Assembly (NCBI GenBank): GCA_963806535.1
Contig: CAWDYC010000003.1
Span: 288,001-352,000, forward strand
Source: Candidatus Bathyarchaeota archaeon
Lineage (GTDB): Archaea; Thermoproteota; Bathyarchaeia; Bathyarchaeales; Bathycorpusculaceae
DNA length: 64,000 nt
Direction: 5' to 3'
Shown here piece by piece: positions 1-64,000 of the stretch. Position numbers and translations under genes: made by a program. Numbering within the stretch: the first letter of the stretch is position 1; each line of letters begins with the position of its first letter. The notes beneath the pieces are model-generated. The model was not told the DNA's origin, ran no database searches, and saw only the letters and a list, made by a program, of their open reading frames with translations.

Positions 1-338
1 GGCTGCCTTGGAGTCTAAACGGTTTAGTATCTAGAATTGTGTTGCCACTAACAAAAAAAGAACTGGAAAGCTTTGATGCCGTTCATGACGAACGGTGTTT
101 ACCAAAATTTCTGAGCGAAAAAGCTACTTTTTAACTGCTTTAGCTTTTTTCTCGGCTTTGGCATAATATGCTTTCTTTTTCTTTTCTTCTTCTGCTTTTG
201 TTGGTTTTACATGGTTTTGCCATTAAAATCCTCAATTATGTAATCTTTAACTTGCATAAAAAATTTTCCAGCCCAAAACATCGTTGAAAAGTTTATTTGT
301 CTTTTAACAGTTCATTTTATTGACATTGAGGCTTTGCT

Positions 339-1718
339 ATGGAGCGATTTGACATCATCGTTATTGGCTCAGGCTCTGGAATGCTTGTAGCTTCAGCAGC
401 AGTTGAACAGGGATTTCGAGTAGCGCTGATTGAGCATGGAAAAATGGGCGGCACATGCATAAACGTAGGTTGCGTGCCTTCTAAAATGCTAATTTACCCA
501 GCAGACGTCATTGCCACTGTCAAAGAAGCAGGAAAGCTTGGCGTTAATGCAACATTGAATTCGGTCGATTTTAACAACATAATGACAAGAATGCATGAGT
601 TGGTTAGTGAGGATTCAGGGCATCAGGCAATGGCGGTCGAAGCGACGTCCGAGATGACTTGGTTCAAGGAAACAGCCGAATTTATCTCCGATTACACGAT
701 GAAAGTTGGCGACGCACACTATCTCGGCGGAGAAGATTTTCATTGTTTCAGGCGCACGCACCGCGCTTCCGTTAATCAAGGGAATTGACAAAATAGATTA
801 CTTAACAAGTGACACAGTTTTAGAACTACAAACGCCGCCTAAGAGCATATTGATAGTCGGTGGAGGCTACATTGGCATGGAATACGGCCACTTTTTCGCA
901 AGCATCGGCACAAAAACTACGATATTACAAAGGCCAGAGCGAGTATTGCCTGAAGAGGAACCTGAAATCTCTGAATTGTTAAAGAAGGAAATGAGTCAGC
1001 GAATGGAAATATACACAGGTTTTGAGGTTACTGAAGCCAAACAAGAAGGGCAAATTAAAACATTGATTGCCAGAAACCGCCAAGACGGCAGCCTACATGA
1101 GTTCTCAGCTGAAGCAGTAATGATCGCTACGGGCAGAGTATCCAACGCTGACATTTTAAAACCAGAAAAGACAGGCGTGAAACTTGACGATCACAATTTC
1201 ATAAAGGTCAACGAGTATCTGGAAACAAGCAAAAAGAACATTTGGGCTTTCGGCGACGCCATAGGCATCCAAATGTTTAAGCACGTTGCCAATTATGAAG
1301 CCGGCATTGCATGGCATAATGCCCTTCATGAGCATAAGAGCTAAAATGGATTTTTCAGCTGCACCCCACGCAGTTTTTACTCATCCACAAGTTGCTTCAG
1401 TAGGGCTTAAAGGAGCAAGAAGCTAAACAAAATCACAAAATCCTTGTTGGACAAGCTCTCTATAGAGATACAGCTATGGGTGCTGCTATGGGTTTTCCAG
1501 AAGGATTTGTAAAAGTGATCGTTGAACAAGAGACAGGAAAAATCCTTGGCGGACACATAATTGGTCCTGAAGCTTCAATTCTAATTCAAGAAATCATTAA
1601 TGCAATGGTATCTGAAACTGGAACCTTCGCTCCTATCGCTCAGGGCATGCATATTCATCCTGCGTTGTCGGAAGTGGTTCAGAACGCTTTTGGAAATCTT
1701 CACTCCCATGAGCATTAA
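339..1718 (+). CDS. Pyridine nucleotide-disulfide oxidoreductase (dihydrolipoamide dehydrogenase/mycothione reductase-like), split by frameshifts
   Basis: GSGSG FAD motif, GGTCINVGCVPSK redox disulfide, GGGYIG NAD motif, C-terminal HIHPALSE; ORFs 339-788, 706-1344, 1476-1718, and the gap encodes ..APHAVFTHPQVASVG.. Confidence 0.9.
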
Positions 1719-1783
1719 GATTTCATATTTTTAGCAATCTAAACAGTTATATTCGGCTTAAACCAAATTTTAGTGGTGAGAAT

Positions 1784-2069
1784 ATGCAATTCTCAAAAGT
1801 TTCTGGTAAAAAAAACAACCATAAGGTTACTCTATACGCTTTAAGCACTTGCGTTTGGTGTAAACTTACAAAAGAATTTCTCAATGAAAACGAAGTTGAA
1901 TATGAATTCGTGGATGTGGATTTGCTTGACGAGGATGACAAATCGAAGGTTCATGAAACAATCGTCAAGTAAAGGCGGAATGCTAAGTTACCCGACTATA
2001 ATTGTTGATGACAAAACTGTAATCACGGGATTCCGCAAAGATAAGCTCAAAGAGGCACTTGAAATTTGA
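1784..2069 (+). CDS. Glutaredoxin/NrdH-like redoxin (frameshifted)
   Basis: LSTCVWC active site in 1784-1972; SYPTIIVDD..GF..DKL cis-Pro motif in the overlapping frame. Confidence 0.85.
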
Positions 2070-2628
2070 CCACGTTAGAGGAAACTCGCAGAAGAGCCGA
2101 AGCCGATGCTAAAACCTACGGATATTACCTTACACCTCAGCCCGAACTTCTGCAAGGTTTTCTTGAAGGATTAAAAACAAACGAAGACCGCTACGGTTAT
2201 CCCATTATGCCCCTGCAGACTAGCTTCAGGCAATTTTGAGTATGACCGAGATATAATTTGCCCCTGCGACTATCGGGATCCAGACGTCGCCCAATACGGC
2301 TCATGCTATTGCAGACTCTATGTGAACAAACAAGTCTACGAAAGCAAAAACTTACCTGAAGTTCCAGAGCGAAGACCAATAGAAAAGCAACAAAGAGCTT
2401 ACGGAACCCCAGCAGCTGCCAAACAAGCATCCTCCTCAAGGCGCAAAAGAAAAACCAGCTGCAGCTCAAACCCCAAAGCCTCAACCAACTGTTAAAAAGA
2501 AGTTATGGTACTGCAAACAATGCGGTTACGTGGTTTTCCGTGAAGATCCACCGTACATTTGCCCAATATGCAAGGCTAAAAGAGAAATGTTTGCTGAAAT
2601 AGAAAGCAGCTGTTGAATTTAACGGTTA
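2066..2628 (+). CDS. Ferredoxin:thioredoxin reductase catalytic domain fused to a C-terminal rubredoxin-like domain (FDR type); frameshifted and absent from the ORF track
   Basis: Manual translation from TTG 2066: ..NEDRYGYP-CPCRL..DIICPCDY..YGSCYCRLYV (CPC/CPC/CxC), then WYCKQCGY..PPYICPICKA; end coordinate approximate. Confidence 0.85.
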
Positions 2629-2635
2629 ACGTAAG

Positions 2636-2787
2636 TTATTTTTCAATTTCTATCTCGATTTTTTTCCAATCCTCTTTTATTCCTTTAAGAGAGGTTACAG
2701 CGCCGGTTATTGTTCCGTTTAAAATATTTCTCAACAAATTCGTTTAATGGAATTTCTTTTCCATCAACTTTCAATTTCAAACTCAAA
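2636..2787 (-). CDS. Small hypothetical protein (~50 aa, resembles the MobB C-terminal extension), frameshifted
   Basis: MSLKLKVDGKEIPLNEFVEK/ILNGTITGAVTSLKGIKEDWKKIEIEIEK* after correcting one indel. Confidence 0.55.
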
Positions 2788-2812
2788 CTTCTTCACCTTT
2801 GATATTGCTTAG

Positions 2813-3434
2813 TTAAAATGAAGGGTAAAAAAGTTTTGTGCAGACAGGAAGTTTTGAAAAATGGAGTCTATTGCTACATTCTTGAGTGGTACTGGGTTTA
2901 ACGAATACTCTGAGCTTTGTTAGGTTTTCTTTTATTTCAGCCTTAACACCCATAGCTGCAAAGTATTCCTCAAGAAATACCCTTATAAAATCCTTCGAAG
3001 TCTCTGAAACCAAGACCAAAGTATAATCGTTTGGCGCGTTCTTTGTTAAACGGTAAAAGTTGCATATTTCAAGCCGAAGCAGCATTTCTTCTGGCGAATG
3101 CACTTTGGTTTTCAGCTGTTCCCAATGAGCACGGGCCACTTCTTTGTGTTCGCTCCAAAACTTTTCTCGTTCAGGTGATGAGGCATATCAGTCGCAAGAA
3201 CATTAGCCAATGGTCAACGTCTAGGATTATGTGTTCTCCGCTGAGAAGCATGTCTATGTAAGCAAGAATTTTTTTCTTGGTTGCTGGGTCTTCGAGGGCT
3301 TTGTTTTCATTGTAGAATTTTAGTGCTCGACGCATTACTTCGCTTTGTGATACTTGCGCGTCGGAGCTTATTTTTTCTAGTAAGTCAGCTGTTGTTTTGT
3401 CGAATGCAACAGTTATTCTGGTTGGGTTAACCAT
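2813..3434 (-). CDS. Ribbon-helix-helix (CopG-like) regulator with C-terminal domain, frameshifted
   Basis: N-terminal RITVAFD..LLEKIS..SQSEVMRRAL RHH pattern in 3171-3434, continuing in 2813-3139. Confidence 0.7.
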
Positions 3435-3638
3435 AACGTTCCCTTGCAGTAATTTAACACATTTTCAATTAATTGGAAATTATATAAACATTACGCATGT
3501 CTATGCTAAATTAACTTATCAAATTTCAATATTGTGACTGAAATACTAAACAATTGTTAAAGCAACGCCTTATCAGAAGCAACATTTATTCCATGCCACC
3601 AATTACTAATTGATAAAGGCACTCAAGGAGAACATGAA

Positions 3639-4299
3639 ATGAAAAGACCGGAAATATATCCTCGAACCAAAACAGAGAACTGCAAAAGTAATCGAACTCC
3701 TCGAAAAAGAATATCCCAACGCCAAAACCGCTCTAAACTATTCCAATCCACTGGAAATACTTGTAGCCACCATGCTTTCCGCCCAAACAACCGACCAAAG
3801 AGTTAACATAGTAACCGCCAGCCTATTCAAAAAATACCGCACCCCAAAAGACTACGCCAACGCAGACATAAAGGAGCTGGAGCAAGACATACATTCAACA
3901 GGCTTCTACCATAACAAAGCCAGAAATCTACAAAAATGCTGCCAACTATTAGTTGAAAAATTTAATTCCCAAGTCCCAAAAACAATGGATGAACTGTTGG
4001 AGCTTCCCGGAGTCGCTCGAAAAACCGCCAACATTGTGTTATACAACGCTTACGGCATAATCGCTGGTATAGCAGTGGACACACATGTCAACAGACTTTC
4101 ACAGCGACTTGGACTTACGGAGAATGAGGATTCCGCCAAAATAGAACAGGATTTAATGCAGATTACTCCGAAAGAGAAATGGATGAAACTAACTGATTTA
4201 CTGATTTTCCACGGAAGACAAGTCTGTACCGCAAAAAAACCCAAATGCGAAACATGCGTTTTAAACAAGTATTGTCCTTGTGCTTTTGCGTTTGGATAA
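3639..4299 (+). CDS. nth: Endonuclease III
   Basis: LSAQTTD, HhH LPGVARKTAN, VDTHV, C-x6-C-x2-C-x5-C 4Fe-4S motif; frame is open upstream of 3772 to about 3643, start approximate. Confidence 0.93.
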
Positions 4300-4355
4300 A
4301 AACATCACCCATTTATAGATGCTCAACTTTTTTCTAGAAGTGAGGATTATTGTTT

Positions 4356-4836
4356 ATGTCAAGCAAAATTAAAGTCGGAGACAAAGCACCCGATTTCACT
4401 TTACCAGACATCGATAAGAAGCCAAAGAAGCCTAAATGAGTTCTTAGGGAAAAAAATCGTTTTAGCATTTTTTGTAGGCGCATTCACATCAACATGTACC
4501 AAGGAAATGTGTGAATTCCGCGATTCAATGGCTCGACTTATCGATTTAAACGCTCAAGTTATCGGAATAAGTGTAAACGACCCTTTCAGCAACAAAGCTT
4601 TCGCCGAAAAAAACAGGCTACCATTCCCAATACTGAGCGACTATAAACGTGAAGTAATCAAAACCTATGGGTTGGAGCTGCCTAATTTTGCTGGACTCGA
4701 CGGCTACACAGTTGCCAAGCGATCAATTTTCATCCTTGACCAGAACGGCATAGTGCGGTATGTTTGGGTTTCAGACAATCCAGCGGTAGAACCAAACTAT
4801 CAAGAAATACAAAATATCCTGCAGCAAATCCCTTAG
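4356..4836 (+). CDS. Peroxiredoxin (AhpC/TSA family), N-terminus frameshifted
   Basis: MSSKIKVGDKAPDFTLPD from 4356; AFTSTCTKEMC motif; KRSIFILD. Confidence 0.88.
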
Positions 4837-5089
4837 GCAGGTTTATTTTTCATTAATGCTGTTTAGAAAAAACCGCGTTCCCTGGTTGACTACCCACGAC
4901 GAGCAACGTCTAATTTCGTCTAATTCAAGCATTTGAAAAATGGTCAATCGGTTGCTGCCTTTCAAGTGATTCTCTTCTGGCCGTTTATCAGCCAGTACAA
5001 CTCTAAAACAAATGATTTTGAGAGTCGCACAAAAGTTATTAGCTTCCATAAAAGTTATTTGATTGTTATTGTAACGGTGACTGTTTGAA

Positions 5090-5954
5090 GTGTCCTTTGA
5101 AATCCAAGAGTTACCGGATGTTATCCGCGTTATTGTTCTGTTGAACTTAAGCAAAGGCGCTAAAATAAAAAAATCAGCCCTAAAAGCCCGAGTGGATCGA
5201 GTCTGCGTTAGCTACACCTGCGTGGAAATGGCAGAATTGGATAGAGCACTTAAAGAAATGTCGACTGAAGGACTCATTGTTGAAAAAGATGATTTCGTGC
5301 AGTTAACGCCACAAGGTCAAAAACTAGGCAAAGAATGGGAAAGTCTACTCTTAAAAAAAGAACCCATTATGGAAGTTGTAGCTGGTTTAGTTGATGGCTC
5401 AATAACCAGTCTAGTTGTTATTCTCTCAGCTTTCATAGCAACATTTACAGCCAGCACAGCATTCTTGGGTAATCCTAAAACCAGTCGTCTTCGCCGCCTT
5501 CTTAACGCTAAGCGCCGTTGCGGTAACCAACTTCTCAAGCTTTCTGCTTGGCGGAATCACTGAAGACTTAGCAGACATCATGACACTTCAGAACTTGATG
5601 AATTACAGCTTAAGCGACATACCTGACAAGAAAGAAAGGGATAAGTCATTACTGTTAACACAGAAACTTTTTACTTTACTTGGGAAACAAATACATAGAT
5701 CCAACCTTTTTGGAGCAATAATTTCTGGAACAACAACTTTCATTGCCGGAATTATTCCAATAGCAACTTACCTAGTGCTTCCACCTTACTACAACATTGG
5801 TGTTTCACTCTTTGAAGTTGGCATTATTTCGGGAGTGTTTCTGGCGCGGTACCGTTCAAAGAAGACTCGAGTAAACTGGAAAATAACACTTGCTGAAACC
5901 ATAGCCATTGTTATAATTGCAACAGTTGTATCTTTATTGCTCGGATTAATCTAG
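5090..5954 (+). CDS. Winged-helix domain fused to a VIT1/CCC1-like membrane domain, frameshifted
   Basis: wHTH-like N-terminus (..EGLIVEKDDFVQLTPQG), then VAGLVDGSITSL and AGIIPIATY typical of VIT1/CCC1; ORFs 5090-5563 and 5580-5954. Confidence 0.6.
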
Positions 5955-5959
5955 ACCAG

Positions 5960-6407
5960 TTAAACTAATCGATGATGCTCAACCATTAAACATTTATCCA
6001 TAACGACAATTAAACCGGCATGCCTAGCCATTTCAGCAGCCTGTTCATTCACTATTCCAAGCTGCATCCAAACAACAAAAGGCTTACCAAATATCTGCTT
6101 AAGCTGAATAGCTTGCTCTACTATCGGCGATCACATCTTTGGCTGGTCTAAAAATATCAACTATTTCGATGGTTTTCTGGATTTCAGGCGGAATATCAAG
6201 CAGGCTCTTGTAGCTTTTTTCGCCGAGAACTTCATAAGCAAAAGGGTTTACAGGTATAATTTGGTAGCCATGTTGTTTTAGGTAAGCGCTGACTCTATGG
6301 CTGTCCTTCTCAGGCTCTTTAGACAAGCCGACAACCGCGATTACCTTGTATTTTTCTAAGATTTCTTTAATCTGGTTTTGACTCAACTGAACACTTCCAA
6401 TCTGCAA
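5960..6407 (-). CDS. CoA-binding protein (YccU-like), frameshifted
   Basis: IAVVGLS..DSHRV..YL..GY.IIPVNP, IVDIFRP; C-terminus VWMQLG..DKCLMVEH in another frame. Confidence 0.88.
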
Positions 6408-6412
6408 ACAGC

Positions 6413-7351
6413 TTATGGTGCTTCGCTGAGTTTTAATTCAAAGAAGTGCTCCTTGCCATTGCGTAATGCAAGGATTCTAACTACATCGTTGATTTTTCTC
6501 TTCTGAACTTCGTTGACTAAGGCCTCGATTTCATTTGTTTCTACGTTGTTTATTTCCAAAATGATATCGCCTTCAGCCATTCCAGCTTCTTCTGCAGGGC
6601 TGCCCTCAGCAATTCTTGTAACTAATACGCCGCTGTTGACTGGTAAACCGTAATAGCGTGCGATTTCCCGTGTTAAGGTTAATCCCACTATACCAAGCCA
6701 TGGTCTCTTAACCCCGCCTTCAGTAATAATTTCATCTGTGCAGGTTTTCGCTGAGTTTATAGGAATGGCAAAACCAATGCCCTGTGCAAATGGTATAATG
6801 GCAGTGTTAATTGCAATAACCTTGCCTGTTACATCTACAAGTGGTCCGCCACTGTTGCCAGGATTAATTGAGGCATCTGTTTGAACAAGGTTCTCTATCA
6901 AACCGCGTTCAGAATCTATTGTCCTATTGATAGCGCTAATTACTCCTGAGGTTACGCTTGGCCCACCTGTTAACCCAAAAGGGTTACCAATAGCGTAAAC
7001 CCTTTGCCCTACCCTTATCTTGTCTGAATCGCCAAGCTCTGCTGCTTGAAGATTTCTTTTGTTTGCATTAACCTTAACTACTGCTATATCATGGATGGCG
7101 CATGACCCAACAATTGTGCCTTCAAGAACCTCATTGTTTCCAAGAGTCACATTGATTTTTTGTGCTCCGCCTACAACGTGATTATTTGTTAAAATCAAAC
7201 CTTTTGAATCAATTATGGTGCCTGATCCCATGCCTCCAACCGGCACCGCTTGATAGAAAATATTGTGAACAAGCTTCAAAGTGCTTATGTTAACTGTGCT
7301 TTTGCTAACTTTAGCAATGGTGTCCAAAATAGCATTTTCATCATAAGACAA
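6413..7351 (-). CDS. HtrA/DegP-like trypsin serine protease with PDZ domain
   Basis: TNNHV, DIAVV, TDASINPGNSGGPL catalytic triad; C-terminal PDZ. Confidence 0.95.
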   Translation of the reverse strand: MSYDENAILDTIAKVSKSTVNISTLKLVHNIFYQAVPVGGMGSGTIIDSKGLILTNNHVVGGAQKINVTLGNNEVLEGTIVGSCAIHDIAVVKVNANKRNLQAAELGDSDKIRVGQRVYAIGNPFGLTGGPSVTSGVISAINRTIDSERGLIENLVQTDASINPGNSGGPLVDVTGKVIAINTAIIPFAQGIGFAIPINSAKTCTDEIITEGGVKRPWLGIVGLTLTREIARYYGLPVNSGVLVTRIAEGSPAEEAGMAEGDIILEINNVETNEIEALVNEVQKRKINDVVRILALRNGKEHFFELKLSEAP

Positions 7352-7407
7352 TTAGATTACCTCAAAATCAGTACAGGCTCGTTTTTAATAAGGTTAATTG
7401 CGTACAT

Positions 7408-7794
7408 TTATCGGCAAAACAAACATTTTTCCGCCCATTCTCGAGGCATTTCTTTTTGACAAATTGGACACATTAAACCTTTTTCTCGAACGGCTTGACA
7501 TGTTTGACAGAAGAGCTTGAGGATTTCTGCTTTGTTGCTCGGCTCTTTTATGAGTGAAGTAACCATTTGGCTTATTAATGCTAAAATTTCAGTTGAGTCT
7601 TCTATTGCGAGCAGGTTTCCTCTTTCTCGACCTACATATCTGCTGACAGCAGATTGGGATAATCCGAGGAGTGCTGCCGTTTGTTGTTCGTTTAATCCAT
7701 GTTTTTCAACGATTTGTCTTGCCATAATTGCTTTTACTGCAGGCAGAACGGTTTTTACTCCTACTTCGCACGGTAGTATCAAGTTTGACACCAA
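7408..7794 (-). CDS. HTH transcriptional regulator with Cys-rich C-terminus
   Basis: LPCEV..LPAVKA; HTH QQTAALLGLSQSAVSRY; CQTC..CPIC..CLFC. Confidence 0.8.
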   Translation of the reverse strand: MVSNLILPCEVGVKTVLPAVKAIMARQIVEKHGLNEQQTAALLGLSQSAVSRYVGRERGNLLAIEDSTEILALISQMVTSLIKEPSNKAEILKLFCQTCQAVREKGLMCPICQKEMPREWAEKCLFCR

Positions 7795-7836
7795 TTATGG
7801 ATAATTTTGGGAGAAACTTATTTAAATATGCCGATT

Positions 7837-7872
7837 GTCATAGTTTATGACGCGTGTCATGATGGGTCATCA
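7837..7872. promoter_or_regulatory. Overlapping palindromes between divergent regulators (candidate operator)
   Basis: GTCATA-GTT-TATGAC (7837-7851), ATGAC-GCGT-GTCAT (7847-7860), TGATG-GGT-CATCA (7860-7872). Confidence 0.4.
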
Positions 7873-7948
7873 GATTCAAAATAAACCTCAACATACTCAT
7901 CACCCACACTTATTTACCCTCTCGACACTCGCCAAGGTGAATAAAAAA

Positions 7949-8897
7949 ATGGGCAATGTCCTAATCCCAACTCGAAAAACAGAAAACAATCGCGATTTAG
8001 TTGGAATGCTAAAAACACTCGACTCAGAATGCAGAAATTGCGCTCCAACATCACCTCTTCAATGCATAAACCGCTGCCAAGTATACAAATTAAAAAATGA
8101 GTTAAGAAAACTTCGGGAAACGATGGATAACCCAAACTACATAAAAGAACTCTTCAACGTTCTTAAAAATGAGACAAGACTGCATATTTTGCAGGCAATC
8201 GCAAATGGAAGATACTCTGTAAGCCAACTTCAGCAAGAATTAAAAAAAACAGGTCACATTCATAGTCAAGATACAATAAGTGAAGAATATTTAGGTCCTT
8301 TAATGTCAGTAGGCCTTGCCACTGAAGCACGAGATGAATATTACGCAACAACATTCGGTGGTCGCCTAACTGAGTTACTTGGAGTTTTTCCTGAATTCGT
8401 GGAAATGCTACCTGCTCATTCTGAATGTTACGAAGAAACTCTTCTACAATGCTTACTGTCGGGACCAAAAACTTTTGAAGAAATTGAGGTACTTATCCCG
8501 CCAAAAATTGCTTCACGAATACTTAAACGGTTACGAGCAAGCGGTTTAATAGAAACTCCAACTGAAAGAGATTACATATTTTTCTTCAAGTCAAAACGAG
8601 ACCCTGCCAAAGAATCGTTAACAACTACTGAAAAGAAAATTTATGAAACAATAGCCGATGAAGGAATTTCAGCTGGAAAACTTGCCAAAGAAACAGGAAT
8701 CTCCATGAGAAGAACCTACAAGTACCTAAGAGGATTGAAAGGCAAAAAACTGGTTTTCATAAGAAGAACACCAAAAGCTTATGGTTTAACTTGCAAAGGT
8801 GAAATGTTAGCATCAGTACTACAAGGGGCTCCAACAAATTGTAGAAGAAACATGGAGCTCTTCTGAACACGTTATGAACGACAATGCCAATTCTTAA
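7949..8897 (+). CDS. Multi-winged-helix (ArsR-like) regulator with N-terminal 4-Cys motif; C-terminal frameshift
   Basis: CRNC-x7-C-x3-C, LKNETRLHIL ArsR-like helix, further wHTH repeats; likely start ATG 7949. Confidence 0.65.
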
Positions 8898-8917
8898 GCG
8901 ACTAAATTTCTCTTTTT

Positions 8918-9400
8918 TTATCCGCCACCAGGAGCTCCATGGAAAGGAGCGTTTTCCCAGAGAAGTTTCCACCAATCATCTTCAGTTATGGTTTCTCCTT
9001 TAACAATTATTTCTAACACCATCTTTAGCATCTCATGATGTCTTTTCTCATCAGCTAAAATGGAGTTCAAGAGAAAAACAACTTTTTTGTCTTCAATATT
9101 GGGTATCATGTCTTCAAGCTTAATGATTAACTTAGATTCTATTTCAATATGCTTTTCAACAAGGGCTTTATGTTCATCAAGATGCTCCTGCGTTAACGCT
9201 GTAGAAGCACTAGTTAACAATGTGACAGCAGCCATGTAAAGTTCCGCATGTTTTATCGAGTCAAGCGAAACACCCTTCAAAACCCCTTTAACAGCTGGAT
9301 TTTTCATGTCGCGTAAAGGTTTTTCAAGAGAAGCCACTATTTCTTTTTCAACGGTTATTTGATTTTTAAGAAATTCTAGGAGATTCTTTGTTTTTTCCAT
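8918..9400 (-). CDS. Ferritin-like (rubrerythrin-type di-iron) protein
   Basis: Paired E..DSIKH and E..DEKRHH di-iron ligand motifs. Confidence 0.8.
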   Translation of the reverse strand: MEKTKNLLEFLKNQITVEKEIVASLEKPLRDMKNPAVKGVLKGVSLDSIKHAELYMAAVTLLTSASTALTQEHLDEHKALVEKHIEIESKLIIKLEDMIPNIEDKKVVFLLNSILADEKRHHEMLKMVLEIIVKGETITEDDWWKLLWENAPFHGAPGGG

Positions 9401-9422
9401 ATTTTTCTCCTCTCGGTTAATG

Positions 9423-9866
9423 TTAAGTCTTGTTCATCAAGTTTTCGGAAATTCTTTTTCCTAAATCCATACAGGCGCTAACCATTTTTTCGTCAGGAAC
9501 ATACTTTGCCAGTAAAGGCGGTTCAACGACTTGCATTTCAAACTTGTTTTTCATAATTTCCAAAATTTGTTTAGGTGCTTCACCACTCCAGCCATATGAA
9601 CCAAACGTTGCGCCTACTTTGCCCTTCAAACTTATGCCTTGTACTGCAACCTCCTCGAAAAGTTTTTTGAAATCAATAGGCATCTCATGATGGTAAGTTG
9701 GTGTTCCAACAAGTATTGCATCAAAGGCATTTAGTTCTTGAGGGTCAATATGAAAAATTAATTCTACTTCAACTTCATCGTTGATTTTAGCGCCCTTAGC
9801 TACGGCTGTCGCCATTTTTTCTGTGTTTCCAGTTCGGCTATAATATAAAACGAGAATTTTTTTCAT
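9423..9866 (-). CDS. Flavodoxin
   Basis: YYSRTGNTEKMA, GTPTY, FGSYGWSGEA; likely start ATG 9866. Confidence 0.9.
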   Translation of the reverse strand: MKKILVLYYSRTGNTEKMATAVAKGAKINDEVEVELIFHIDPQELNAFDAILVGTPTYHHEMPIDFKKLFEEVAVQGISLKGKVGATFGSYGWSGEAPKQILEIMKNKFEMQVVEPPLLAKYVPDEKMVSACMDLGKRISENLMNKT

Positions 9867-10007
9867 AAAAATACTTAGATTAAGAGTTATTTCAATATTT
9901 TGTTTGCAGGATAGATAAGAAATAAGAGATTGTAAAAAGAAAGAAACTTTTGTTTTATTTATGGGCACGCATGCTTTTTTTCTTTGACGCTTTGCCCACC
10001 TTTTGCT

Positions 10008-10217
10008 TCAGCGCTTTCTATTTCCTCTGCTTTCGCCGCCTTTTCGCCCTATTTCCCGATAAAATTCTGTTCCACGTTCCTCAGCTACTTTTTCGCCGCC
10101 TTTCCTACCTATCTCTCTATAAAATTCTGAGCCACGTTCCCGAGCTACTTTTTGTCCTCCTTTTCTACCGGCTTCTTCACGGGTCATTTTTCTTCTTTGT
10201 TCACTTTCAACCGTCAA
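10008..10217 (-). CDS. KGG/Em-type general stress hydrophilin
   Basis: MTREEAGRKGG and two RG.EFYREIGRKGG repeats; GGAGGTGAA Shine-Dalgarno. Confidence 0.85.
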   Translation of the reverse strand: MTVESEQRRKMTREEAGRKGGQKVARERGSEFYREIGRKGGEKVAEERGTEFYREIGRKGGESRGNRKR

Positions 10218-10277
10218 AACTAGTTCACCTCCAACATTTCCTAAAGGTTGCCTGCCTTGTTATCTATTCCAAGGATA

Positions 10278-10300
10278 GCCCTTAAGCATATGTGGTTATC
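10278..10300 (-). promoter_or_regulatory. Shared upstream motif of KGG genes, copy 1
   Basis: + strand gcccttaagcatatgtggttatc matches the copies at 11391 and 12224. Confidence 0.6.
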
Positions 10301-10414
10301 AACCAACAATCACAGACAACCAAGGACAACTTGTTAGCTAACTAATTTTCGACTTTCGTTATTTTATGAGTTTTGATGCAAAAACTGAATAAAGAAAATG
10401 AAAAAGCTGTTTGT

Positions 10415-10699
10415 TTATTCTATTTTGCCGATCTCTTTAGTAATATCAATTGGTGAAGTGTAAGTCTTCTCAGGCAACTTATTTAGTAAGTCCATAACGT
10501 TGTCTGGAGCGTCTTTGTTTTGAGCATTATTGATTAACTTCTTTCTTTCAGCGGGATAATGCATGCCTGCAAGATATTTTTCGACGATGGCAGGGCTCAC
10601 ATGACCTGATTTACCGCTTTTGCTTGTATATTGACGTCTTGTTCCTCTACCTTGACCTATTCCATTACGTCCGGTTGCTTGGATGCCTTGTTTACTCGT
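10415..10699 (-). CDS. DUF2795-domain protein
   Basis: VEKYLAGMHYPA..LIN.A....APDNV..LL.KLPEKTY.SPIDI; frame open to ACG at 10699 just after a GGAGGTGAA SD (ORF track starts at GTG 10600). Confidence 0.8.
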   Translation of the reverse strand, partial: TSKQGIQATGRNGIGQGRGTRRQYTSKSGKSGHVSPAIVEKYLAGMHYPAERKKLINNAQNKDAPDNVMDLLNKLPEKTYTSPIDITKEIGKIE

Positions 10700-10771
10700 T
10701 TCCTTTCACCTCCAATCTTCTTAAAACAGGTAACTTGAAAAAGAAAAACCTCTTAATTGAAACCATTTTCT

Positions 10772-10939
10772 TTATTCTTCTTCGTGTTCTTTTCCTTCCT
10801 GAATAAGCCTTCGAACTTTTTGTCCACCTTTGCTGCCAATCTCACTGTAAAATTCAGGACCATGAGTTTGAGCTGTTTTTTCTCCACCCATCCGACCAGC
10901 TTCAGCAACAGTCATCTTTCCTTTTCGCCTTTCACTCAT
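10772..10939 (-). CDS. KGG/Em-type stress protein (55 aa, absent from the ORF track)
   Basis: MSERRKGKMTVAEAGRMGGEKTAQTHGPEFYSEIGSKGGQKVRRLIQEGKEHEEE*; GGAGGTGAA SD. Confidence 0.85.
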   Translation of the reverse strand: MSERRKGKMTVAEAGRMGGEKTAQTHGPEFYSEIGSKGGQKVRRLIQEGKEHEEE

Positions 10940-11062
10940 AAATTCACCTCCAAAAAATACTCAAAAATCCACAAATTGGAAATTGCTCGATGAATTACAA
11001 ATATATCTTGCTTATTGCGCAATGAAAATATTGCTAGCTGTAAAGAGAAAACTTATTCCTTT

Positions 11063-11314
11063 TTATTCTTCCTCATGGTCTTTGCCAGCCTGGATCAGCT
11101 TTCGGACTCTTTGTCCTCCTCGGTGACCTGCTTCCTCCAAACTAGTCTTTCCCCTAGCCTCTAATGCACCTTCATGCTGCTTAGCACGTTGAGAACCGCC
11201 TTTGCTGCCGATTTCGCTGTAAAATTCAGGACCATGAGTTTGAGCCGTTTTTTCTCCACCCATCCGACCAGCCTCTTCAACGGTCATCTTTCCTTTCCTT
11301 CTTTCTTCAATCAA
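11063..11314 (-). CDS. KGG/Em-type stress protein
   Basis: MTVEEAGRMGG..HGPEFYSEIGSKGG; TTG start after GGAGGTGAA. Confidence 0.85.
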   Translation of the reverse strand: MIEERRKGKMTVEEAGRMGGEKTAQTHGPEFYSEIGSKGGSQRAKQHEGALEARGKTSLEEAGHRGGQRVRKLIQAGKDHEEE

Positions 11315-11390
11315 CAGATTCACCTCCAAAATAGATCTTTAACGCCTTTCTTTTGTCTTGAGCTTTCTTGAATTTTCTAGCTTGAACATA

Positions 11391-11413
11391 GCTCATAAAC
11401 ATATGTGGCTGTC
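11391..11413 (-). promoter_or_regulatory. Shared upstream motif of KGG genes, copy 2
   Basis: gctcataaacatatgtggctgtc. Confidence 0.6.
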
Positions 11414-11562
11414 TTTGCACAATAACAAATTGAGAATGAAGATAAATAAAAAATAGTAAAACCTAAAACCTAGTTCACTGGTAAATCGAAGAATTTAGAC
11501 TTGGAAGAATTTGAAAAATACATTTTACATGACCGTGAAAGTAACGTTGACGATCGTTTTAT

Positions 11563-11751
11563 TTATTCTCCTTCGTGTTCTTTTCCTTCCTGAATAAGCT
11601 TGCGTACTCTTTGTCCGCCTTTTGGACCGCCTATCTTTCCACCTTTACGGCCTATTTCGCTATAGAATTCTCCGCCATGAGTTTCAGCAGTCCTTAATCC
11701 GCCTTTCCTTCCGGCTTCCTCAACGGTCATTTTACCTTTTCTTTCTGACAA
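11563..11751 (-). CDS. KGG/Em-type stress protein
   Basis: MTVEEAGRKGG..HGGEFYSEIGRKGG; TTG start after GGAGGTGAA. Confidence 0.85.
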   Translation of the reverse strand: MSERKGKMTVEEAGRKGGLRTAETHGGEFYSEIGRKGGKIGGPKGGQRVRKLIQEGKEHEGE

Positions 11752-11847
11752 AATTTCACCTCCACTAAAAACCACGAAAAGCATTGGTTTTAAAGAATAA
11801 AAATTTTCAAATAAATCAAAAATGATTTAGAAAAAATCATGATATTT

Positions 11848-12165
11848 TTATTCTTCTTCATGCTCTTTGCCAGCCTGGATCAGCTTTCGGACTCTTTGTC
11901 CTCCTCGGTGACCTGCTTCCTCCAGACTTGTCTTTCCCCTAGCCTCTAATGCACCTTCATGCTGCTTTGCGCGTTCAGAACCGCCTTTGCTGCCGATTTC
12001 GCTGTAAAATTCAGGACCGCGTTCTTGAGATACTTTTTCGCCGCCTTTACGACCTATTTCTTCATAGAATTCTTTTCCATGTGTCGACGCGGTTTTTTCT
12101 CCGCCTTTCCTGCCTGCCTCTGCGACTGTCATCTTGCCTTTTTTACTTTCCTCACGCATACTCAA
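11848..12165 (-). CDS. KGG/Em-type stress protein (longest paralogue)
   Basis: AGRKGG, HGKEFYEEIGRKGG, RGPEFYSEIGSKGG repeats. Confidence 0.88.
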   Translation of the reverse strand: MSMREESKKGKMTVAEAGRKGGEKTASTHGKEFYEEIGRKGGEKVSQERGPEFYSEIGSKGGSERAKQHEGALEARGKTSLEEAGHRGGQRVRKLIQAGKEHEEE

Positions 12166-12223
12166 AACTTATTCACCTCCTAAAAGACCACGGAGAAGTT
12201 AACAAGATTAGAGCCGATTAACC

Positions 12224-12246
12224 GCTCATAAACTTATGTGGTTGTA
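12224..12246 (-). promoter_or_regulatory. Shared upstream motif of KGG genes, copy 3
   Basis: gctcataaacttatgtggttgta. Confidence 0.6.
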
Positions 12247-12407
12247 CCATAACTGCAACATGCTAACTAAGCAGGCGAGTTAATCCAGATTTTAGTTAAG
12301 AAATAAATGAAAACAGATAATTTTGGACCTTCAACATCTTGTACGTTTTCAAGAGTTAATTTAAATATAGCCCAAATGTCAATTTATGTTCGTTGGGTTA
12401 CCAATAA

Positions 12408-13886
12408 ATGAAAGTGCTTCTAATTAATCCGCCACAGACGTTTTATCCAGGCTCAGATTTGCCAGCAGGCAATTTACCTTTGGGCTTGATGTACATAGCT
12501 GCTGTGCTTGAAAAGTCAGCGTACAAAACGGAGATTTTAGATGCATTCATAACTGATGACCCATTTAAAAAAGAAGGAAAAACAATAAGCGTGGGTATGC
12601 CTTTCGAGCAAATTAAGCGGGAAATTCAACAACGCAAACCAGATATTGTCGGCATAGCTGGGCCATTTACTTGTCAAATTGAACATGCGCTTAAAATAAG
12701 CAACTTAGCCAAAGATGTTGACCCATCAATTTTAACTGTTGTTGGTGGTCCACACGTAACGGTGATGCCAAAAGAGTTTCTTGAAGTGGCAAAAAATGTA
12801 GATATTGCTGTTGCAGGAGAAGGGGAATATAGCATGCTTGAGTTAGCCCAGCATTTTGAAGGCAAAAAACAGCTAAAAGAAATTCTCGGCATCGCTTACC
12901 GACAAAATGGAGAAATCACCGTAAATCCTCCAAGACCTTTTATCACAAACTTGGACGAGCTGCCTTATCCAGCTTACGACCACGTGAACATGGAGCAGTA
13001 TCTAAGCCCCAAAAAAATAGGCTATCGAAGCTTCCGCAGTAGAGCAGTAGCAATGATTACAAGCAGAGGATGCCCCTACAATTGCTGTTTCTGCAGCGTT
13101 CATTTGCACATGGGCAGAGAGTTTAGAGCAAACTCCGCAAATTATGTACTAAACCACATTCAATATGTTACTGAAAAATTTAATGTCAAAAATATTTTCT
13201 TTGAAGACGATAACTTGACTTTTGATTTAGAAAGGTTTGAAGCGATCTGCGATGGATTGATTGAGAAAAAAATTAAGATAGGTTGGGAAACACCAAACGG
13301 GGTTAGAGCAGATTGTTTAGATTTGAATTTGCTTCAAAAGATGAAGAAGTCGGGCTGTCAAAGCGTGTTTTTTGGTGTAGAATCAGGCGATCAGCAGATC
13401 TTGAGCAATGTTATCTGTAAAAGCCTTGATTTGAACCGTGTGTTGGAAGTTGCGAAAATCTGTAAAGATATTGGTTTGAAAACTGGTGGTTTCTACATTA
13501 TTGGTTTTCCGGGTGAAAAAAAAGAGAATATGCAGAGAACCGTTGATTTTGCTTTGAAGCTTAAACGTGATTTCGATGTTGGTATGCATTTATTCGTTGC
13601 CACGCCGTCGTATGGAACAAGATTGTATGATGAATGCAAAGCTAAAGGATACATAGAGGAAGATTTGAGTTGGAACTCTTTTGCTGAGGCACGTCAAGCC
13701 AAAGGCATACCGCTGATTTCTACCGATGACTTTACGCCTCTAGAGGTGAAAGAAATTGCGGCTAAGGCACTTGAAGAGTATAAGAAATTGTCTTTACTAA
13801 ATCATATTAAAAATCCAAGAAAAACATTAAAGACAATTTTTGATCAACCTCAATTGATTTTAAAATACATCAAAAACTTGCTGTAA
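12408..13886 (+). CDS. Cobalamin-binding radical SAM protein
   Basis: PLGLMYIAA and GGPH..GEGE B12-binding domain; SRGCPYNCCFC CxxxCxxC motif; FGVESG. Confidence 0.92.
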   Translation: MKVLLINPPQTFYPGSDLPAGNLPLGLMYIAAVLEKSAYKTEILDAFITDDPFKKEGKTISVGMPFEQIKREIQQRKPDIVGIAGPFTCQIEHALKISNLAKDVDPSILTVVGGPHVTVMPKEFLEVAKNVDIAVAGEGEYSMLELAQHFEGKKQLKEILGIAYRQNGEITVNPPRPFITNLDELPYPAYDHVNMEQYLSPKKIGYRSFRSRAVAMITSRGCPYNCCFCSVHLHMGREFRANSANYVLNHIQYVTEKFNVKNIFFEDDNLTFDLERFEAICDGLIEKKIKIGWETPNGVRADCLDLNLLQKMKKSGCQSVFFGVESGDQQILSNVICKSLDLNRVLEVAKICKDIGLKTGGFYIIGFPGEKKENMQRTVDFALKLKRDFDVGMHLFVATPSYGTRLYDECKAKGYIEEDLSWNSFAEARQAKGIPLISTDDFTPLEVKEIAAKALEEYKKLSLLNHIKNPRKTLKTIFDQPQLILKYIKNLL

Positions 13887-13974
13887 AGAGAAGTTGGTTT
13901 GTTGGGTTGGATCTCGTTGATTCTTGAATTTCAACTAGTTTAATATTCTATCTAATATGTGATGTAGAGCAAGG

Positions 13975-16374
13975 ATGGCAATGCGAAACTACAAATGGCT
14001 ACTCATCGCACTCATTGTTCTCATTATTTTTCCATCATATCTTATGTCGGTGGCCTCAAGCACTAGTGCCATTTCAAGCGCCACAGACTGGACGACTTTT
14101 CGTCATGACCCAGAGCACAGCGGATATACGGGTAACGATAACCCAACTAACTCTGCTAAGCTTCTTTGGAGTTACCAAACAGGTCGAATGGTGCAGTCTT
14201 CCCCTGCAGTAGCGAATGGTTTCGTTTTTGTAGGCAGCAGGGATAGCCAATTATTCTGTCTCAACGCCTCTAACGGTGAAGCCATTTGGAAATTTCCATT
14301 TCACTCGGAAGTATGGTCTTCGCCAACGGTTTATGATGGTGTTGTTTATGTTGGTACGGATGACGGGAGTTTATACTGTCTAAATGTTACCAATGGAAAT
14401 CCTATTTGGGGATCGAAAGTTGGACGTGTCGTGCGGTCTTCTCCAGCAATCGTTGATGATAGAATGTACATAGGAGCTTGGGACCAAAGGATTTTCTGTT
14501 TGAACGCAACCGATGGGACTCCGATTTGGAACTACACAACCACATCTCGTGTACAATCCTCACCCGCTGTTTCGAATGGCATATTGTACGTTGCCACGGA
14601 TAACTATTATCTTTATGCTCTTAATGCAACGACAGGCGATGAAATATGGAGTCGCCACACTGGAAGCATCAATTCCTCACCCGCCGTAAACAATGGAGAC
14701 GTTTACATTGGATCATACGACGGCTACGTATACGCGTTAAATGCCTCAACTGGAGACCAAATTTGGAGATATCAAACAGAAGATTCAGTCGAGTCTTCGC
14801 CAGCTGTCGCGCATGGATGCGTTTACGTCGGGTCCGACAATAACAACCTGTATTGTCTAAATGCATCTACTGGCCAGAAAATATGGCAAAGCCCAACTGG
14901 ATATTGGGTCATATCCTCGCCTGCAGTTGCAGATGGCAATGTGTACGTGGGGTCAGAAGACTGCAACATTTATGGTTTTAACGCTTCAACAGGAGCGAAA
15001 CAATGGAGTTACACAACTGGAAATATTATCGAATCTTCCCCAGCAATAGTAAACAATACCCTCTACATCGGATCCGATGACCAAAATGTTTATGCTCTCA
15101 CCCTATACCAATCGACAATTAAGCCCTCACCTTCACAGTCTCCAACCGCTTTATCGTTGAGCACACTAACGTTTGATGGTATTGCATGCGCTGTCGTAGC
15201 AATCAGCGTTTTTGCATTAGTTCAATTTACTCGATCAACGAGGAAAACTAAGTCAATCAATGAAAACGTGAAAATGCACATCGAAAATGCACATTGGTAT
15301 AAAACGCACAGTGATGCACTTTTTGTTTTAGGAATTCTGGCTTTTTCAATAATATTTTACGTCAACTTGTCAAGTGGACATCTTTGGGCCGCCGATGAGC
15401 AAACATACTCTCAATGGGCATATCACATGGTTAAAACTGGGGATTATTTAACACCTTGGGCTTTTGGCGATGTCTCATTTTGGGTTGTGAAACCACCGCT
15501 ATTTATGTGGTTGATGTCTCTGTCTTACCAAGCCTTTGGCGTTAACAACTTTACCTCAAGACTCCCAAGCGCTATTTTTGGAAGTTTATCATTAGTTCTT
15601 GTTTTCTATTTAGGAAAGAAACTTTACAATTCAGTCACTGGGCTTATATCGGCCATAGTTTTAGGCACATTTACAACCTTTTACAATTTTTCAACTCACG
15701 CAATGACCGATGTCACTTTCACCTTTTTCATAATCGCCAGCATATACTTTCTTGTTATTGGTGAGAAACCAGAAAAAACAAATCGATATGCAGCCTTAAG
15801 CGGCGTTTTCTTTGGTTTAGCATTAATGACAAAACAACTTCAAGCTTTACTGATCCCATTAATTATCTTCACCTATCTACTCTTGTCGCAGAGAAGCATA
15901 AGATTTGTTTTCAAAAGACAGTTCACGCTTTTTTGGAGCGTTGGACTTCTGCTTTTTTCTCCATGGCTAATATACATGGTAGTTTCTTATGGATCGCCGT
16001 TTTGGCAGAACTATTTTGTTTACGCCGCCGTTACCCGTTCAGTCAGCCCCATTGAAGGTCACGCAGGAAGCTACCTTTTCTATTTCAGCTACCTAATCAA
16101 TAATGAATATTTATGGGCGATTTTGCTGCCTTTTGCTGCTGGGTTTTGCGCGTTCAAGGCGATTTTTAAGAACTCAAAAGCAGATGTTTTGGTCATAATC
16201 TGGATGGCACTTGTACTAATAGTGTTTACTTTTGCTCAAACGAAACTTTTCTGGTATATCCTGCCAGCTTTTCCAGCCTTTGCTCTTGCCATTGGGAGTT
16301 TACTGTATCAAATTTCAAAGAAAATAGCTTCACGCTATCCTCGGCTATACCTTGAAAAGCGGTTGAATAGCTAA
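13975..16374 (+). CDS. Secreted PQQ-type beta-propeller fused to an ArnT/PMT-like (GT-C) glycosyltransferase
   Basis: Signal peptide; eight SSP.V..G.VY.G..D..Y.LNA.TG...W repeats; ADEQTY, KPPLF.W, SRLPSA, LMTK motifs with multiple TM helices. Confidence 0.85.
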   Translation: MAMRNYKWLLIALIVLIIFPSYLMSVASSTSAISSATDWTTFRHDPEHSGYTGNDNPTNSAKLLWSYQTGRMVQSSPAVANGFVFVGSRDSQLFCLNASNGEAIWKFPFHSEVWSSPTVYDGVVYVGTDDGSLYCLNVTNGNPIWGSKVGRVVRSSPAIVDDRMYIGAWDQRIFCLNATDGTPIWNYTTTSRVQSSPAVSNGILYVATDNYYLYALNATTGDEIWSRHTGSINSSPAVNNGDVYIGSYDGYVYALNASTGDQIWRYQTEDSVESSPAVAHGCVYVGSDNNNLYCLNASTGQKIWQSPTGYWVISSPAVADGNVYVGSEDCNIYGFNASTGAKQWSYTTGNIIESSPAIVNNTLYIGSDDQNVYALTLYQSTIKPSPSQSPTALSLSTLTFDGIACAVVAISVFALVQFTRSTRKTKSINENVKMHIENAHWYKTHSDALFVLGILAFSIIFYVNLSSGHLWAADEQTYSQWAYHMVKTGDYLTPWAFGDVSFWVVKPPLFMWLMSLSYQAFGVNNFTSRLPSAIFGSLSLVLVFYLGKKLYNSVTGLISAIVLGTFTTFYNFSTHAMTDVTFTFFIIASIYFLVIGEKPEKTNRYAALSGVFFGLALMTKQLQALLIPLIIFTYLLLSQRSIRFVFKRQFTLFWSVGLLLFSPWLIYMVVSYGSPFWQNYFVYAAVTRSVSPIEGHAGSYLFYFSYLINNEYLWAILLPFAAGFCAFKAIFKNSKADVLVIIWMALVLIVFTFAQTKLFWYILPAFPAFALAIGSLLYQISKKIASRYPRLYLEKRLNS

Positions 16375-16518
16375 TTTCACGGAATCAAAATGTTTCTAAA
16401 TGAGACAACATCTTTTTTTCACTTTCAGTCATGTCTCTGCTGTTCTAAACATTTGTTTCTTCACTTGATTCTTAAGCATCCTCGAACTATAGGGGCGAGT
16501 TCTAGAGGGATTTTACAG

Positions 16519-16993
16519 TTGACGAAAGGTAAGCCTTGGCCCATTGAAGACGAAAAACAGTTGACCGATTGGTTCAATTCGAGCACTAAAGATCTTCGAG
16601 TGCTTGCTTTCTCTTTTGATGGCAAATACAGCGAGAATGCTATTTATCAGAAACTTTTGGATTTAGGACTTATTCAGAAAGAAGAAGAAACTCGGGGGGA
16701 GCACACTTCTTCTTCTTCTACTACTACTACTGGTTTTACTTCTTCTAAGCTTGAGTTGCCGGAGGAGCTTCCGAGTGTTGAAGAGACGCTTAAAACTTGC
16801 GGCTGCATTAGAGGCATTGAAGGCCTCAGGACTCAAAAGAGACGATATTTTACGTTTGCGAGGCATTATTTCGGGTACCAAAATCTACCAGGAACTATTA
16901 GCAGACTACATTAACTATCGGGCGCTTGAAGCTGAACTTTTAGATTGGAGACGTAAATATGAGGAGCTTGCGAAGAAATCCACGGACAGTTGA
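16519..16993 (+). CDS. Putative small terminase-like protein (Myb/HTH-like N-terminus, helical C-terminus), frameshifted
   Basis: TTG 16519 MTKGKPWPIEDEKQL..SENAIYQKLLDLGL; S/T linker; continues LAAALEAL..KYEELAK in the 16751-16993 frame; overlaps the TerL start. Confidence 0.5.
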
Positions 16994-18409
16994 GGCTAAA
17001 ACTTTTAGGCCTAATCGATTGTTCCTTGAACGCGATCGATTACGCAAAGACATTGAAACAGTCGAAATCGCTGCTAAACTGAGAACTAAGGCTGAAACAA
17101 GTGACCCTTACAAATTTTTGCTTGATTACTGCAAACTAAAACCCTACAAGCATACACTTGAAATTGCCAAATTGTATTTTCAACATCAATTCTTGGCTGT
17201 CTGTTTGCCTCGGCAAACGGGAAAGAGTACCACAATAGGTGCTTTGATTTTGCAGGATGCATGGGAACACAATAACCTTACATCGGACTTATCGGGCCTA
17301 GCTGGCGACAGACAAAACTAAATCTGCTCAGAGTGGCTAACTTTTGCCGTAATCTCCCCCGACAGGGAATGCATATTCAAAGAACAAGAATAACCCTCCA
17401 AAACGGCAGCGTGATCGAGGCTTTCCCCAACAACGCCGATACAATAAGGGGCAACACTTTTGACAGGCTCTGGTGGGACGAAACCAACTTCACACCCAAC
17501 GACGAAGACTTGTATGACGCCATCTTGTTTACAATGAGCACCAAAAAAGACGCCAAATTAATTGCAACTAGCACGCCTTTCAACACCGATTCCCTGTTTT
17601 GGAAAATGTGTAACCACGAAGACTTTTCTGATTTTGGACGCTACCACATCTCTTGGGAACAGGCACTTGAACCCAACGGTCCGTTAAGCACAACAATAAT
17701 TGAGAAGATTAGGAGGCAGTTTGGTAATGACTCAACTAGGTGGCGTCGTGAGATGGAGGCTGAATGGGCAGAAGACGAAGATGTGTGGCTTGCCCAAAGT
17801 CTCATCGTCAGTTGCATAGATAGCTCACTTTTGCCTTATGACTTCCAGACCCAACCGCCATTTGGCGAATTTTTCATTGGCGTCGATTTTGGGAAGGAAC
17901 GAGATTACAGCATTGTGGTAGTACTAGAAAAGATAGGTTTCGTTTTGCGAGTGGTTCATGTCCACCGTTTTCCATTGCATTCAGAGTACGCAAGTGTCAT
18001 TGGATACGTCAAGAGCTTACAGGACCGTTGGAACAGCATTCACTCGGTCTACGCAGACGTAACAGGAGTAGGAAACTATATTGTTGAGGATATGTTCCGC
18101 AGTGGCATTCCCAATGTAATTGGTACAAACTTTACAGTCCAGTCTAAAGAAGAAATGGCAAATATCCTCAGGGAAAAGATGCGAGCTGGTGAACTAAAAA
18201 TTCCATATATCCCTACCCGAAAAATAGGAGACATTGACCTTACAGTTGAGTTAAATGTTGAAAAATATGAGCTTATGAAAACAGGGCACTTAGGATTTAG
18301 TCATCCCGAAGGCACTCACGATGATGTATTTTGGAGTACAGCACTTGCGGTTCTAGGTTCGGTTAGAACACCCATGCCAGGTAAAGGTGTTGGTTTTGTT
18401 TCGCATTAG
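16959..18409 (+). CDS. Terminase large subunit (ATPase + RNase H-like nuclease), one frameshift near 17280
   Basis: Walker A PRQTGKST, IRG..DRLWWDE Walker B, ATSTP coupling motif, REMEAEW, GVDFG nuclease Asp, D.TGVG, HDD. Confidence 0.9.
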
Positions 18410-18420
18410 CTTAAGGAAAA

Positions 18421-18499
18421 GAATTTGGAGATTGAAAAAAACTATGGTACTGGATGATTGTGGTTGCTGGTTTGCTGGTGTACTGCTAAAGGGCACAAT
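18421..18499 (+). pseudogene. Degenerate remnant of a PEF-type membrane-anchor tail
   Basis: In-frame EF..*..MIVVAGLLVY resembles the ..AGLLV(N/Y).K.HK ends of the 19416 and 21600 genes. Confidence 0.4.
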
Positions 18500-18594
18500 A
18501 ATTATTTTGATCTTGAATTTTAATGTCGATTCAATTTCGTTAAATAAAGCAAAACATTTTCGAGTTTGCAATCGTCTAAGGCGTTTCAATTAGC

Positions 18595-18862
18595 TTACTC
18601 GTATGCTTTTTCACGCGTCGAAATGGAGTAAATAACTATTGTTTGATCTGTTGACAGCTCAAATAGTATTCTTACAGTTTTTCCTATTCTGATACGATAA
18701 TGGTTTTGATATCCATGCAGTTTCTTGATGTCTATTCTTGTTGAAAGACCCTCATCCTCTAAAGTTTTTAGAGCTATCATTATCCTATCCTGATTTTCTT
18801 TCGGAAAATTTTTTGAACTGCTTTTTAGCTTTGCTTTCTACAAAAACCAAATACTTGGGCAA
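18595..18862 (-). CDS. RelE/ParE family toxin (N-terminus frameshifted)
   Basis: DIKKLHG..YRIRIG..VRILF...TREKAY; upstream MPKYLVFVESKAKKQF in another frame. Confidence 0.85.
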
Positions 18863-18865
18863 ATG

Positions 18866-19093
18866 TTAGTTCCCTTTCGTCAATTCAGTCAAAGGTTCGA
18901 GGTGCAGCTTTTTGCTTCTCTTTGCAGTTTCATATTCTTCAATCGCTTTAACATCTTCTTTAGAGGGTTCTTCAAACCCGATTAACCTTTCTTCAACCAG
19001 CTCATTTAACCCTTGTACTTTCTTATTTAATTCCAACAGCAAACTCCGAATCTCTTTAAGTTCAGCTTCAGATGTCATATTTCTCAAAATCAA
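18866..19093 (-). CDS. Cognate antitoxin
   Basis: Small acidic protein (EEPSKEDVKAIEEY) immediately upstream of the RelE-like gene. Confidence 0.7.
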   Translation of the reverse strand: MILRNMTSEAELKEIRSLLLELNKKVQGLNELVEERLIGFEEPSKEDVKAIEEYETAKRSKKLHLEPLTELTKGN

Positions 19094-19268
19094 ATAGCTT
19101 TCAGGAATATTTAACGGTTATCAACAAAACCACAAAAGAGTTTTTGCGGAAGACAGATTGTTTTCACGGAAGGTTAACCCGAACCCCTTATGTGGCAAGA
19201 GTTCAAAATTTTTGCATTTAACGATTCCACAAAATTTATGAGTAAACTCTGAAAAATACCTATACGCT

Positions 19269-19319
19269 TGTCAAGAAACCTGAACTAAAAAATTGCCATT
19301 TAGTTCAGAAATCTTGACA
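19269..19319. repeat. Nested inverted repeat
   Basis: TGTCAAGA-aac-CTGAACTAAA-9nt-TTTAGTTCAG-aaa-TCTTGACA. Confidence 0.8.
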
Positions 19320-19415
19320 TGCCCCCTTTTATCAATGAGCTTTTCCAGAGATGTATTTTACCCGGCCTCACGGAACTACTAAAGGCTTAATAGCAATTAG
19401 GGCAAACTGAAAATT

Positions 19416-20336
19416 ATGAATAAATCGAATCGTCTGCTGATTTGCATAGTATTGACTTCAACGGTGTTTACGTGTAGCCTAGTACAAGTTAGGGCAGATG
19501 TTGTTTTTCAAGATAACTTTGAAAGCGGGAATTTCAGCAAATGGACAGTAGTCGGTTCGCCAAATATGGTTACAAAACCCATCTTAGACGGAAATGCCTA
19601 TGCAGCACAATTCGCATTAAACTCGACCGATACTCAACCTGGCGGAATTTCATATGGCATTTCATATTTGCAAGCAACTTTTCCGTCCTCAAACACAGCG
19701 ACACTTGAATTCTATTTGCAGACAGATACACTTTCTCAAAGTGGTTCCCTTGACGTGGCTGAAATAGCTAGTCCAAGCAATATTCCTCTGTCGCAGGACA
19801 CCCCTTTAATTTTCTTATCTATATTGCCTCTTAAGAATGGAAGTCTGGTGTGGGCTTTTACTTATCCGTCAGGCGAAAACACGCCAATTGGCAGTCAAAC
19901 CAGAGTAGACAATTTCTATACCAAGTACACCCAATCAAGCGTGCAAACAGACGCATGGTACAAATTCGACATTGCAATATCTTCTAGCAGTAATATAATT
20001 CAGCTATCAATAAACAATTCACCAGTATTTACAGCTACGAACCAATTCATTTGGAATCCAACTGTCTTCAAACTTGGCAACATTGAAAGTTATAATTATA
20101 GCAATGGAAACATCTACATTGATGATATAACGGTTTCAAATACAGCAAACATCTCTCAATTAGAATCAACTCCCTCACCAACGTTAATTCCAACAGCAGC
20201 CCCAACTCAAGCTTCTTCACCTTCACCAACGCCTACATCCACCATTCCAGAATTTCCAGTATTGACAACTCCAACATTGCTTATCCTGATGGTAGCTGCT
20301 GGTTTGTTAGTAAACCTCAAGAAACACAAGCGTTGA
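19416..20336 (+). CDS. Secreted surface protein (lectin/LamG-like beta-sandwich) with PEF-CTERM-like tail
   Basis: Signal peptide, FQDNFESGNFSKW, IYIDDI, P/T/S linker, IPEFP + TM helix + KKHKR. Confidence 0.75.
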   Translation: MNKSNRLLICIVLTSTVFTCSLVQVRADVVFQDNFESGNFSKWTVVGSPNMVTKPILDGNAYAAQFALNSTDTQPGGISYGISYLQATFPSSNTATLEFYLQTDTLSQSGSLDVAEIASPSNIPLSQDTPLIFLSILPLKNGSLVWAFTYPSGENTPIGSQTRVDNFYTKYTQSSVQTDAWYKFDIAISSSSNIIQLSINNSPVFTATNQFIWNPTVFKLGNIESYNYSNGNIYIDDITVSNTANISQLESTPSPTLIPTAAPTQASSPSPTPTSTIPEFPVLTTPTLLILMVAAGLLVNLKKHKR

Positions 20337-20680
20337 AAACAATTGGTTTTGGGCTTGCAAATAAAACGTCGCAAACTTGGACAAAATTGTGTCACTCAAA
20401 AAAAATTCTGAGTGGTTTGTGTGGTTTGCGAAAGACCAAGCTTGATTAAAAAAGAATTTAGTAGAAGTTGCGTGTTTCTTTGTGTTTCTCGGCTTCGTCA
20501 TAGAAGCGCAGAACTTCATCAACGATTTCAACATTTGAGAGCAAAATGCCTCTGCTAACTAAATGCCTCAGAAAGAATTTCCACTACATCCAAATGGATT
20601 CTAATACTGGACTCCTAAAAAGAAAACTTGGCCCAGCACCGCCCGTGCCAGTTATCGCAAAATTTTATTCTTTTGAAAAA

Positions 20681-21046
20681 CTATAGGTCGTTAAGAATTT
20701 TTTTGAATTGCTGCTGCAAATTTGGTAAATCGGTTATTGCCGTGTTCCACATAGAAGGCCAATCTGCACTAAAGTATTCATGAGTGAGTTCATGTCTCAT
20801 TCCGCATAGTTTTTCATAAGGTATATGATAGTAATAGAATAGCTCCTTCACTTTTTTGTTTTTTGAAACTGCCCAGACAGCTTCAGAAATATCTCGCAAA
20901 ACATCCTTCAATGCATGCATTCTTATTTTTTGTTGAATAAACGCCTCATACGTTAATCCATATGTTATTTCTTTTAGGTCATCGATGTACTCTAGAATTT
21001 CTTTAACGTATAATTTAGGATCTCTGCGTTCCAAATTTTTCGTCAT
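20681..21046 (-). CDS. HepT-like (DUF86/HEPN) ribonuclease toxin
   Basis: RHELTHEY (Rx4HxY) motif. Confidence 0.88.
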   Translation of the reverse strand: MTKNLERRDPKLYVKEILEYIDDLKEITYGLTYEAFIQQKIRMHALKDVLRDISEAVWAVSKNKKVKELFYYYHIPYEKLCGMRHELTHEYFSADWPSMWNTAITDLPNLQQQFKKILNDL

Positions 21047-21357
21047 ACGTTAACAGCTTCTTTTAAAACCTGATCTCTTATGTGCTTATTCAGAAATTCT
21101 TTTGAAATTACATCTACTTTCAGATGTAGCTTTCGCTTAAGATACTGTTTTAAGTCATAAATCGTGAAAAGGCTAACAGCTGCCGAATACGTAACCAAAA
21201 TATCCAAGTCACTCTCCTCCGTTTGTTCTTTTCTGGCAAAGGAACCAAAAATATCAATGGTTTCAATGCTGAACCTTTTCTTCAAAGTAGGCTTCAGTGC
21301 TTCAAGTTGCAATTTGACTTCTTCCAGTGACTTTACTTCAAAGGTCTTTTGAACCAA
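21043..21357 (-). CDS. MntA-like minimal nucleotidyltransferase antitoxin
   Basis: FGSFARKEQTEESDLD (GSx10DxD); overlaps the HEPN gene by 4 nt. Confidence 0.9.
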   Translation of the reverse strand: MVQKTFEVKSLEEVKLQLEALKPTLKKRFSIETIDIFGSFARKEQTEESDLDILVTYSAAVSLFTIYDLKQYLKRKLHLKVDVISKEFLNKHIRDQVLKEAVNV

Positions 21358-21519
21358 ATCTTTTCTTCGCCCTTTTCAGTTGAATTATGTATTATTTTTT
21401 GCTAATAAGGATTTTCGGTTCACCAATGATTTACAAATTCCACTAAAACTTCTTGTTAAATTAATTTGGGAGCACTCAACTTTGTTTTTGCTTTAAGGCT
21501 TTGTCGAGCAGGAGGAGGA

Positions 21520-21552
21520 TAGTCAATAAATCTTGACTAATCGCAGTCAAGA
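21520..21552. repeat. Overlapping inverted repeats
   Basis: TAGTCAA..TTGACTA and TCTTGACT-6nt-AGTCAAGA. Confidence 0.7.
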
Positions 21553-21599
21553 CCCCTTTACGAGAAACCTTATAACAAAAACTGGTTCCAGATGTAAGT

Positions 21600-22904
21600 A
21601 TGGGTAGTTTCAACAAGAGCCTTTTACTATTTCTTACCCTTGCCCTATCCATTTCAAGCCTCTTAGTAGCTGATACTATCCCAGTTGGATTGGCTCAAAA
21701 CGGTACAAACGTCAACAGCGGAATAATAAACTCAGATACAACTTGGACCAAAGCAAACAGTCCCTATAATCTTACAGGTCCTGTAGCTATAAACCAAGGA
21801 GTCACATTAACCATAGAACCTGGAACAATTGTCAACCTTAATTATTTCTACATACAAGTAAACGGCACACTAATGGCGCAAGGAAGCTTGTCAGACCCCA
21901 TTATTTTCAATGGAGACAGAACAGGTGATGCCGTTCTTTCTTACGTTAACTTTTCACAATCCAGCAACAACTGGAATGAACAAAAAGAAACCGGCAATAT
22001 AATCGAAAACTGTCACATTAATGAAATCTCAATAAATGTAAATAACGCTTCACCGAAAATAAATAACAACCAAATAACCTCTAAAGAAGTATCGTATAAG
22101 GAAGGTGGAGGAATTTTCGTAAACGGTGGCGACCCAATAATTTCAAACAACAACATTAAAGCCAATGGAGCAGTTTCGATTAGTAACGGCTCACCTCTCG
22201 TTCAAAAAAACACGATCAGCGGATTTATGGGAATAATAGTAAGCGCAGGTTCACCGATAATTGCAAATAATGTTATGACTGGCATTGAATTTACAGGATG
22301 GACCACTGCAATTTCTTTCCCAGACGGAAGCACAGGCGATTCATATATTTCCGACAACACCATCAGCAATTATGACTTCGCAATTCAAGTGGTTCATTGC
22401 AGTAACATTATAACGATTCAAAGAAACCTCATCAATAACAGTACAATAGATACCTCTCAATCACAAGTCATAATTCAAAACAACACCCTAACGAATGCAT
22501 TGATTTACGTACATGCGGGACCAATCATAACTTATAATAATTTCCAAAATAACGTGAAGATTTCGTTGACAAGCTCAAGCAACGTTATCGCAACTTACAA
22601 CTGGTGGGGAACAACCAACCAGCAAGTAATCAACGAGACAATCCATGATTACAAGAACGATTTCAACTTAGGAACAGTAAACTTTGTCCCATTCTTGACA
22701 GCACCAAACCCGCAAGCAATTCCTAACATAACCGCATCAATTCCAACGCCTAATGTATCATCTTCTCCGATTTCAACGACTACCCCAGCGACTACTTTAA
22801 CGCCGACGGTTCCAGAGTTTCCATCATGGACAACCCTATTGCTAGCTGCTCTAATGTTGACGGGTGCCGGTTTGCTGGTTTACTTCAACAAACACAAACC
22901 CTGA
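21600..22904 (+). CDS. Right-handed beta-helix surface protein with PEF-CTERM-like tail
   Basis: Signal peptide, TTWTKANSPY, repeated P.I.NN.I units, NWWG, VPEFP + TM helix + KHK. Confidence 0.85.
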   Translation: MGSFNKSLLLFLTLALSISSLLVADTIPVGLAQNGTNVNSGIINSDTTWTKANSPYNLTGPVAINQGVTLTIEPGTIVNLNYFYIQVNGTLMAQGSLSDPIIFNGDRTGDAVLSYVNFSQSSNNWNEQKETGNIIENCHINEISINVNNASPKINNNQITSKEVSYKEGGGIFVNGGDPIISNNNIKANGAVSISNGSPLVQKNTISGFMGIIVSAGSPIIANNVMTGIEFTGWTTAISFPDGSTGDSYISDNTISNYDFAIQVVHCSNIITIQRNLINNSTIDTSQSQVIIQNNTLTNALIYVHAGPIITYNNFQNNVKISLTSSSNVIATYNWWGTTNQQVINETIHDYKNDFNLGTVNFVPFLTAPNPQAIPNITASIPTPNVSSSPISTTTPATTLTPTVPEFPSWTTLLLAALMLTGAGLLVYFNKHKP

Positions 22905-23164
22905 AAACAGATCGCAATCTTGAATAAAATTATATTACTCAAAAAAAAATTCTGAGTGTTTGCGAAAGAACAACCTTAATTAAGAAAAATTTAGTGAAGT
23001 TGCGTACTTCTTGCGTTTCTTGCGTCATATCCTCTTCACCAGTAATTTTTGAAAGGGGTTGCTGAGGCTCTTGAACAGACTAAAAGAAGAAGAGAAAAAA
23101 GCATTCACAACTTCTACAAACATCACATAATTAAAAGCTCACTTAAATCAAAAAGTGTATAACC

Positions 23165-23869
23165 TTAGGATTCTTTTCGTCTTGTCGTTATGACTCTAAC
23201 TATTACAGCCAAAGTTACAACAATTGCTAGCACAGCAGCGGTAATTAAGGCAACTGAATGTTGAATATAGAAAGGTAAGTTACTTTTGGTAGGCAAACTT
23301 AAGCCAAAATGCGCAATCGTAACATTACTGGCTGCAGAGTTGATGATCAATGTATTGTCGGGCAGGAGATTCCAACCTTGACCTTCGGCGAGAACATCAT
23401 TTTTGGGAATGATTACGCTCCACTCGGCTGGCTCAGTGGGGCCTGATGAGTTAAGGTCAAAGTTAACCATTTGCTGACCTTTGCCTTCCACTGTATAGCT
23501 CAGTAAGCTTACGGAAAATGAGTTATTGACTGTAACATAAGCCAATATTGTAACATTTGAATCCTGAGTAGAAATCGTCAAATTTCCAACGCTCTGAATA
23601 TCGTTTATTCCGAAACCGGGCATGCTTTGATTATTCAATGTTAAATCCGTGAATGTCCAGGTGTTATTCTTCAATGCTACTTCTGAATAGGAACCGTTTA
23701 CTGCAAAACTGATTGAGCCGTTAAGGTTGGGAATGGTGAATTTGTCGGCGCTTGTGAAAGTCTGGTTCGTTTGGGCTTGTGAAGTTGGAAAATAACAAGA
23801 AATTACCAATACTAATATGATAACCGCTCCTAATCCTATCAGGGTTTGTTTGTGGGTAGTTTTCTTCAA
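23165..23869 (-). CDS. Hypothetical secreted, C-terminally anchored protein
   Basis: N-terminal signal/TM, Asn/Thr-rich beta region, C-terminal TM + basic tail. Confidence 0.7.
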   Translation of the reverse strand: MKKTTHKQTLIGLGAVIILVLVISCYFPTSQAQTNQTFTSADKFTIPNLNGSISFAVNGSYSEVALKNNTWTFTDLTLNNQSMPGFGINDIQSVGNLTISTQDSNVTILAYVTVNNSFSVSLLSYTVEGKGQQMVNFDLNSSGPTEPAEWSVIIPKNDVLAEGQGWNLLPDNTLIINSAASNVTIAHFGLSLPTKSNLPFYIQHSVALITAAVLAIVVTLAVIVRVITTRRKES

Positions 23870-23895
23870 ATCTTATCGCAGCACAAGAATTCTGT

Positions 23896-24909
23896 TCAAA
23901 ATGGAGTATAAGGCTTTTCGACGTTAACGCGAGTATGCAGTCTCAACGGGTTAATTATTGCTTTTTTCGGTACTTTTCGTCGATAGACAAACATTGCCAC
24001 TACAATGGCTATAAATGCAATCGAAATGGCGATAACTGGAAGGACAATTGAAGCGTTAAATAGCCGTTGATTGGCGTTTGGTTCAAGAACGGTTGCGTTG
24101 TTGGGGTAACCTTGGCTTTCCCAGTATCCAAGATAGTTTGAATCGTTCGAAACGTTGATTTCCGTTAACCACTCAATCCATTTGTACCCATACTGGTTTT
24201 TAGCTACTAGAAATAGAGGCCATCCCGTTCGGTCTGTTAGGGTAACGTTGTTCATTTTGTAGGCTATTGTAATATTGTTCTGTTTCACGTAGCTCAATGG
24301 TAGAGACGTTGAGTAACCGTCTTTTGCCAAGAAAATCAGAGTTGTTGCATTTGGGCTTACATCTACGTGCTGAAGAAGGTCCTCGATTTGTACCCCTTGC
24401 CATAATAAGGTTACACTCCATCCTTCCACACAGGGAAGAGTAGCCACTTGCAGAGTCGAATTGAAGTTGTTAACGATGTCATCGTAGCTATAATTTGTTG
24501 GGTTATTTAAGAGGCCAGTAATTGCTAATTGGTAGGTTGCTCTATCCAGGCTCTGTGTTCCAGCAATTGCAACGTCAGGATGCTCATTTAGATAATCGAT
24601 GTAAACACTAATGGGTGTTAGATTTTGGCCTTGATACTGACTTACTTCGTCTGGGAAAAGAGAAGATGTTGGTGTCGGATGTGAGATGAGAGTGGAGGTT
24701 GGAGTTGAAGTTGGAGTTTCAGTCGCTTTAATTGTTGAAGTTGGAGTTTTTCCGGTTGGAAAAGAAGTCGAAATAGGCGTTGAGGAAGGGGATGGAGTCG
24801 ACGAAGACTTAGAAAAGTTTTGAACAAAAAACACCACTGAAATAATTAATATGATAGCTACGAAAAGTAAAATCAGAATTGTTATCTTATTTCGTTTAGA
24901 AATTTCCAT
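23896..24909 (-). CDS. Membrane-anchored sulfite-oxidase-family molybdopterin oxidoreductase (MsrP/YuiH-like)
   Basis: LPCVEGWS..W.GV, DGYSTSLP, GWPL.LV..YGYKWIEWL, GYWE..GY. Confidence 0.85.
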   Translation of the reverse strand: MEISKRNKITILILLFVAIILIISVVFFVQNFSKSSSTPSPSSTPISTSFPTGKTPTSTIKATETPTSTPTSTLISHPTPTSSLFPDEVSQYQGQNLTPISVYIDYLNEHPDVAIAGTQSLDRATYQLAITGLLNNPTNYSYDDIVNNFNSTLQVATLPCVEGWSVTLLWQGVQIEDLLQHVDVSPNATTLIFLAKDGYSTSLPLSYVKQNNITIAYKMNNVTLTDRTGWPLFLVAKNQYGYKWIEWLTEINVSNDSNYLGYWESQGYPNNATVLEPNANQRLFNASIVLPVIAISIAFIAIVVAMFVYRRKVPKKAIINPLRLHTRVNVEKPYTPF

Positions 24910-25480
24910 CTATAATTCATTATTATGAAAGTTGTATTTATCGGTAACGAAACGCTCTATTTTTTGCTCACGGCAGCTTAGCATCAACATTTATTTCATA
25001 ATTTTTTCAATAAATATACATTGTTTCCTGAACCATGAATGAGACAAGCTCCATAGGATTTGAATTATTTTTGGTTCAAATCGATATCAACACTTTTTCA
25101 AAAAACATTTCTGGCGTTAAGATTGGTCGGATAACTATTCAACTAATCTTAAACAAAAAGCAAACAGAGCCAAACCTATTATGCTTAAGAATGACGGCCC
25201 ACTGGGAATGCAACTCCATGAAGCGATAAGTACACAACTCCTTTTCGGCTAACGAGAACGAATAAAGACCGTTGACCATATCGATTAATGCGAATAAGTT
25301 ATTTTAAGGTCCCTCCTGCAGGTGGAAAAAGTGGATATTTGGCATTTGTTTTGCTCTTGCCTCTTCTTCGAAATTATCACGCAATATGGCGTCAGGATCG
25401 ATGGTTTGATCCAAAAAGAATTCTTTAAACTTAGGTTTTATAGCAAAGTAATGCTTAGTAGGTGTTGGGAGAAAACAGGT

Positions 25481-25789
25481 TTGGAATATTTACTTCTCTT
25501 AATTTCTATTCTAGTAACATGTATAATCTTAAACTTGGGATTCAAACTTCGAATTTTTGAATCATCAAAACAAGAAGTGATTGTTCTTGTTTCACTTTTT
25601 ATTATTGGAACTGTTTTAGACAGCTTTGCAGTGTTGAGAGGATATTGGAGCTATAGTGAAAACGTAAACTTTTTTGTAGGAATAAAAATCGGTGTGTTGC
25701 CGATAGAGGAATACCTATTCATGATAGTTATTCCCTATCTGACATTAACAATCTTCGGATTAATAAGAAAAACAAGCGCAGTTCATTAG
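25481..25789 (+). CDS. Lycopene cyclase domain-containing membrane protein
   Basis: D.FA..RG.WSY..GIKIG.LPIEEYLF motif; TTG start inferred. Confidence 0.7.
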   Translation: MEYLLLLISILVTCIILNLGFKLRIFESSKQEVIVLVSLFIIGTVLDSFAVLRGYWSYSENVNFFVGIKIGVLPIEEYLFMIVIPYLTLTIFGLIRKTSAVH

Positions 25790-26007
25790 TAATAAAGCCA
25801 AATCTGATTTTGCAGATGTAAACTGACCTTTATTTCAGTTTCGCATCAGTTTTTATTATCAAAATAGAAAAAGTGGCATGCCACCAACATACAAATTTTC
25901 GAAAAAGATGAAGAATGAAGAACTTGAACTCACAGCCAGAATAAATGATATGCAGTATTTTTCTGCGGAAAACAACGAATCCGAGTTGATTATATTTCTG
26001 CTGAGCA

Positions 26008-26442
26008 TCATAACGGAGAAGCGGAGGAAGGATAGCGGCCCATTGCTTCCAATATTTCATCTGAGAACGATGTTTTTCCGAGATTTCGCACAAAATCGGA
26101 AGCCACAACTATCCCAACTAACTTGTTCTGCTTCAAAACCGGAAGTCGCCTAATCTGATTATTTGACATCACTCTAGCAGCTTCTTTAAGTGAAACATCA
26201 GGATCAATCGTTATAAGAGTTTTAGACATAATTCCCGAAACTTTGGTTTCTCCAGGCAATTTTTTCGCGCAGACTCTTCGGACGATATCTCTTTCAGTAA
26301 CTATGCCAACAGGAACTTCGCCATCCATGACTACTAAACACCCCAGTTGATTAGAACTCATAAGCTCCGCTGCTTCAAAAACGCTATTATTAACGTCGAT
26401 TGAAACAACATCTTTTGTCATAATATCTTTCACTGATGGCAT
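26008..26442 (-). CDS. CBS domain pair protein
   Basis: VKDIMTK..GIVTERD; IRRLPV..LVGIV. Confidence 0.92.
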   Translation of the reverse strand: MPSVKDIMTKDVVSIDVNNSVFEAAELMSSNQLGCLVVMDGEVPVGIVTERDIVRRVCAKKLPGETKVSGIMSKTLITIDPDVSLKEAARVMSNNQIRRLPVLKQNKLVGIVVASDFVRNLGKTSFSDEILEAMGRYPSSASPL

Positions 26443-26510
26443 AAGCTTTCTTAAGAAGAATCGACCTAAAAAAGATTTTTAGGTCTCATTAAAAACTAAA
26501 GGGAAGTTTG

Positions 26511-28190
26511 CTATGCGTTTTCTGCGGATTTTGGTTGTTCATTAACGTATTTTCCGCCTCTAAACGCAGAGCAAACCGCAGCTATAATGCACAATACCGC
26601 ACCGATAATGAACGCTTCTCTAAGGGCAGTCATGAATGGTGCTGAAATCGCATTTGGGAAAAACGTTGATCCAGTGAGATAATTCATCGTTGATGCGGGT
26701 ATAGAGCTTACTAACGAAGCAGGAAGGGTGTGAAGTATAGTTGCGACAGGGTTGTAACCAAGAAACGCTCCAAATAGAGCGCCTGAGGCTGGAGTAGAAC
26801 TGAAGACGTGTGCAAGCTGCGGAGATGCACCAGCACTGGTAACTGCCGCCGTAAGGGCACCCGGAAGAGTTGCGCTAAGCGACACTATGATAATAGTGAA
26901 AAATACAGCCTGGCTTATCATCATCGCACTATTCTGTATGGTCGCACGCATTCCAGAAGCTGCACCTCGACACTCTGCAGGGATGGAGTTCATTATCGAT
27001 GCCATGTTAGGAGAAGCAAACACTCCACCACCAATTCCCATTACAAAAAGTACTGCAGCAAATGCTAAGTAAATAAAATCTACAGGAAGCAACACGAAGC
27101 CTATGAAAGCAACTGCGGAAATCACCATGCCTAAAGTAGCAAGCAACCTCGCTCCATGCTTGTCTGAGAGCCAACCGCTGATTGGCCCAGTTAAAACAAA
27201 ACCTATTGACATAGGAATCATGAAAATTCCAGCCCAAAATGGTGTCGAATCAAAGCTGTAGCCGTGGAGAGGAAGCCAAATCCCCTGAAGCAGTATAATG
27301 AGCATAATCATGACTCCCCCTCTTGACATTGAACTGAAAAATGAAGCAAGGTTACCAGCAGTAAATGCTCTTATCTTAAACAGATCAAGCCTAAACATTG
27401 GCTCAGCAACATGATTCTCTATGAATGGAAAAGCAACTAGGAGACTTACGCCTGAGACAAGGGAAGTAATGACCCATGGATTAGTCCAACCCATAGACGA
27501 GTTTCCATACGGTATTAAACCGTAGATGAAACCTGTCAAAACCAGTGTTAAGCCACCACCAAAAGCTATGTTGCCCCAAACATCCAACTTCTGGTGTTTC
27601 TTGATGTTGCATTGCTCTTTAAGCTTCAAGTATGACCAAACGGTACCTATCACGCCAACCGGGACACTTACCAAAAATACTAGCCGCCAGTCAATAATCG
27701 CTAAAACTCCACCAAGAACTAAACCAATTAAAGAGCCGGCAAGAAAAGCTATCTGGTTTATTCCAAGTGCTTTTCCACGTTCGTTACTTGGAAAGGCATC
27801 AGTTATTATTGCAGCACTATTTGCAAAGAGGAATGCACCTCCGATTCCCTGAACTATTCTGAAAACTATTAATTCGATGGCGCCCGCGTTACCTTGATTA
27901 GGGGTTATTGAAAGTAGTATCGAGCCAACCGTGAAGATCAGGAACCCAAGGTTATAGAGCTTCACCCGCCCAAACATATCCGAGAGTCTGCCAAAAGTAA
28001 CAAGCAATGTCGCCGTAACAATGCTGTACCCGAACAATATCCATAGCATATACTGGAAAGATGAGAAAGGATCAATGTTGATTCCTCGGAAGATGGCTGG
28101 CAACGCAATCATAACGATAGTGCTATCTATTGAAGCCATTAAAATGCCAAGAGTCGTATTCGAAAGCGCAACCCACTTGTACTCAACCAA
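26511..28190 (-). CDS. MFS transporter (DHA2-like)
   Basis: GRLSDMFGRVK motif A, RIVQGIGG, about 14 TM helices. Confidence 0.92.
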   Translation of the reverse strand: MVEYKWVALSNTTLGILMASIDSTIVMIALPAIFRGINIDPFSSFQYMLWILFGYSIVTATLLVTFGRLSDMFGRVKLYNLGFLIFTVGSILLSITPNQGNAGAIELIVFRIVQGIGGAFLFANSAAIITDAFPSNERGKALGINQIAFLAGSLIGLVLGGVLAIIDWRLVFLVSVPVGVIGTVWSYLKLKEQCNIKKHQKLDVWGNIAFGGGLTLVLTGFIYGLIPYGNSSMGWTNPWVITSLVSGVSLLVAFPFIENHVAEPMFRLDLFKIRAFTAGNLASFFSSMSRGGVMIMLIILLQGIWLPLHGYSFDSTPFWAGIFMIPMSIGFVLTGPISGWLSDKHGARLLATLGMVISAVAFIGFVLLPVDFIYLAFAAVLFVMGIGGGVFASPNMASIMNSIPAECRGAASGMRATIQNSAMMISQAVFFTIIIVSLSATLPGALTAAVTSAGASPQLAHVFSSTPASGALFGAFLGYNPVATILHTLPASLVSSIPASTMNYLTGSTFFPNAISAPFMTALREAFIIGAVLCIIAAVCSAFRGGKYVNEQPKSAENA

Positions 28191-28304
28191 GGTTTTTCAC
28201 TGAAATTTTATTGGATGTGTATAGTGTGAGATAAAAAGATTGTCTCGCAAGCCCGGGTTTCAGAATAGCACGTACGACCCCTTTTCCTCTGAAAATGAAT
28301 TAAG

Positions 28305-28380
28305 CGGGCCCGCTGGGATTTGAACCCAGGATTCTCGGCTCCGGAGGCCGATGCCTTAATCCGTGCTAGACTACGAGCCC
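28305..28380 (-). tRNA. tRNA-Arg(CCG)
   Basis: GGGCTCG..CGGGCCC acceptor stem, TCGGC-CT-CCG-GA-GCCGA anticodon arm, GGTTCAAATCC T arm; CCA not encoded. Confidence 0.95.
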
Positions 28381-28425
28381 ACAATTGACAAACCAAATAT
28401 GACAGTTAATTTAAAGCTAACCTTG

Positions 28426-28935
28426 TTATTCCTGGATCAACTCTTCAGCTATCCACCAAGCCTTCTTCTTGCCAGACCGTTCGCCAGCGTAATATTCAAT
28501 TATGGATTTTCCAACTTGCTTTTTTGATGTTTTCTGAATTTTTCTAAGCCTGTTAAGTATGAGCCATCTGTTGGTTTTGACATATTCAGCAAGTTCAGGG
28601 GTGGTTGCGCTTTTATAATGAAGCAGATATTCCATTATTTTATGATCTAAATCATCGATGCAGTAAGAGTGAGGATTTATTTTTCCATGCTCAAAAGTTA
28701 GCAGTTCTAAGTCAGCCAAGTATTTTCTGATTTGACCAAATTCCTGTTCTATTTTGCCCATCCTATCTTCTAAAGCTAAGAGTTTATCGGCTTTAGGTGT
28801 TTTTTGAAGTTTTTCACTTATGGCTTCTCGAATAAAGTTGCTTCTGTCTCCTTCTGGAATACGCAAAGACATTTCTTGGAATACTTCTTCAGGAATCTTT
28901 ACTGTAACTATTCTGACCTCACTCAACACCGACAC
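28426..28935 (-). CDS. RHH + coiled coil + wHTH hypothetical regulator
   Basis: IVTVKIPEE..RSNFIREAI RHH; C-terminal ATTPELAE..NRL helix-turn-helix. Confidence 0.6.
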   Translation of the reverse strand: MSVLSEVRIVTVKIPEEVFQEMSLRIPEGDRSNFIREAISEKLQKTPKADKLLALEDRMGKIEQEFGQIRKYLADLELLTFEHGKINPHSYCIDDLDHKIMEYLLHYKSATTPELAEYVKTNRWLILNRLRKIQKTSKKQVGKSIIEYYAGERSGKKKAWWIAEELIQE

Positions 28936-29144
28936 CTTTGCAATTCTTATGGATCCTCTTATTATTTCATGGTTTCTCTAAAGTTATCAATTTATAAAAA
29001 AAATTTGCCGCGGTTATCCTAAAGACACTATTTGGACCAAAAATAAACAAATGAATTTTTAATATCGATCGGCATGAAAATACAAAACAGTAAGGCAATA
29101 ATATTTATTTGGGAAGCACAAAGTAGAGGGTACGGTGACTTAAG

Positions 29145-30062
29145 TTGATTGACTGGTCCCAAAAAGAACTGTTAATTCTGGCATTTGACCATAGAGCTTC
29201 TTTTCTTGAAAAAATGTTTGAAATAAAAAATCGTAAACCCACACCTGATGAAAAAAAACAGATTGAAGATTATAAGAAAATAATTTTCGAAGGCTTCAAA
29301 CTGTCTATTAAAAAGTCCGTTCCGAAGGAAATTGCTGGCTTGCTGGTAGACGAAGAGTTTGGAAGCGGTGTTCTTCGAGAGGCAAAGAAAGATGGCTTAT
29401 CGTTTGCTATGCCCGTTGAAAAGTCAGGTCAAGAAGAATTTGACTTTGAATATGGAGAAAACTATGCTAAACACATTGAAGAGTTTGACCCTACTTTTGT
29501 AAAAGTCTTAGTTCGCTATAATCCCGAAAGCGATGCCACATTAAACAAAAGACAGCTAGAAAGGCTCAAAAAACTCAGCGATTACTTAGAGAAGAAAAAG
29601 AGAACCTTTCTCTTTGAACTTATCGTGCCCGCTTTACCAGCTCAATTGGCAAAACTTGGAGGATCAAAAGAAACCTACGATAAAGAGTTGAGACCGAAAT
29701 TGATGGTTGAAAGCCTCAAAGAAATTCAGGCTGCGGGAGTTGAACCGTCTATTTGGAAGTTAGAAGGCGTTGACAAACCCGAGTCTGCAAAAGCAGTGGT
29801 AAAGCAGGCTCAAAGCAACGGAAGAAAAGCAGGAGTAATAACTCTTGGAAGAGGAGAATCAAAGGAAAAAGTGCAAGAATGGTTAAAAGTTGGAGCCAAA
29901 ATACCGGGTATCATAGGATTTGCCGTTGGAAGAACAATTTTTTGGCAACCCTTAGCAGATTATAGAGCAGGCAAGAGTAATAGAAAAGAAGCAGTTGAAA
30001 AAGTTGCCCAAAACTACATTGAGTTCACTGACCTATGGTTAAACGAATGTAAAAGGAGATAA
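29145..30062 (+). CDS. DUF2090 / class I aldolase-like TIM-barrel protein
   Basis: LAFDHRAS, KVLVRYNP, WKLEG (candidate Schiff-base Lys), GFAVGRTIF. Confidence 0.8.
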   Translation: MIDWSQKELLILAFDHRASFLEKMFEIKNRKPTPDEKKQIEDYKKIIFEGFKLSIKKSVPKEIAGLLVDEEFGSGVLREAKKDGLSFAMPVEKSGQEEFDFEYGENYAKHIEEFDPTFVKVLVRYNPESDATLNKRQLERLKKLSDYLEKKKRTFLFELIVPALPAQLAKLGGSKETYDKELRPKLMVESLKEIQAAGVEPSIWKLEGVDKPESAKAVVKQAQSNGRKAGVITLGRGESKEKVQEWLKVGAKIPGIIGFAVGRTIFWQPLADYRAGKSNRKEAVEKVAQNYIEFTDLWLNECKRR

Positions 30063-30066
30063 GAAA

Positions 30067-31050
30067 ATGACGTCACTAAGATCTCTGTCTCCATCATTAA
30101 CAAGAATAACGACAGCTGGAGCAGTTGGAGCAGCTCTCCATATCGGTAAAGGTGACCCAGACAAAGTTGATCAAACCGCATTGGATTTTTCAAGAGCCGT
30201 TCTCAATCAAACTGAAGTAGATGGCGAAGTTATCTGTTGTGAAGGACCCAAAGATAACGCGCCGGCATTCAGTTACAAAGAAAAAGTCGGCACAGGCAGC
30301 GGGCCAAAAGTAGAATTCATTATTGACCAAGTTGACGGTACAACTGCAACCTCAAAAGGAAAGAAAGATGCCATCTCAGCTTTGGCATGTGCTCCTGCAG
30401 GCTGCTTGCAAGTTTTGCCCGATGACGGCTACTACTTTAAAGTCGCGACTAACGGTTTAGCAAAAGGAAAAATCAGCCTCGATATGTCAATCGAGGAAAT
30501 AGTGAAAACGATAGCCAAATTAAAGAATCGTCCTTTAGCAAACTTTACCGTAATTATGCTTGAACGCGAAAGACATAATGAATTACTGGCAAAACTGAGA
30601 AAACTGGGTGTAAGAATAATCCTCATTGCGGATGGCGACATCGCGGGCTCGATTGTCACATGTCTTCCTGACTCAGGTGTTGACTTGCTTATCGGTGCTG
30701 GCGCAGGGGCAGAAGCAACAATCGCTGCAGTGGCGGTGAAGTGCTTAGGCGGAACGATGCTTGTTAAGGTCTGGAAGGATAAGAAAGATGACGCCAAACG
30801 AATGGACAGATTGAAAGCAGAAGGCGTTGATATCGACAAAACATACACGGAAGATGAATTGGCGAAAGGTAACGAAATGATTTTTGCTGCCTCAGGCGTA
30901 ACGAAGGGTGAAATGCTCGATGGTGTGCGGTTCACTTCTGGCGGGGCAATCGTCCAATCCCTCTGTACACGGCTTCCAAGTGGCACTCTTGAATGGTCAA
31001 CGACTAACTTGAAATTTAGAGACCACCCGATATACAAACAAATAACTTAG
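30067..31050 (+). CDS. glpX: Class II fructose-1,6-bisphosphatase
   Basis: EG.KDNAP, DQVDGT, RERH, DGDIAG, ASGVTKGEMLDGV. Confidence 0.88.
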   Translation: MTSLRSLSPSLTRITTAGAVGAALHIGKGDPDKVDQTALDFSRAVLNQTEVDGEVICCEGPKDNAPAFSYKEKVGTGSGPKVEFIIDQVDGTTATSKGKKDAISALACAPAGCLQVLPDDGYYFKVATNGLAKGKISLDMSIEEIVKTIAKLKNRPLANFTVIMLERERHNELLAKLRKLGVRIILIADGDIAGSIVTCLPDSGVDLLIGAGAGAEATIAAVAVKCLGGTMLVKVWKDKKDDAKRMDRLKAEGVDIDKTYTEDELAKGNEMIFAASGVTKGEMLDGVRFTSGGAIVQSLCTRLPSGTLEWSTTNLKFRDHPIYKQIT

Positions 31051-31122
31051 TTTTTTCTTTCTTCTACTTTTTTGTTTATTGATAGATTTGATGTTCAAAA
31101 CTTTTGAAATTTAAAGAAAAAT

Positions 31123-31689
31123 CTATTGTTCGGTATATATTGGTTGACCTGCTAACTTTGCGAGATAAAGATATCTCTGTTCAACAATTATGCGTAGCCG
31201 TTTTCGCATGTCTTCACCGACCGCGTTTTTCTTTTTTAATAAGGCGGTTTTTTTGACTAATTCCTCATCCCCGAGCATTTTAAACCAAGCTTCAAAGTCG
31301 CCTCGTTGCAAATGAAATTCGACTGAAGCTAAGTCAGCTTTATCGAGTTTGGTGGCGAAATCCCGAAGGTTATGTGCGTGGATACTCAAGGGTTTCCCAA
31401 CGGTGACGTAAAAATTGAATGCTTTTTCATGCGCTGCGTAAGATAATATCGCTGTGGCTTTTTCTTTGGTGATTTCGGGTACTCCCAAGACACCCTTTCC
31501 TTTTTCAGTAATGATATATTGCCCTTTTTCAGGCGAAATCACATAGCCCATTTTCGTTAGCCCTAAAAGATGCATCATAGTTGGTGGAAATTCTTTTTTG
31601 CTTTCACCGGCAATTTCTATGGCTTTCATTGGCTTTTCATTAAGAAGCATTGTTTCTAGTATTTCTTGTTTAACGGGTGATAAACTCAT
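31123..31689 (-). CDS. Winged-helix + DUF5752-like domain protein
   Basis: N-terminal wHTH (HLLGL.KMGYV..YIITEKG); C-terminal AFNFY..SVEFHLQRGDFEAW. Confidence 0.7.
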   Translation of the reverse strand: MSLSPVKQEILETMLLNEKPMKAIEIAGESKKEFPPTMMHLLGLTKMGYVISPEKGQYIITEKGKGVLGVPEITKEKATAILSYAAHEKAFNFYVTVGKPLSIHAHNLRDFATKLDKADLASVEFHLQRGDFEAWFKMLGDEELVKKTALLKKKNAVGEDMRKRLRIIVEQRYLYLAKLAGQPIYTEQ

Positions 31690-31846
31690 TGACGGGCACC
31701 TTGTTCTTACTGCTATAGTCGAAGCATCTAATCAAACTTTTCGCTATTCTTTTTAGGTTTTTTCTCTTTCAAGTTGTTTTTGCAAATAAGTAAAGCTTTT
31801 AGTATATTGATAGCCAATGCTAATTGTAAATTGGTGACGGTACAGA

Positions 31847-33097
31847 ATGAAACTTGCAGTTTTTGTTTACGAGTATCCACCTAAAATTGTTGGTGGATTA
31901 GGAACTTACGCCGCCGAGATAACAAGAAAGTTCGTTTTAGAAGATCATGATGTAACAGTCTTTACTATGAATGATGACGCGGGTTCTTTGCCAACCAGAG
32001 AAATTTGGCGAGGAATTGAGATTCACCGTCCCCTTCACATTGATATTTCTGATTCGCTTCCCGATGTAATTGCTGAAGATATAAAGAAATGGGGAAGAGG
32101 ACTTCATTTTTTCGGCAAACTGATGGTTTATAATTATTTATCTGCTGCTAAACTCATAAACGAGTTGATAAAGAAAGAAGGCATGAAATACGATGTTGTT
32201 ATTGCCCATGATTGGCTTTCGGCGATGGGTGGAATTACGGTTAAACGAGAAACTGGTTTGCCATTTGCTTTCCATGTTCATTCAACTGAGAAAGGCAGAA
32301 CTTTAGGAAACGGTTCAGGTGTAGTAAGCAACATAGAGTTAAGAGCGGGCAAAATGGCAGATATGGTTGTTACAGTATCGTATGCCATGAAAGATGAGCT
32401 TATCCAGCTTGGTTTTCCAAGAGAAAAGATTCAGGTAAGCTATAACGGTGTGGACCCACAGAAATACAACCCAGAGACCATTTCTAAAGAGGATATTAAA
32501 CGAGTCAGAGCAAAATATGGCATCGGCGATAACGATTTGATGATTCTTTTCTTAGGCAGACTCGTCGCTGTAAAAGGTGTTGATAAACTTATAATGGCAA
32601 TGCCTCATATTCTAACAAAAATTCCAAATGCAAGACTTGTAGTTGTAGGGGTAGGCGACTTACAAGAATACATGGCAAACCTAACCAGAACCATGCGACT
32701 TGATCAATACGTTAAATTCTGTTTTGACTTCATCCCAGAAGAAGAACGAATTATACATTATGCTGCATGCGACCTAGCAGTTTTCCCCAGCTACTACGAA
32801 CCTTTCGGAATTGTTGCTTTAGAGGCAATGAGTATGGAAAAGCCAGTTGTCGTCGGTGCTGCGGGCGTCAGCGGAATGCGTGAAATAGTAATTTGCTGTG
32901 GTGAAGAACAATGCGGCTACCATGTTGACCCAAATAACCCATCAGACATAGCATGGGGAGTAATCAGCGCCCTAGAAAACCCTGAAAAGCGCGCGCTACT
33001 TGGCAAAAACGGTAGGAAAAGAGTTTTGGCCGAGTTCACTTGGAGCAAGATAGCCAAAAAAACCATAAGTCTGTACGAAACAATAGCAAAACGCTAG
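31847..33097 (+). CDS. GT4 glycosyltransferase (glycogen synthase-like)
   Basis: EYPP.IVGGLG, HDW, HSTE, EPFGIVALEAM. Confidence 0.92.
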   Translation: MKLAVFVYEYPPKIVGGLGTYAAEITRKFVLEDHDVTVFTMNDDAGSLPTREIWRGIEIHRPLHIDISDSLPDVIAEDIKKWGRGLHFFGKLMVYNYLSAAKLINELIKKEGMKYDVVIAHDWLSAMGGITVKRETGLPFAFHVHSTEKGRTLGNGSGVVSNIELRAGKMADMVVTVSYAMKDELIQLGFPREKIQVSYNGVDPQKYNPETISKEDIKRVRAKYGIGDNDLMILFLGRLVAVKGVDKLIMAMPHILTKIPNARLVVVGVGDLQEYMANLTRTMRLDQYVKFCFDFIPEEERIIHYAACDLAVFPSYYEPFGIVALEAMSMEKPVVVGAAGVSGMREIVICCGEEQCGYHVDPNNPSDIAWGVISALENPEKRALLGKNGRKRVLAEFTWSKIAKKTISLYETIAKR

Positions 33098-33115
33098 GTA
33101 GCGCTTGGTGCCTAA

Positions 33116-33724
33116 TTGACAGATGAATTAAGAAGCAGAGTCGCCCGTGAGGCAGCCACTTTACTTTATTTTGGCGCTGAAAAAGAATACAAACAAGCAA
33201 AGGTAAAAGCAGGGAAAAATTTAGGTACAAATTTTTTGCCTTCTAACCTTGACGTCGCTTTGGAACTGGATAAAATAGCGGAAGAAAACGAAGGACCAAA
33301 ACGAAAAGAACGCTTAGTAGAAATGCGAAAAGAAGCCCTAAAAATAATGAAACCCCTTAATGCTTATTGTCCCGTTTTAATTGGCAGCGTTTGGCGGGGA
33401 ACAATAAAACAGGGAAGCGATATTGACATTGCAGTTTACGCAGATGACCCTCAGATCATCATTAAAGTTCTCAATGCCAAAAACATCAAGGTTTTGAAAA
33501 TGGTTTGGACAACCGTCAATAAACGAGGAGCAACCTCGGAATCATTTCACATTTATTCTGAAACCTCTGCCAAACACGGACTTGAAATAGTAGTTCGAAA
33601 CCGAGATGAAGCTGGAAAAAAAAGGAAATGCGAAATCTTTGGCGACGAGATGAAAGGCTTAAACATAAAAGAACTTGAAAAAATCATAAGAGAAAACCCA
33701 ACCCAACAATTCATTCCATCATAA
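33116..33724 (+). CDS. Nucleotidyltransferase domain protein
   Basis: VAREAA.LLY..EY..AK; LIGSVWRG...SDIDI. Confidence 0.8.
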   Translation: MTDELRSRVAREAATLLYFGAEKEYKQAKVKAGKNLGTNFLPSNLDVALELDKIAEENEGPKRKERLVEMRKEALKIMKPLNAYCPVLIGSVWRGTIKQGSDIDIAVYADDPQIIIKVLNAKNIKVLKMVWTTVNKRGATSESFHIYSETSAKHGLEIVVRNRDEAGKKRKCEIFGDEMKGLNIKELEKIIRENPTQQFIPS

Positions 33725-33804
33725 TTCTTGGAAAAACTTGATTTTTCATCAAAAAAGAACATAAATAACCATTTCAATAATTATTTTTGTACAACTGATG
33801 AAAA

Positions 33805-34185
33805 ATGGCAATCGATAAAAAATCTCTCAAGAAAATGTTTCCACACTTATACAATGAGCTTGAAACGGGAGAGGTCAAAGTTCCTATTAATGCAGTTAGA
33901 AAAGACCCTGAAGCAATCGAAAACGCTGAATGCGAAGAGGACGAATTCGAACCGACGGTTCCTCTGGACAAACTGCGCCACTTCAATCCTACAGCTGTGG
34001 ATTTCATCCGACGTTGTGACACAAACGCACAGGCGGAAGAAATAATCTCTTATTTAGAGAAGAAAGGGGAAATAACAAAAGAGTACGCTGGAGAACTTCG
34101 AAGTAAACTCAAACGGGATGGCATAAGATGCTTTGGTTCTAAAAAAGAGGAATACTATTACTTCAAAGAAGGCGGAATTTACTAG
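33805..34185 (+). CDS. DUF2095-family protein
   Basis: FPHLY.EL; P..VDFIRRCDT..AEEII.YLEK.GEI; FG.KK..YY. Confidence 0.8.
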   Translation: MAIDKKSLKKMFPHLYNELETGEVKVPINAVRKDPEAIENAECEEDEFEPTVPLDKLRHFNPTAVDFIRRCDTNAQAEEIISYLEKKGEITKEYAGELRSKLKRDGIRCFGSKKEEYYYFKEGGIY

Positions 34186-34375
34186 TTTCAATTCCAGCTA
34201 AATGTCTTAATCAACAGTCAGTTGACCAAAAAGAAGATTTCATTGGTTACTTAATGTAAAATGAAATGTTTATCAAGCGATAAGGGCTTGTTACCTATCA
34301 AGCGCTTTGTCCACATTTTTGTCGGAAAATTAATAAATGAAGAGTCAATTGTACAAATTCAGAAATGGTGATTTT

Positions 34376-35395
34376 ATGACAATTAAAGTAGGAATTAACG
34401 GATTCGGAAGAATCGGAAGACTACTCTACCGAGCAGCAATCGAAAAGAACGCAAACATCGATTTCGTCGCCATAAACGATCTTGCAGACGCAAAAACTAA
34501 CGCTCACCTTCTAAAATATGACTCAATTCACGGGCATTTTCCAGGGACCGTTGAAGTGAAAGGAAACGACTTAGTCGTAAATGGGAAAGAACTCAAATGT
34601 CTCAGCGTAAGAGACCCAGCACAACTACCATGGAAAGACCTTGGAGTTTACCTAGCAGTTGAAAGCACAGGGTTATTCACAAACCGCGAAGGCGCAACTA
34701 AACATCTAACGGCAGGAGCTAAAAAAGTTCTTATTTCAGCGCCCGCAGAAAACCCAGATGCAACATTTGTTTTAGGCGTAAACGACAAAACTTACGATCC
34801 AGTAAAACATAACATTCTAAGCAATGCAAGCTGCACAACAAACGCATTAGCACCAATCAGCAAAGTCTTATCAGAAAACTTCGGTTTAGAAAAAGCGCTA
34901 ATGACGACATGTCACAGCTACACAAACGACCAAAAAGTCCAGGATCTAGTTCACAAAGACCCAAGACGCGCGAGAGCCGCTGCAATCAACATTATCCCAA
35001 CTAGCACAGGGGCTGCAAAAGCAATCGGCCAAGTTCTGCCAAGCTGCGCAGGTAAAATGAATGGATATTCACTACGAGTCCCAACCCCAGACGTTTCAAT
35101 TGTTGACTTAACCGCTATCTTAAGCAAAGACGTTACAAAAGCAGAAATCAACGCCGCAATGAAGAAAGCGGCTGAAGGCGAACTCAAAGGCATTCTGCAG
35201 TACACTGAAGATCCAATCGTTAGCACTGATGTACTTCACAGCACTTATAGTAGCGTTTTCGATGCCGATTTAACCATGGTTTTAGGGGATAAAGGCAACT
35301 TCGTTAAAGTCTTCGCATGGTATGACAACGAATGGGGCTTTAGCAACCGCATGGTTGACTTCATCGAAATGGTAGGCAAAAAAGCAGACGTTTAA
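34376..35395 (+). CDS. gap: Type I (bacterial-like) glyceraldehyde-3-phosphate dehydrogenase
   Basis: [34 protein letters not shown]. Confidence 0.95.
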
Positions 35396-35457
35396 ACAAG
35401 CGAACAAACTAAAATCCATCCTTCTTTTCCTTTTTTGAATTAAAGAAAGTGATTAAA

Positions 35458-36690
35458 ATGGCAAAGTACAAAACATTAGATGATTTTGACGTTAAAAATA
35501 AAGTTGTTTTGGTCAGAGTAGACTTTAACTCTGAAATTGACCCAACAACCAAGAAAGTCACAAGCGACGTGCGCATAAAAGCACACGCTGAAACAACACT
35601 GAAAGAACTTGCTGAAAAAGGCGCCAAAACCGTTGTGTTAGCCCATCAGGGACGCAAAGGAGACCCAGATTATACAACGCTAAAACAACACGCTGAAATC
35701 CTCCAGAAAATCCTCAAATGCCCAGTAAAATACGTTGATGATGTCTTTGGCGAAAAAGCAAAAGCCGCTATAAAAAATCTTCAAGCAGGAGAAATTCTGG
35801 TTCTTGAAAACGTGCGATCTTGGGATGGAGAAACCAAAACAGGCACCCCGGAACAACATAGCAAAACGGAACTTGTACAGAATCTTGCGCCCTTAGCAGA
35901 TTTGTTTGTTAATGATGCTTTTGCAGCTGCCCATCGTGGACACGTTTCGATGGTTGGTTTTACCGCGGTTTTGCCAAGCGCTGCAGGACGTATCATGGAA
36001 CGTGAGTTAAAATCGCTAAGCAAAGCACTGGAGAAACCTGAGAAACCTTCGGTTTACGTTATGGGAGGAGCCAAAGCAGACGATAGCCTTGAAATCAGCA
36101 AATATGTGTTAAGCAGTGGCATAGCAGATTACGTTCTTACCGGCGGAGTAACTGGCCAATTGTTCCTTGCAGCTAAAGGCGTTGATTTAGGTAAGGGAAA
36201 CATGGGTTATCTCGCCAAAAAAGAATTAACATGTTTGATTCCAGGCATTAAAGCGTTAGAGGAGCAATTCGGCGAAAAAGTTGTTGTGCCAGTTGATTTT
36301 GCCTTAGAAGTAAATGGCAAACGCAGAGAAATCCCAGTCAGCAAACTGCCAACGGAAAACAGCATCATGGACATCGGCGCCAAAACCGTCGAAAAATACA
36401 ACAGAATCATCGCAACCGCCAAATCCATCGTCGTAAGCGGACCAATGGGCGTGTACGAAAACAAAGAATTCAATTACGGTACAAAAGGGGTTTTCGAAGC
36501 CATCGCAAACAGCAAAGCCTTCAGCCTCGCAGGCGGAGGAAACACGATCGCAGCAATACAAGAATACGGCTTAACCAAAAAAATCAGCTACATAAGCACC
36601 GCTGGCGGTGCCCTCATTGAATTCCTCATGGGTAAAAAACTTCCAGGCGTAGTAGCGCTGGAAAATGCTGTGGCAAAGAAAAAAATCTAA
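35458..36690 (+). CDS. pgk: Phosphoglycerate kinase
   Basis: RVDFN, AHQGR, LENVR, NDAFAAAHR, STAGGA. Confidence 0.95.
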   Translation: MAKYKTLDDFDVKNKVVLVRVDFNSEIDPTTKKVTSDVRIKAHAETTLKELAEKGAKTVVLAHQGRKGDPDYTTLKQHAEILQKILKCPVKYVDDVFGEKAKAAIKNLQAGEILVLENVRSWDGETKTGTPEQHSKTELVQNLAPLADLFVNDAFAAAHRGHVSMVGFTAVLPSAAGRIMERELKSLSKALEKPEKPSVYVMGGAKADDSLEISKYVLSSGIADYVLTGGVTGQLFLAAKGVDLGKGNMGYLAKKELTCLIPGIKALEEQFGEKVVVPVDFALEVNGKRREIPVSKLPTENSIMDIGAKTVEKYNRIIATAKSIVVSGPMGVYENKEFNYGTKGVFEAIANSKAFSLAGGGNTIAAIQEYGLTKKISYISTAGGALIEFLMGKKLPGVVALENAVAKKKI

Positions 36691-36703
36691 CATCCTCCTT
36701 TTT

Positions 36704-37453
36704 TCATTTTAAGCTTAAACCAGTAATTTCAACCAAAAGGCTAAAAATTGACTCCAAATCTTTTGCTACAAAATCCGGTTCTTGTTGACTTTCAATCAAG
36801 TCTTTTAAAGTGTTAAATTGCGAAGGAACAAATATTGTTATGAGCCCTGCTTGTTTGGCGCCTTTGATATCTTCGATTGGACTGTCGCCAATGTAAACAG
36901 TGTTTTTTGCCTCAACTCCGAGTCGGTTTAAGGCGTCTTCGAAAATTTTAGGGCTTGGTTTTCGCCATCCGTTCTCGTCTGAAACCACAACCATGTTGAA
37001 GAACATATGAATGCCAAGCAACCTTAGGCTTTTGTGGATAACTGGCGCGTGAGTAAAGTTTGAGATTAAACCGACTTTGCATTGTTCTTGGGCTTGTTTA
37101 AGTAGTTTTTTTGCGCCGTCTCTTAATTCAAACGTGTCAACGAAGGCTTTAAAGAAAACGTTAAGTGCACATTTGATTCGAAAATCATCCGCTGTCACCT
37201 TGAAGCCCAAATTGCAAAGCGCTTCTGCTACCCAAATAGCATTGGTTACCTCTCTTAGCTGTTCATATCGAACAATTCGATATTTTTCATGGGCTAAATC
37301 GTAGGCTTGTAGAAAACAACTTTTTGAAACATCGAAGCCTTCAGCAAACAATGCTGAGTATAGTTTTTCTTTTGAAGCGTCCATAGTGTAACCTTTGCAG
37401 TTTACCAATGTGCCAATGTAATCGAATATCACTGCTTTAGTGTACGACATCAA
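36704..37453 (-). CDS. HAD-superfamily hydrolase
   Basis: IFDYIGTL, ISN, RKP, IGDSPIEDI. Confidence 0.88.
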   Translation of the reverse strand: MMSYTKAVIFDYIGTLVNCKGYTMDASKEKLYSALFAEGFDVSKSCFLQAYDLAHEKYRIVRYEQLREVTNAIWVAEALCNLGFKVTADDFRIKCALNVFFKAFVDTFELRDGAKKLLKQAQEQCKVGLISNFTHAPVIHKSLRLLGIHMFFNMVVVSDENGWRKPSPKIFEDALNRLGVEAKNTVYIGDSPIEDIKGAKQAGLITIFVPSQFNTLKDLIESQQEPDFVAKDLESIFSLLVEITGLSLK

Positions 37454-38196
37454 GGCTCTCTCTTTTCAATCAGCATCATGCTTTTAGCGATTTTTCTTAG
37501 TTTTTTGGCGATGACAGTGTTAAGCAATTCTTTTTGGTTGCCAATAGCACCCTCAACGGCCGGATCATAAGGGATTTCGCCGAGATATTTTAGCCCCAAC
37601 TTGCCAGTTTCCTCCTCTACGCCTTCAGCCACATCCATTTTCATGTTTTCAACGACGCCAATGATTGGCATTTTTAACTCGCACAGCAAAGCCACTTGTT
37701 TCTTGACTGTTTCAAAAGCCAAAAGCGACGGCGTTGTGACTATCAAAAATTCTATGCGTTTGATCAGCCGTACCAAATCTAGAATTACATCGCCAATTCC
37801 GGGAGGCATGTCAATAACTAAAAAATCAAGCGTGCCCCACTGTGTAATTGCAAGAAGTTCGATAAGGGCATTTGAAACATCCGCTCCGCGCAAGGGTGCG
37901 GGGTTATCTCCGACAAAGTAAACAATCGACATGTATTCCAAGCCGTCCACTGTTGGCGGAACTAAGCCTTTATCTTCTTTCGGCTGAACGTTTTGGGCAC
38001 CAAGGATAATGTGGGTTGACGGGCCTGTGAAGTCCAAGTCAAACAAACCTACTTTGCAGCCGTTATTCGCCAAAGTTAATGCAAGTGTGGTTGCAACCAT
38101 GCTTTTGCCAACGCCGCCCTTGCCGCTTGAAACGGCGATAATTCTGCTTATCCGCGCCAATCGCTCATTAATTATGCTTGTTCGCGGATCAACCAC
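37450..38196 (-). CDS. Mrp/NBP35-family ATPase (probable Thermococcales-type HypB)
   Basis: SGKGGVGKS, DLDFTGPS, DMPPG, GVVENM; directly downstream of hypA. Confidence 0.88.
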   Translation of the reverse strand: MVDPRTSIINERLARISRIIAVSSGKGGVGKSMVATTLALTLANNGCKVGLFDLDFTGPSTHIILGAQNVQPKEDKGLVPPTVDGLEYMSIVYFVGDNPAPLRGADVSNALIELLAITQWGTLDFLVIDMPPGIGDVILDLVRLIKRIEFLIVTTPSLLAFETVKKQVALLCELKMPIIGVVENMKMDVAEGVEEETGKLGLKYLGEIPYDPAVEGAIGNQKELLNTVIAKKLRKIAKSMMLIEKREP

Positions 38197-38198
38197 GT

Positions 38199-38597
38199 TT
38201 ATTTAGCTCCTTTTATATTCTCAAGCCAAACTCCACGTCCGCTAACGATTTCAAAGTCAGAACTACCGCATTTAGGACACCTAATGTATGTATGTGCAAC
38301 TTCAGGAACAAAATGGATAGCTTCAGCAGTGGTTTTATCAAGTTTCTTGATATTAAATTGCCATGTAGTTCCGCAAGCCCTGCATTTGAGAGTTGACTTA
38401 GCCCTCAAAATATGAAATTTGGCGTTTTTAAAAGTCTCAGTTTTAATTTGTGAAAGAGCAAAACGCAAAATTGGGGGCTCAACCTGCTGAAGTTCACCGA
38501 CCCTTATAGTGACTTCTGTCACTTCCTTCAAACCTTCCTGTTCAGCAACTTGCTTCGCCGATGTAAGAATAGCTTCAGCTAAAGCCCATTCATGCAT
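38199..38597 (-). CDS. hypA: Hydrogenase nickel incorporation protein HypA
   Basis: MHE N-terminus, CRAC and CPKC zinc motifs, GRG. Confidence 0.95.
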   Translation of the reverse strand: MHEWALAEAILTSAKQVAEQEGLKEVTEVTIRVGELQQVEPPILRFALSQIKTETFKNAKFHILRAKSTLKCRACGTTWQFNIKKLDKTTAEAIHFVPEVAHTYIRCPKCGSSDFEIVSGRGVWLENIKGAK

Positions 38598-38742
38598 AAA
38601 GTAACCATGCTTAACGCATCTTTAAAAGAATATTGCATCAAACCAAGGTTTCAAAACTGAAAAACAAAGTGTGCGAACAAGCAATGGCTAACCTTAATTC
38701 TCTCGATTGCTTATTTTTAAATGTCTTAAGCGGTGATTTCTT

Positions 38743-39309
38743 TTGGAGAAAAAATTCAATATTCTTGCCTTCGCTGGAAGCCTAAGAAAAGGCTCCTATA
38801 ACAAAGCCTTAGTGTGGGCTGCTGTGGAGCTAGCGCCTGAAAATGTCTCGATAGAGGTTTTTGATTTAGAAGGCATCCCACCCTTCAACCAAGACCTTGA
38901 AAACACTCCAAACCAAAGAGTAAAAGAGTTCAAAGAAAAAATCAGAAATACAGACGCCCTTCTAATTGCCACGCCAGAATACAACTACTCTATCCCTGGA
39001 GTTCTAAAGAACGCTCTTGATTGGGCTTCAAGACCGTTTCAAGAAAATGTGCTTAAAGGTAAACCAGTCGCCATCATGAGCGCGTCAACGGGAAGGTTTG
39101 GTGGAGCAAGGGCACAGTATCACCTTCGTCAAACGTTTGTCATGACTAATATGTATGCGGTTAATCAGCCTGAAATTATGTTAGCCTCTGCGGCTGAGAA
39201 CGTAGATGGCAATGGCAAGTTGACTAATGAGCAAACAAAAGCGCTTATTCGGCAGCTTATTGAAGCACTCGTGGCATGGACTAATATGTTAAAACGTAAG
39301 CCGCAATGA
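38743..39309 (+). CDS. NAD(P)H-dependent FMN reductase
   Basis: GSLRKGSYN, TPEYNYSIPGVLKNALDW. Confidence 0.92.
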   Translation: MEKKFNILAFAGSLRKGSYNKALVWAAVELAPENVSIEVFDLEGIPPFNQDLENTPNQRVKEFKEKIRNTDALLIATPEYNYSIPGVLKNALDWASRPFQENVLKGKPVAIMSASTGRFGGARAQYHLRQTFVMTNMYAVNQPEIMLASAAENVDGNGKLTNEQTKALIRQLIEALVAWTNMLKRKPQ

Positions 39310-39397
39310 ATCGATTAGCGGTTCCTCATTTTTAGCGCTGACTTTGCGAAGCCTTAAAACGGTTAATGTATCAAACGTTAGCAATGAGGCATTAGGT

Positions 39398-40702
39398 ATG
39401 AGAGTCATTGCTGATCTGCACATTCATGGACGGTACAGTCGAGCAACAAGCGAACAAATGAATATCCCAGAAATCGCCCGTTACTCAAAAATTAAAGGCT
39501 TAAACCTTGTTGGCACAGGCGATTTCACCCACCCTCAATGGCTAAAAGAAATAAACGAAACCCTAACGCCTGAAGAGGGCACGGGACTCTTCAAGTTAAA
39601 AGCCAAGGCTGATTCACCAGTCCGCTTTATGCTTACAACAGAAGTCTGCACTATTTTTGATTATAAAGGTGAATCAAAGAAAATTCACCAGGTCATATTA
39701 ACGCCCAGTATGGAAACGGCTATTCAAATTAATGAAAGACTCAAAGGTTTTGGCGATTTAGCGTCAGACGGCAGACCAATTTTAGACATGACGGCATCAC
39801 AGCTTGTTGAGCAAGTGATGGCTGTTTCAGCCGAAAACATGGTTTTTCCAGCCCATGCTTGGACACCATGGTACAGCATTTTCGGCGCTTTCAGCGGCTT
39901 TGACACTATTGAAGACTGCTACCAAGATATGAGCAAACACATTTATGCCTTGGAAACTGGGCTCTCAGCTGACCCTCCGATGAATTGGCGTCTTAGCAAA
40001 CTTGATAGGTTTGCGCTAGTTTCGAACAGTGACTGCCACAGTTTTTGGCCTTGGCGAATCGGCAGGGAAGCTAACGTTTTCGAACTCGAAAAGTTCAGCT
40101 ATCGAGAAGTTATAGACGCTATTAAGAGCAATAATTCAGAACATTTCAAGTTTACAATTGAAACCGATCCTGCGTACGGCAAGTATCATTGGACGGGGCA
40201 TCGCAATTGTAAAATGTCTCTTTCGCCCCAAGAAGCAATAAAAGTCAATAATATCTGCCCCGTTTGCCGCAGAAAACTCACTAAAGGTGTAGAGCAACGC
40301 GTTGAAGAACTTGCTGATAGACCTGTAAACTTCAAACGTGAAGGAGCTCCCGGGTTTATGCGTTTATTGCCGCTTTCTGAAATAATTGCTACAGTTTTAG
40401 GCTCTGATTCTCCTTCGACCCAGGCGGTTTGGAAGAATTATACTTCGTTAACTGAAAACTTCGGTGACGAATACACTGTTCTAATTGACGCGCCCTTGGA
40501 AGGTTTAACCAATATTGTTGATGCACCAATTGCTCAAGCCATCATCAAAGTCAGAAATGGCACAGCCAAAGTCACTCCAGGATACGACGGCGTTTATGGA
40601 CAACTGGTTTTAGACGTCGAAGTCCCAACAATCAAACCCAAACCTAAGCTTCCACGTGAAATGGTTAAGCAAATGAATATGTCTGATTTTTTCGGAAAAT
40701 AA
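39398..40702 (+). CDS. Endonuclease Q family (PHP domain + zinc finger)
   Basis: DLHIH.RYSRATS, GTGDFTHP, PAHAWTP, NSD.HS, GKYH..GHR.C, PGYDG.YG. Confidence 0.9.
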   Translation: MRVIADLHIHGRYSRATSEQMNIPEIARYSKIKGLNLVGTGDFTHPQWLKEINETLTPEEGTGLFKLKAKADSPVRFMLTTEVCTIFDYKGESKKIHQVILTPSMETAIQINERLKGFGDLASDGRPILDMTASQLVEQVMAVSAENMVFPAHAWTPWYSIFGAFSGFDTIEDCYQDMSKHIYALETGLSADPPMNWRLSKLDRFALVSNSDCHSFWPWRIGREANVFELEKFSYREVIDAIKSNNSEHFKFTIETDPAYGKYHWTGHRNCKMSLSPQEAIKVNNICPVCRRKLTKGVEQRVEELADRPVNFKREGAPGFMRLLPLSEIIATVLGSDSPSTQAVWKNYTSLTENFGDEYTVLIDAPLEGLTNIVDAPIAQAIIKVRNGTAKVTPGYDGVYGQLVLDVEVPTIKPKPKLPREMVKQMNMSDFFGK

Positions 40703-40800
40703 ATTAGGTTAGCTTTCAGGGACTATCAGAGATACACAATGATTTAATTCCCCAAGAATAATTCTAGTTAGAAGCTTCAACTTACTGAGGATAGATACTC

Positions 40801-42186
40801 TTGAAAGATCTCCTGACAAAGATTAATAATATAGCCACTCAAAAATTCGGAGCCCAATACGCTGAAGCCCGAGCCCAAAAACTCTACAAAACAATGCTTG
40901 CCATAAAAGAGGAGCGTGTAGAAGGGGCTAAACAGGGTATTGAGAACGGCGTTGCTTTGCGGGTTCTCGTAAATGGCGCGTGGGGTTTCGCATCTGTCGG
41001 TTCATTAGATGTTGATATTTTGAAGAGTGCAGTTTCGGATGCGTGCAGTATGGCAAGAATGGCTAGTTCACGGTTGAAAACGCCGATTAAACTAGCAGAC
41101 GCCAAAATTATTACTGACCGAGTAGTGTCAAAGCCAAAAAAGAATCCGTCAGATATTTTGATGGAAGACAAAGTTAAAACTGCTTTGGCAGTGAACAAGA
41201 CAAGCTTGAGATTTGATAAGCGAATTAAAAGCTGCAACATGGACTATATGGATTTGACTGGAACCAGTTATTTTTCAAACAGTGAAGGCACAAACATAGA
41301 GCAGGATAAATTATATGTTTGGGCAAGAATAACTGCTTCAGCTCTCAGCGAGGGAGTCTATACTTTTAGTCGAGAAGAAATAGGCTCAACCGCAGGCTAC
41401 GAAGTATTCGATGAACAAACCCCTGAAGTTTTAGGTGAAAAAGTTGCTAAACGTGCGGTTGAACAGTTAAGTGCTAAATCGCCAAAAGGGGGAATGTTTC
41501 CGGTGGTTTTGGGTCCAAACGTTGTGGGAGTTTTTGTTCATGAAGCATTTGGACACCTGGCTGAAGCCGATTTAGCTCTTGCCGGTGGAATTTTAGCGGA
41601 TAATATTGGAAAGAAAATTGGTTCAAATTTAGTGACGTTCTACGATGATGGCACGATTGACGGTTCTTTTGGAGCTTTCAAGTACGACGATGAAGGGGTT
41701 CAATCACAGAAAACATTACTTATAGAAAACGGAGTTGTAGCTGGGTTGATGCACAATCGTGAAACTGCACAAAAATTCAGTGTCCAACCTACTGGTAATG
41801 CGAGGGCTGAAGATTTCCGTGTTGAACCGATAATTCGTATGCGATGTACCTACATGGCTCCCAGAGATCAATCTTTAGAAGAACTGGTAGAAGACGTCAA
41901 ACAGGGTTATTATTTCAAGAGTTTTAGAGGTGGACAAGCGAACCTTGATGGCACTTTCCAAGTCGGCATCCAAGAAGGATACGAAATAATTAATGGAGAG
42001 ATAGGCGCTCCAGTCCGTGATGCATCAATAAGCGGAAACACTCTTGAAACTTTACATCATGTTGACGCTGTGGGAAAAGATTTTCTGACTGATTCTGGAA
42101 GATGCGGGAAAGGTCAAATAGCATTCATTTGTGATGGTGGACCCCATATTAGAGTTAAGGAGATGGTTGTGGGTGGCAGTTCTTAA
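40801..42186 (+). CDS. tldD: TldD-family metalloprotease
   Basis: HEAFGH, DDEG, TGNARA..P..RM, CGK. Confidence 0.9.
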
Positions 42187-43537
42187 AAAAGAAACGATGC
42201 TAAGTTTAGCTGAAAATGCAGTTAAAGTAGCTATGCAAAAGGGAGCCTCTGAAGCCGAAGCTTATGTTTACGAGGGGCAAGCAACAAACATCGGTATTGA
42301 ACTGGGGCAAATTAGCAAAACCAATAGGATAATTGACCGAGGCTTAGGCATTCGTGTGGCTGCAAACAAAGCGGTGGGTTTTGCCTACACAAATGTCATT
42401 GATGATCAAAACGCAGTTGAAAACGCAATTGCTGGTGCTTTGAGTGCAGCAAAAGCAAGCAAACCAGACGCGGATTGGAAGGGGTTTCCACAAAAGAAAC
42501 CTTACGCTTCGCTTAAGCAAACCTTTGATGAAAAAGTCATTTCGCTTAGCTCAGACGAACTGGTTAAGATAGCTTCGACAATGCTGGACGCTGCCAGTCA
42601 AGTTGACAAGCGTGTTGCGCCAATTGAAGGAGGAATAGGAAACGCGTATATTTCTAGTGCTATCGTCAACTCAAACGGGGTCTCAGGTTTCGATAAAGGA
42701 ACAGTAATTGAATGTAGCATTGCGGCGCTGGCGAAAGAAGGAAACACTGTCACGCCAGTTTGCTTCGAATTTAATGCTTCGAGAATGTACAACATTAACC
42801 CTGAATGGGTTGGAAAAGAAGCGGCAAAAATGGCTCTTTCAGCCCTAAAAACTAAATCAGTTGAAACGAAATCCACCACTCTTATTTTTACGCAGTTTGC
42901 TTTGCAAGACCTTTTTGCTAACACATTAATTAACGCTGTAAGAGCGGACAATGTCCAGAGGAACCAGTCTCCATTTAAAGATAAACTTGGAGAAAAAGTT
43001 GCTTCAGATAACTTAACTATCTTTGATGATGGCTTATTCCCAGGCGGATTGCGCACTTGGTCTTTTGACGGAGAAGGAGTTCCGCATCAAAAAACAGCGG
43101 TGATAGAAAAAGGGATTCTAAAAAACTTTCTATACGACAACTATTCTGCACGAAAAGACGGAAAAGAAAGCACAGGAAACGCTTCCAGGGCAGGATACCT
43201 GTCAACTCCCAGCATAGACACCACAAACTTCCACGTTACGCCTGGAAACAAAACATCCGACGAAATGCTAAGTGAAGTAGATGACGGCTTAATAATCTAT
43301 TATCTGCAGGGAGCTCACAGCAGTAACCCTGTAAGCGGCGAATTCTCGGTTGTGGCAACTCCGGCCTGGAAAATAAAAGATGGAGAAATAGTTCATTGTA
43401 GCCGAGGAGTCATGTTGGCAGGCAACATTTTTGAAGTTCTGAAAAACGTGAGTTTAGTCGGCAGCAATGAGCGTCAGATGGGACAGTTAATTTCGCCTTG
43501 GATTCAAGTTGAAAATGTTCGAGTGATTGGAAAATAA
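42173..43537 (+). CDS. pmbA: PmbA/TldE-family protein
   Basis: FDGEG, STGNA, N.VSGEFS; lacks HExxH; coupled to tldD. Confidence 0.88.
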
Positions 43538-43543
43538 AATATG

Positions 43544-44749
43544 TCACGCCCAAAAACTCTTTGAATACTCGCCTAAAACGCCCTCGTATACACGCTTGGT
43601 CTGCTGAGCAATTTTTTCCCAATCATACTTTTCCAGAACCCTTCGATAAGCATTTTCCCTGATTGTGTTACTATAGAAATTATCAACCAAAACCTTTGCG
43701 ATTCCCCAAGCTAACGAATCAGGATTATTCGGATAAACTTTAACCCCAGTTACATCGTGCTCTACGATTTCCGATAAACCGCCCGTATCAGATGCAACAA
43801 CCGGGCTTTTAGCCGCCATAGCTTCCAATGCAACAATTCCGAAGGGCTCAAAAAGTGACGGCACAACAGACACATCAGCGCATTTCTGAAGTTTAAGCAA
43901 ACTTTCTTCATCCAGGAAACCTTCGAAGAGAACTTTGTGTTCAAGTCCCATGCTACGAACAATGTTTAGCAGTTGCTCTTTCATGTAGCCGCTGCCCACA
44001 ATAATGAATTTGGCGTTAACTTTCTGCAAGATTTTTGGAACAGCATTAATTAGCACATGAATGCCCTTTTCATAAACTAGTCTTCCTACGAAAAGCACTA
44101 TTTTTTCTTCCGGCAAAGCAAACTTACCGCGAAACTCTTTCAAATCATCGGGTATTTCTCGGTAGCTTTGGGTGTTTACGCCATTTGGAATCATTACTAA
44201 CTTATCATATGGAAGCCCAAAAGCCCATTTAACATGTGAAACCATGTATTCGCTACAACAAACAACACGCCAAGCTTCGTATGTTAACCAAGCCTCAGTT
44301 TCATGAATCATTTTTTCAGTATCAGTATGCAAACCATCTCTTCTACCGATTTCAGTTGAATGCATAGTCACCAAAAGCGGCTTTCGAAAAACATGTTTAA
44401 GTCCAATGCCTGCATCTGCCACAAGCCAATCGTGAGCATGAAAAACATCAATTTTGCCGCCGATTTTCCTTGTTAAAGCAGCTGTTTCTTTTTGCATATT
44501 AAGATTCATTAAGTAAACCCATGAGGCGAAATCAGGTGCTGGATTCTTGTAAGAGTCAATTCTGTAGACTTCAACCCCATCAATTACTTCGTGAGCCGGT
44601 GTGTCGGGAAAATCGCAGGTTACCACATATACTTTTACGCCTTGTTTCACCAAGTTTTTTGATAAAAAGTAAACATGGGGGGATATTCCGCCGATTACTC
44701 TAGGTGGAAACTCCCAACTTAGCATCATAACGGTTAAGTCGTCTTTCAT
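43544..44749 (-). CDS. GT4 glycosyltransferase (glycogen synthase-like)
   Basis: WEFPP..IGG, HAHDW, EPFGIVALEAM. Confidence 0.92.
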   Translation of the reverse strand: MKDDLTVMMLSWEFPPRVIGGISPHVYFLSKNLVKQGVKVYVVTCDFPDTPAHEVIDGVEVYRIDSYKNPAPDFASWVYLMNLNMQKETAALTRKIGGKIDVFHAHDWLVADAGIGLKHVFRKPLLVTMHSTEIGRRDGLHTDTEKMIHETEAWLTYEAWRVVCCSEYMVSHVKWAFGLPYDKLVMIPNGVNTQSYREIPDDLKEFRGKFALPEEKIVLFVGRLVYEKGIHVLINAVPKILQKVNAKFIIVGSGYMKEQLLNIVRSMGLEHKVLFEGFLDEESLLKLQKCADVSVVPSLFEPFGIVALEAMAAKSPVVASDTGGLSEIVEHDVTGVKVYPNNPDSLAWGIAKVLVDNFYSNTIRENAYRRVLEKYDWEKIAQQTKRVYEGVLGEYSKSFWA

Positions 44750-45369
44750 TTGACTTTCAATCCACCCACACTTTTGTAAAGTTTAAGGACCTCTGCAATC
44801 CATGAATCGGAATCGTCTGAAATAACAACTATTTTTTCTTCAGGCACCTTATAAATTCTAATGACTTCGTCACGCATCCACTCTGATTTTACACTAATTT
44901 TCTCCGCCTCAAAGAACCCCAACCATTCAATACTTTTAATTGCCAGAGTGTAAGGCGTGTTTAAACCTTGAGATCGATGATCTTCTAAACTTTCAACGGA
45001 ATAAACAAAGGGTATTCCAAGTCCACTTTTTATTGTGACTGCTGCAGGAATAAAATGCCAGTCAAATACGTCGACAAGGTCAATTTGCTTGTTGTCTTGA
45101 TAATAAATATTTGCTGCCGCTCTTTCTACTTCCTGATTCAATGTTAAAACCCACGTTAAAACGCCAATGTGAGTTCGAACAGGGTTTGAAACCCTGACTG
45201 TCTTGACACCAGTGGGTTCCTGGTAAAACCCCGTTAAAAGATCTTCGTAGGTCACAACATTAACATCTACTTTTTTAGCAACAAGTTGAGTTGAGAGGGC
45301 TTTAACATATTCAGAGAGTTTACCTACCACCCTTGGCGGATACTCCCACGAAAAAATTATTACACGCAT
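44746..45369 (-). CDS. GT4 N-terminal-domain-only protein
   Basis: WEYPPRVVG, FDW, ESLE; no C-terminal EPFG domain. Confidence 0.75.
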   Translation of the reverse strand: MRVIIFSWEYPPRVVGKLSEYVKALSTQLVAKKVDVNVVTYEDLLTGFYQEPTGVKTVRVSNPVRTHIGVLTWVLTLNQEVERAAANIYYQDNKQIDLVDVFDWHFIPAAVTIKSGLGIPFVYSVESLEDHRSQGLNTPYTLAIKSIEWLGFFEAEKISVKSEWMRDEVIRIYKVPEEKIVVISDDSDSWIAEVLKLYKSVGGLKVK

Positions 45370-45376
45370 GATTCCA

Positions 45377-45637
45377 CTACGTGAAAAGTGAGCAGACCTT
45401 GATTATTCCTCTTGCATTAAGATAATACCGTTTTTTTCCTTCATTATCCACAAAGCTTTCAGCGAACCCTTCAGACTTGTATTTGTCCAAAATGCTTTCT
45501 ATTTCGTTTGGATCTTTCTGCATAAGACGGGCAACTTCTTCGCCTTTTCGTGCCAAATCAGCTGCTGTAGCGCATAGGTTATGTAGTGTTTGTAAAACTT
45601 TGTCGGGATAAGGAAGTTCGTCTCTCATTGGGCGCAC
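45377..45637 (-). CDS. Small winged-helix protein
   Basis: EEVAR...EIESIL....GF..KRYYL..RG wHTH pattern. Confidence 0.6.
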   Translation of the reverse strand: MRPMRDELPYPDKVLQTLHNLCATAADLARKGEEVARLMQKDPNEIESILDKYKSEGFAESFVDNEGKKRYYLNARGIIKVCSLFT

Positions 45638-45688
45638 CCTGATTAATTAGGGTAACTTCTCTTATAAATGCATAAGCGTGCGAAAGTT

Positions 45689-47236
45689 TTAGAAGAGTTT
45701 GGTTGCTTCCTGCGTTTGCTTATTTAGGGCTACAAAACGTTTCTTAGTGAAATCAACTATTGTTTCCCGCAGTTTTTCTCCTTTTTCTTTTGAACCTTTA
45801 AGTTCCCTAAAACTCAAAACCAATTTTTGATCTTTAAGTGAACTCTGCGCCCAGCTTTCGAAATCGCCGTTACTAACATGAAACTCTATAGCTTCAGCGT
45901 CAACTTCTTTTAAAGCTTTAATGAAGCCCTTCAAGCTCCAAGCCTCAATTCCTGTGAAATATTCTTTTCCAACGCCTGTGTAGAACAAAAAAGGCTCATT
46001 TGCAGTTAAAATTGCCAGCCTTAATCTAGTTTCAAATTCACTTAGCAATGTTTGGGCTGCAACGAAGGCATCCATGGGGGATTCATATGGGCTAAAGTAA
46101 GAGTGTACTTCTCCAGGTCCGCCGCCCGCAGTAAACATGTAGTATAAGTGGTCGCTTGTTTGGAAATCGCGCCACAACCTGAGAAATTCGGGGTCTTCTG
46201 CTTCTTTGATAAATGGCTCCAACCGCCTCAACTCAGTGTAATATGCCCATTGCATGACATTGCCAAGCCACCCACTTTGGTCCCTTTGGACATCTGCCCA
46301 AGAAACAGTGCCTCCTGCTTCAGGCACATCAATTTCGCCTGCAGAAGCATGTGTCACGACCACTTCGGAGGGCGTCATCATTTTTAAATTCTCAAACTTT
46401 AGTATCTCGTCAGGAAGATGCTGCAGAAAGCTATGAATCCCAGTTTCTGGCCAGTGGTGTTCTCCGAAAGTTTCGTAGTCAGGAAAAATATTAATGCATT
46501 CACCTGGTGTACTTGCTAACCAGCCCGCATATTTATCAGCAGTCAAGGGCCATTCAGGCCACCATCTAGCTGAAAACCTAAAGCCTATATCATCTGTTAA
46601 TTTGTAGTTGCGAAGGAAAACGCGAATCTTCTTGGCGCCTTTAGGTGTGTAAAGATAATTTGGTGATTTTTCGCCAAGAATTTTCTCAACACCTTCGGTG
46701 TAAATTCCCTTGTACCCGAGGGATTCAACAGTTTTGGCGATATTGTTGTTATAAAGTAGTTCTGTATTCTCAAAAACTGTGGATGTGTAGCCGAGCAGGT
46801 CTTTCACGGTTTGTTTGTGCATTTTTGCCTGTTCGATAAATTCTTCTTGATCTGGGTAAAGGCTTGCGATTGAATGATAATAGGTTTGGTTTAAGAATTC
46901 TACATTTCCAGATTTAGCAAGCTGTTTGAAAGTTTCCAAGAGATCCGGATCAAACATTTCGCATTGTTCAAGGAAGACTCCTGAAACACTGAATGAGAAT
47001 TTGGCTTGTTTTTGATTATGCTTGTGTTTGTCTATTGTGTCAAGCAGGATTTGGTTTGAAGGATAATAGCATTTACGCGCTGCCCGCTTGAAAATTTCTC
47101 GATCAACTTCATTATCAAAATAATAATTGAATAACTCGTCTTTCTTCAAACGCCTGAAAACTTTTCCTTCCCAAAACAAGTTCCGCCTCAGCCTATGTGG
47201 CTGATGAACCTCAAAGACAAACACTACATCCGTCAT
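45689..47236 (-). CDS. GH57 alpha-amylase-like protein with C-terminal DUF5752-like domain
   Basis: EVHQP, TYYHS, NTEL, DYETFGEH, SWAD, QTSDH; likely start ATG 47236. Confidence 0.9.
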   Translation of the reverse strand: MTDVVFVFEVHQPHRLRRNLFWEGKVFRRLKKDELFNYYFDNEVDREIFKRAARKCYYPSNQILLDTIDKHKHNQKQAKFSFSVSGVFLEQCEMFDPDLLETFKQLAKSGNVEFLNQTYYHSIASLYPDQEEFIEQAKMHKQTVKDLLGYTSTVFENTELLYNNNIAKTVESLGYKGIYTEGVEKILGEKSPNYLYTPKGAKKIRVFLRNYKLTDDIGFRFSARWWPEWPLTADKYAGWLASTPGECINIFPDYETFGEHHWPETGIHSFLQHLPDEILKFENLKMMTPSEVVVTHASAGEIDVPEAGGTVSWADVQRDQSGWLGNVMQWAYYTELRRLEPFIKEAEDPEFLRLWRDFQTSDHLYYMFTAGGGPGEVHSYFSPYESPMDAFVAAQTLLSEFETRLRLAILTANEPFLFYTGVGKEYFTGIEAWSLKGFIKALKEVDAEAIEFHVSNGDFESWAQSSLKDQKLVLSFRELKGSKEKGEKLRETIVDFTKKRFVALNKQTQEATKLF

Positions 47237-47392
47237 AACACTTCGACCTAAACAAACAATATCATAAGGCACATTTATTTCTAATTTGTCTTTTACGGTG
47301 TAATCTGCAAAAAAAAACCAAATTATTAAGAACACAGAAGTAGGCAAGGTTTTGACTGTTCAATGAAATAATATTGAGCGGTTGAGAGAGCA

Positions 47393-48670
47393 ATGGTGGA
47401 TGCCAAGGAAGAAATTTACTCAACTATGTTTAGTTCACTTAAGCATCCTGCGCGCCGCAAAATACTTAGAATTCTGTCAGAGAAACCTCTGACTTTTTCA
47501 CAAATGCTTGACTTATTGGGTGTTTCTAGTTCTAACTTGACGTACCATCTTGAAAGTTTAGGCGAATTGATAAGTCAAGAGAACGGCATCTATAAATTAT
47601 CAACTTTCGGTTCGGCTGCTGTTGGCACAATGAAGATTGTCGAGGAAGCACCTGAAGTTCAACAGAAGAAACGCTCATCCACATCATTGAAGTGGAAGAC
47701 TGCACTCGGCGTTTTACTGATTGGAGTTGTTATTTTTGCAAGCGTTTCGGCGTTCTCGTTAAACACGTTGAATCAGACAACAAGTCAGCGGGATTTGCTA
47801 CAATCAAAATATAATCAACTATTATCTTGGAGCGCCACCACAAACAAAGCAATAACTTTTCTTCAACAAGTAACCCAAATTGATACTTCACACTATCAAG
47901 CAACCCTTCTAAGCAACACTGTTGAGCAACGATCGGATTTAGGAGGCACATTAGAGCAAATAATGACTTATTCGCTTACCAGTAGCGATAGCAAAATGTA
48001 TGTAGTTTTTAGGTTCAGAGACAATCAGTTATCAAGATACCAAATTATTATGGTAGAAGGTTCACCGGTTTATGGTCAACCGCAGCCGTCCAGCATTTTA
48101 GATACCGCAAAGAACTTACTTGGAAGATTAGCAGCTTACGAAGACACACCTTATCTTGCAAATATGAGCAGCGTCTTATCGCTAGTTAACAACGCAGCTC
48201 AAAGCACCGAAATCAGCGAAGGCAACATTAAGTTAAATGTCACTAACTCAGGCGACAGCGGTCAAATTCTAATGATGTACACAGAAAATGGGGTTGATTT
48301 TTCGCCCAAAAGCCTTGGTTTAGTCTTTAACAACGGCGATTTAACGTCGTTAACTGACGGCTGGTTCTTATTTACGATCGGAAGCACAAAAGTTAACATT
48401 TCAAGCGACAAAGCGCTTCAACTCGCATCCAATGCCCTGAAAGGTTACAGTTGGACAGCAAACGGCACAACAGTCTCCGACTTCAACGTGTTGCCACAGC
48501 CAGTCTCGGTTATTTTTCATCCGAACACCAAAAATGGGTTAGCACTTTACCCTCAGTGGACGGTGACTTTTTCCCTTGACAAAGTCTATCCTGGCGGGGT
48601 AAATAGTTTAATGGTGGAGTTGTGGGCAGACACAGGCGATATAGCACTGATAAAAACTCAAAACAGCTAA
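47393..48670 (+). CDS. ArsR-like wHTH + TM + large extracytoplasmic domain
   Basis: SLKHPARRKIL..LTYHL, TM helix near aa 103-122, long beta-rich C-terminus. Confidence 0.8.
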   Translation: MVDAKEEIYSTMFSSLKHPARRKILRILSEKPLTFSQMLDLLGVSSSNLTYHLESLGELISQENGIYKLSTFGSAAVGTMKIVEEAPEVQQKKRSSTSLKWKTALGVLLIGVVIFASVSAFSLNTLNQTTSQRDLLQSKYNQLLSWSATTNKAITFLQQVTQIDTSHYQATLLSNTVEQRSDLGGTLEQIMTYSLTSSDSKMYVVFRFRDNQLSRYQIIMVEGSPVYGQPQPSSILDTAKNLLGRLAAYEDTPYLANMSSVLSLVNNAAQSTEISEGNIKLNVTNSGDSGQILMMYTENGVDFSPKSLGLVFNNGDLTSLTDGWFLFTIGSTKVNISSDKALQLASNALKGYSWTANGTTVSDFNVLPQPVSVIFHPNTKNGLALYPQWTVTFSLDKVYPGGVNSLMVELWADTGDIALIKTQNS

Positions 48671-48723
48671 AAAACGGCTCAAATTAGAAAATTTTATATG
48701 ATAAGCAGTTAAATGTTCAGAGC

Positions 48724-49359
48724 ATGGCAAGCAAAAAAGGTCTAAAACAACCGCCAAAGAAAAAATCTAACAGACAATCATACGTAATTGGCATAATAGC
48801 CTTAATCATAATTGTTATAGGTGCATATGCTGTAATACGGCAACCAGGCAGTCAAACCACAGATCAATCAACAAATCCAACAAAAGTTCTATTGCATACT
48901 AGTGCTGGCGATATAACTATTCAATTGCGAATTGACAAGTCCATAACTACTGCTAACTTCATAAATATCGTTCAAAAAGGATGGTATGATGGCACTACAT
49001 TCTACCGCACCATGGCCGGATTCATGATTCAGGGTGGTAAAATAAGCCAAACTGTTCCCGCAATAAAAGACGAGATAGGCACAAACAATCACAATACCAA
49101 TTACACAATAGCTATGGCAAAAACAAGCAGTCCTAACTCAGCAACAAACGAATTTTTCATAAATGCCGCAGACAACAGTGGAATAACCTACTCCGACGGC
49201 TCGACATTTGATGGCACCTATACAGTATTTGGAAATGTAATTTCAGGCCAAAGCGTTGTTGACGCAATAGCTAATGCCGCAGTAACTGCTAATGCTACTG
49301 GTGAAATGAGCGTTCCAGTACATCCGGTCACGATAATAAAAGCTTCAATCGTCACTTAA
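48724..49359 (+). CDS. Membrane-anchored cyclophilin-type PPIase
   Basis: TM helix; FYR...FMIQGG, IAMA..SATNEFFIN, YTVFG.V. Confidence 0.9.
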   Translation: MASKKGLKQPPKKKSNRQSYVIGIIALIIIVIGAYAVIRQPGSQTTDQSTNPTKVLLHTSAGDITIQLRIDKSITTANFINIVQKGWYDGTTFYRTMAGFMIQGGKISQTVPAIKDEIGTNNHNTNYTIAMAKTSSPNSATNEFFINAADNSGITYSDGSTFDGTYTVFGNVISGQSVVDAIANAAVTANATGEMSVPVHPVTIIKASIVT

Positions 49360-49496
49360 GCAAACAATAAAGAATCTTTTTTTCAATTTTCTCTTTTTCA
49401 ATATAACTTTAAAGTTTCGAAGAACAAATCGTCAAGACTACTCAGCGTGCAATAGGCATAATAGCCATTATTCTAATTCATAATTGGGAATAAATT

Positions 49497-49979
49497 ATGG
49501 CTTCAAATGAATATACCAACGGAGTAAAAGTTTTACTTCACACCAGCATGGGCGACATTACTATCCAACTGCGTAACGACATGCCAATAACCACAAATAA
49601 TTTCAAGAGTTTAGTCCAGAAAGGGACTTTTAACGGCACAATTTTTCACAGAGTAATACCAAGCTTTATGATTCAAGGTGGCGACCCCACAGGAACTGGA
49701 TATGGCGATCCATCAATACCCGACATTAAAGACGAATTCACAAGAACCAACCGAAACGACAGAGGTACAATATCGATGGCAAATGCAGGTCCAAACACAG
49801 GAAGCAGCCAATTCTTCATCAATCAAGTAAACAACAATTTTTTAGACAGCAAACATCCGGCCTTCGGGAAAGTCATCTCTGGAATGGAAGTCGTTGATGC
49901 AATTGCCAAAGTAAAGAGGAATTCCAACGATAAACCGCTTACAAATGTTACGATAATTAATGCATCAATTGTGCCTTAA
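49497..49979 (+). CDS. Cyclophilin-type PPIase
   Basis: FHRVIP.FMIQGGDPTGTG, SMANAGPNTGSSQFFI, HPAFGKV. Confidence 0.95.
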   Translation: MASNEYTNGVKVLLHTSMGDITIQLRNDMPITTNNFKSLVQKGTFNGTIFHRVIPSFMIQGGDPTGTGYGDPSIPDIKDEFTRTNRNDRGTISMANAGPNTGSSQFFINQVNNNFLDSKHPAFGKVISGMEVVDAIAKVKRNSNDKPLTNVTIINASIVP

Positions 49980-50008
49980 ACAAAAATTAAAAAAACTGTT
50001 GGTTACGC

Positions 50009-50206
50009 CTATTTCTTTTCTTTCTCTTTTGGTTTAGATCCAATTTCAACTGCTAAAATGTTTATTTGATAGTTTTTGTCGCCGATCTGCATTTTTCCTT
50101 GAGCATGAAAGCCTTTGCTTCCAGTTTTAAAATTCTTCTCTCCACTTAACATAAAACTTTGTTTAGCACCTTTAAGTTGAATTGTTGCCATATCTATATC
50201 GCTCAT
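50009..50206 (-). CDS. Small basic hypothetical protein
   Basis: K.FKTGSKGF.AQGK..IG.K.YQ pattern; clean ORF. Confidence 0.6.
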   Translation of the reverse strand: MSDIDMATIQLKGAKQSFMLSGEKNFKTGSKGFHAQGKMQIGDKNYQINILAVEIGSKPKEKEKK

Positions 50207-50744
50207 TTCAAAGTCACCAATGCAAAATGAAACAGTGCTTCTGCCTTTTCACCTTTTCGCTCCCGACAAATTGTGAAATATTGTCTCTTATGTTGTTTGC
50301 TAATTGCGCGTAAGTCAACCATGAAAATGAAAGGCAAAGAAAGAAAGAAGACGGAATAGATTGCGTTGCTAAACATGCTGGCATAAGGATTAGATAGTAA
50401 AGTGTTTTGGTTTGATAGGTCAAGCCCAAGTACTTTAAACCCGTCGAATATTGCTGCAACCATTAATGTTAACACTAAGCTGATTAGAAATTGGATGAAA
50501 ATTCTTTTTTGCTGCCCAAAAATGAGCCAGAAATTACTGATGATAGAACAAACATCCAAGCGAATGAGCATATAAAAACAGCCACATTAATGTTTGAAGA
50601 TAGTAACGAAGATAACAGTAGGATTGGATTATGTAGGGAAGATGCTACTGTAGTCAGTGCGGTTTTAGTGAAGATTTGGTAAGTAAGCATCAGAAGTCAA
50701 GCGACAACTAAGAAAGCCGTAGTTACCAGGATCCCCCTCGCCAT
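50203..50744 (-). CDS. Multi-TM membrane protein, frameshifted
   Basis: ATG 50744; hydrophobic segments distributed over ORFs 50484-50690 and 50203-50571. Confidence 0.5.
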
Positions 50745-50857
50745 CTAAATCACCGAAGATTCAATTGCGGAAATGTTTTATAATATTTACTCTAAAAAAA
50801 TCATTTTGTTAAAATTAAATAAAAAAAAGAGAAAAGGGAAATTTTTTTCTCAGTTGT

Positions 50858-53641
50858 TTATGCGCGTTTTCTAATTGACATCACTATCAGAACGCCAACT
50901 ATGGCGATTGCAATAATGATGGCAATTGCTGCGGCGAGGATGTAAGTCATTAAGTCGCCGGTGGTAGCTACGTTTGTTTGTGCTGTGGTTGTTGATGTTG
51001 GCTGTGCTGGAGTTGCAGCGTTGATTTGTATTGCAGCTGAAGATGGGTAGTATGAGTTTGATCCTTCGAAGTTTGCGTAGATTGTGAAGGCGCCTGGTAT
51101 ATCAGGAGTCCATGTGTAGGCGAATGTGCCCATTGTGTTTGATGTTGTTGTGCCGATTACTCTGTAGTTGTTGTTTGCGTCAAGTACGCTTATAGTGATT
51201 GGAACACCTGAAGAATTCGCTGGTAATAGTTGTTGCTCGTATACGTATTCCATCCAGTGGCTTTCGCTTGCGTCATCAACGCATGGAACACCATTGGGGA
51301 AGTTCAATGCAACTGCACTTTGTTTTGTTCCTGGTGAAATGTCTGTGATTGTGCCTGTGATAGTTATCGGGGTAGCTGTTGTTACTCCAATGCCTGGAGC
51401 ATTGACTGTTATTGCGCTTGGTCCTTTACCGAAAGCGTATATTTGATTGTCATAAGCGTTGCGTGATAGCATGATACCTTGTGCGATTGATGTGGATTCA
51501 ACGGACATGTCTAATACGCTCCAATTCAATTTGCCAGTTGATGCGTTAACTGCCAGCAATTGTGCTCCGTGGAATAGCGGCGGGTTATATTCGTGTCCAA
51601 TCATGAAGTATGCTACATCATTAGTAAAGCAGCAGCAGCTGAACGTCCATAGTGGCCAGATAGAGTATGGTGTTTCAATTCCAGGATCACCAATGAGCAT
51701 GGTCGTGTTTGTGTACCAGTTTAGCTTTCCTGTTTGATCATTGATTGACCATATGTCTCCGCCGAACCCTTCAATATACATAGTGTTGTTTGGTCCGTTG
51801 TATGTTTTGATGTTAAATTGGTCGTAGGAATGTGGTGCAGCTCCATTCAGGCCAGTGAGAGTATATGTCCATTTTTGAGCGCCTGTACGTGCATCATAAG
51901 CTACAACTGCCCAGTTAGCCATGTTGACATTGATGAACATTCCGTCTTGAATTTGCAATTGAGTTCTTGTGTACGGTAGTAACGTTTGGTCAGTTGGATA
52001 GGTAAAGTTCTTTATCCATAGTTGGGCGCCAGTGGTTGCATCCATGCTCGCTACAATGAGAAAGCCAGCAACGTCTCCTCCAGCGCCTTGTCCTGTAGTG
52101 AATCCTGTTGTCATAATTACTGCATTGTTGGTTATTCCGTTTATTGATAAAGCCGGATTATTCAATCCTACACCGATTGTTGGAGTGCCTGAACCTGTAT
52201 TGTTTTGCAGTGGTTGAGCAAACATTACTCCTAGTCCGAAATCAATTATCGAGTTCACTGGTGGAGACCAGCCCCAAGTTTGAGTGCTCCCAGCATTTGA
52301 TAAGCCGCTAAGTGCTTGTGACATGTTCCAGCAGACTAGTACTGGATTAGTGCTAGTAATCGTTGCATGTCCGGTAACTGGTTGGGGAGCTCTTATAGGT
52401 GCCGATCCGTATGTAGTCATAGTGCCAACTGTGCTGTTTATGTAGTAGCCGATTATGTCTCCTTGATCATCAGTCGTAAGAGTTGCGCTAGTGCCGTTAA
52501 CAAGGCTAAGGACATATTTTCCAGTCAAGCCTGAATACATGTTCCATTGTGTTCCTGTAGTATTCATATATGGCGATGGTATCGTAACGCCAAGATTGTT
52601 GGCTTGCGATCCGATTTGCCTTCCACCAGTTTCAGCTGCTGGAAGACTTCCGGTAGTCCAAATGTATGGACCAATAGTGCCGTATGCATTAATGGTATGC
52701 CATTGAGGAGCGAAACCGCATCTTAGAATAGATGTAGTGTTTATCGTAAAGAGATCTTGTCCGGTGAATAAGTTTGTTGCGAGAATACCATTTGTATAGC
52801 CCGTGGTTTCCACGTAGTGCGTAGAGTACATTACACCGTCGATTATTACTGGGGCATACTTTGGCCAATATTGCGAAGTGGACCAGTAGCTGCTGCCCTG
52901 CTCGTTTCCGCCATTTTCTCCTCCGACAACGCCTCCCGTAGTCCAAGGCTTTGTCCAGAGAATGTGACCTGAATTCACTGACAAAGTGTATGGGTTATAG
53001 TTGCCTGTGCTATTGTAGCCGCCTGTTGATGCGAAAGTAACGGAAAATCCGTATCCCATCCAGGGTCCGTTGATAGCGTACCAGTTTTGTACGTTCTCAG
53101 CAGATATTGGATTTTGCCACCATGATGTTGGTAGCGGGGTAACTGGGTATGAGCTTCTTGGTATAGGTTCTGATTGCACAACGAGGGTTACTTTGTCACT
53201 TTGGCTGGGTAAGTTGGTTACGTTGTCTGTCATTAATTGTCCACCATAGAAGAATTGGAATGTATAGTTTCCAACCGTATCGGGGACAACTGTAGTATAT
53301 GTGCCTCCTGTCGCATCTGATTTAAATGGACCAAGAGTTGTTGTTGTTCCAGCTGGTGTTGTTTCTACAATTGTCATGTTTACTGCTGATTCACTGGTGA
53401 GTAATGGCAATACGAGGAACATGTTGAGTGTTACTGTTTGGCCGACACCTGCGGGGTTGGGGCCAACATTAAGGTGGGCATATGATGGAATTGAAGAAAA
53501 TTGCGGTGGCGTGATTTGAGCGAAAACATTTGAAGTAAACGCTATTGAAGCTACCATTGAAATCATAAGCATTGCTGCAATCAATACTGTCGATGTCTTG
53601 TTTTTCATTGCTTTTGATTTTAAATTTTTTAGAGTGTTCAT
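50858..53641 (-). CDS. Large surface protein with PQQ-type beta-propeller and C-terminal anchor
   Basis: Signal peptide, PNP.GVGQ, D..TG...W repeats, NAYDNQIY.FGKGPS, W..Y.Y.Q, C-terminal TM + RKR. Confidence 0.88.
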   Translation of the reverse strand: MNTLKNLKSKAMKNKTSTVLIAAMLMISMVASIAFTSNVFAQITPPQFSSIPSYAHLNVGPNPAGVGQTVTLNMFLVLPLLTSESAVNMTIVETTPAGTTTTLGPFKSDATGGTYTTVVPDTVGNYTFQFFYGGQLMTDNVTNLPSQSDKVTLVVQSEPIPRSSYPVTPLPTSWWQNPISAENVQNWYAINGPWMGYGFSVTFASTGGYNSTGNYNPYTLSVNSGHILWTKPWTTGGVVGGENGGNEQGSSYWSTSQYWPKYAPVIIDGVMYSTHYVETTGYTNGILATNLFTGQDLFTINTTSILRCGFAPQWHTINAYGTIGPYIWTTGSLPAAETGGRQIGSQANNLGVTIPSPYMNTTGTQWNMYSGLTGKYVLSLVNGTSATLTTDDQGDIIGYYINSTVGTMTTYGSAPIRAPQPVTGHATITSTNPVLVCWNMSQALSGLSNAGSTQTWGWSPPVNSIIDFGLGVMFAQPLQNNTGSGTPTIGVGLNNPALSINGITNNAVIMTTGFTTGQGAGGDVAGFLIVASMDATTGAQLWIKNFTYPTDQTLLPYTRTQLQIQDGMFINVNMANWAVVAYDARTGAQKWTYTLTGLNGAAPHSYDQFNIKTYNGPNNTMYIEGFGGDIWSINDQTGKLNWYTNTTMLIGDPGIETPYSIWPLWTFSCCCFTNDVAYFMIGHEYNPPLFHGAQLLAVNASTGKLNWSVLDMSVESTSIAQGIMLSRNAYDNQIYAFGKGPSAITVNAPGIGVTTATPITITGTITDISPGTKQSAVALNFPNGVPCVDDASESHWMEYVYEQQLLPANSSGVPITISVLDANNNYRVIGTTTSNTMGTFAYTWTPDIPGAFTIYANFEGSNSYYPSSAAIQINAATPAQPTSTTTAQTNVATTGDLMTYILAAAIAIIIAIAIVGVLIVMSIRKRA

Positions 53642-53923
53642 TTCTTATTTTTTCTTCCTTCAATTTTATTTGAAAAAAAGCAAGCTTTTGCTTCTTTTCT
53701 GCCGCTTTAATTGCTGTAAAATATATATAAGATTTGCTAAAACATACCAAAGGTTTCGAAATTATTAGCCACTCAGGCTAATTTAACAAGAATTAATATT
53801 TTTACGTGACTCAAAAAACAATTTTATATTACAGACGGATGTTTTTTCCTTATTTGTTATTTTTGTTCTACTATACACCTAAATTTTTAGATTTTTGCGT
53901 CACAAATTTATCAGAAAGAGTTA

Positions 53924-54002
53924 TGGTGCGGTCGCCGGGATTTGAACCCGGGATCATTAGCTTGGAAGGCTAAAGTCCTAAACCAGACTAGACGACGGCC
54001 GC
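53924..54002 (-). tRNA. tRNA-Gly(TCC)
   Basis: GCGGCCG..CGACCGC-A-CCA; TTAGC-CT-TCC-AA-GCTAA anticodon arm; GGTTCAAATCC. Confidence 0.95.
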
Positions 54003-54207
54003 ATTTTGTGTTTCTGTTATTTCCAATATCTGTGTTTGATTTAAGGTTTATTGCATTTGTTCACTTTGGTTAAGACGGCAAAAAGATGTTTTTGAATTTT
54101 GAGCTTACTATGAAGCTATTTGTGAAACAAACTGTCTGCATGCGCAACTTCATAGAGAACCTGAGATTTCACAAGATCAGTTTGGAAAAAACTTCCGCCC
54201 AAAACAC

Positions 54208-54270
54208 GCAAATACACGTCAAATATGCGCAAAACCACGTCAAAACAAAGCAGAACCACGTCAAATTCCT
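54208..54270. repeat. Three 21-bp tandem repeats with CACGTCAAA core
   Basis: GCA-n4-CACGTCAAA starting at 54208, 54229 and 54250. Confidence 0.7.
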
Positions 54271-54582
54271 TCACAACTTCAAAAGCAAAACGCCGCAAAA
54301 TCCAAGCCCTTACCAATCCAAGCCTATCCCAAGCTCCATCCAAAAAAACACAGCGCAAAATTGAAGAAAAAACTTCAAATCAAAATTCTAATTTCGAAAA
54401 GAGCTCCATAACAGGCCTACTAAATTTTTAAGTTTTTTAAAAACAAAAAACCCGAAACCGTTTCAGCGTCATATTTTCAAGACAAAATCGAATTTCTCAT
54501 GTGAAAAATCCTATTCTATAATGGAATGGTATATCTTGAGCGAAGCACCGAATAAAGATATAGAATAAGTAAGTGTCAGAAA

Positions 54583-54864
54583 ATGGGTTTGGATAAAGAC
54601 GCGCATAAAGTTCCTGGCAGTAGAATTAAAATCTTAACAAAAGATGCAAAACAAATGGTTAATGGACCATATTACTGTCCAAAATGCAGGAAAGAACTGT
54701 TGCAGATTTTGGCGAATGTATACAAAAAAGAAGTTTATGCCGCCTGCAAGTGTGGTCTTGAGTGGCAGTTAACGTATGCACCTGTTTTCCAGCCGATAGA
54801 TTACTACAATAAATTTAGGGACGCTTGGAAAAAACAGAGTTACGGCATAATCAAGCAAAAATAA
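54583..54864 (+). CDS. Elf1-like zinc-ribbon protein
   Basis: YCPKC..CKCGL..PIDYYNKF.D resembles transcription elongation factor Elf1. Confidence 0.55.
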   Translation: MGLDKDAHKVPGSRIKILTKDAKQMVNGPYYCPKCRKELLQILANVYKKEVYAACKCGLEWQLTYAPVFQPIDYYNKFRDAWKKQSYGIIKQK

Positions 54865-55042
54865 CCTTTAATCGGGCGTCCACTTCGGAAATCCTTATTT
54901 TTTCTCCAATGTAAATGCCAGTTTTCGCATCAACTCTGAATTTTGCAACTTGCATTTGTTCAACAGGTTATTGGTGATTGATGATTTGGGACAAGTTTTA
55001 AACGAATGGACGTTAAATGGTATCGCTATTGAAGATGCCTAA

Positions 55043-56239
55043 ATGAGCAAATTACCGTTGGGTAGTAAACCAGCCAAATTTATTATTATCTTAGCACTGG
55101 TTCTTTTTGTTTCTCTACCAATTATTCGTCCTTTTGAAGCAGTCAAGGCTCAAAGTCCCGATCAAAGTCAGAACTACACAAGAGAGTTCTCCTGGGATTA
55201 TGGAGGAAACCACTGGATTTGGAACCTCAGCATTCCAGTAGCTCTTTATGATGCTTACAAAGCTGTGCCTGACTCCGAAAGAACAAAAAATGGACCCGCC
55301 GGCTATGACATGATGGTAACAACTAAAGATAGTTATATGCAAACGCTAACTGAAAAACTCAATGAAACCGCAAACCAGCTTGGATATGGACCGGTTGATA
55401 AGGTAAATTTTGCTTTAGCGTTCGTTCAAAGCATTGCGTATTCTTCTGATTTGAATAGTACAGGCTACGAAGAATATCCTAGATTTCCCATTGAAGTATT
55501 AGTTGACCAGACTGGAGACTGTGATTGCAAAGCCGACCTTTTCGCAACCTTAACTCTTGGACTGGGTTACGGTGCAGTTTTCATTAACCCACCTGACCAC
55601 TTGGCGGTAGGCGTATTAGGAAATAATCTTCAAGGAACTTATTGGACTTATCAAAATCAATCATACTATTACGCAGAAACTACTGGAGTAGGCTTCAAAG
55701 TGGGTGATTTACCAGATGAGTTCAAAGGAAAAAGCGCTTACGTTTATCCAATAGATGAGAACAACCAATTTGTTGTTAATTCACAATCGGCTTATATGAT
55801 CGCGCCCAATCCAAGCATTTCACCCTACAGTCCTACTCCCACGTCACACTTCTCTTACATCACGCCCCCACCGACACAGAATGATGGAGCAGCCCCCACA
55901 ACTTCGCCTGACATTACGCAACCAACTATTCAACCTGTCCAACCAATATCTCTTAACTTAATTTCAGATTATCCGATATTGTTCATCGTTATCGTTTCAG
56001 CCATAGTTTTTTCAATCATCATAACAGTTAAAACCGCAACAAACAAGCAACCAAAATCCAAAAAAATGGTTTCTTCTGAACCAAGTGTCGCCCCGGTTGA
56101 AAACCAAAATATTTCAGAAGATAAGCCGCTTGTCAACAACGATACCATTGAAGAAACAACAAAGTTCTGCATTTATTGCGGCGAAACCAACAAATCGTTT
56201 GCGTTATACTGCGAGAAATGCGGCAAAAAAATTGCTTAA
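55043..56239 (+). CDS. Transglutaminase-like surface protein with TM and C-terminal zinc ribbon
   Basis: FVQSI.Y, YPRFP.E.L..GDCDCK, H.AVG, Y.ETT; C-terminal CIYCG..CEKCG. Confidence 0.8.
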   Translation: MSKLPLGSKPAKFIIILALVLFVSLPIIRPFEAVKAQSPDQSQNYTREFSWDYGGNHWIWNLSIPVALYDAYKAVPDSERTKNGPAGYDMMVTTKDSYMQTLTEKLNETANQLGYGPVDKVNFALAFVQSIAYSSDLNSTGYEEYPRFPIEVLVDQTGDCDCKADLFATLTLGLGYGAVFINPPDHLAVGVLGNNLQGTYWTYQNQSYYYAETTGVGFKVGDLPDEFKGKSAYVYPIDENNQFVVNSQSAYMIAPNPSISPYSPTPTSHFSYITPPPTQNDGAAPTTSPDITQPTIQPVQPISLNLISDYPILFIVIVSAIVFSIIITVKTATNKQPKSKKMVSSEPSVAPVENQNISEDKPLVNNDTIEETTKFCIYCGETNKSFALYCEKCGKKIA

Positions 56240-56334
56240 CAGACAAGCTCCATCTTGAAATTGATTAAGATTCTCAATTGTAAATCTATCTCTTCGAAAT
56301 TAACTTAATAGTAATTGTGATCGCAAGAAACTTT

Positions 56335-56952
56335 CTAATGACGTCTGGCCTTAAATCCTTTAATCTGCCGTCGCTCCGCTGCACGGTTTCGTTCCATATT
56401 CTTAATCCTAGCATATAATTTTGATACTTTGGTATTTGACGGCACCTTTGACCTTGGCCGATGAACTGGCACAGGCGTGAATGGCTTGTTGATTTCAAGT
56501 TTCCGCCGCCCACTTTTTTTAAGGGGAACGTTACGAACTTTTTTAAAAATAGCATAGCCTTCTTTGAGGTTAACTTCATGCACTTCCCAACCAGCATTCA
56601 ACCAAGCCTTTGTATGAGCGCTAGATGGCAAATTGCTCCACCAAGCTTCGTCTCTGAAAGCAGGTGTTGGAAGACTACTGCCGATTAAACCATCCATTCT
56701 TGCAAAAGAAAGCTTCACCATGTTTGTGAAGGCAGCTCTAAACTTTAAGTGACTCTCAAGCCCATCATACTTGCCCTTTGTTAAGGGCGAAACCACCCGT
56801 CTGGCACAATGCAAACAAAGCATCGCATTGGGATCTCCAGTCGCAACATCGGGTACCATGCAATCACGGCAGAACAGTTTCCTGCAGCGTTCGCACTTAC
56901 GCATGTAAGCTACCCTTAGAACTCTACCGCAGATGCCGCATTCATCCTTCAA
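56335..56952 (-). CDS. Zinc-finger protein with conserved KY..L..L..F..IG..LP..WWSN..AW..AGW domain
   Basis: Four CxxC pairs at the N-terminus; Trp-rich C-terminal motif. Confidence 0.7.
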   Translation of the reverse strand: MKDECGICGRVLRVAYMRKCERCRKLFCRDCMVPDVATGDPNAMLCLHCARRVVSPLTKGKYDGLESHLKFRAAFTNMVKLSFARMDGLIGSSLPTPAFRDEAWWSNLPSSAHTKAWLNAGWEVHEVNLKEGYAIFKKVRNVPLKKSGRRKLEINKPFTPVPVHRPRSKVPSNTKVSKLYARIKNMERNRAAERRQIKGFKARRH

Positions 56953-57028
56953 TATAATTCAACCTTTTGACGGGCTGGAAAATCTTCTTAATAACAACTG
57001 TTCAATTTAAGATATTAATTTTCACTTG

Positions 57029-58555
57029 TTACTGACCCGTTTTTTCTGAAAGTTCCACATTTTTAGAAGTTAGAATTTGCAAGCTGCCCTTAATTTCATC
57101 CCATATCAACCTGATTAGTTGCCTTGCCTGTGCATCAACTGCTAGCAATAATCCAACGTAAATTAAGAATCCTAAAAGAGCCTTCGCTATAGTAGAAAGC
57201 AAGGTTGTAGTTGTTGGTAGTATAAACAATATTGCTCCCATTATGACTGAGACCAGAATATATTTGCCGATGCTTCTCCAAGCTACAGGTATCCTGATTG
57301 ATCGGTGCATAAACGCGTATAACCCTAAAAAGGTTGATAGATGAACACTAATCAGTATGGTTATAACGTAAAGCGCCGCTTCGACCGACCCTGCCACTGG
57401 TAGCCTTGTCAAAACAAAATATACAGTCGGTAAAGCGATAGCGGCTTGGATATAAGATAAAGAGAATACCTTGAAAATCTTGCTTTTTACGAGTTCCCGC
57501 ATTGAAATTTTGCCTTCTGCGTCAAAATGTTCGGCGCCCAAAAGGCAATAATTGTAGAAGGATGAAAGGAGTGTAATCATTGTATCAATTGTTAAGGCTA
57601 TGAGAACAGGCCATGCTATGCTGTAAGAAACGTTTAATACAGTTAGAAAAGACACAGCCATAGCCATCACAATAGTGGAGAATGGAATCGCCAACATCAT
57701 TACTGTTTTAAACGATATTCCGACTTCTTCGCTCGAACATGTTTTAGCCAAAAGTTTAGGGTAAAGAGTGAACGCTAATGAGGCAGAATACCCAATAATT
57801 GTTGTGAAGCTTAAGGCTGCTTGATAAAACGCTCTGGTTTCTGAGCCGCCATAATAAAAGAGCAGAATAAGGGCAAAAGTCATCAGTTGCTGCCCAACAA
57901 GATTGTAAATTAGGACTGTTGAACCTTTGCGCCACTCTCTAAGGTAACCCCAGTTTATTTTATGTCTTAACTCTGCCCCGAAAAGATAAACATAATAAAA
58001 GACTTGGACGAAACAGGAGAGCACTAAGCCCAAAACGGCACCTAAGAACAGTTGATGAAAACCCATAATCAGAACTAAAGCGACAGATACTTTCACTATT
58101 TCTTCAATCAGCAAACCGTACCCTACTGCTTCTGGCTTAGTAGATTGCAGGGCATTTTCAAAAAGAACAATCATGAAAGAAGTTAAAATGTAGAGACCGG
58201 CAATCAAATAAATCGTCAAATAGCTTGTTGTCCCAATTGCCCGAGAAATCAGTATTATCGCGGGAAAATAAACAATCATTGAGGCTATTGCAATGGTTAA
58301 CTGTGCTGTCGCACTTGTTTTAACGGTTCCTTCTTTGTCTCTTGCGACAAATCGGAGTGTCCAAAAAGGAAGTATACCGCTGAAAAGTGTGAAATATGCC
58401 ACGTAGTCAAAAATGTTTGTCCAGATGCCGTATTGATCTTGGCTCATGTTTCGGGTAAGCAGTAGAGTGAAGATAAGACCAGTGATCACACTGAAAATTT
58501 GAACAGTAAATACGATGAATCCGCTATATCGAAGCCTGAGCTGGTTTTTACCCAA
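57029..58555 (-). CDS. Polysaccharide flippase (MOP/Wzx-like)
   Basis: About 14 TM helices; TR.MS..QYGIW N-terminal pattern. Confidence 0.75.
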   Translation of the reverse strand: MGKNQLRLRYSGFIVFTVQIFSVITGLIFTLLLTRNMSQDQYGIWTNIFDYVAYFTLFSGILPFWTLRFVARDKEGTVKTSATAQLTIAIASMIVYFPAIILISRAIGTTSYLTIYLIAGLYILTSFMIVLFENALQSTKPEAVGYGLLIEEIVKVSVALVLIMGFHQLFLGAVLGLVLSCFVQVFYYVYLFGAELRHKINWGYLREWRKGSTVLIYNLVGQQLMTFALILLFYYGGSETRAFYQAALSFTTIIGYSASLAFTLYPKLLAKTCSSEEVGISFKTVMMLAIPFSTIVMAMAVSFLTVLNVSYSIAWPVLIALTIDTMITLLSSFYNYCLLGAEHFDAEGKISMRELVKSKIFKVFSLSYIQAAIALPTVYFVLTRLPVAGSVEAALYVITILISVHLSTFLGLYAFMHRSIRIPVAWRSIGKYILVSVIMGAILFILPTTTTLLSTIAKALLGFLIYVGLLLAVDAQARQLIRLIWDEIKGSLQILTSKNVELSEKTGQ

Positions 58556-58681
58556 ATACGATTTCCCACTTTTCGAAGCGTTTAATGAGTCATTGCTTAA
58601 CTTTTAGATATACAATTTCCCAAATCAAACCAAAAACCTGAACTTACCAAAAGAATGAGAGAAGAAGGCGCAGAGTCCAAT

Positions 58682-60161
58682 TTAGCCTTTCACAACCGCT
58701 AGCGGGACAAGCCGTGCGACTTTGGTGGCGATTCCCACTTTGTCGCTAACATCTGCTACTACATCGACGTTCTTGTAAGCGGGGTCAGCTTCTTCAGCCA
58801 AAACCGAAGTACTGGCAGCACGAACCACAATGCCCCTCTTCTCCAAAGACTGCTTTATTTCTCCACCCCAATATTGCCGTTTAGCAGCTGAACGACTCAT
58901 CATTCTGCCTGCTCCATGCGCAGTTGAACCAAAAGTCAAATCCATAGCTTTCTCAGTTCCTGCCTAGAACCCATGAGCTCGTACCCATACTGCCGGGAAT
59001 AAGCACAGGTTGCCCTTCACTCCGGTAATCATCAGGGATGTCTCGGTGACCAGGTGGAAAAGCGCGTGTTGCTCCTTTACGATGAACCCAAACCTTCTTT
59101 TCTCCTCCATCTATCCTGTGATTTTCCACTTTGGCAATGTTATGGGTTACATCATAAACGAGTTTTAGACCGAAGTTTTCGGGTGGCTGCTGGAAAACTT
59201 GTTGGAAACTTTGTCTAACCCAATGCATAATAGCATGCCTATTACAAAATGCATAGTTAACTGCGCAGGCCATTGCCTGGAAATAATCACGGGCTTCATT
59301 ACTGTTTCCAGGGGCACATGCTAGTTCACGGTCAGGAAGAGCTATTTTGTATTTCACAACAGCATGCTCCATTACTCGTAAGTAGTCGGAGCAAACTTGA
59401 TGTCCATAGCCTCGTGAGCCACAGTGGATCATAACCGTAACTTGACCTTCCTGCGTGATTCCAAAAGCCTTAGCTGTTTTAGGATTATAGATTTTGTCCA
59501 CTTTCTGTATTTCTAAGAAATGGTTTCCCGAACCCAATGTGCCAATCTGAGTTATTCCCCTGCTTTTTGCAGTTGATGAAACTTTGTCTGGGTCTGCATT
59601 GGGCATAGCACCTCGTTCTTCACAGTGTTCTGCGTCCTCTGGCCATCCGAATCCTCGTTTAATTAGCCAAGGAACTCCCTCAACTGCTATATGGTCTAAG
59701 TCAGAAGAGGATATTGAAAGGTCTTTTCGACGGCTTCCAAGCCCGGAAGGAACGTTACGAAAAATGGTGTCAGCTAAAGGTGCAAGTTTAGGTCTGATCT
59801 CTTGTTCGGTAAGTGTTGTTGCAAGCAGGCGAACACCACAATTAATGTCATATCCCACGCCGCCCGGGCTGATCACGCCGTTTTCATAGTCGGTTGCCGC
59901 TACTCCGCCAATTGGAAAGCCATACCCTTCATGTCCATCTGGCAATGTTACGGCATACTTGTAAATTCCAGGCAATTGCGCCACATTTGAGCATTGCCAA
60001 AGAGTACGATCAGTTTTCATTTTATCAAGAAGCGTTTCATTGGCAAAGACCATGCCTGGAACCCTCATAGCGGATTTGTAGTTGGGAATGCGCCACATGT
60101 AATCATTGACTTTTTCTAAGGGAACTCTCTCAGGAGTGGCTCTGCTTTCACTTTCGCCCAA
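58682..60161 (-). CDS. rtcB: RtcB RNA ligase, frameshifted near 58960
   Basis: PDGHEGYGFPIGG, GYDINCG, GSGNHF.E, HRKGAT, PGSMG, HGAGR, EE...AYK. Confidence 0.95.
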
Positions 60162-60206
60162 AAATCTTCACCTTTCCAAACAAAAGATTACTTAGATTAT
60201 AAACGT

Positions 60207-61124
60207 TTATGGTACCTGTTTCTGGTTTGCGTACTCAATAAAACCTTTGACGCAGTTTTCCAAAACCGTTTTTGAGTAAATTCGATGAGACTTAATAAAA
60301 TCTGCAATTTCAACCTGACTCATAACTTTGTCTTCAGCAATAATTCTATCACGAATTTGTTCAAGGGTCCAGTTTTGTTTTACACCTTCCTCTGCAATTT
60401 TTGCCCATAATTTGAGTTGAAATTTGTAGTCTGTTAAGCGTTGCTTGGCAGTGGAGGCTTTTCCAAAATGGCTGTAATATAGAGCAGTCGGTTTTAGACC
60501 AATCAGGTTGTCCAAAGAAGCCAATGCTGCATCTAAACGGAACGGTGGAGGTGTGGTTGGAACTACATCATCAAACTCTGGAAAATAGGTGCCTGCAGCA
60601 TCGCCTGGGAAAACGCCATCGTTAAATGACTCTTGATAACTAAGGTTGTGTGAAGCATGACCGAGCGTTTCGATCACTTTCAAGTTGGCGCCATCACCTA
60701 AATCAAAGGTGCCCTCTGTTACAGGAATTATACGTTCTTTTGGTACGGGTTCAGGCTTGCCGAAAATTTCGCTGACGAACCCGAGTACTATTTGAGCTGA
60801 CTGCCAAAGACGTTCAGGATTTATGAGGTGAGGCATTCCTCTTGGATGGACAAGGACTTTTGCGTTTGGCAGAAGCTTTAACAAGGTGCCTGCGCCGCCG
60901 CCGTGGTCTAAGTGAACATGAGTAATGGCAAGATATTGGACACTCTCTAAAGGTATTCCAAGTTCAGCTATTCCAGAAACAAGATTAAGAACGGAAGATG
61001 TTGGACCCGACTCCACGAGAGTAATTTTAGAGGCAGTTATTATGTAGCTGCAAATGAGATTTTTGTATCCACCTGTTTCCAGCTCGATTTGAAAGAGGTT
61101 TTTTCCAATCTCTTTTGTACGCAA
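60207..61124 (-). CDS. MBL-fold metallo-hydrolase
   Basis: THVHLDHGGG, GHASH, GDAAG, SHFG. Confidence 0.9.
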   Translation of the reverse strand: MRTKEIGKNLFQIELETGGYKNLICSYIITASKITLVESGPTSSVLNLVSGIAELGIPLESVQYLAITHVHLDHGGGAGTLLKLLPNAKVLVHPRGMPHLINPERLWQSAQIVLGFVSEIFGKPEPVPKERIIPVTEGTFDLGDGANLKVIETLGHASHNLSYQESFNDGVFPGDAAGTYFPEFDDVVPTTPPPFRLDAALASLDNLIGLKPTALYYSHFGKASTAKQRLTDYKFQLKLWAKIAEEGVKQNWTLEQIRDRIIAEDKVMSQVEIADFIKSHRIYSKTVLENCVKGFIEYANQKQVP

Positions 61125-61282
61125 AGGTTCACCTTAGTTAGGCTTGAGGACTGTTATGCCATAAACTTTTCTGTAAACAACTTTCAGTTAGCCTTCCCGC
61201 ACCAACGCTTGAAAAAAACGGACGCGCAAAATTTAATTATTGATATCGCGTCTATGTTGAAACTAAAGGTAGGCAAATTGAA

Positions 61283-61936
61283 TTGAAAGCAATTATGTTG
61301 GGAGCGCCAGGCGCTGGAAAAGGCACTTACTCTTCGAGGCTTCAACAAAAACTTGATGTGGAAGTCATAGCTACAGGAGACATTTTCCGTGAATTAGCAA
61401 AGGAAGATTCGGACCTAGCTAAGAAAGTTAAAAGTTTCATGGAAAAGGGGCTTCTTGTTCCAGATGAAGTTGTTTTAGAAGTGCTAAAACAACGCTTAAG
61501 CAAAATTCCGAAAGGAAAAGGCTTCATTCTTGATGGGTATCCTCGAACGCTTGCACAGGCCAAATCCCTTAACACTATAACCAAAATTGATGCAATACTC
61601 TTGCTGGATGTCCCAGACTGGATTATCATTGAACGTTTATCAACACGTAGAATATGTCGCAACTGTGGAACGGTGTACAATATTCTCTATCTGAAACCAA
61701 AAGTTGAAGGAGTTTGCGACAAATGCGGAGGGCCGCTGTACCAGCGATCTGACGACAACCCTGAAGTCATAAAGAAAAGGCTTCAAGTGTACCAAGAACA
61801 AACAAAGCCTTTATTAGAATACTTTAAGGAGAAAAAAATTCCATTCGTTACTTCAACTACCACAACCCTTGACCAGCCGCCGGAACCGATCGTTGAAAAA
61901 ATAATAGCAGAATTAAAAAAACTCAAGATAGCCTAA
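61283..61936 (+). CDS. adk: Adenylate kinase (bacterial type with zinc LID)
   Basis: GAPGAGKGT, LVPD, LDGYPR, CRNC..CDKC, QRSDD. Confidence 0.95.
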   Translation: MKAIMLGAPGAGKGTYSSRLQQKLDVEVIATGDIFRELAKEDSDLAKKVKSFMEKGLLVPDEVVLEVLKQRLSKIPKGKGFILDGYPRTLAQAKSLNTITKIDAILLLDVPDWIIIERLSTRRICRNCGTVYNILYLKPKVEGVCDKCGGPLYQRSDDNPEVIKKRLQVYQEQTKPLLEYFKEKKIPFVTSTTTTLDQPPEPIVEKIIAELKKLKIA

Positions 61937-62388
61937 ATATCTAAAATAAATTCTAAGACCACTCTGTCTTTTTCTTTTATTATAACCATTCTATGATAAG
62001 TTACTGCCTTAACTGCAACTTTTTGCGGATGCTTTTGGGATTCAAATTTTTCGCCCCAAACTTTTGCTTTGAATTTGAAGATTTCAGCCGTTTCTTGCCA
62101 ATTTACAATTTGAAATTTTGAATACATCATGTTTTCTGTTTCAAACTTTACAAGCAAAGCTTCAAGCCAGTTATAGAGCAATGCGTATTGGTCCTCAGCT
62201 TCGACCTCCAAGGTTTGTTCATTCGTTTGAGCGATTTTCTCAGAATCGGTCATGGTTTCGAACATTGCAAGCGCAGCATTTTCGTAGGCTTCTTCCATTG
62301 TTCTTCCATGAGCTCGAATGAAAACGTCTGCAGTATGTTCTAGAAACTCGAATTTTCCAGCAAATTTCTCGTCCGTGTCCTTATCCAT
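61933..62388 (-). CDS. Archease
   Basis: EHTAD and VKAVTYH motifs, C-terminal LDI. Confidence 0.93.
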   Translation of the reverse strand: MDKDTDEKFAGKFEFLEHTADVFIRAHGRTMEEAYENAALAMFETMTDSEKIAQTNEQTLEVEAEDQYALLYNWLEALLVKFETENMMYSKFQIVNWQETAEIFKFKAKVWGEKFESQKHPQKVAVKAVTYHRMVIIKEKDRVVLEFILDI

Positions 62389-62472
62389 TTTAAGCCACAT
62401 TAAGTATTGATGGTGATTGTCTAAAATGCTTTTGCTGAGATATTATTTGCCGTTCTGTTGTTCTTCGCCTGC

Positions 62473-63513
62473 TTAGAAGTACTTTTTAATTCTTTGTATA
62501 GCTGCAACTGTAAGTTTAACAGAGTTTTCTATATCTTTTAGGGAAAGCATGCCCACGGGACTGTGAATGTAACGTACAGGTATAGATATGTTACCGCATG
62601 GTATGCCTTGTCGTGTAAGAGAAATTCTTGCTGCATCAGTTGAGCCCATTAAACCCGTTTCAATTTGGAAAGATATTTTTTCTTCTTCCGCCGAATCCAA
62701 AAGCCAGCGCAAAATCTTTCCTGATGTGATTAAACCTGAATCTGTGATTGTAAGAGCAGGACCTTTCCCCATCTTTACAGTAGTATCAAACTCTCTTACT
62801 CCTGGAGTGTCACCTGCAATAGTAACATCAAGGGCTATTGCCAAATCAGGGTCGATGCTGAAAGCTGCAGCACCCGCCCCACGCAATCCTACCTCTTCCT
62901 GAACGGTGCCAACGGCATAGATTGTGAAGTCAGTTTTTTCCATTAGCTTAAGGGCTTCAATCATTGTAACGCAGCCCGCTCGATTATCAAAAGCTTTACC
63001 CATAACAACGTCTTTGCCCAAATTAATGTATTGAATATCAAAACCTACTGGGTCGCCAACTGAGACCATTGCTAACGCGTCGTCTTTGCTTTCAGCACCG
63101 ATGTCAATGAAGAGTTCATCGGATGCAATAATTTTTTTTCTCTCCTCTTCTTTTTGAATATGTGGAGGTTTAGACCCGATTATACCTGGAAACGTTCCTT
63201 TTCTTGAGAAAACTGTAACTTTTTGAGCGGGTAAGATACGGTCATCTATTCCACCCATTTTAGCGAATTGCAAAAACCCTTCTTTCGTGACAGTCTTAAC
63301 CATTAAACCGACTTCATCTATGTGAGCAGCCAGCATAATTTTTGGCGATTTTTCTGTTCCTTTTTTTATTGCAATAACATTTTCAAGCCTGTCTACAACT
63401 ATTTCGTCTGCATATGGCGTCATAAGTCGAATCATTAATTCTTTAACTTCATTTTCCCTGCCAGTTACTCCGCAGGCGTTTGAAAGTTTAGCTAAATTCT
63501 CATTTATAGACAA
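62473..63513 (-). CDS. M42 family aminopeptidase (TET-like)
   Basis: AAHIDEVG, KAFDNRAG, QEEVGLRGA, STDA, RYIHS. Confidence 0.93.
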   Translation of the reverse strand: MSINENLAKLSNACGVTGRENEVKELMIRLMTPYADEIVVDRLENVIAIKKGTEKSPKIMLAAHIDEVGLMVKTVTKEGFLQFAKMGGIDDRILPAQKVTVFSRKGTFPGIIGSKPPHIQKEEERKKIIASDELFIDIGAESKDDALAMVSVGDPVGFDIQYINLGKDVVMGKAFDNRAGCVTMIEALKLMEKTDFTIYAVGTVQEEVGLRGAGAAAFSIDPDLAIALDVTIAGDTPGVREFDTTVKMGKGPALTITDSGLITSGKILRWLLDSAEEEKISFQIETGLMGSTDAARISLTRQGIPCGNISIPVRYIHSPVGMLSLKDIENSVKLTVAAIQRIKKYF

Positions 63514-63628
63514 GTGGAGCTACCTTCCAAGTTATTATGGATAGAATTCTGAGGATTAACTTATAAAACAATTGCGGTACACAAAAAACTCACAAAAGCT
63601 TTGTTAGAATCCGACAGGGCAATTGCAA

Positions 63629-64000
63629 TTATTTTGTCTTTAGTTTTTGGGGGAGTTCAACGATAAATTTGGTTCCTTTATCCGGCTGGCTATCAAAGGT
63701 TATTTGACCGCTTAGTGCATCTACCAGTCGTTTGACAACGGCTAAGCCTAATCCTTGACCCTTCGATTTTGTAGTGAAGAGGGGCGTGAACATCTTAGTT
63801 TTTACTTCTTCTGGAATCCCAACACCGGTGTCTTCAACGCTAATTATTATTTTCTCTTTTTTCTTGTTGGCTTTAATGGTTAATTTACCTTCTTTTGGCA
63901 TCGCCTGAACAGCGTTAGTGATTAAGTTTGTCAGTATCCGCCTAAGGTAAGCTACATCGGTTTCAACTGCTTTTGAATTATCCTTAATCTCTGTTGTTAA
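63629..64000 (-). CDS. Sensor histidine kinase, C-terminal HATPase domain (partial; continues beyond the window)
   Basis: NLITNAVQAM N box, DTGVGI G1, FTTK, GQGLGL G2. Confidence 0.9.
   Translation of the reverse strand, partial: LTTEIKDNSKAVETDVAYLRRILTNLITNAVQAMPKEGKLTIKANKKKEKIIISVEDTGVGIPEEVKTKMFTPLFTTKSKGQGLGLAVVKRLVDALSGQITFDSQPDKGTKFIVELPQKLKTK

Follow-up and report, generated by a model that had tools for sequence, protein, structure and literature searches.

Terminase gene pairs that stand apart from virion genes in Bathyarchaeia chromosomes

Why does an archaeal chromosome carry the two genes of a viral DNA packaging motor when the rest of the virus is missing around them? The question is raised by a 64-kb stretch of DNA (the window, by which we mean the whole of the DNA analysed) from a Bathyarchaeia archaeon from sediment, the genome of which is 91.75% complete. 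We give an even chance to the reading that the pair is a two-gene cassette that is kept alone, is still a terminase and would package DNA with the heads of a related virus. Judged from the genes, its function is probably DNA packaging or cutting together with such heads. Relatives keep the pair intact at many sites, which suggests that it is retained because it serves some purpose and is not debris.

The terminase pair and its surroundings

The longer gene encodes a large terminase subunit (TerL; Table 1) that has the domain order, the motifs and the length of about 483 aa of tailed-virus large terminases built from Terminase_6N and Terminase_6C; one source annotates it as 'phage FluMu gp28-like'. 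It differs from them in that no portal or other virion gene follows it and in that a 1-nt deletion interrupts its reading frame, which runs from 16959 to about 17278 and then from about 17279 to 18409. The downstream piece, 17333-18409, matches Pfam Terminase_6N (E 6e-8, 33 bits against a cut-off of 22), Terminase_6C (E 1.3e-6, 28.9 bits against 22.6) and the PHROG family of the terminase large subunit, phrog_2 (E 1.9e-27), while the N-terminal 120 aa, which lie in the other frame (16959-17321), include Walker A and have E values of about 5e-4 to 7e-4 against phrog_38 and phrog_2. The ATPase domain has both Walker motifs and the coupling motif, and an RNase H-like nuclease domain follows it. 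The motif columns are invariant or nearly so in the alignment of relatives, and the residues D310, D367 and H454-D455-D456, invariant in the reference rows, are all found in the window TerL. The nearest database protein, at 93% identity, is intact and 483 aa long.

Table 1. Coordinates of the features in and around the terminase pair (window positions)
Feature	Position	Strand	Basis or remark
Host gene, PQQ beta-propeller + PMT_2 glycosyltransferase fusion	13975..16374	+	upstream flank of the terminase pair
Variable stretch, host glycosyltransferase to tRNA-Arg	16380..28303	.	synteny comparison with same-genus genomes
Small gene in small-terminase (TerS) position, ~158 aa	16519..16993	+	TTG start; end overlaps TerL start at 16959
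Frame break 1, small gene	16796..16800	+	two bases missing after 16797; DNA alignment with four orthologues
TerL, T4 / Mu gp28 type, about 483 aa read through	16959..18409	+	Pfam, PHROG, motifs
Walker A (P-loop) of TerL	17208..17231	+	conserved columns
Frame break 2, TerL	17276..17281	+	one base missing in short run; comparison with four orthologues
Walker B of TerL	17465..17488	+	conserved columns
Coupling motif (motif III) of TerL	17564..17578	+	conserved columns
RNase H-like nuclease domain of TerL, three acidic motifs (17879-17911, 18050-18073, 18311-18337)	17879..18337	+	Terminase_6C, motifs
23-nt remnant just past TerL stop	18462..18484	+	repeat family D6
Weak ParE-like gene (18595-18780, E 0.003) and upstream 75-aa partner (18866-19093)	18595..19093	-	
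HepT (HEPN) / MNT toxin-antitoxin pair	20681..21357	-	E about 1e-14
tRNA-Arg (CCG)	28304..28380	-	3' end toward variable stretch; synteny restarts here

The small gene is read in two frames, 16519-16797 and then 16799-16993, and its product has an N-terminal Myb/GcrA-like helix-turn-helix (HTH), a Ser/Thr-rich linker and a long C-terminal helix. Intact orthologues are 153-168 aa long and have the same N-terminal HTH and a C-terminal helix of 50 residues. In the predicted model (pLDDT 83.5) the helix spans residues 103-152, and the three-helix domain resembles GcrA/Myb both by PDB profile (E 0.003) and by Foldseek (prob 0.96, rmsd 1.3, 45 residues). The case for a TerS is one of position: the gene lies directly upstream of terL and overlaps it, its family directly precedes TerL in 68 of the 85 chromosomal stretches examined, and the slot is identical in complete virus relatives, where canonical viruses read small-gene family, TerL, portal, major capsid protein (MCP). 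The HTH with a helical part fits as well, although such a layout is by itself unspecific. Neither sequence nor fold showed homology with any described TerS family; Pfam and PHROG searches gave no match and no TerS family, the best full-length Foldseek rows had E values of at least 0.27 with a TerS chain only at E 0.8, and an atlas lead to Terminase_5 (0.81) stayed under the trust level.

The search for virion genes covered the window and the genome. When the 62 ORFs of at least 100 aa in the window were compared with PHROGs at E<=1e-3, 35 families were matched; among the 25 of these that were listed, the only head-and-packaging matches are to TerL families, and they come from the two TerL pieces. 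Searches of the window detected no gene for a portal, capsid, tail or integrase. A complete tailed provirus would have portal, major capsid, tail and integrase genes beside the terminase, and a satellite or integrative island would have an integrase and flanking attachment repeats; neither set was found in the window. The integrase family PF00589, absent from the window, has 8 matches elsewhere in the genome. Genome searches for PF05065 and PF04860, for the tail tube by profile, and for the portal and capsid of virus relatives by tblastn gave no match, and the nearest thing to tail genes is a weak three-gene tail-like remnant on contig C11. A dispersed gene transfer agent (GTA), with its head and tail genes elsewhere in the genome, was one of the possibilities raised by the first-pass annotation, and it is unlikely here, given that no capsid, portal or tail-tube gene was detected with the probes used. 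The same annotation, made from this DNA alone, had described a TerL with complete ATPase and nuclease motifs, an overlapping HTH and helical gene of ~160 aa, 64 kb free of recognisable virion and integrase genes, and a position between a cellular glycosyltransferase and a toxin-antitoxin (TA) pair; these descriptions agree with our results, in which the ParE-like gene and then HepT/MNT lie downstream.

Three same-genus genomes are syntenic with the window up to about 16300-16380, and the stretch equivalent to the variable one measures 95 bp, about 1 kb and 5.7 kb (of other DNA) in these genomes. In the window this stretch is made up of the terminase pair, genes for TA systems and surface proteins, and displaced core genes (25841-28267). 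We rejected a single inserted island of 11.9 kb, because the 2.4 kb nearest the tRNA are core DNA that is placed elsewhere in five relatives. The first-pass annotation proposed that the pair may head and mobilise the TA and surface-gene array downstream. The DNA between pair and tRNA is of mixed make-up, displaced core genes among it, so that it is at most putative 'cargo'. The remnant past the TerL stop is 87% like the 3' end of a surface-protein gene (22862-22884). Within 16000-28250 nothing repeats the tRNA-Arg region directly over 10 nt or more, and around the pair convincing direct or inverted repeats were not found.

Distribution and descent of the family

The family of the pair is very large; we sampled the best 80 of 241 genome matches and the best 80 of 133 viral matches. 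The pair stands beside virion genes in viruses and proviruses, and alone in about 40 of the 85 chromosomal stretches. A prediction that homologues would usually lie in complete proviruses is correct to the extent that many do; the roughly 40 stand-alone stretches do not conform to it. The stand-alone label was withdrawn on closer look for three loci (L010, L053, L067), and other 'stand-alone' loci could have virion genes that were missed by all probes. One of the three, L010, has the canonical virus order, with a portal (phrog_9232, 9e-31) and an MCP (phrog_1650, 3e-16), and TerS-TerL-portal-MCP is also the order in L102, L111 and L174.

The cassette is often directly beside a tRNA gene or a tRNA 3' fragment, where variable DNA starts. 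A complete tRNA-Gly lies 53 nt past TerL in L035, and 3' fragments lie 41-85 nt past TerL in eight loci (L005, L006, L033, L034, L037, L039, L043, L064), two of which, L005 and L006, are clade-mates of the window copy with fragments at 67-85 nt. No tRNA fragment was found adjoining the window copy itself. At orthologous sites synteny breaks 20-55 nt past the TerL stop codon.

Both gene families of the pair are those of tailed (pro)viruses of Bathyarchaeia. One sampled locus (L061) lies on contig JAAKEZ010000002, from which the provirus BATPV1 has been reported (PMC11705971), and a provirus of 46.8 kb has been described as 'common in Bathyarchaeia' (PMC11697101). In provirus arrays the pair stands at the end of the capsid-sheath-tube-tail genes and is followed by an ABC-ATPase+GNAT gene; the capsid homologue is our cluster 27, and the profile of cluster 14 had no match among solved structures. 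A 462-aa 'second TerL' in these arrays proved not to be real: single-linkage clustering had created it by way of a fused ORF in L078. The capsid-sheath-tube-tail and ABC-ATPase+GNAT genes are absent from the window, and the clade of the window copy is nearer to a second virus type, TerS-TerL-portal-capsid, than to the capsid-sheath-tube-tail elements; among the best 80 of 133 viral contigs, 4 are of this portal-capsid type and 76 of class A type. The window clade comprises 6 rows, all stand-alone (support 100), has a long stem (0.64) and is sister (support 98) to the TerS-TerL-portal-capsid viruses. Another stand-alone-only clade has 18 rows, none of them a provirus copy. The cassette is descended from Bathyarchaeia tailed viruses that read TerS-TerL-portal-...-capsid, and in this genus it survives alone. 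The stand-alone state has at least two origins, each from a different virus group. DNA likeness between the window copy and its five clade-mates, at 76-79% identity, is confined to the pair (16505/16519 to 18409/18412).

Frame breaks, selection and the alternatives to a working terminase

In the reading that we prefer, the pair would still work as a terminase. The small protein would bind a site in or near the cassette, TerL would cut at that site and pump DNA into empty heads provided by an infecting or resident related virus, and the cassette would be packaged with the DNA downstream of it, as in satellite or lateral transduction. Against the use of helper heads stands the failure of the capsid, portal and tail-tube probes to find a gene in this genome, and against the terminase itself the failure of the small protein to match TerS families. 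An extension of this reading, which we regard as unlikely, would make the cassette a minimal packaging initiator that archaeal chromosomes keep at the edge of variable surface and glycosylation islands. From there the neighbouring island, with its surface proteins, glycosyltransferases and TA genes, would often be exported one way, by headful packaging into a related virus's heads. Such a two-gene element, moved or converted between sites, would give archaea an equivalent of lateral transduction.

The first alternative is that the pair is debris, the last piece of a tailed virus at a tRNA-linked hot spot, and that its genes are recently dead pseudogenes without function, whose low dN/dS records a viral past. 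We consider this unlikely. Two deletions break the frame within 1.9 kb; a single indel in the pair had been noted previously, which holds for TerL (1 nt), but the small gene is broken as well (2 nt). The TerL break necessarily lies 3' of the in-frame TAA of the second frame. Another split copy (C5) and a TerL fragment of 97 aa (C4) occur in the same genome, along with two intact paralogues. Frame-split TerL genes were found in 7 of 47 stand-alone copies against 0 of 40 others (p=0.014), or in 5 of 45 stand-alone copies when the two of this genome are left out (p=0.057), and since TerL fragments of 77-97 aa adjoin three stand-alone copies, some decay does happen. The location of the pair in a variable stretch adjoining tRNA-Arg and the presence of relatives in complete viruses would also be expected of debris.

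The quality of the assembly offers another possible origin for the window copy's two breaks. Across the assembly the frame is broken in 36 of 136 conserved genes, which makes assembly error a possible cause of both deletions; at 50 frame switches per 157 kb of conserved coding DNA, 0.6 would be expected in 1.89 kb, and with a probability of 0.12 for two or more the assembly's own rate accounts for both. Runs of 5 or more occur at 30% of this genome's frame switches versus 19%, a weak homopolymer enrichment that is no proof of sequencing error. Reads from 4 contig-type DNA runs of one study (shares at most 0.14), taken over 16300-18500, left 16744-16891 and 17188-17335 with zero cover, and no RNA run was found. 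Apart from the two deletions the pair has no in-frame stop or other damage, and its TerL remains 93% identical to an intact protein. Assembly error is probably a likelier cause of the two breaks than decay.

Selection also argues against debris. Within the window clade, where dS reaches 1.7, TerL dN/dS is 0.05-0.12, and the median of stand-alone pairs (0.091, n=42) is close to that of provirus pairs (0.073, n=37); purifying selection on stand-alone TerL equals that on provirus TerL. In syntenic stand-alone copies TerL has diverged together with its host flanks, with a similar dS and a dN/dS of 0.06-0.10 against 0.05-0.21 for the flanking genes. The stand-alone cassette has persisted past a synonymous divergence of 1 at several chromosomal sites, and neither the clade of 6 rows nor that of 18 is expected of debris. 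Incomplete prophages of bacteria, moreover, are reported to lose the terminase preferentially (PMC7744054). The proposal that the pair is a stand-alone module and not provirus debris is supported in part, by its portal-less recurrence, by the stand-alone clades, by DNA likeness in the window clade that is limited to the two genes and by a dN/dS of ~0.09, and is weakened by the restriction of split copies to stand-alone ones.

A second alternative, which we think rather improbable, is host defence, in which a decoy terminase would bind, cut or mis-package the DNA of related viruses and so abort virion production. Conservation and intact catalytic motifs fit this equally well, the window copy has TA modules as neighbours (HepT/MNT and the ParE-like gene), and the family is common in genomes without a provirus tail tube. 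However, a search against the 5027 PADLOC models at E<=0.01 matched no family with three TerL proteins (two paralogues from this genome and an orthologue, all three intact), four small partners and one family-less neighbour gene, and TA neighbours occur at the window copy only, the recurrent neighbours elsewhere being glycosyltransferases and surface proteins.

It is very improbable that the copies are a reservoir of viral genes renewed by recombination with passing viruses, with selection acting in the viruses and not in the host. Exchange of this kind would explain why L050 and L048 share 92% identity over the TerL body when the flanks of L050 match another context group (82-88%), why TerL dS between L020 and L038 is 1.6 against 0.45-0.56 in the flanks, and why stand-alone and provirus copies are interleaved on the tree, which forces at least 8 state changes. 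The nearest virus or provirus copy, however, is only 61-72% identical to the window clade among the best 80 + 80 loci, despite the depth of divergence within that clade, and the 18-row clade has no provirus copy at all.

Relation to known packaging systems

SaPI/PICI satellites have a small terminase of their own, and capsid-forming PICIs are also known; phage satellites carry integrase, regulators and replication genes. The cassette resembles them in that a packaging gene is kept apart from a complete virus, close to a tRNA-type attachment site and with a putative dependence on helper heads. It differs in having both terminase subunits and not TerS alone, in the lack of integrase, regulator and replication genes in the window, and in its archaeal host. 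Lateral transduction is carried out by pac-type prophages (Staphylococcus 80-alpha, Salmonella P22), which package DNA in situ and one way from a site in or near terS. One-way packaging would fit variable DNA that starts just past TerL, but the terminase of lateral transduction belongs to a complete inducible prophage. Domesticated prophages and GTAs, among which RcGTA reportedly has a multilocus genome, are likewise chromosomal genes of viral origin that purifying selection acts on; GTAs, however, keep capsid, portal and tail genes, none of which our probes found in this genome.

In bacterial cryptic prophages the terminase is reported to be among the first genes lost (PMC7744054), whereas Bathyarchaeia retain precisely the packaging pair. 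Across the class the bacterial pattern is reversed, in that the pair stays, alone and often in several copies per genome, and it is often found at tRNA-linked breakpoints near variable surface-glycan gene clusters. Our literature search, which covered article texts, found no description of portal-less archaeal terminase pairs or of orphan or stand-alone terminases. Should the pair prove active, uncultured sediment archaea would have a new means of exchanging or protecting islands of surface genes; as far as this search shows, no satellite-like or transduction-like packaging element would have been proposed for archaea before. In practical terms, a TerL match alone is the wrong marker of a provirus in most genomes of the genus: the TerL family is present in 95 of 120 genomes and the provirus tail tube in 34 of 120, and at the level of the class the counts are 70 of 151 and 14 of 151.

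The terminase pair in the window

The two genes of the pair in the window form a terminase cassette that descends from viruses; it is conserved, under selection, present in multiple copies and has no portal gene beside it. The ORF listing and three-frame translation find its large terminase (TerL) spread over two frames, and alignments with intact 483-aa relatives and, at the DNA level, with four orthologues place a 1-nt deletion within 17276-17281. The first-pass annotation had described the motifs as intact apart from one indel; the Walker A, Walker B, coupling and three acidic nuclease motifs are indeed all retained, in columns invariant among relatives, but there is a second frame break, a 2-nt deletion after 16797 that leaves the small gene likewise in two frames. 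The small gene has no family match of its own in Pfam or PHROG. Its intact orthologues encode 153-168 aa in three parts: an N-terminal Myb/GcrA-like HTH (PDB profile E 0.003; Foldseek prob 0.96, rmsd 1.3), a low-complexity linker and a 50-residue C-terminal helix (predicted model, pLDDT 83.5). The small protein matched none of the described small-terminase families by sequence or Foldseek, and the Atlas clusters nearest to it are without names and for the most part viral.

Features of the window and other terminase copies of the genome under study (G000; C3, C5 and C7 are its contigs; the window is C3:288001-352000; plain coordinates are window positions)
Feature	Coordinates	Strand	Evidence or description
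Small gene, TTG start, end overlapping the TerL start	16519-16993	+	three-frame translation
TerL, first piece, with Walker A	16959-17321	+	ORF listing and three-frame translation
TerL, second piece	~17279-18409	+	Pfam Terminase_6N and Terminase_6C, both above cut-offs; PHROG phrog_2, 1.9e-27
Upstream neighbours of the pair			B12/radical-SAM gene; PQQ-propeller and PMT_2 glycosyltransferase fusion
Downstream neighbours of the pair			weak ParE-like gene and small partner; PEF-CTERM-type surface proteins; HepT/MNT pair; CBS gene; MFS transporter
tRNA-Arg(CCG)	28304-28380	-	beyond the MFS transporter
Locus L001	G000:C5:121616-123341		portal-less small gene and TerL; 55% identical; split at another site than the window copy
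Locus L002	G000:C7:333061-334826		portal-less small gene and TerL; intact, 490 aa
Locus L003	G000:C3:382777-386160		188-aa gene of no Pfam family, ABC-type ATPase, GNAT acetyltransferase, 133-aa small gene, intact 434-aa TerL

Besides the split copy on C5, the further copies of this genome are two intact TerL genes very distant from the window copy, each with a small gene upstream, and a 97-aa TerL fragment. L003 amounts to a second packaging module, very distant from the first, and no virion genes surround it. Its ATPase and GNAT genes are the split form of a fused gene that follows TerL in proviruses, so that two distant lineages have this gene in the company of terminases.

Contexts and descent of the family

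A protein search with TerL gave 4151 candidates, of which 1595 are relatives at E<=1e-3; the nearest of these is 93% identical (483 aa), and many lie on long chromosomal contigs of Bathyarchaeia. In a scan limited to a single genome for each species 241 stretches matched, and the 80 best loci were carried forward; together with the window and four other places in G000 they formed the 85 stretches used for ORF clustering, and the small-gene family immediately precedes TerL in 68 of these. In the first context (type A), a conserved provirus array, the order is capsid (cluster 27), a sheath-sized 462-aa protein, tail tube (PF18906, 5.6e-14), tail proteins, small gene, TerL and an ABC-ATPase+GNAT gene. 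One such locus, L061, is on the same contig as the published provirus BATPV1 (PMC11705971), and one account terms proviruses of this kind common in Bathyarchaeia (PMC11697101). The second context (type B), the canonical virus order TerS-TerL-portal-capsid, was found at L010 and in 4 of the 80 IMG/VR viral contigs (L102, L111, L135, L174), the remaining 76 being type A. In the third the pair stands alone: the automatic count was 48 stand-alone versus 39 type A, with L010 corrected to type B, L053 and L067 found to have the ATPase-GNAT gene downstream, and a few more of the 48 on contigs too short to judge. Few of the 755 proteins neighbouring 44 stand-alone loci match anything on the 80 viral contigs, the matches being mostly to host-type surface proteins, and 0 of the 21 window neighbours do so. 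The initial suggestion of a stand-alone module is partly supported: portal-less pairs recur, and other homologues sit in complete proviruses or viruses of types A and B.

The absence of virion genes besides TerL from the 64 kb, also noted at first pass, was borne out by a PHROG scan of the 62 window ORFs of at least 100 aa, where only the two TerL pieces matched head-and-packaging families (among 25 families listed of 35 matched), and no tyrosine-integrase match was found within the window. The proposed genome-wide check gave the same picture: none of PF05065, PF04860, the tail tube and the type-B portal and capsid was found in G000 (2.95 Mb, 12 contigs, 91.75% complete), nor were type-A virion proteins except for a weak three-gene remnant on contig C11. 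Across the class the TerL family occurs in 70 of 151 genomes and the provirus tail tube in 14; within the genus the figures are 95 and 34 of 120, several TerL copies per genome are frequent, and open frames are mostly 480-490 aa.

On a TerL tree of 77 rows the window copy falls, with full support, within a clade of six stand-alone copies, another 18 form a separate clade nested among provirus copies, and at least eight changes between the stand-alone and provirus states are forced. When viral contigs were added, the window clade became sister to type-B viruses (support 98, long stem of 0.64). The stand-alone state thus has at least two origins, in two different virus groups. The best 80 genome loci and 80 viral contigs include no virus or provirus copy that comes nearer the window clade than 61-72%. 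The five clade-mates belong to same-genus genomes and occupy other chromosomal sites than the window copy, two of their genomes have the tRNA-Arg site empty, and their DNA resembles the window from 16505/16519 to 18409/18412 and nowhere else. A conserved gene of no known family (cluster 26, 153-170 aa) lies directly upstream of the small gene in the clade-mates (L005-L009, L021); neither the window nor the rest of G000 has it.

L078 has an 825-aa ORF (8732-11209) in which the 462-aa sheath-sized provirus gene runs on into the C-terminal 385 residues of TerL, the entire tail module having been deleted; the record is labelled Methanocella and may therefore be mis-binned. At L011 (~9600-10000) the provirus small gene is interrupted by a 342-aa opposite-strand ORF, probably an insertion sequence.

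Selection, frame breaks and possible roles

Stand-alone TerL genes are under purifying selection, as the check suggested at first pass confirmed: the median of pairwise dN/dS is 0.091 (n=42) versus 0.073 for provirus pairs (n=37; dS 0.15-1.5 in both), and pairwise values within the window clade are 0.05-0.12 (dS 0.4-1.7). The small gene gives 0.08-0.49. A rival explanation, which we consider unlikely, is that the low ratio merely records a history inside viruses and that the pair is decaying. Frame-split TerL genes were found only in stand-alone copies (7 of 47 versus 0 of 40, p=0.014; with G000 left out, 5 of 45, p=0.057), three loci carry TerL fragments, and TerL bodies have been swapped between some copies. 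Against this, in one syntenic group the stand-alone copies have dS values resembling those of the flanking host genes (e.g. 1.16 versus 1.2-1.8) while TerL dN/dS remains 0.06-0.10 (flanks 0.05-0.21), which argues against a purely viral history as the source of the low ratio.

When proteins of at least 200 aa from other genomes' loci were compared with G000, 36 of 136 conserved places (at least 50% identity, 80% cover) lay in more than one frame; the 50 switches over 157 kb amount to 0.32 per kb, which predicts 0.6 in 1.89 kb, and the probability of two or more is 0.12. Public sequencing runs gave no reads over either deletion of the window pair; both may be assembly errors. The homopolymer signal at the switches is weak. 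In the conserved genes of a free-living archaeon, a rate like this speaks for indels of the assembly, and pseudogene calls anywhere in this genome require read support. Conserved genes are split across the whole genome (e.g. C11:196165-203574 and C11:205069-206163), probably by uncorrected assembly indels, and the overlapping same-strand ORFs at window 40801-42186 and 42131-43537 (461 and 468 aa) may be one gene split by a frame switch.

According to one account, decaying prophages normally lose their terminase genes early (PMC7744054), which makes the selective retention of a terminase pair here unusual. We infer that the cassette still cuts and translocates DNA in dependence on a related virus, into whose heads its terminase would move the DNA. 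This activity may serve to transfer the DNA beside the cassette, to interfere with the virus or just to benefit the cassette itself; neither protein matched known defence families. In the article texts searched, we found no account of portal-less terminase pairs in archaea.

Chromosomal surroundings

Recurrent upstream neighbours of the pairs are GT1/GT4, GT2 and PMT-type glycosyltransferases, PQQ-propeller proteins and NosD-like surface proteins. At syntenic loci the likeness extends kilobases upstream and ends 20-55 nt past the TerL stop. A full tRNA-Gly lies 53 nt past the stop at L035, and a tRNA 3' fragment (T-arm and acceptor) in the same orientation 41-85 nt past it at L005, L006, L033, L034, L037, L039, L043 and L064, with a second fragment ~250 nt further on at some loci. 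Such an arrangement is typical of an element that ends at a tRNA attachment site and has later arrivals stacked next to it.

At the window locus no tRNA-derived repeat was found. Three same-genus genomes are syntenic with the window up to ~16300-16380 and again from 28304; in between, G233 has 95 bp, G157 ~1 kb and G038 5.7 kb of unrelated DNA. The pair therefore lies in a variable stretch that adjoins the tRNA gene on its 3' side, at the end remote from that gene. A single insertion was rejected as an account of this stretch, which is a mosaic including core DNA (25841-28267) that five relatives carry at other positions (81-85% identity). Right after the TerL stop, a 23-nt remnant (18462-18484) is 87% like 22862-22884, where a PEF-CTERM-type surface-protein gene has its membrane-anchor end, and a gene of this kind may be where the pair inserted or recombined. 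Farther upstream, direct-repeat families of 66-220 nt at 10000-12200 correspond to a tandem set of minus-strand paralogues (e.g. 11848-12165) of a small KGG-repeat, stress-protein-like gene.
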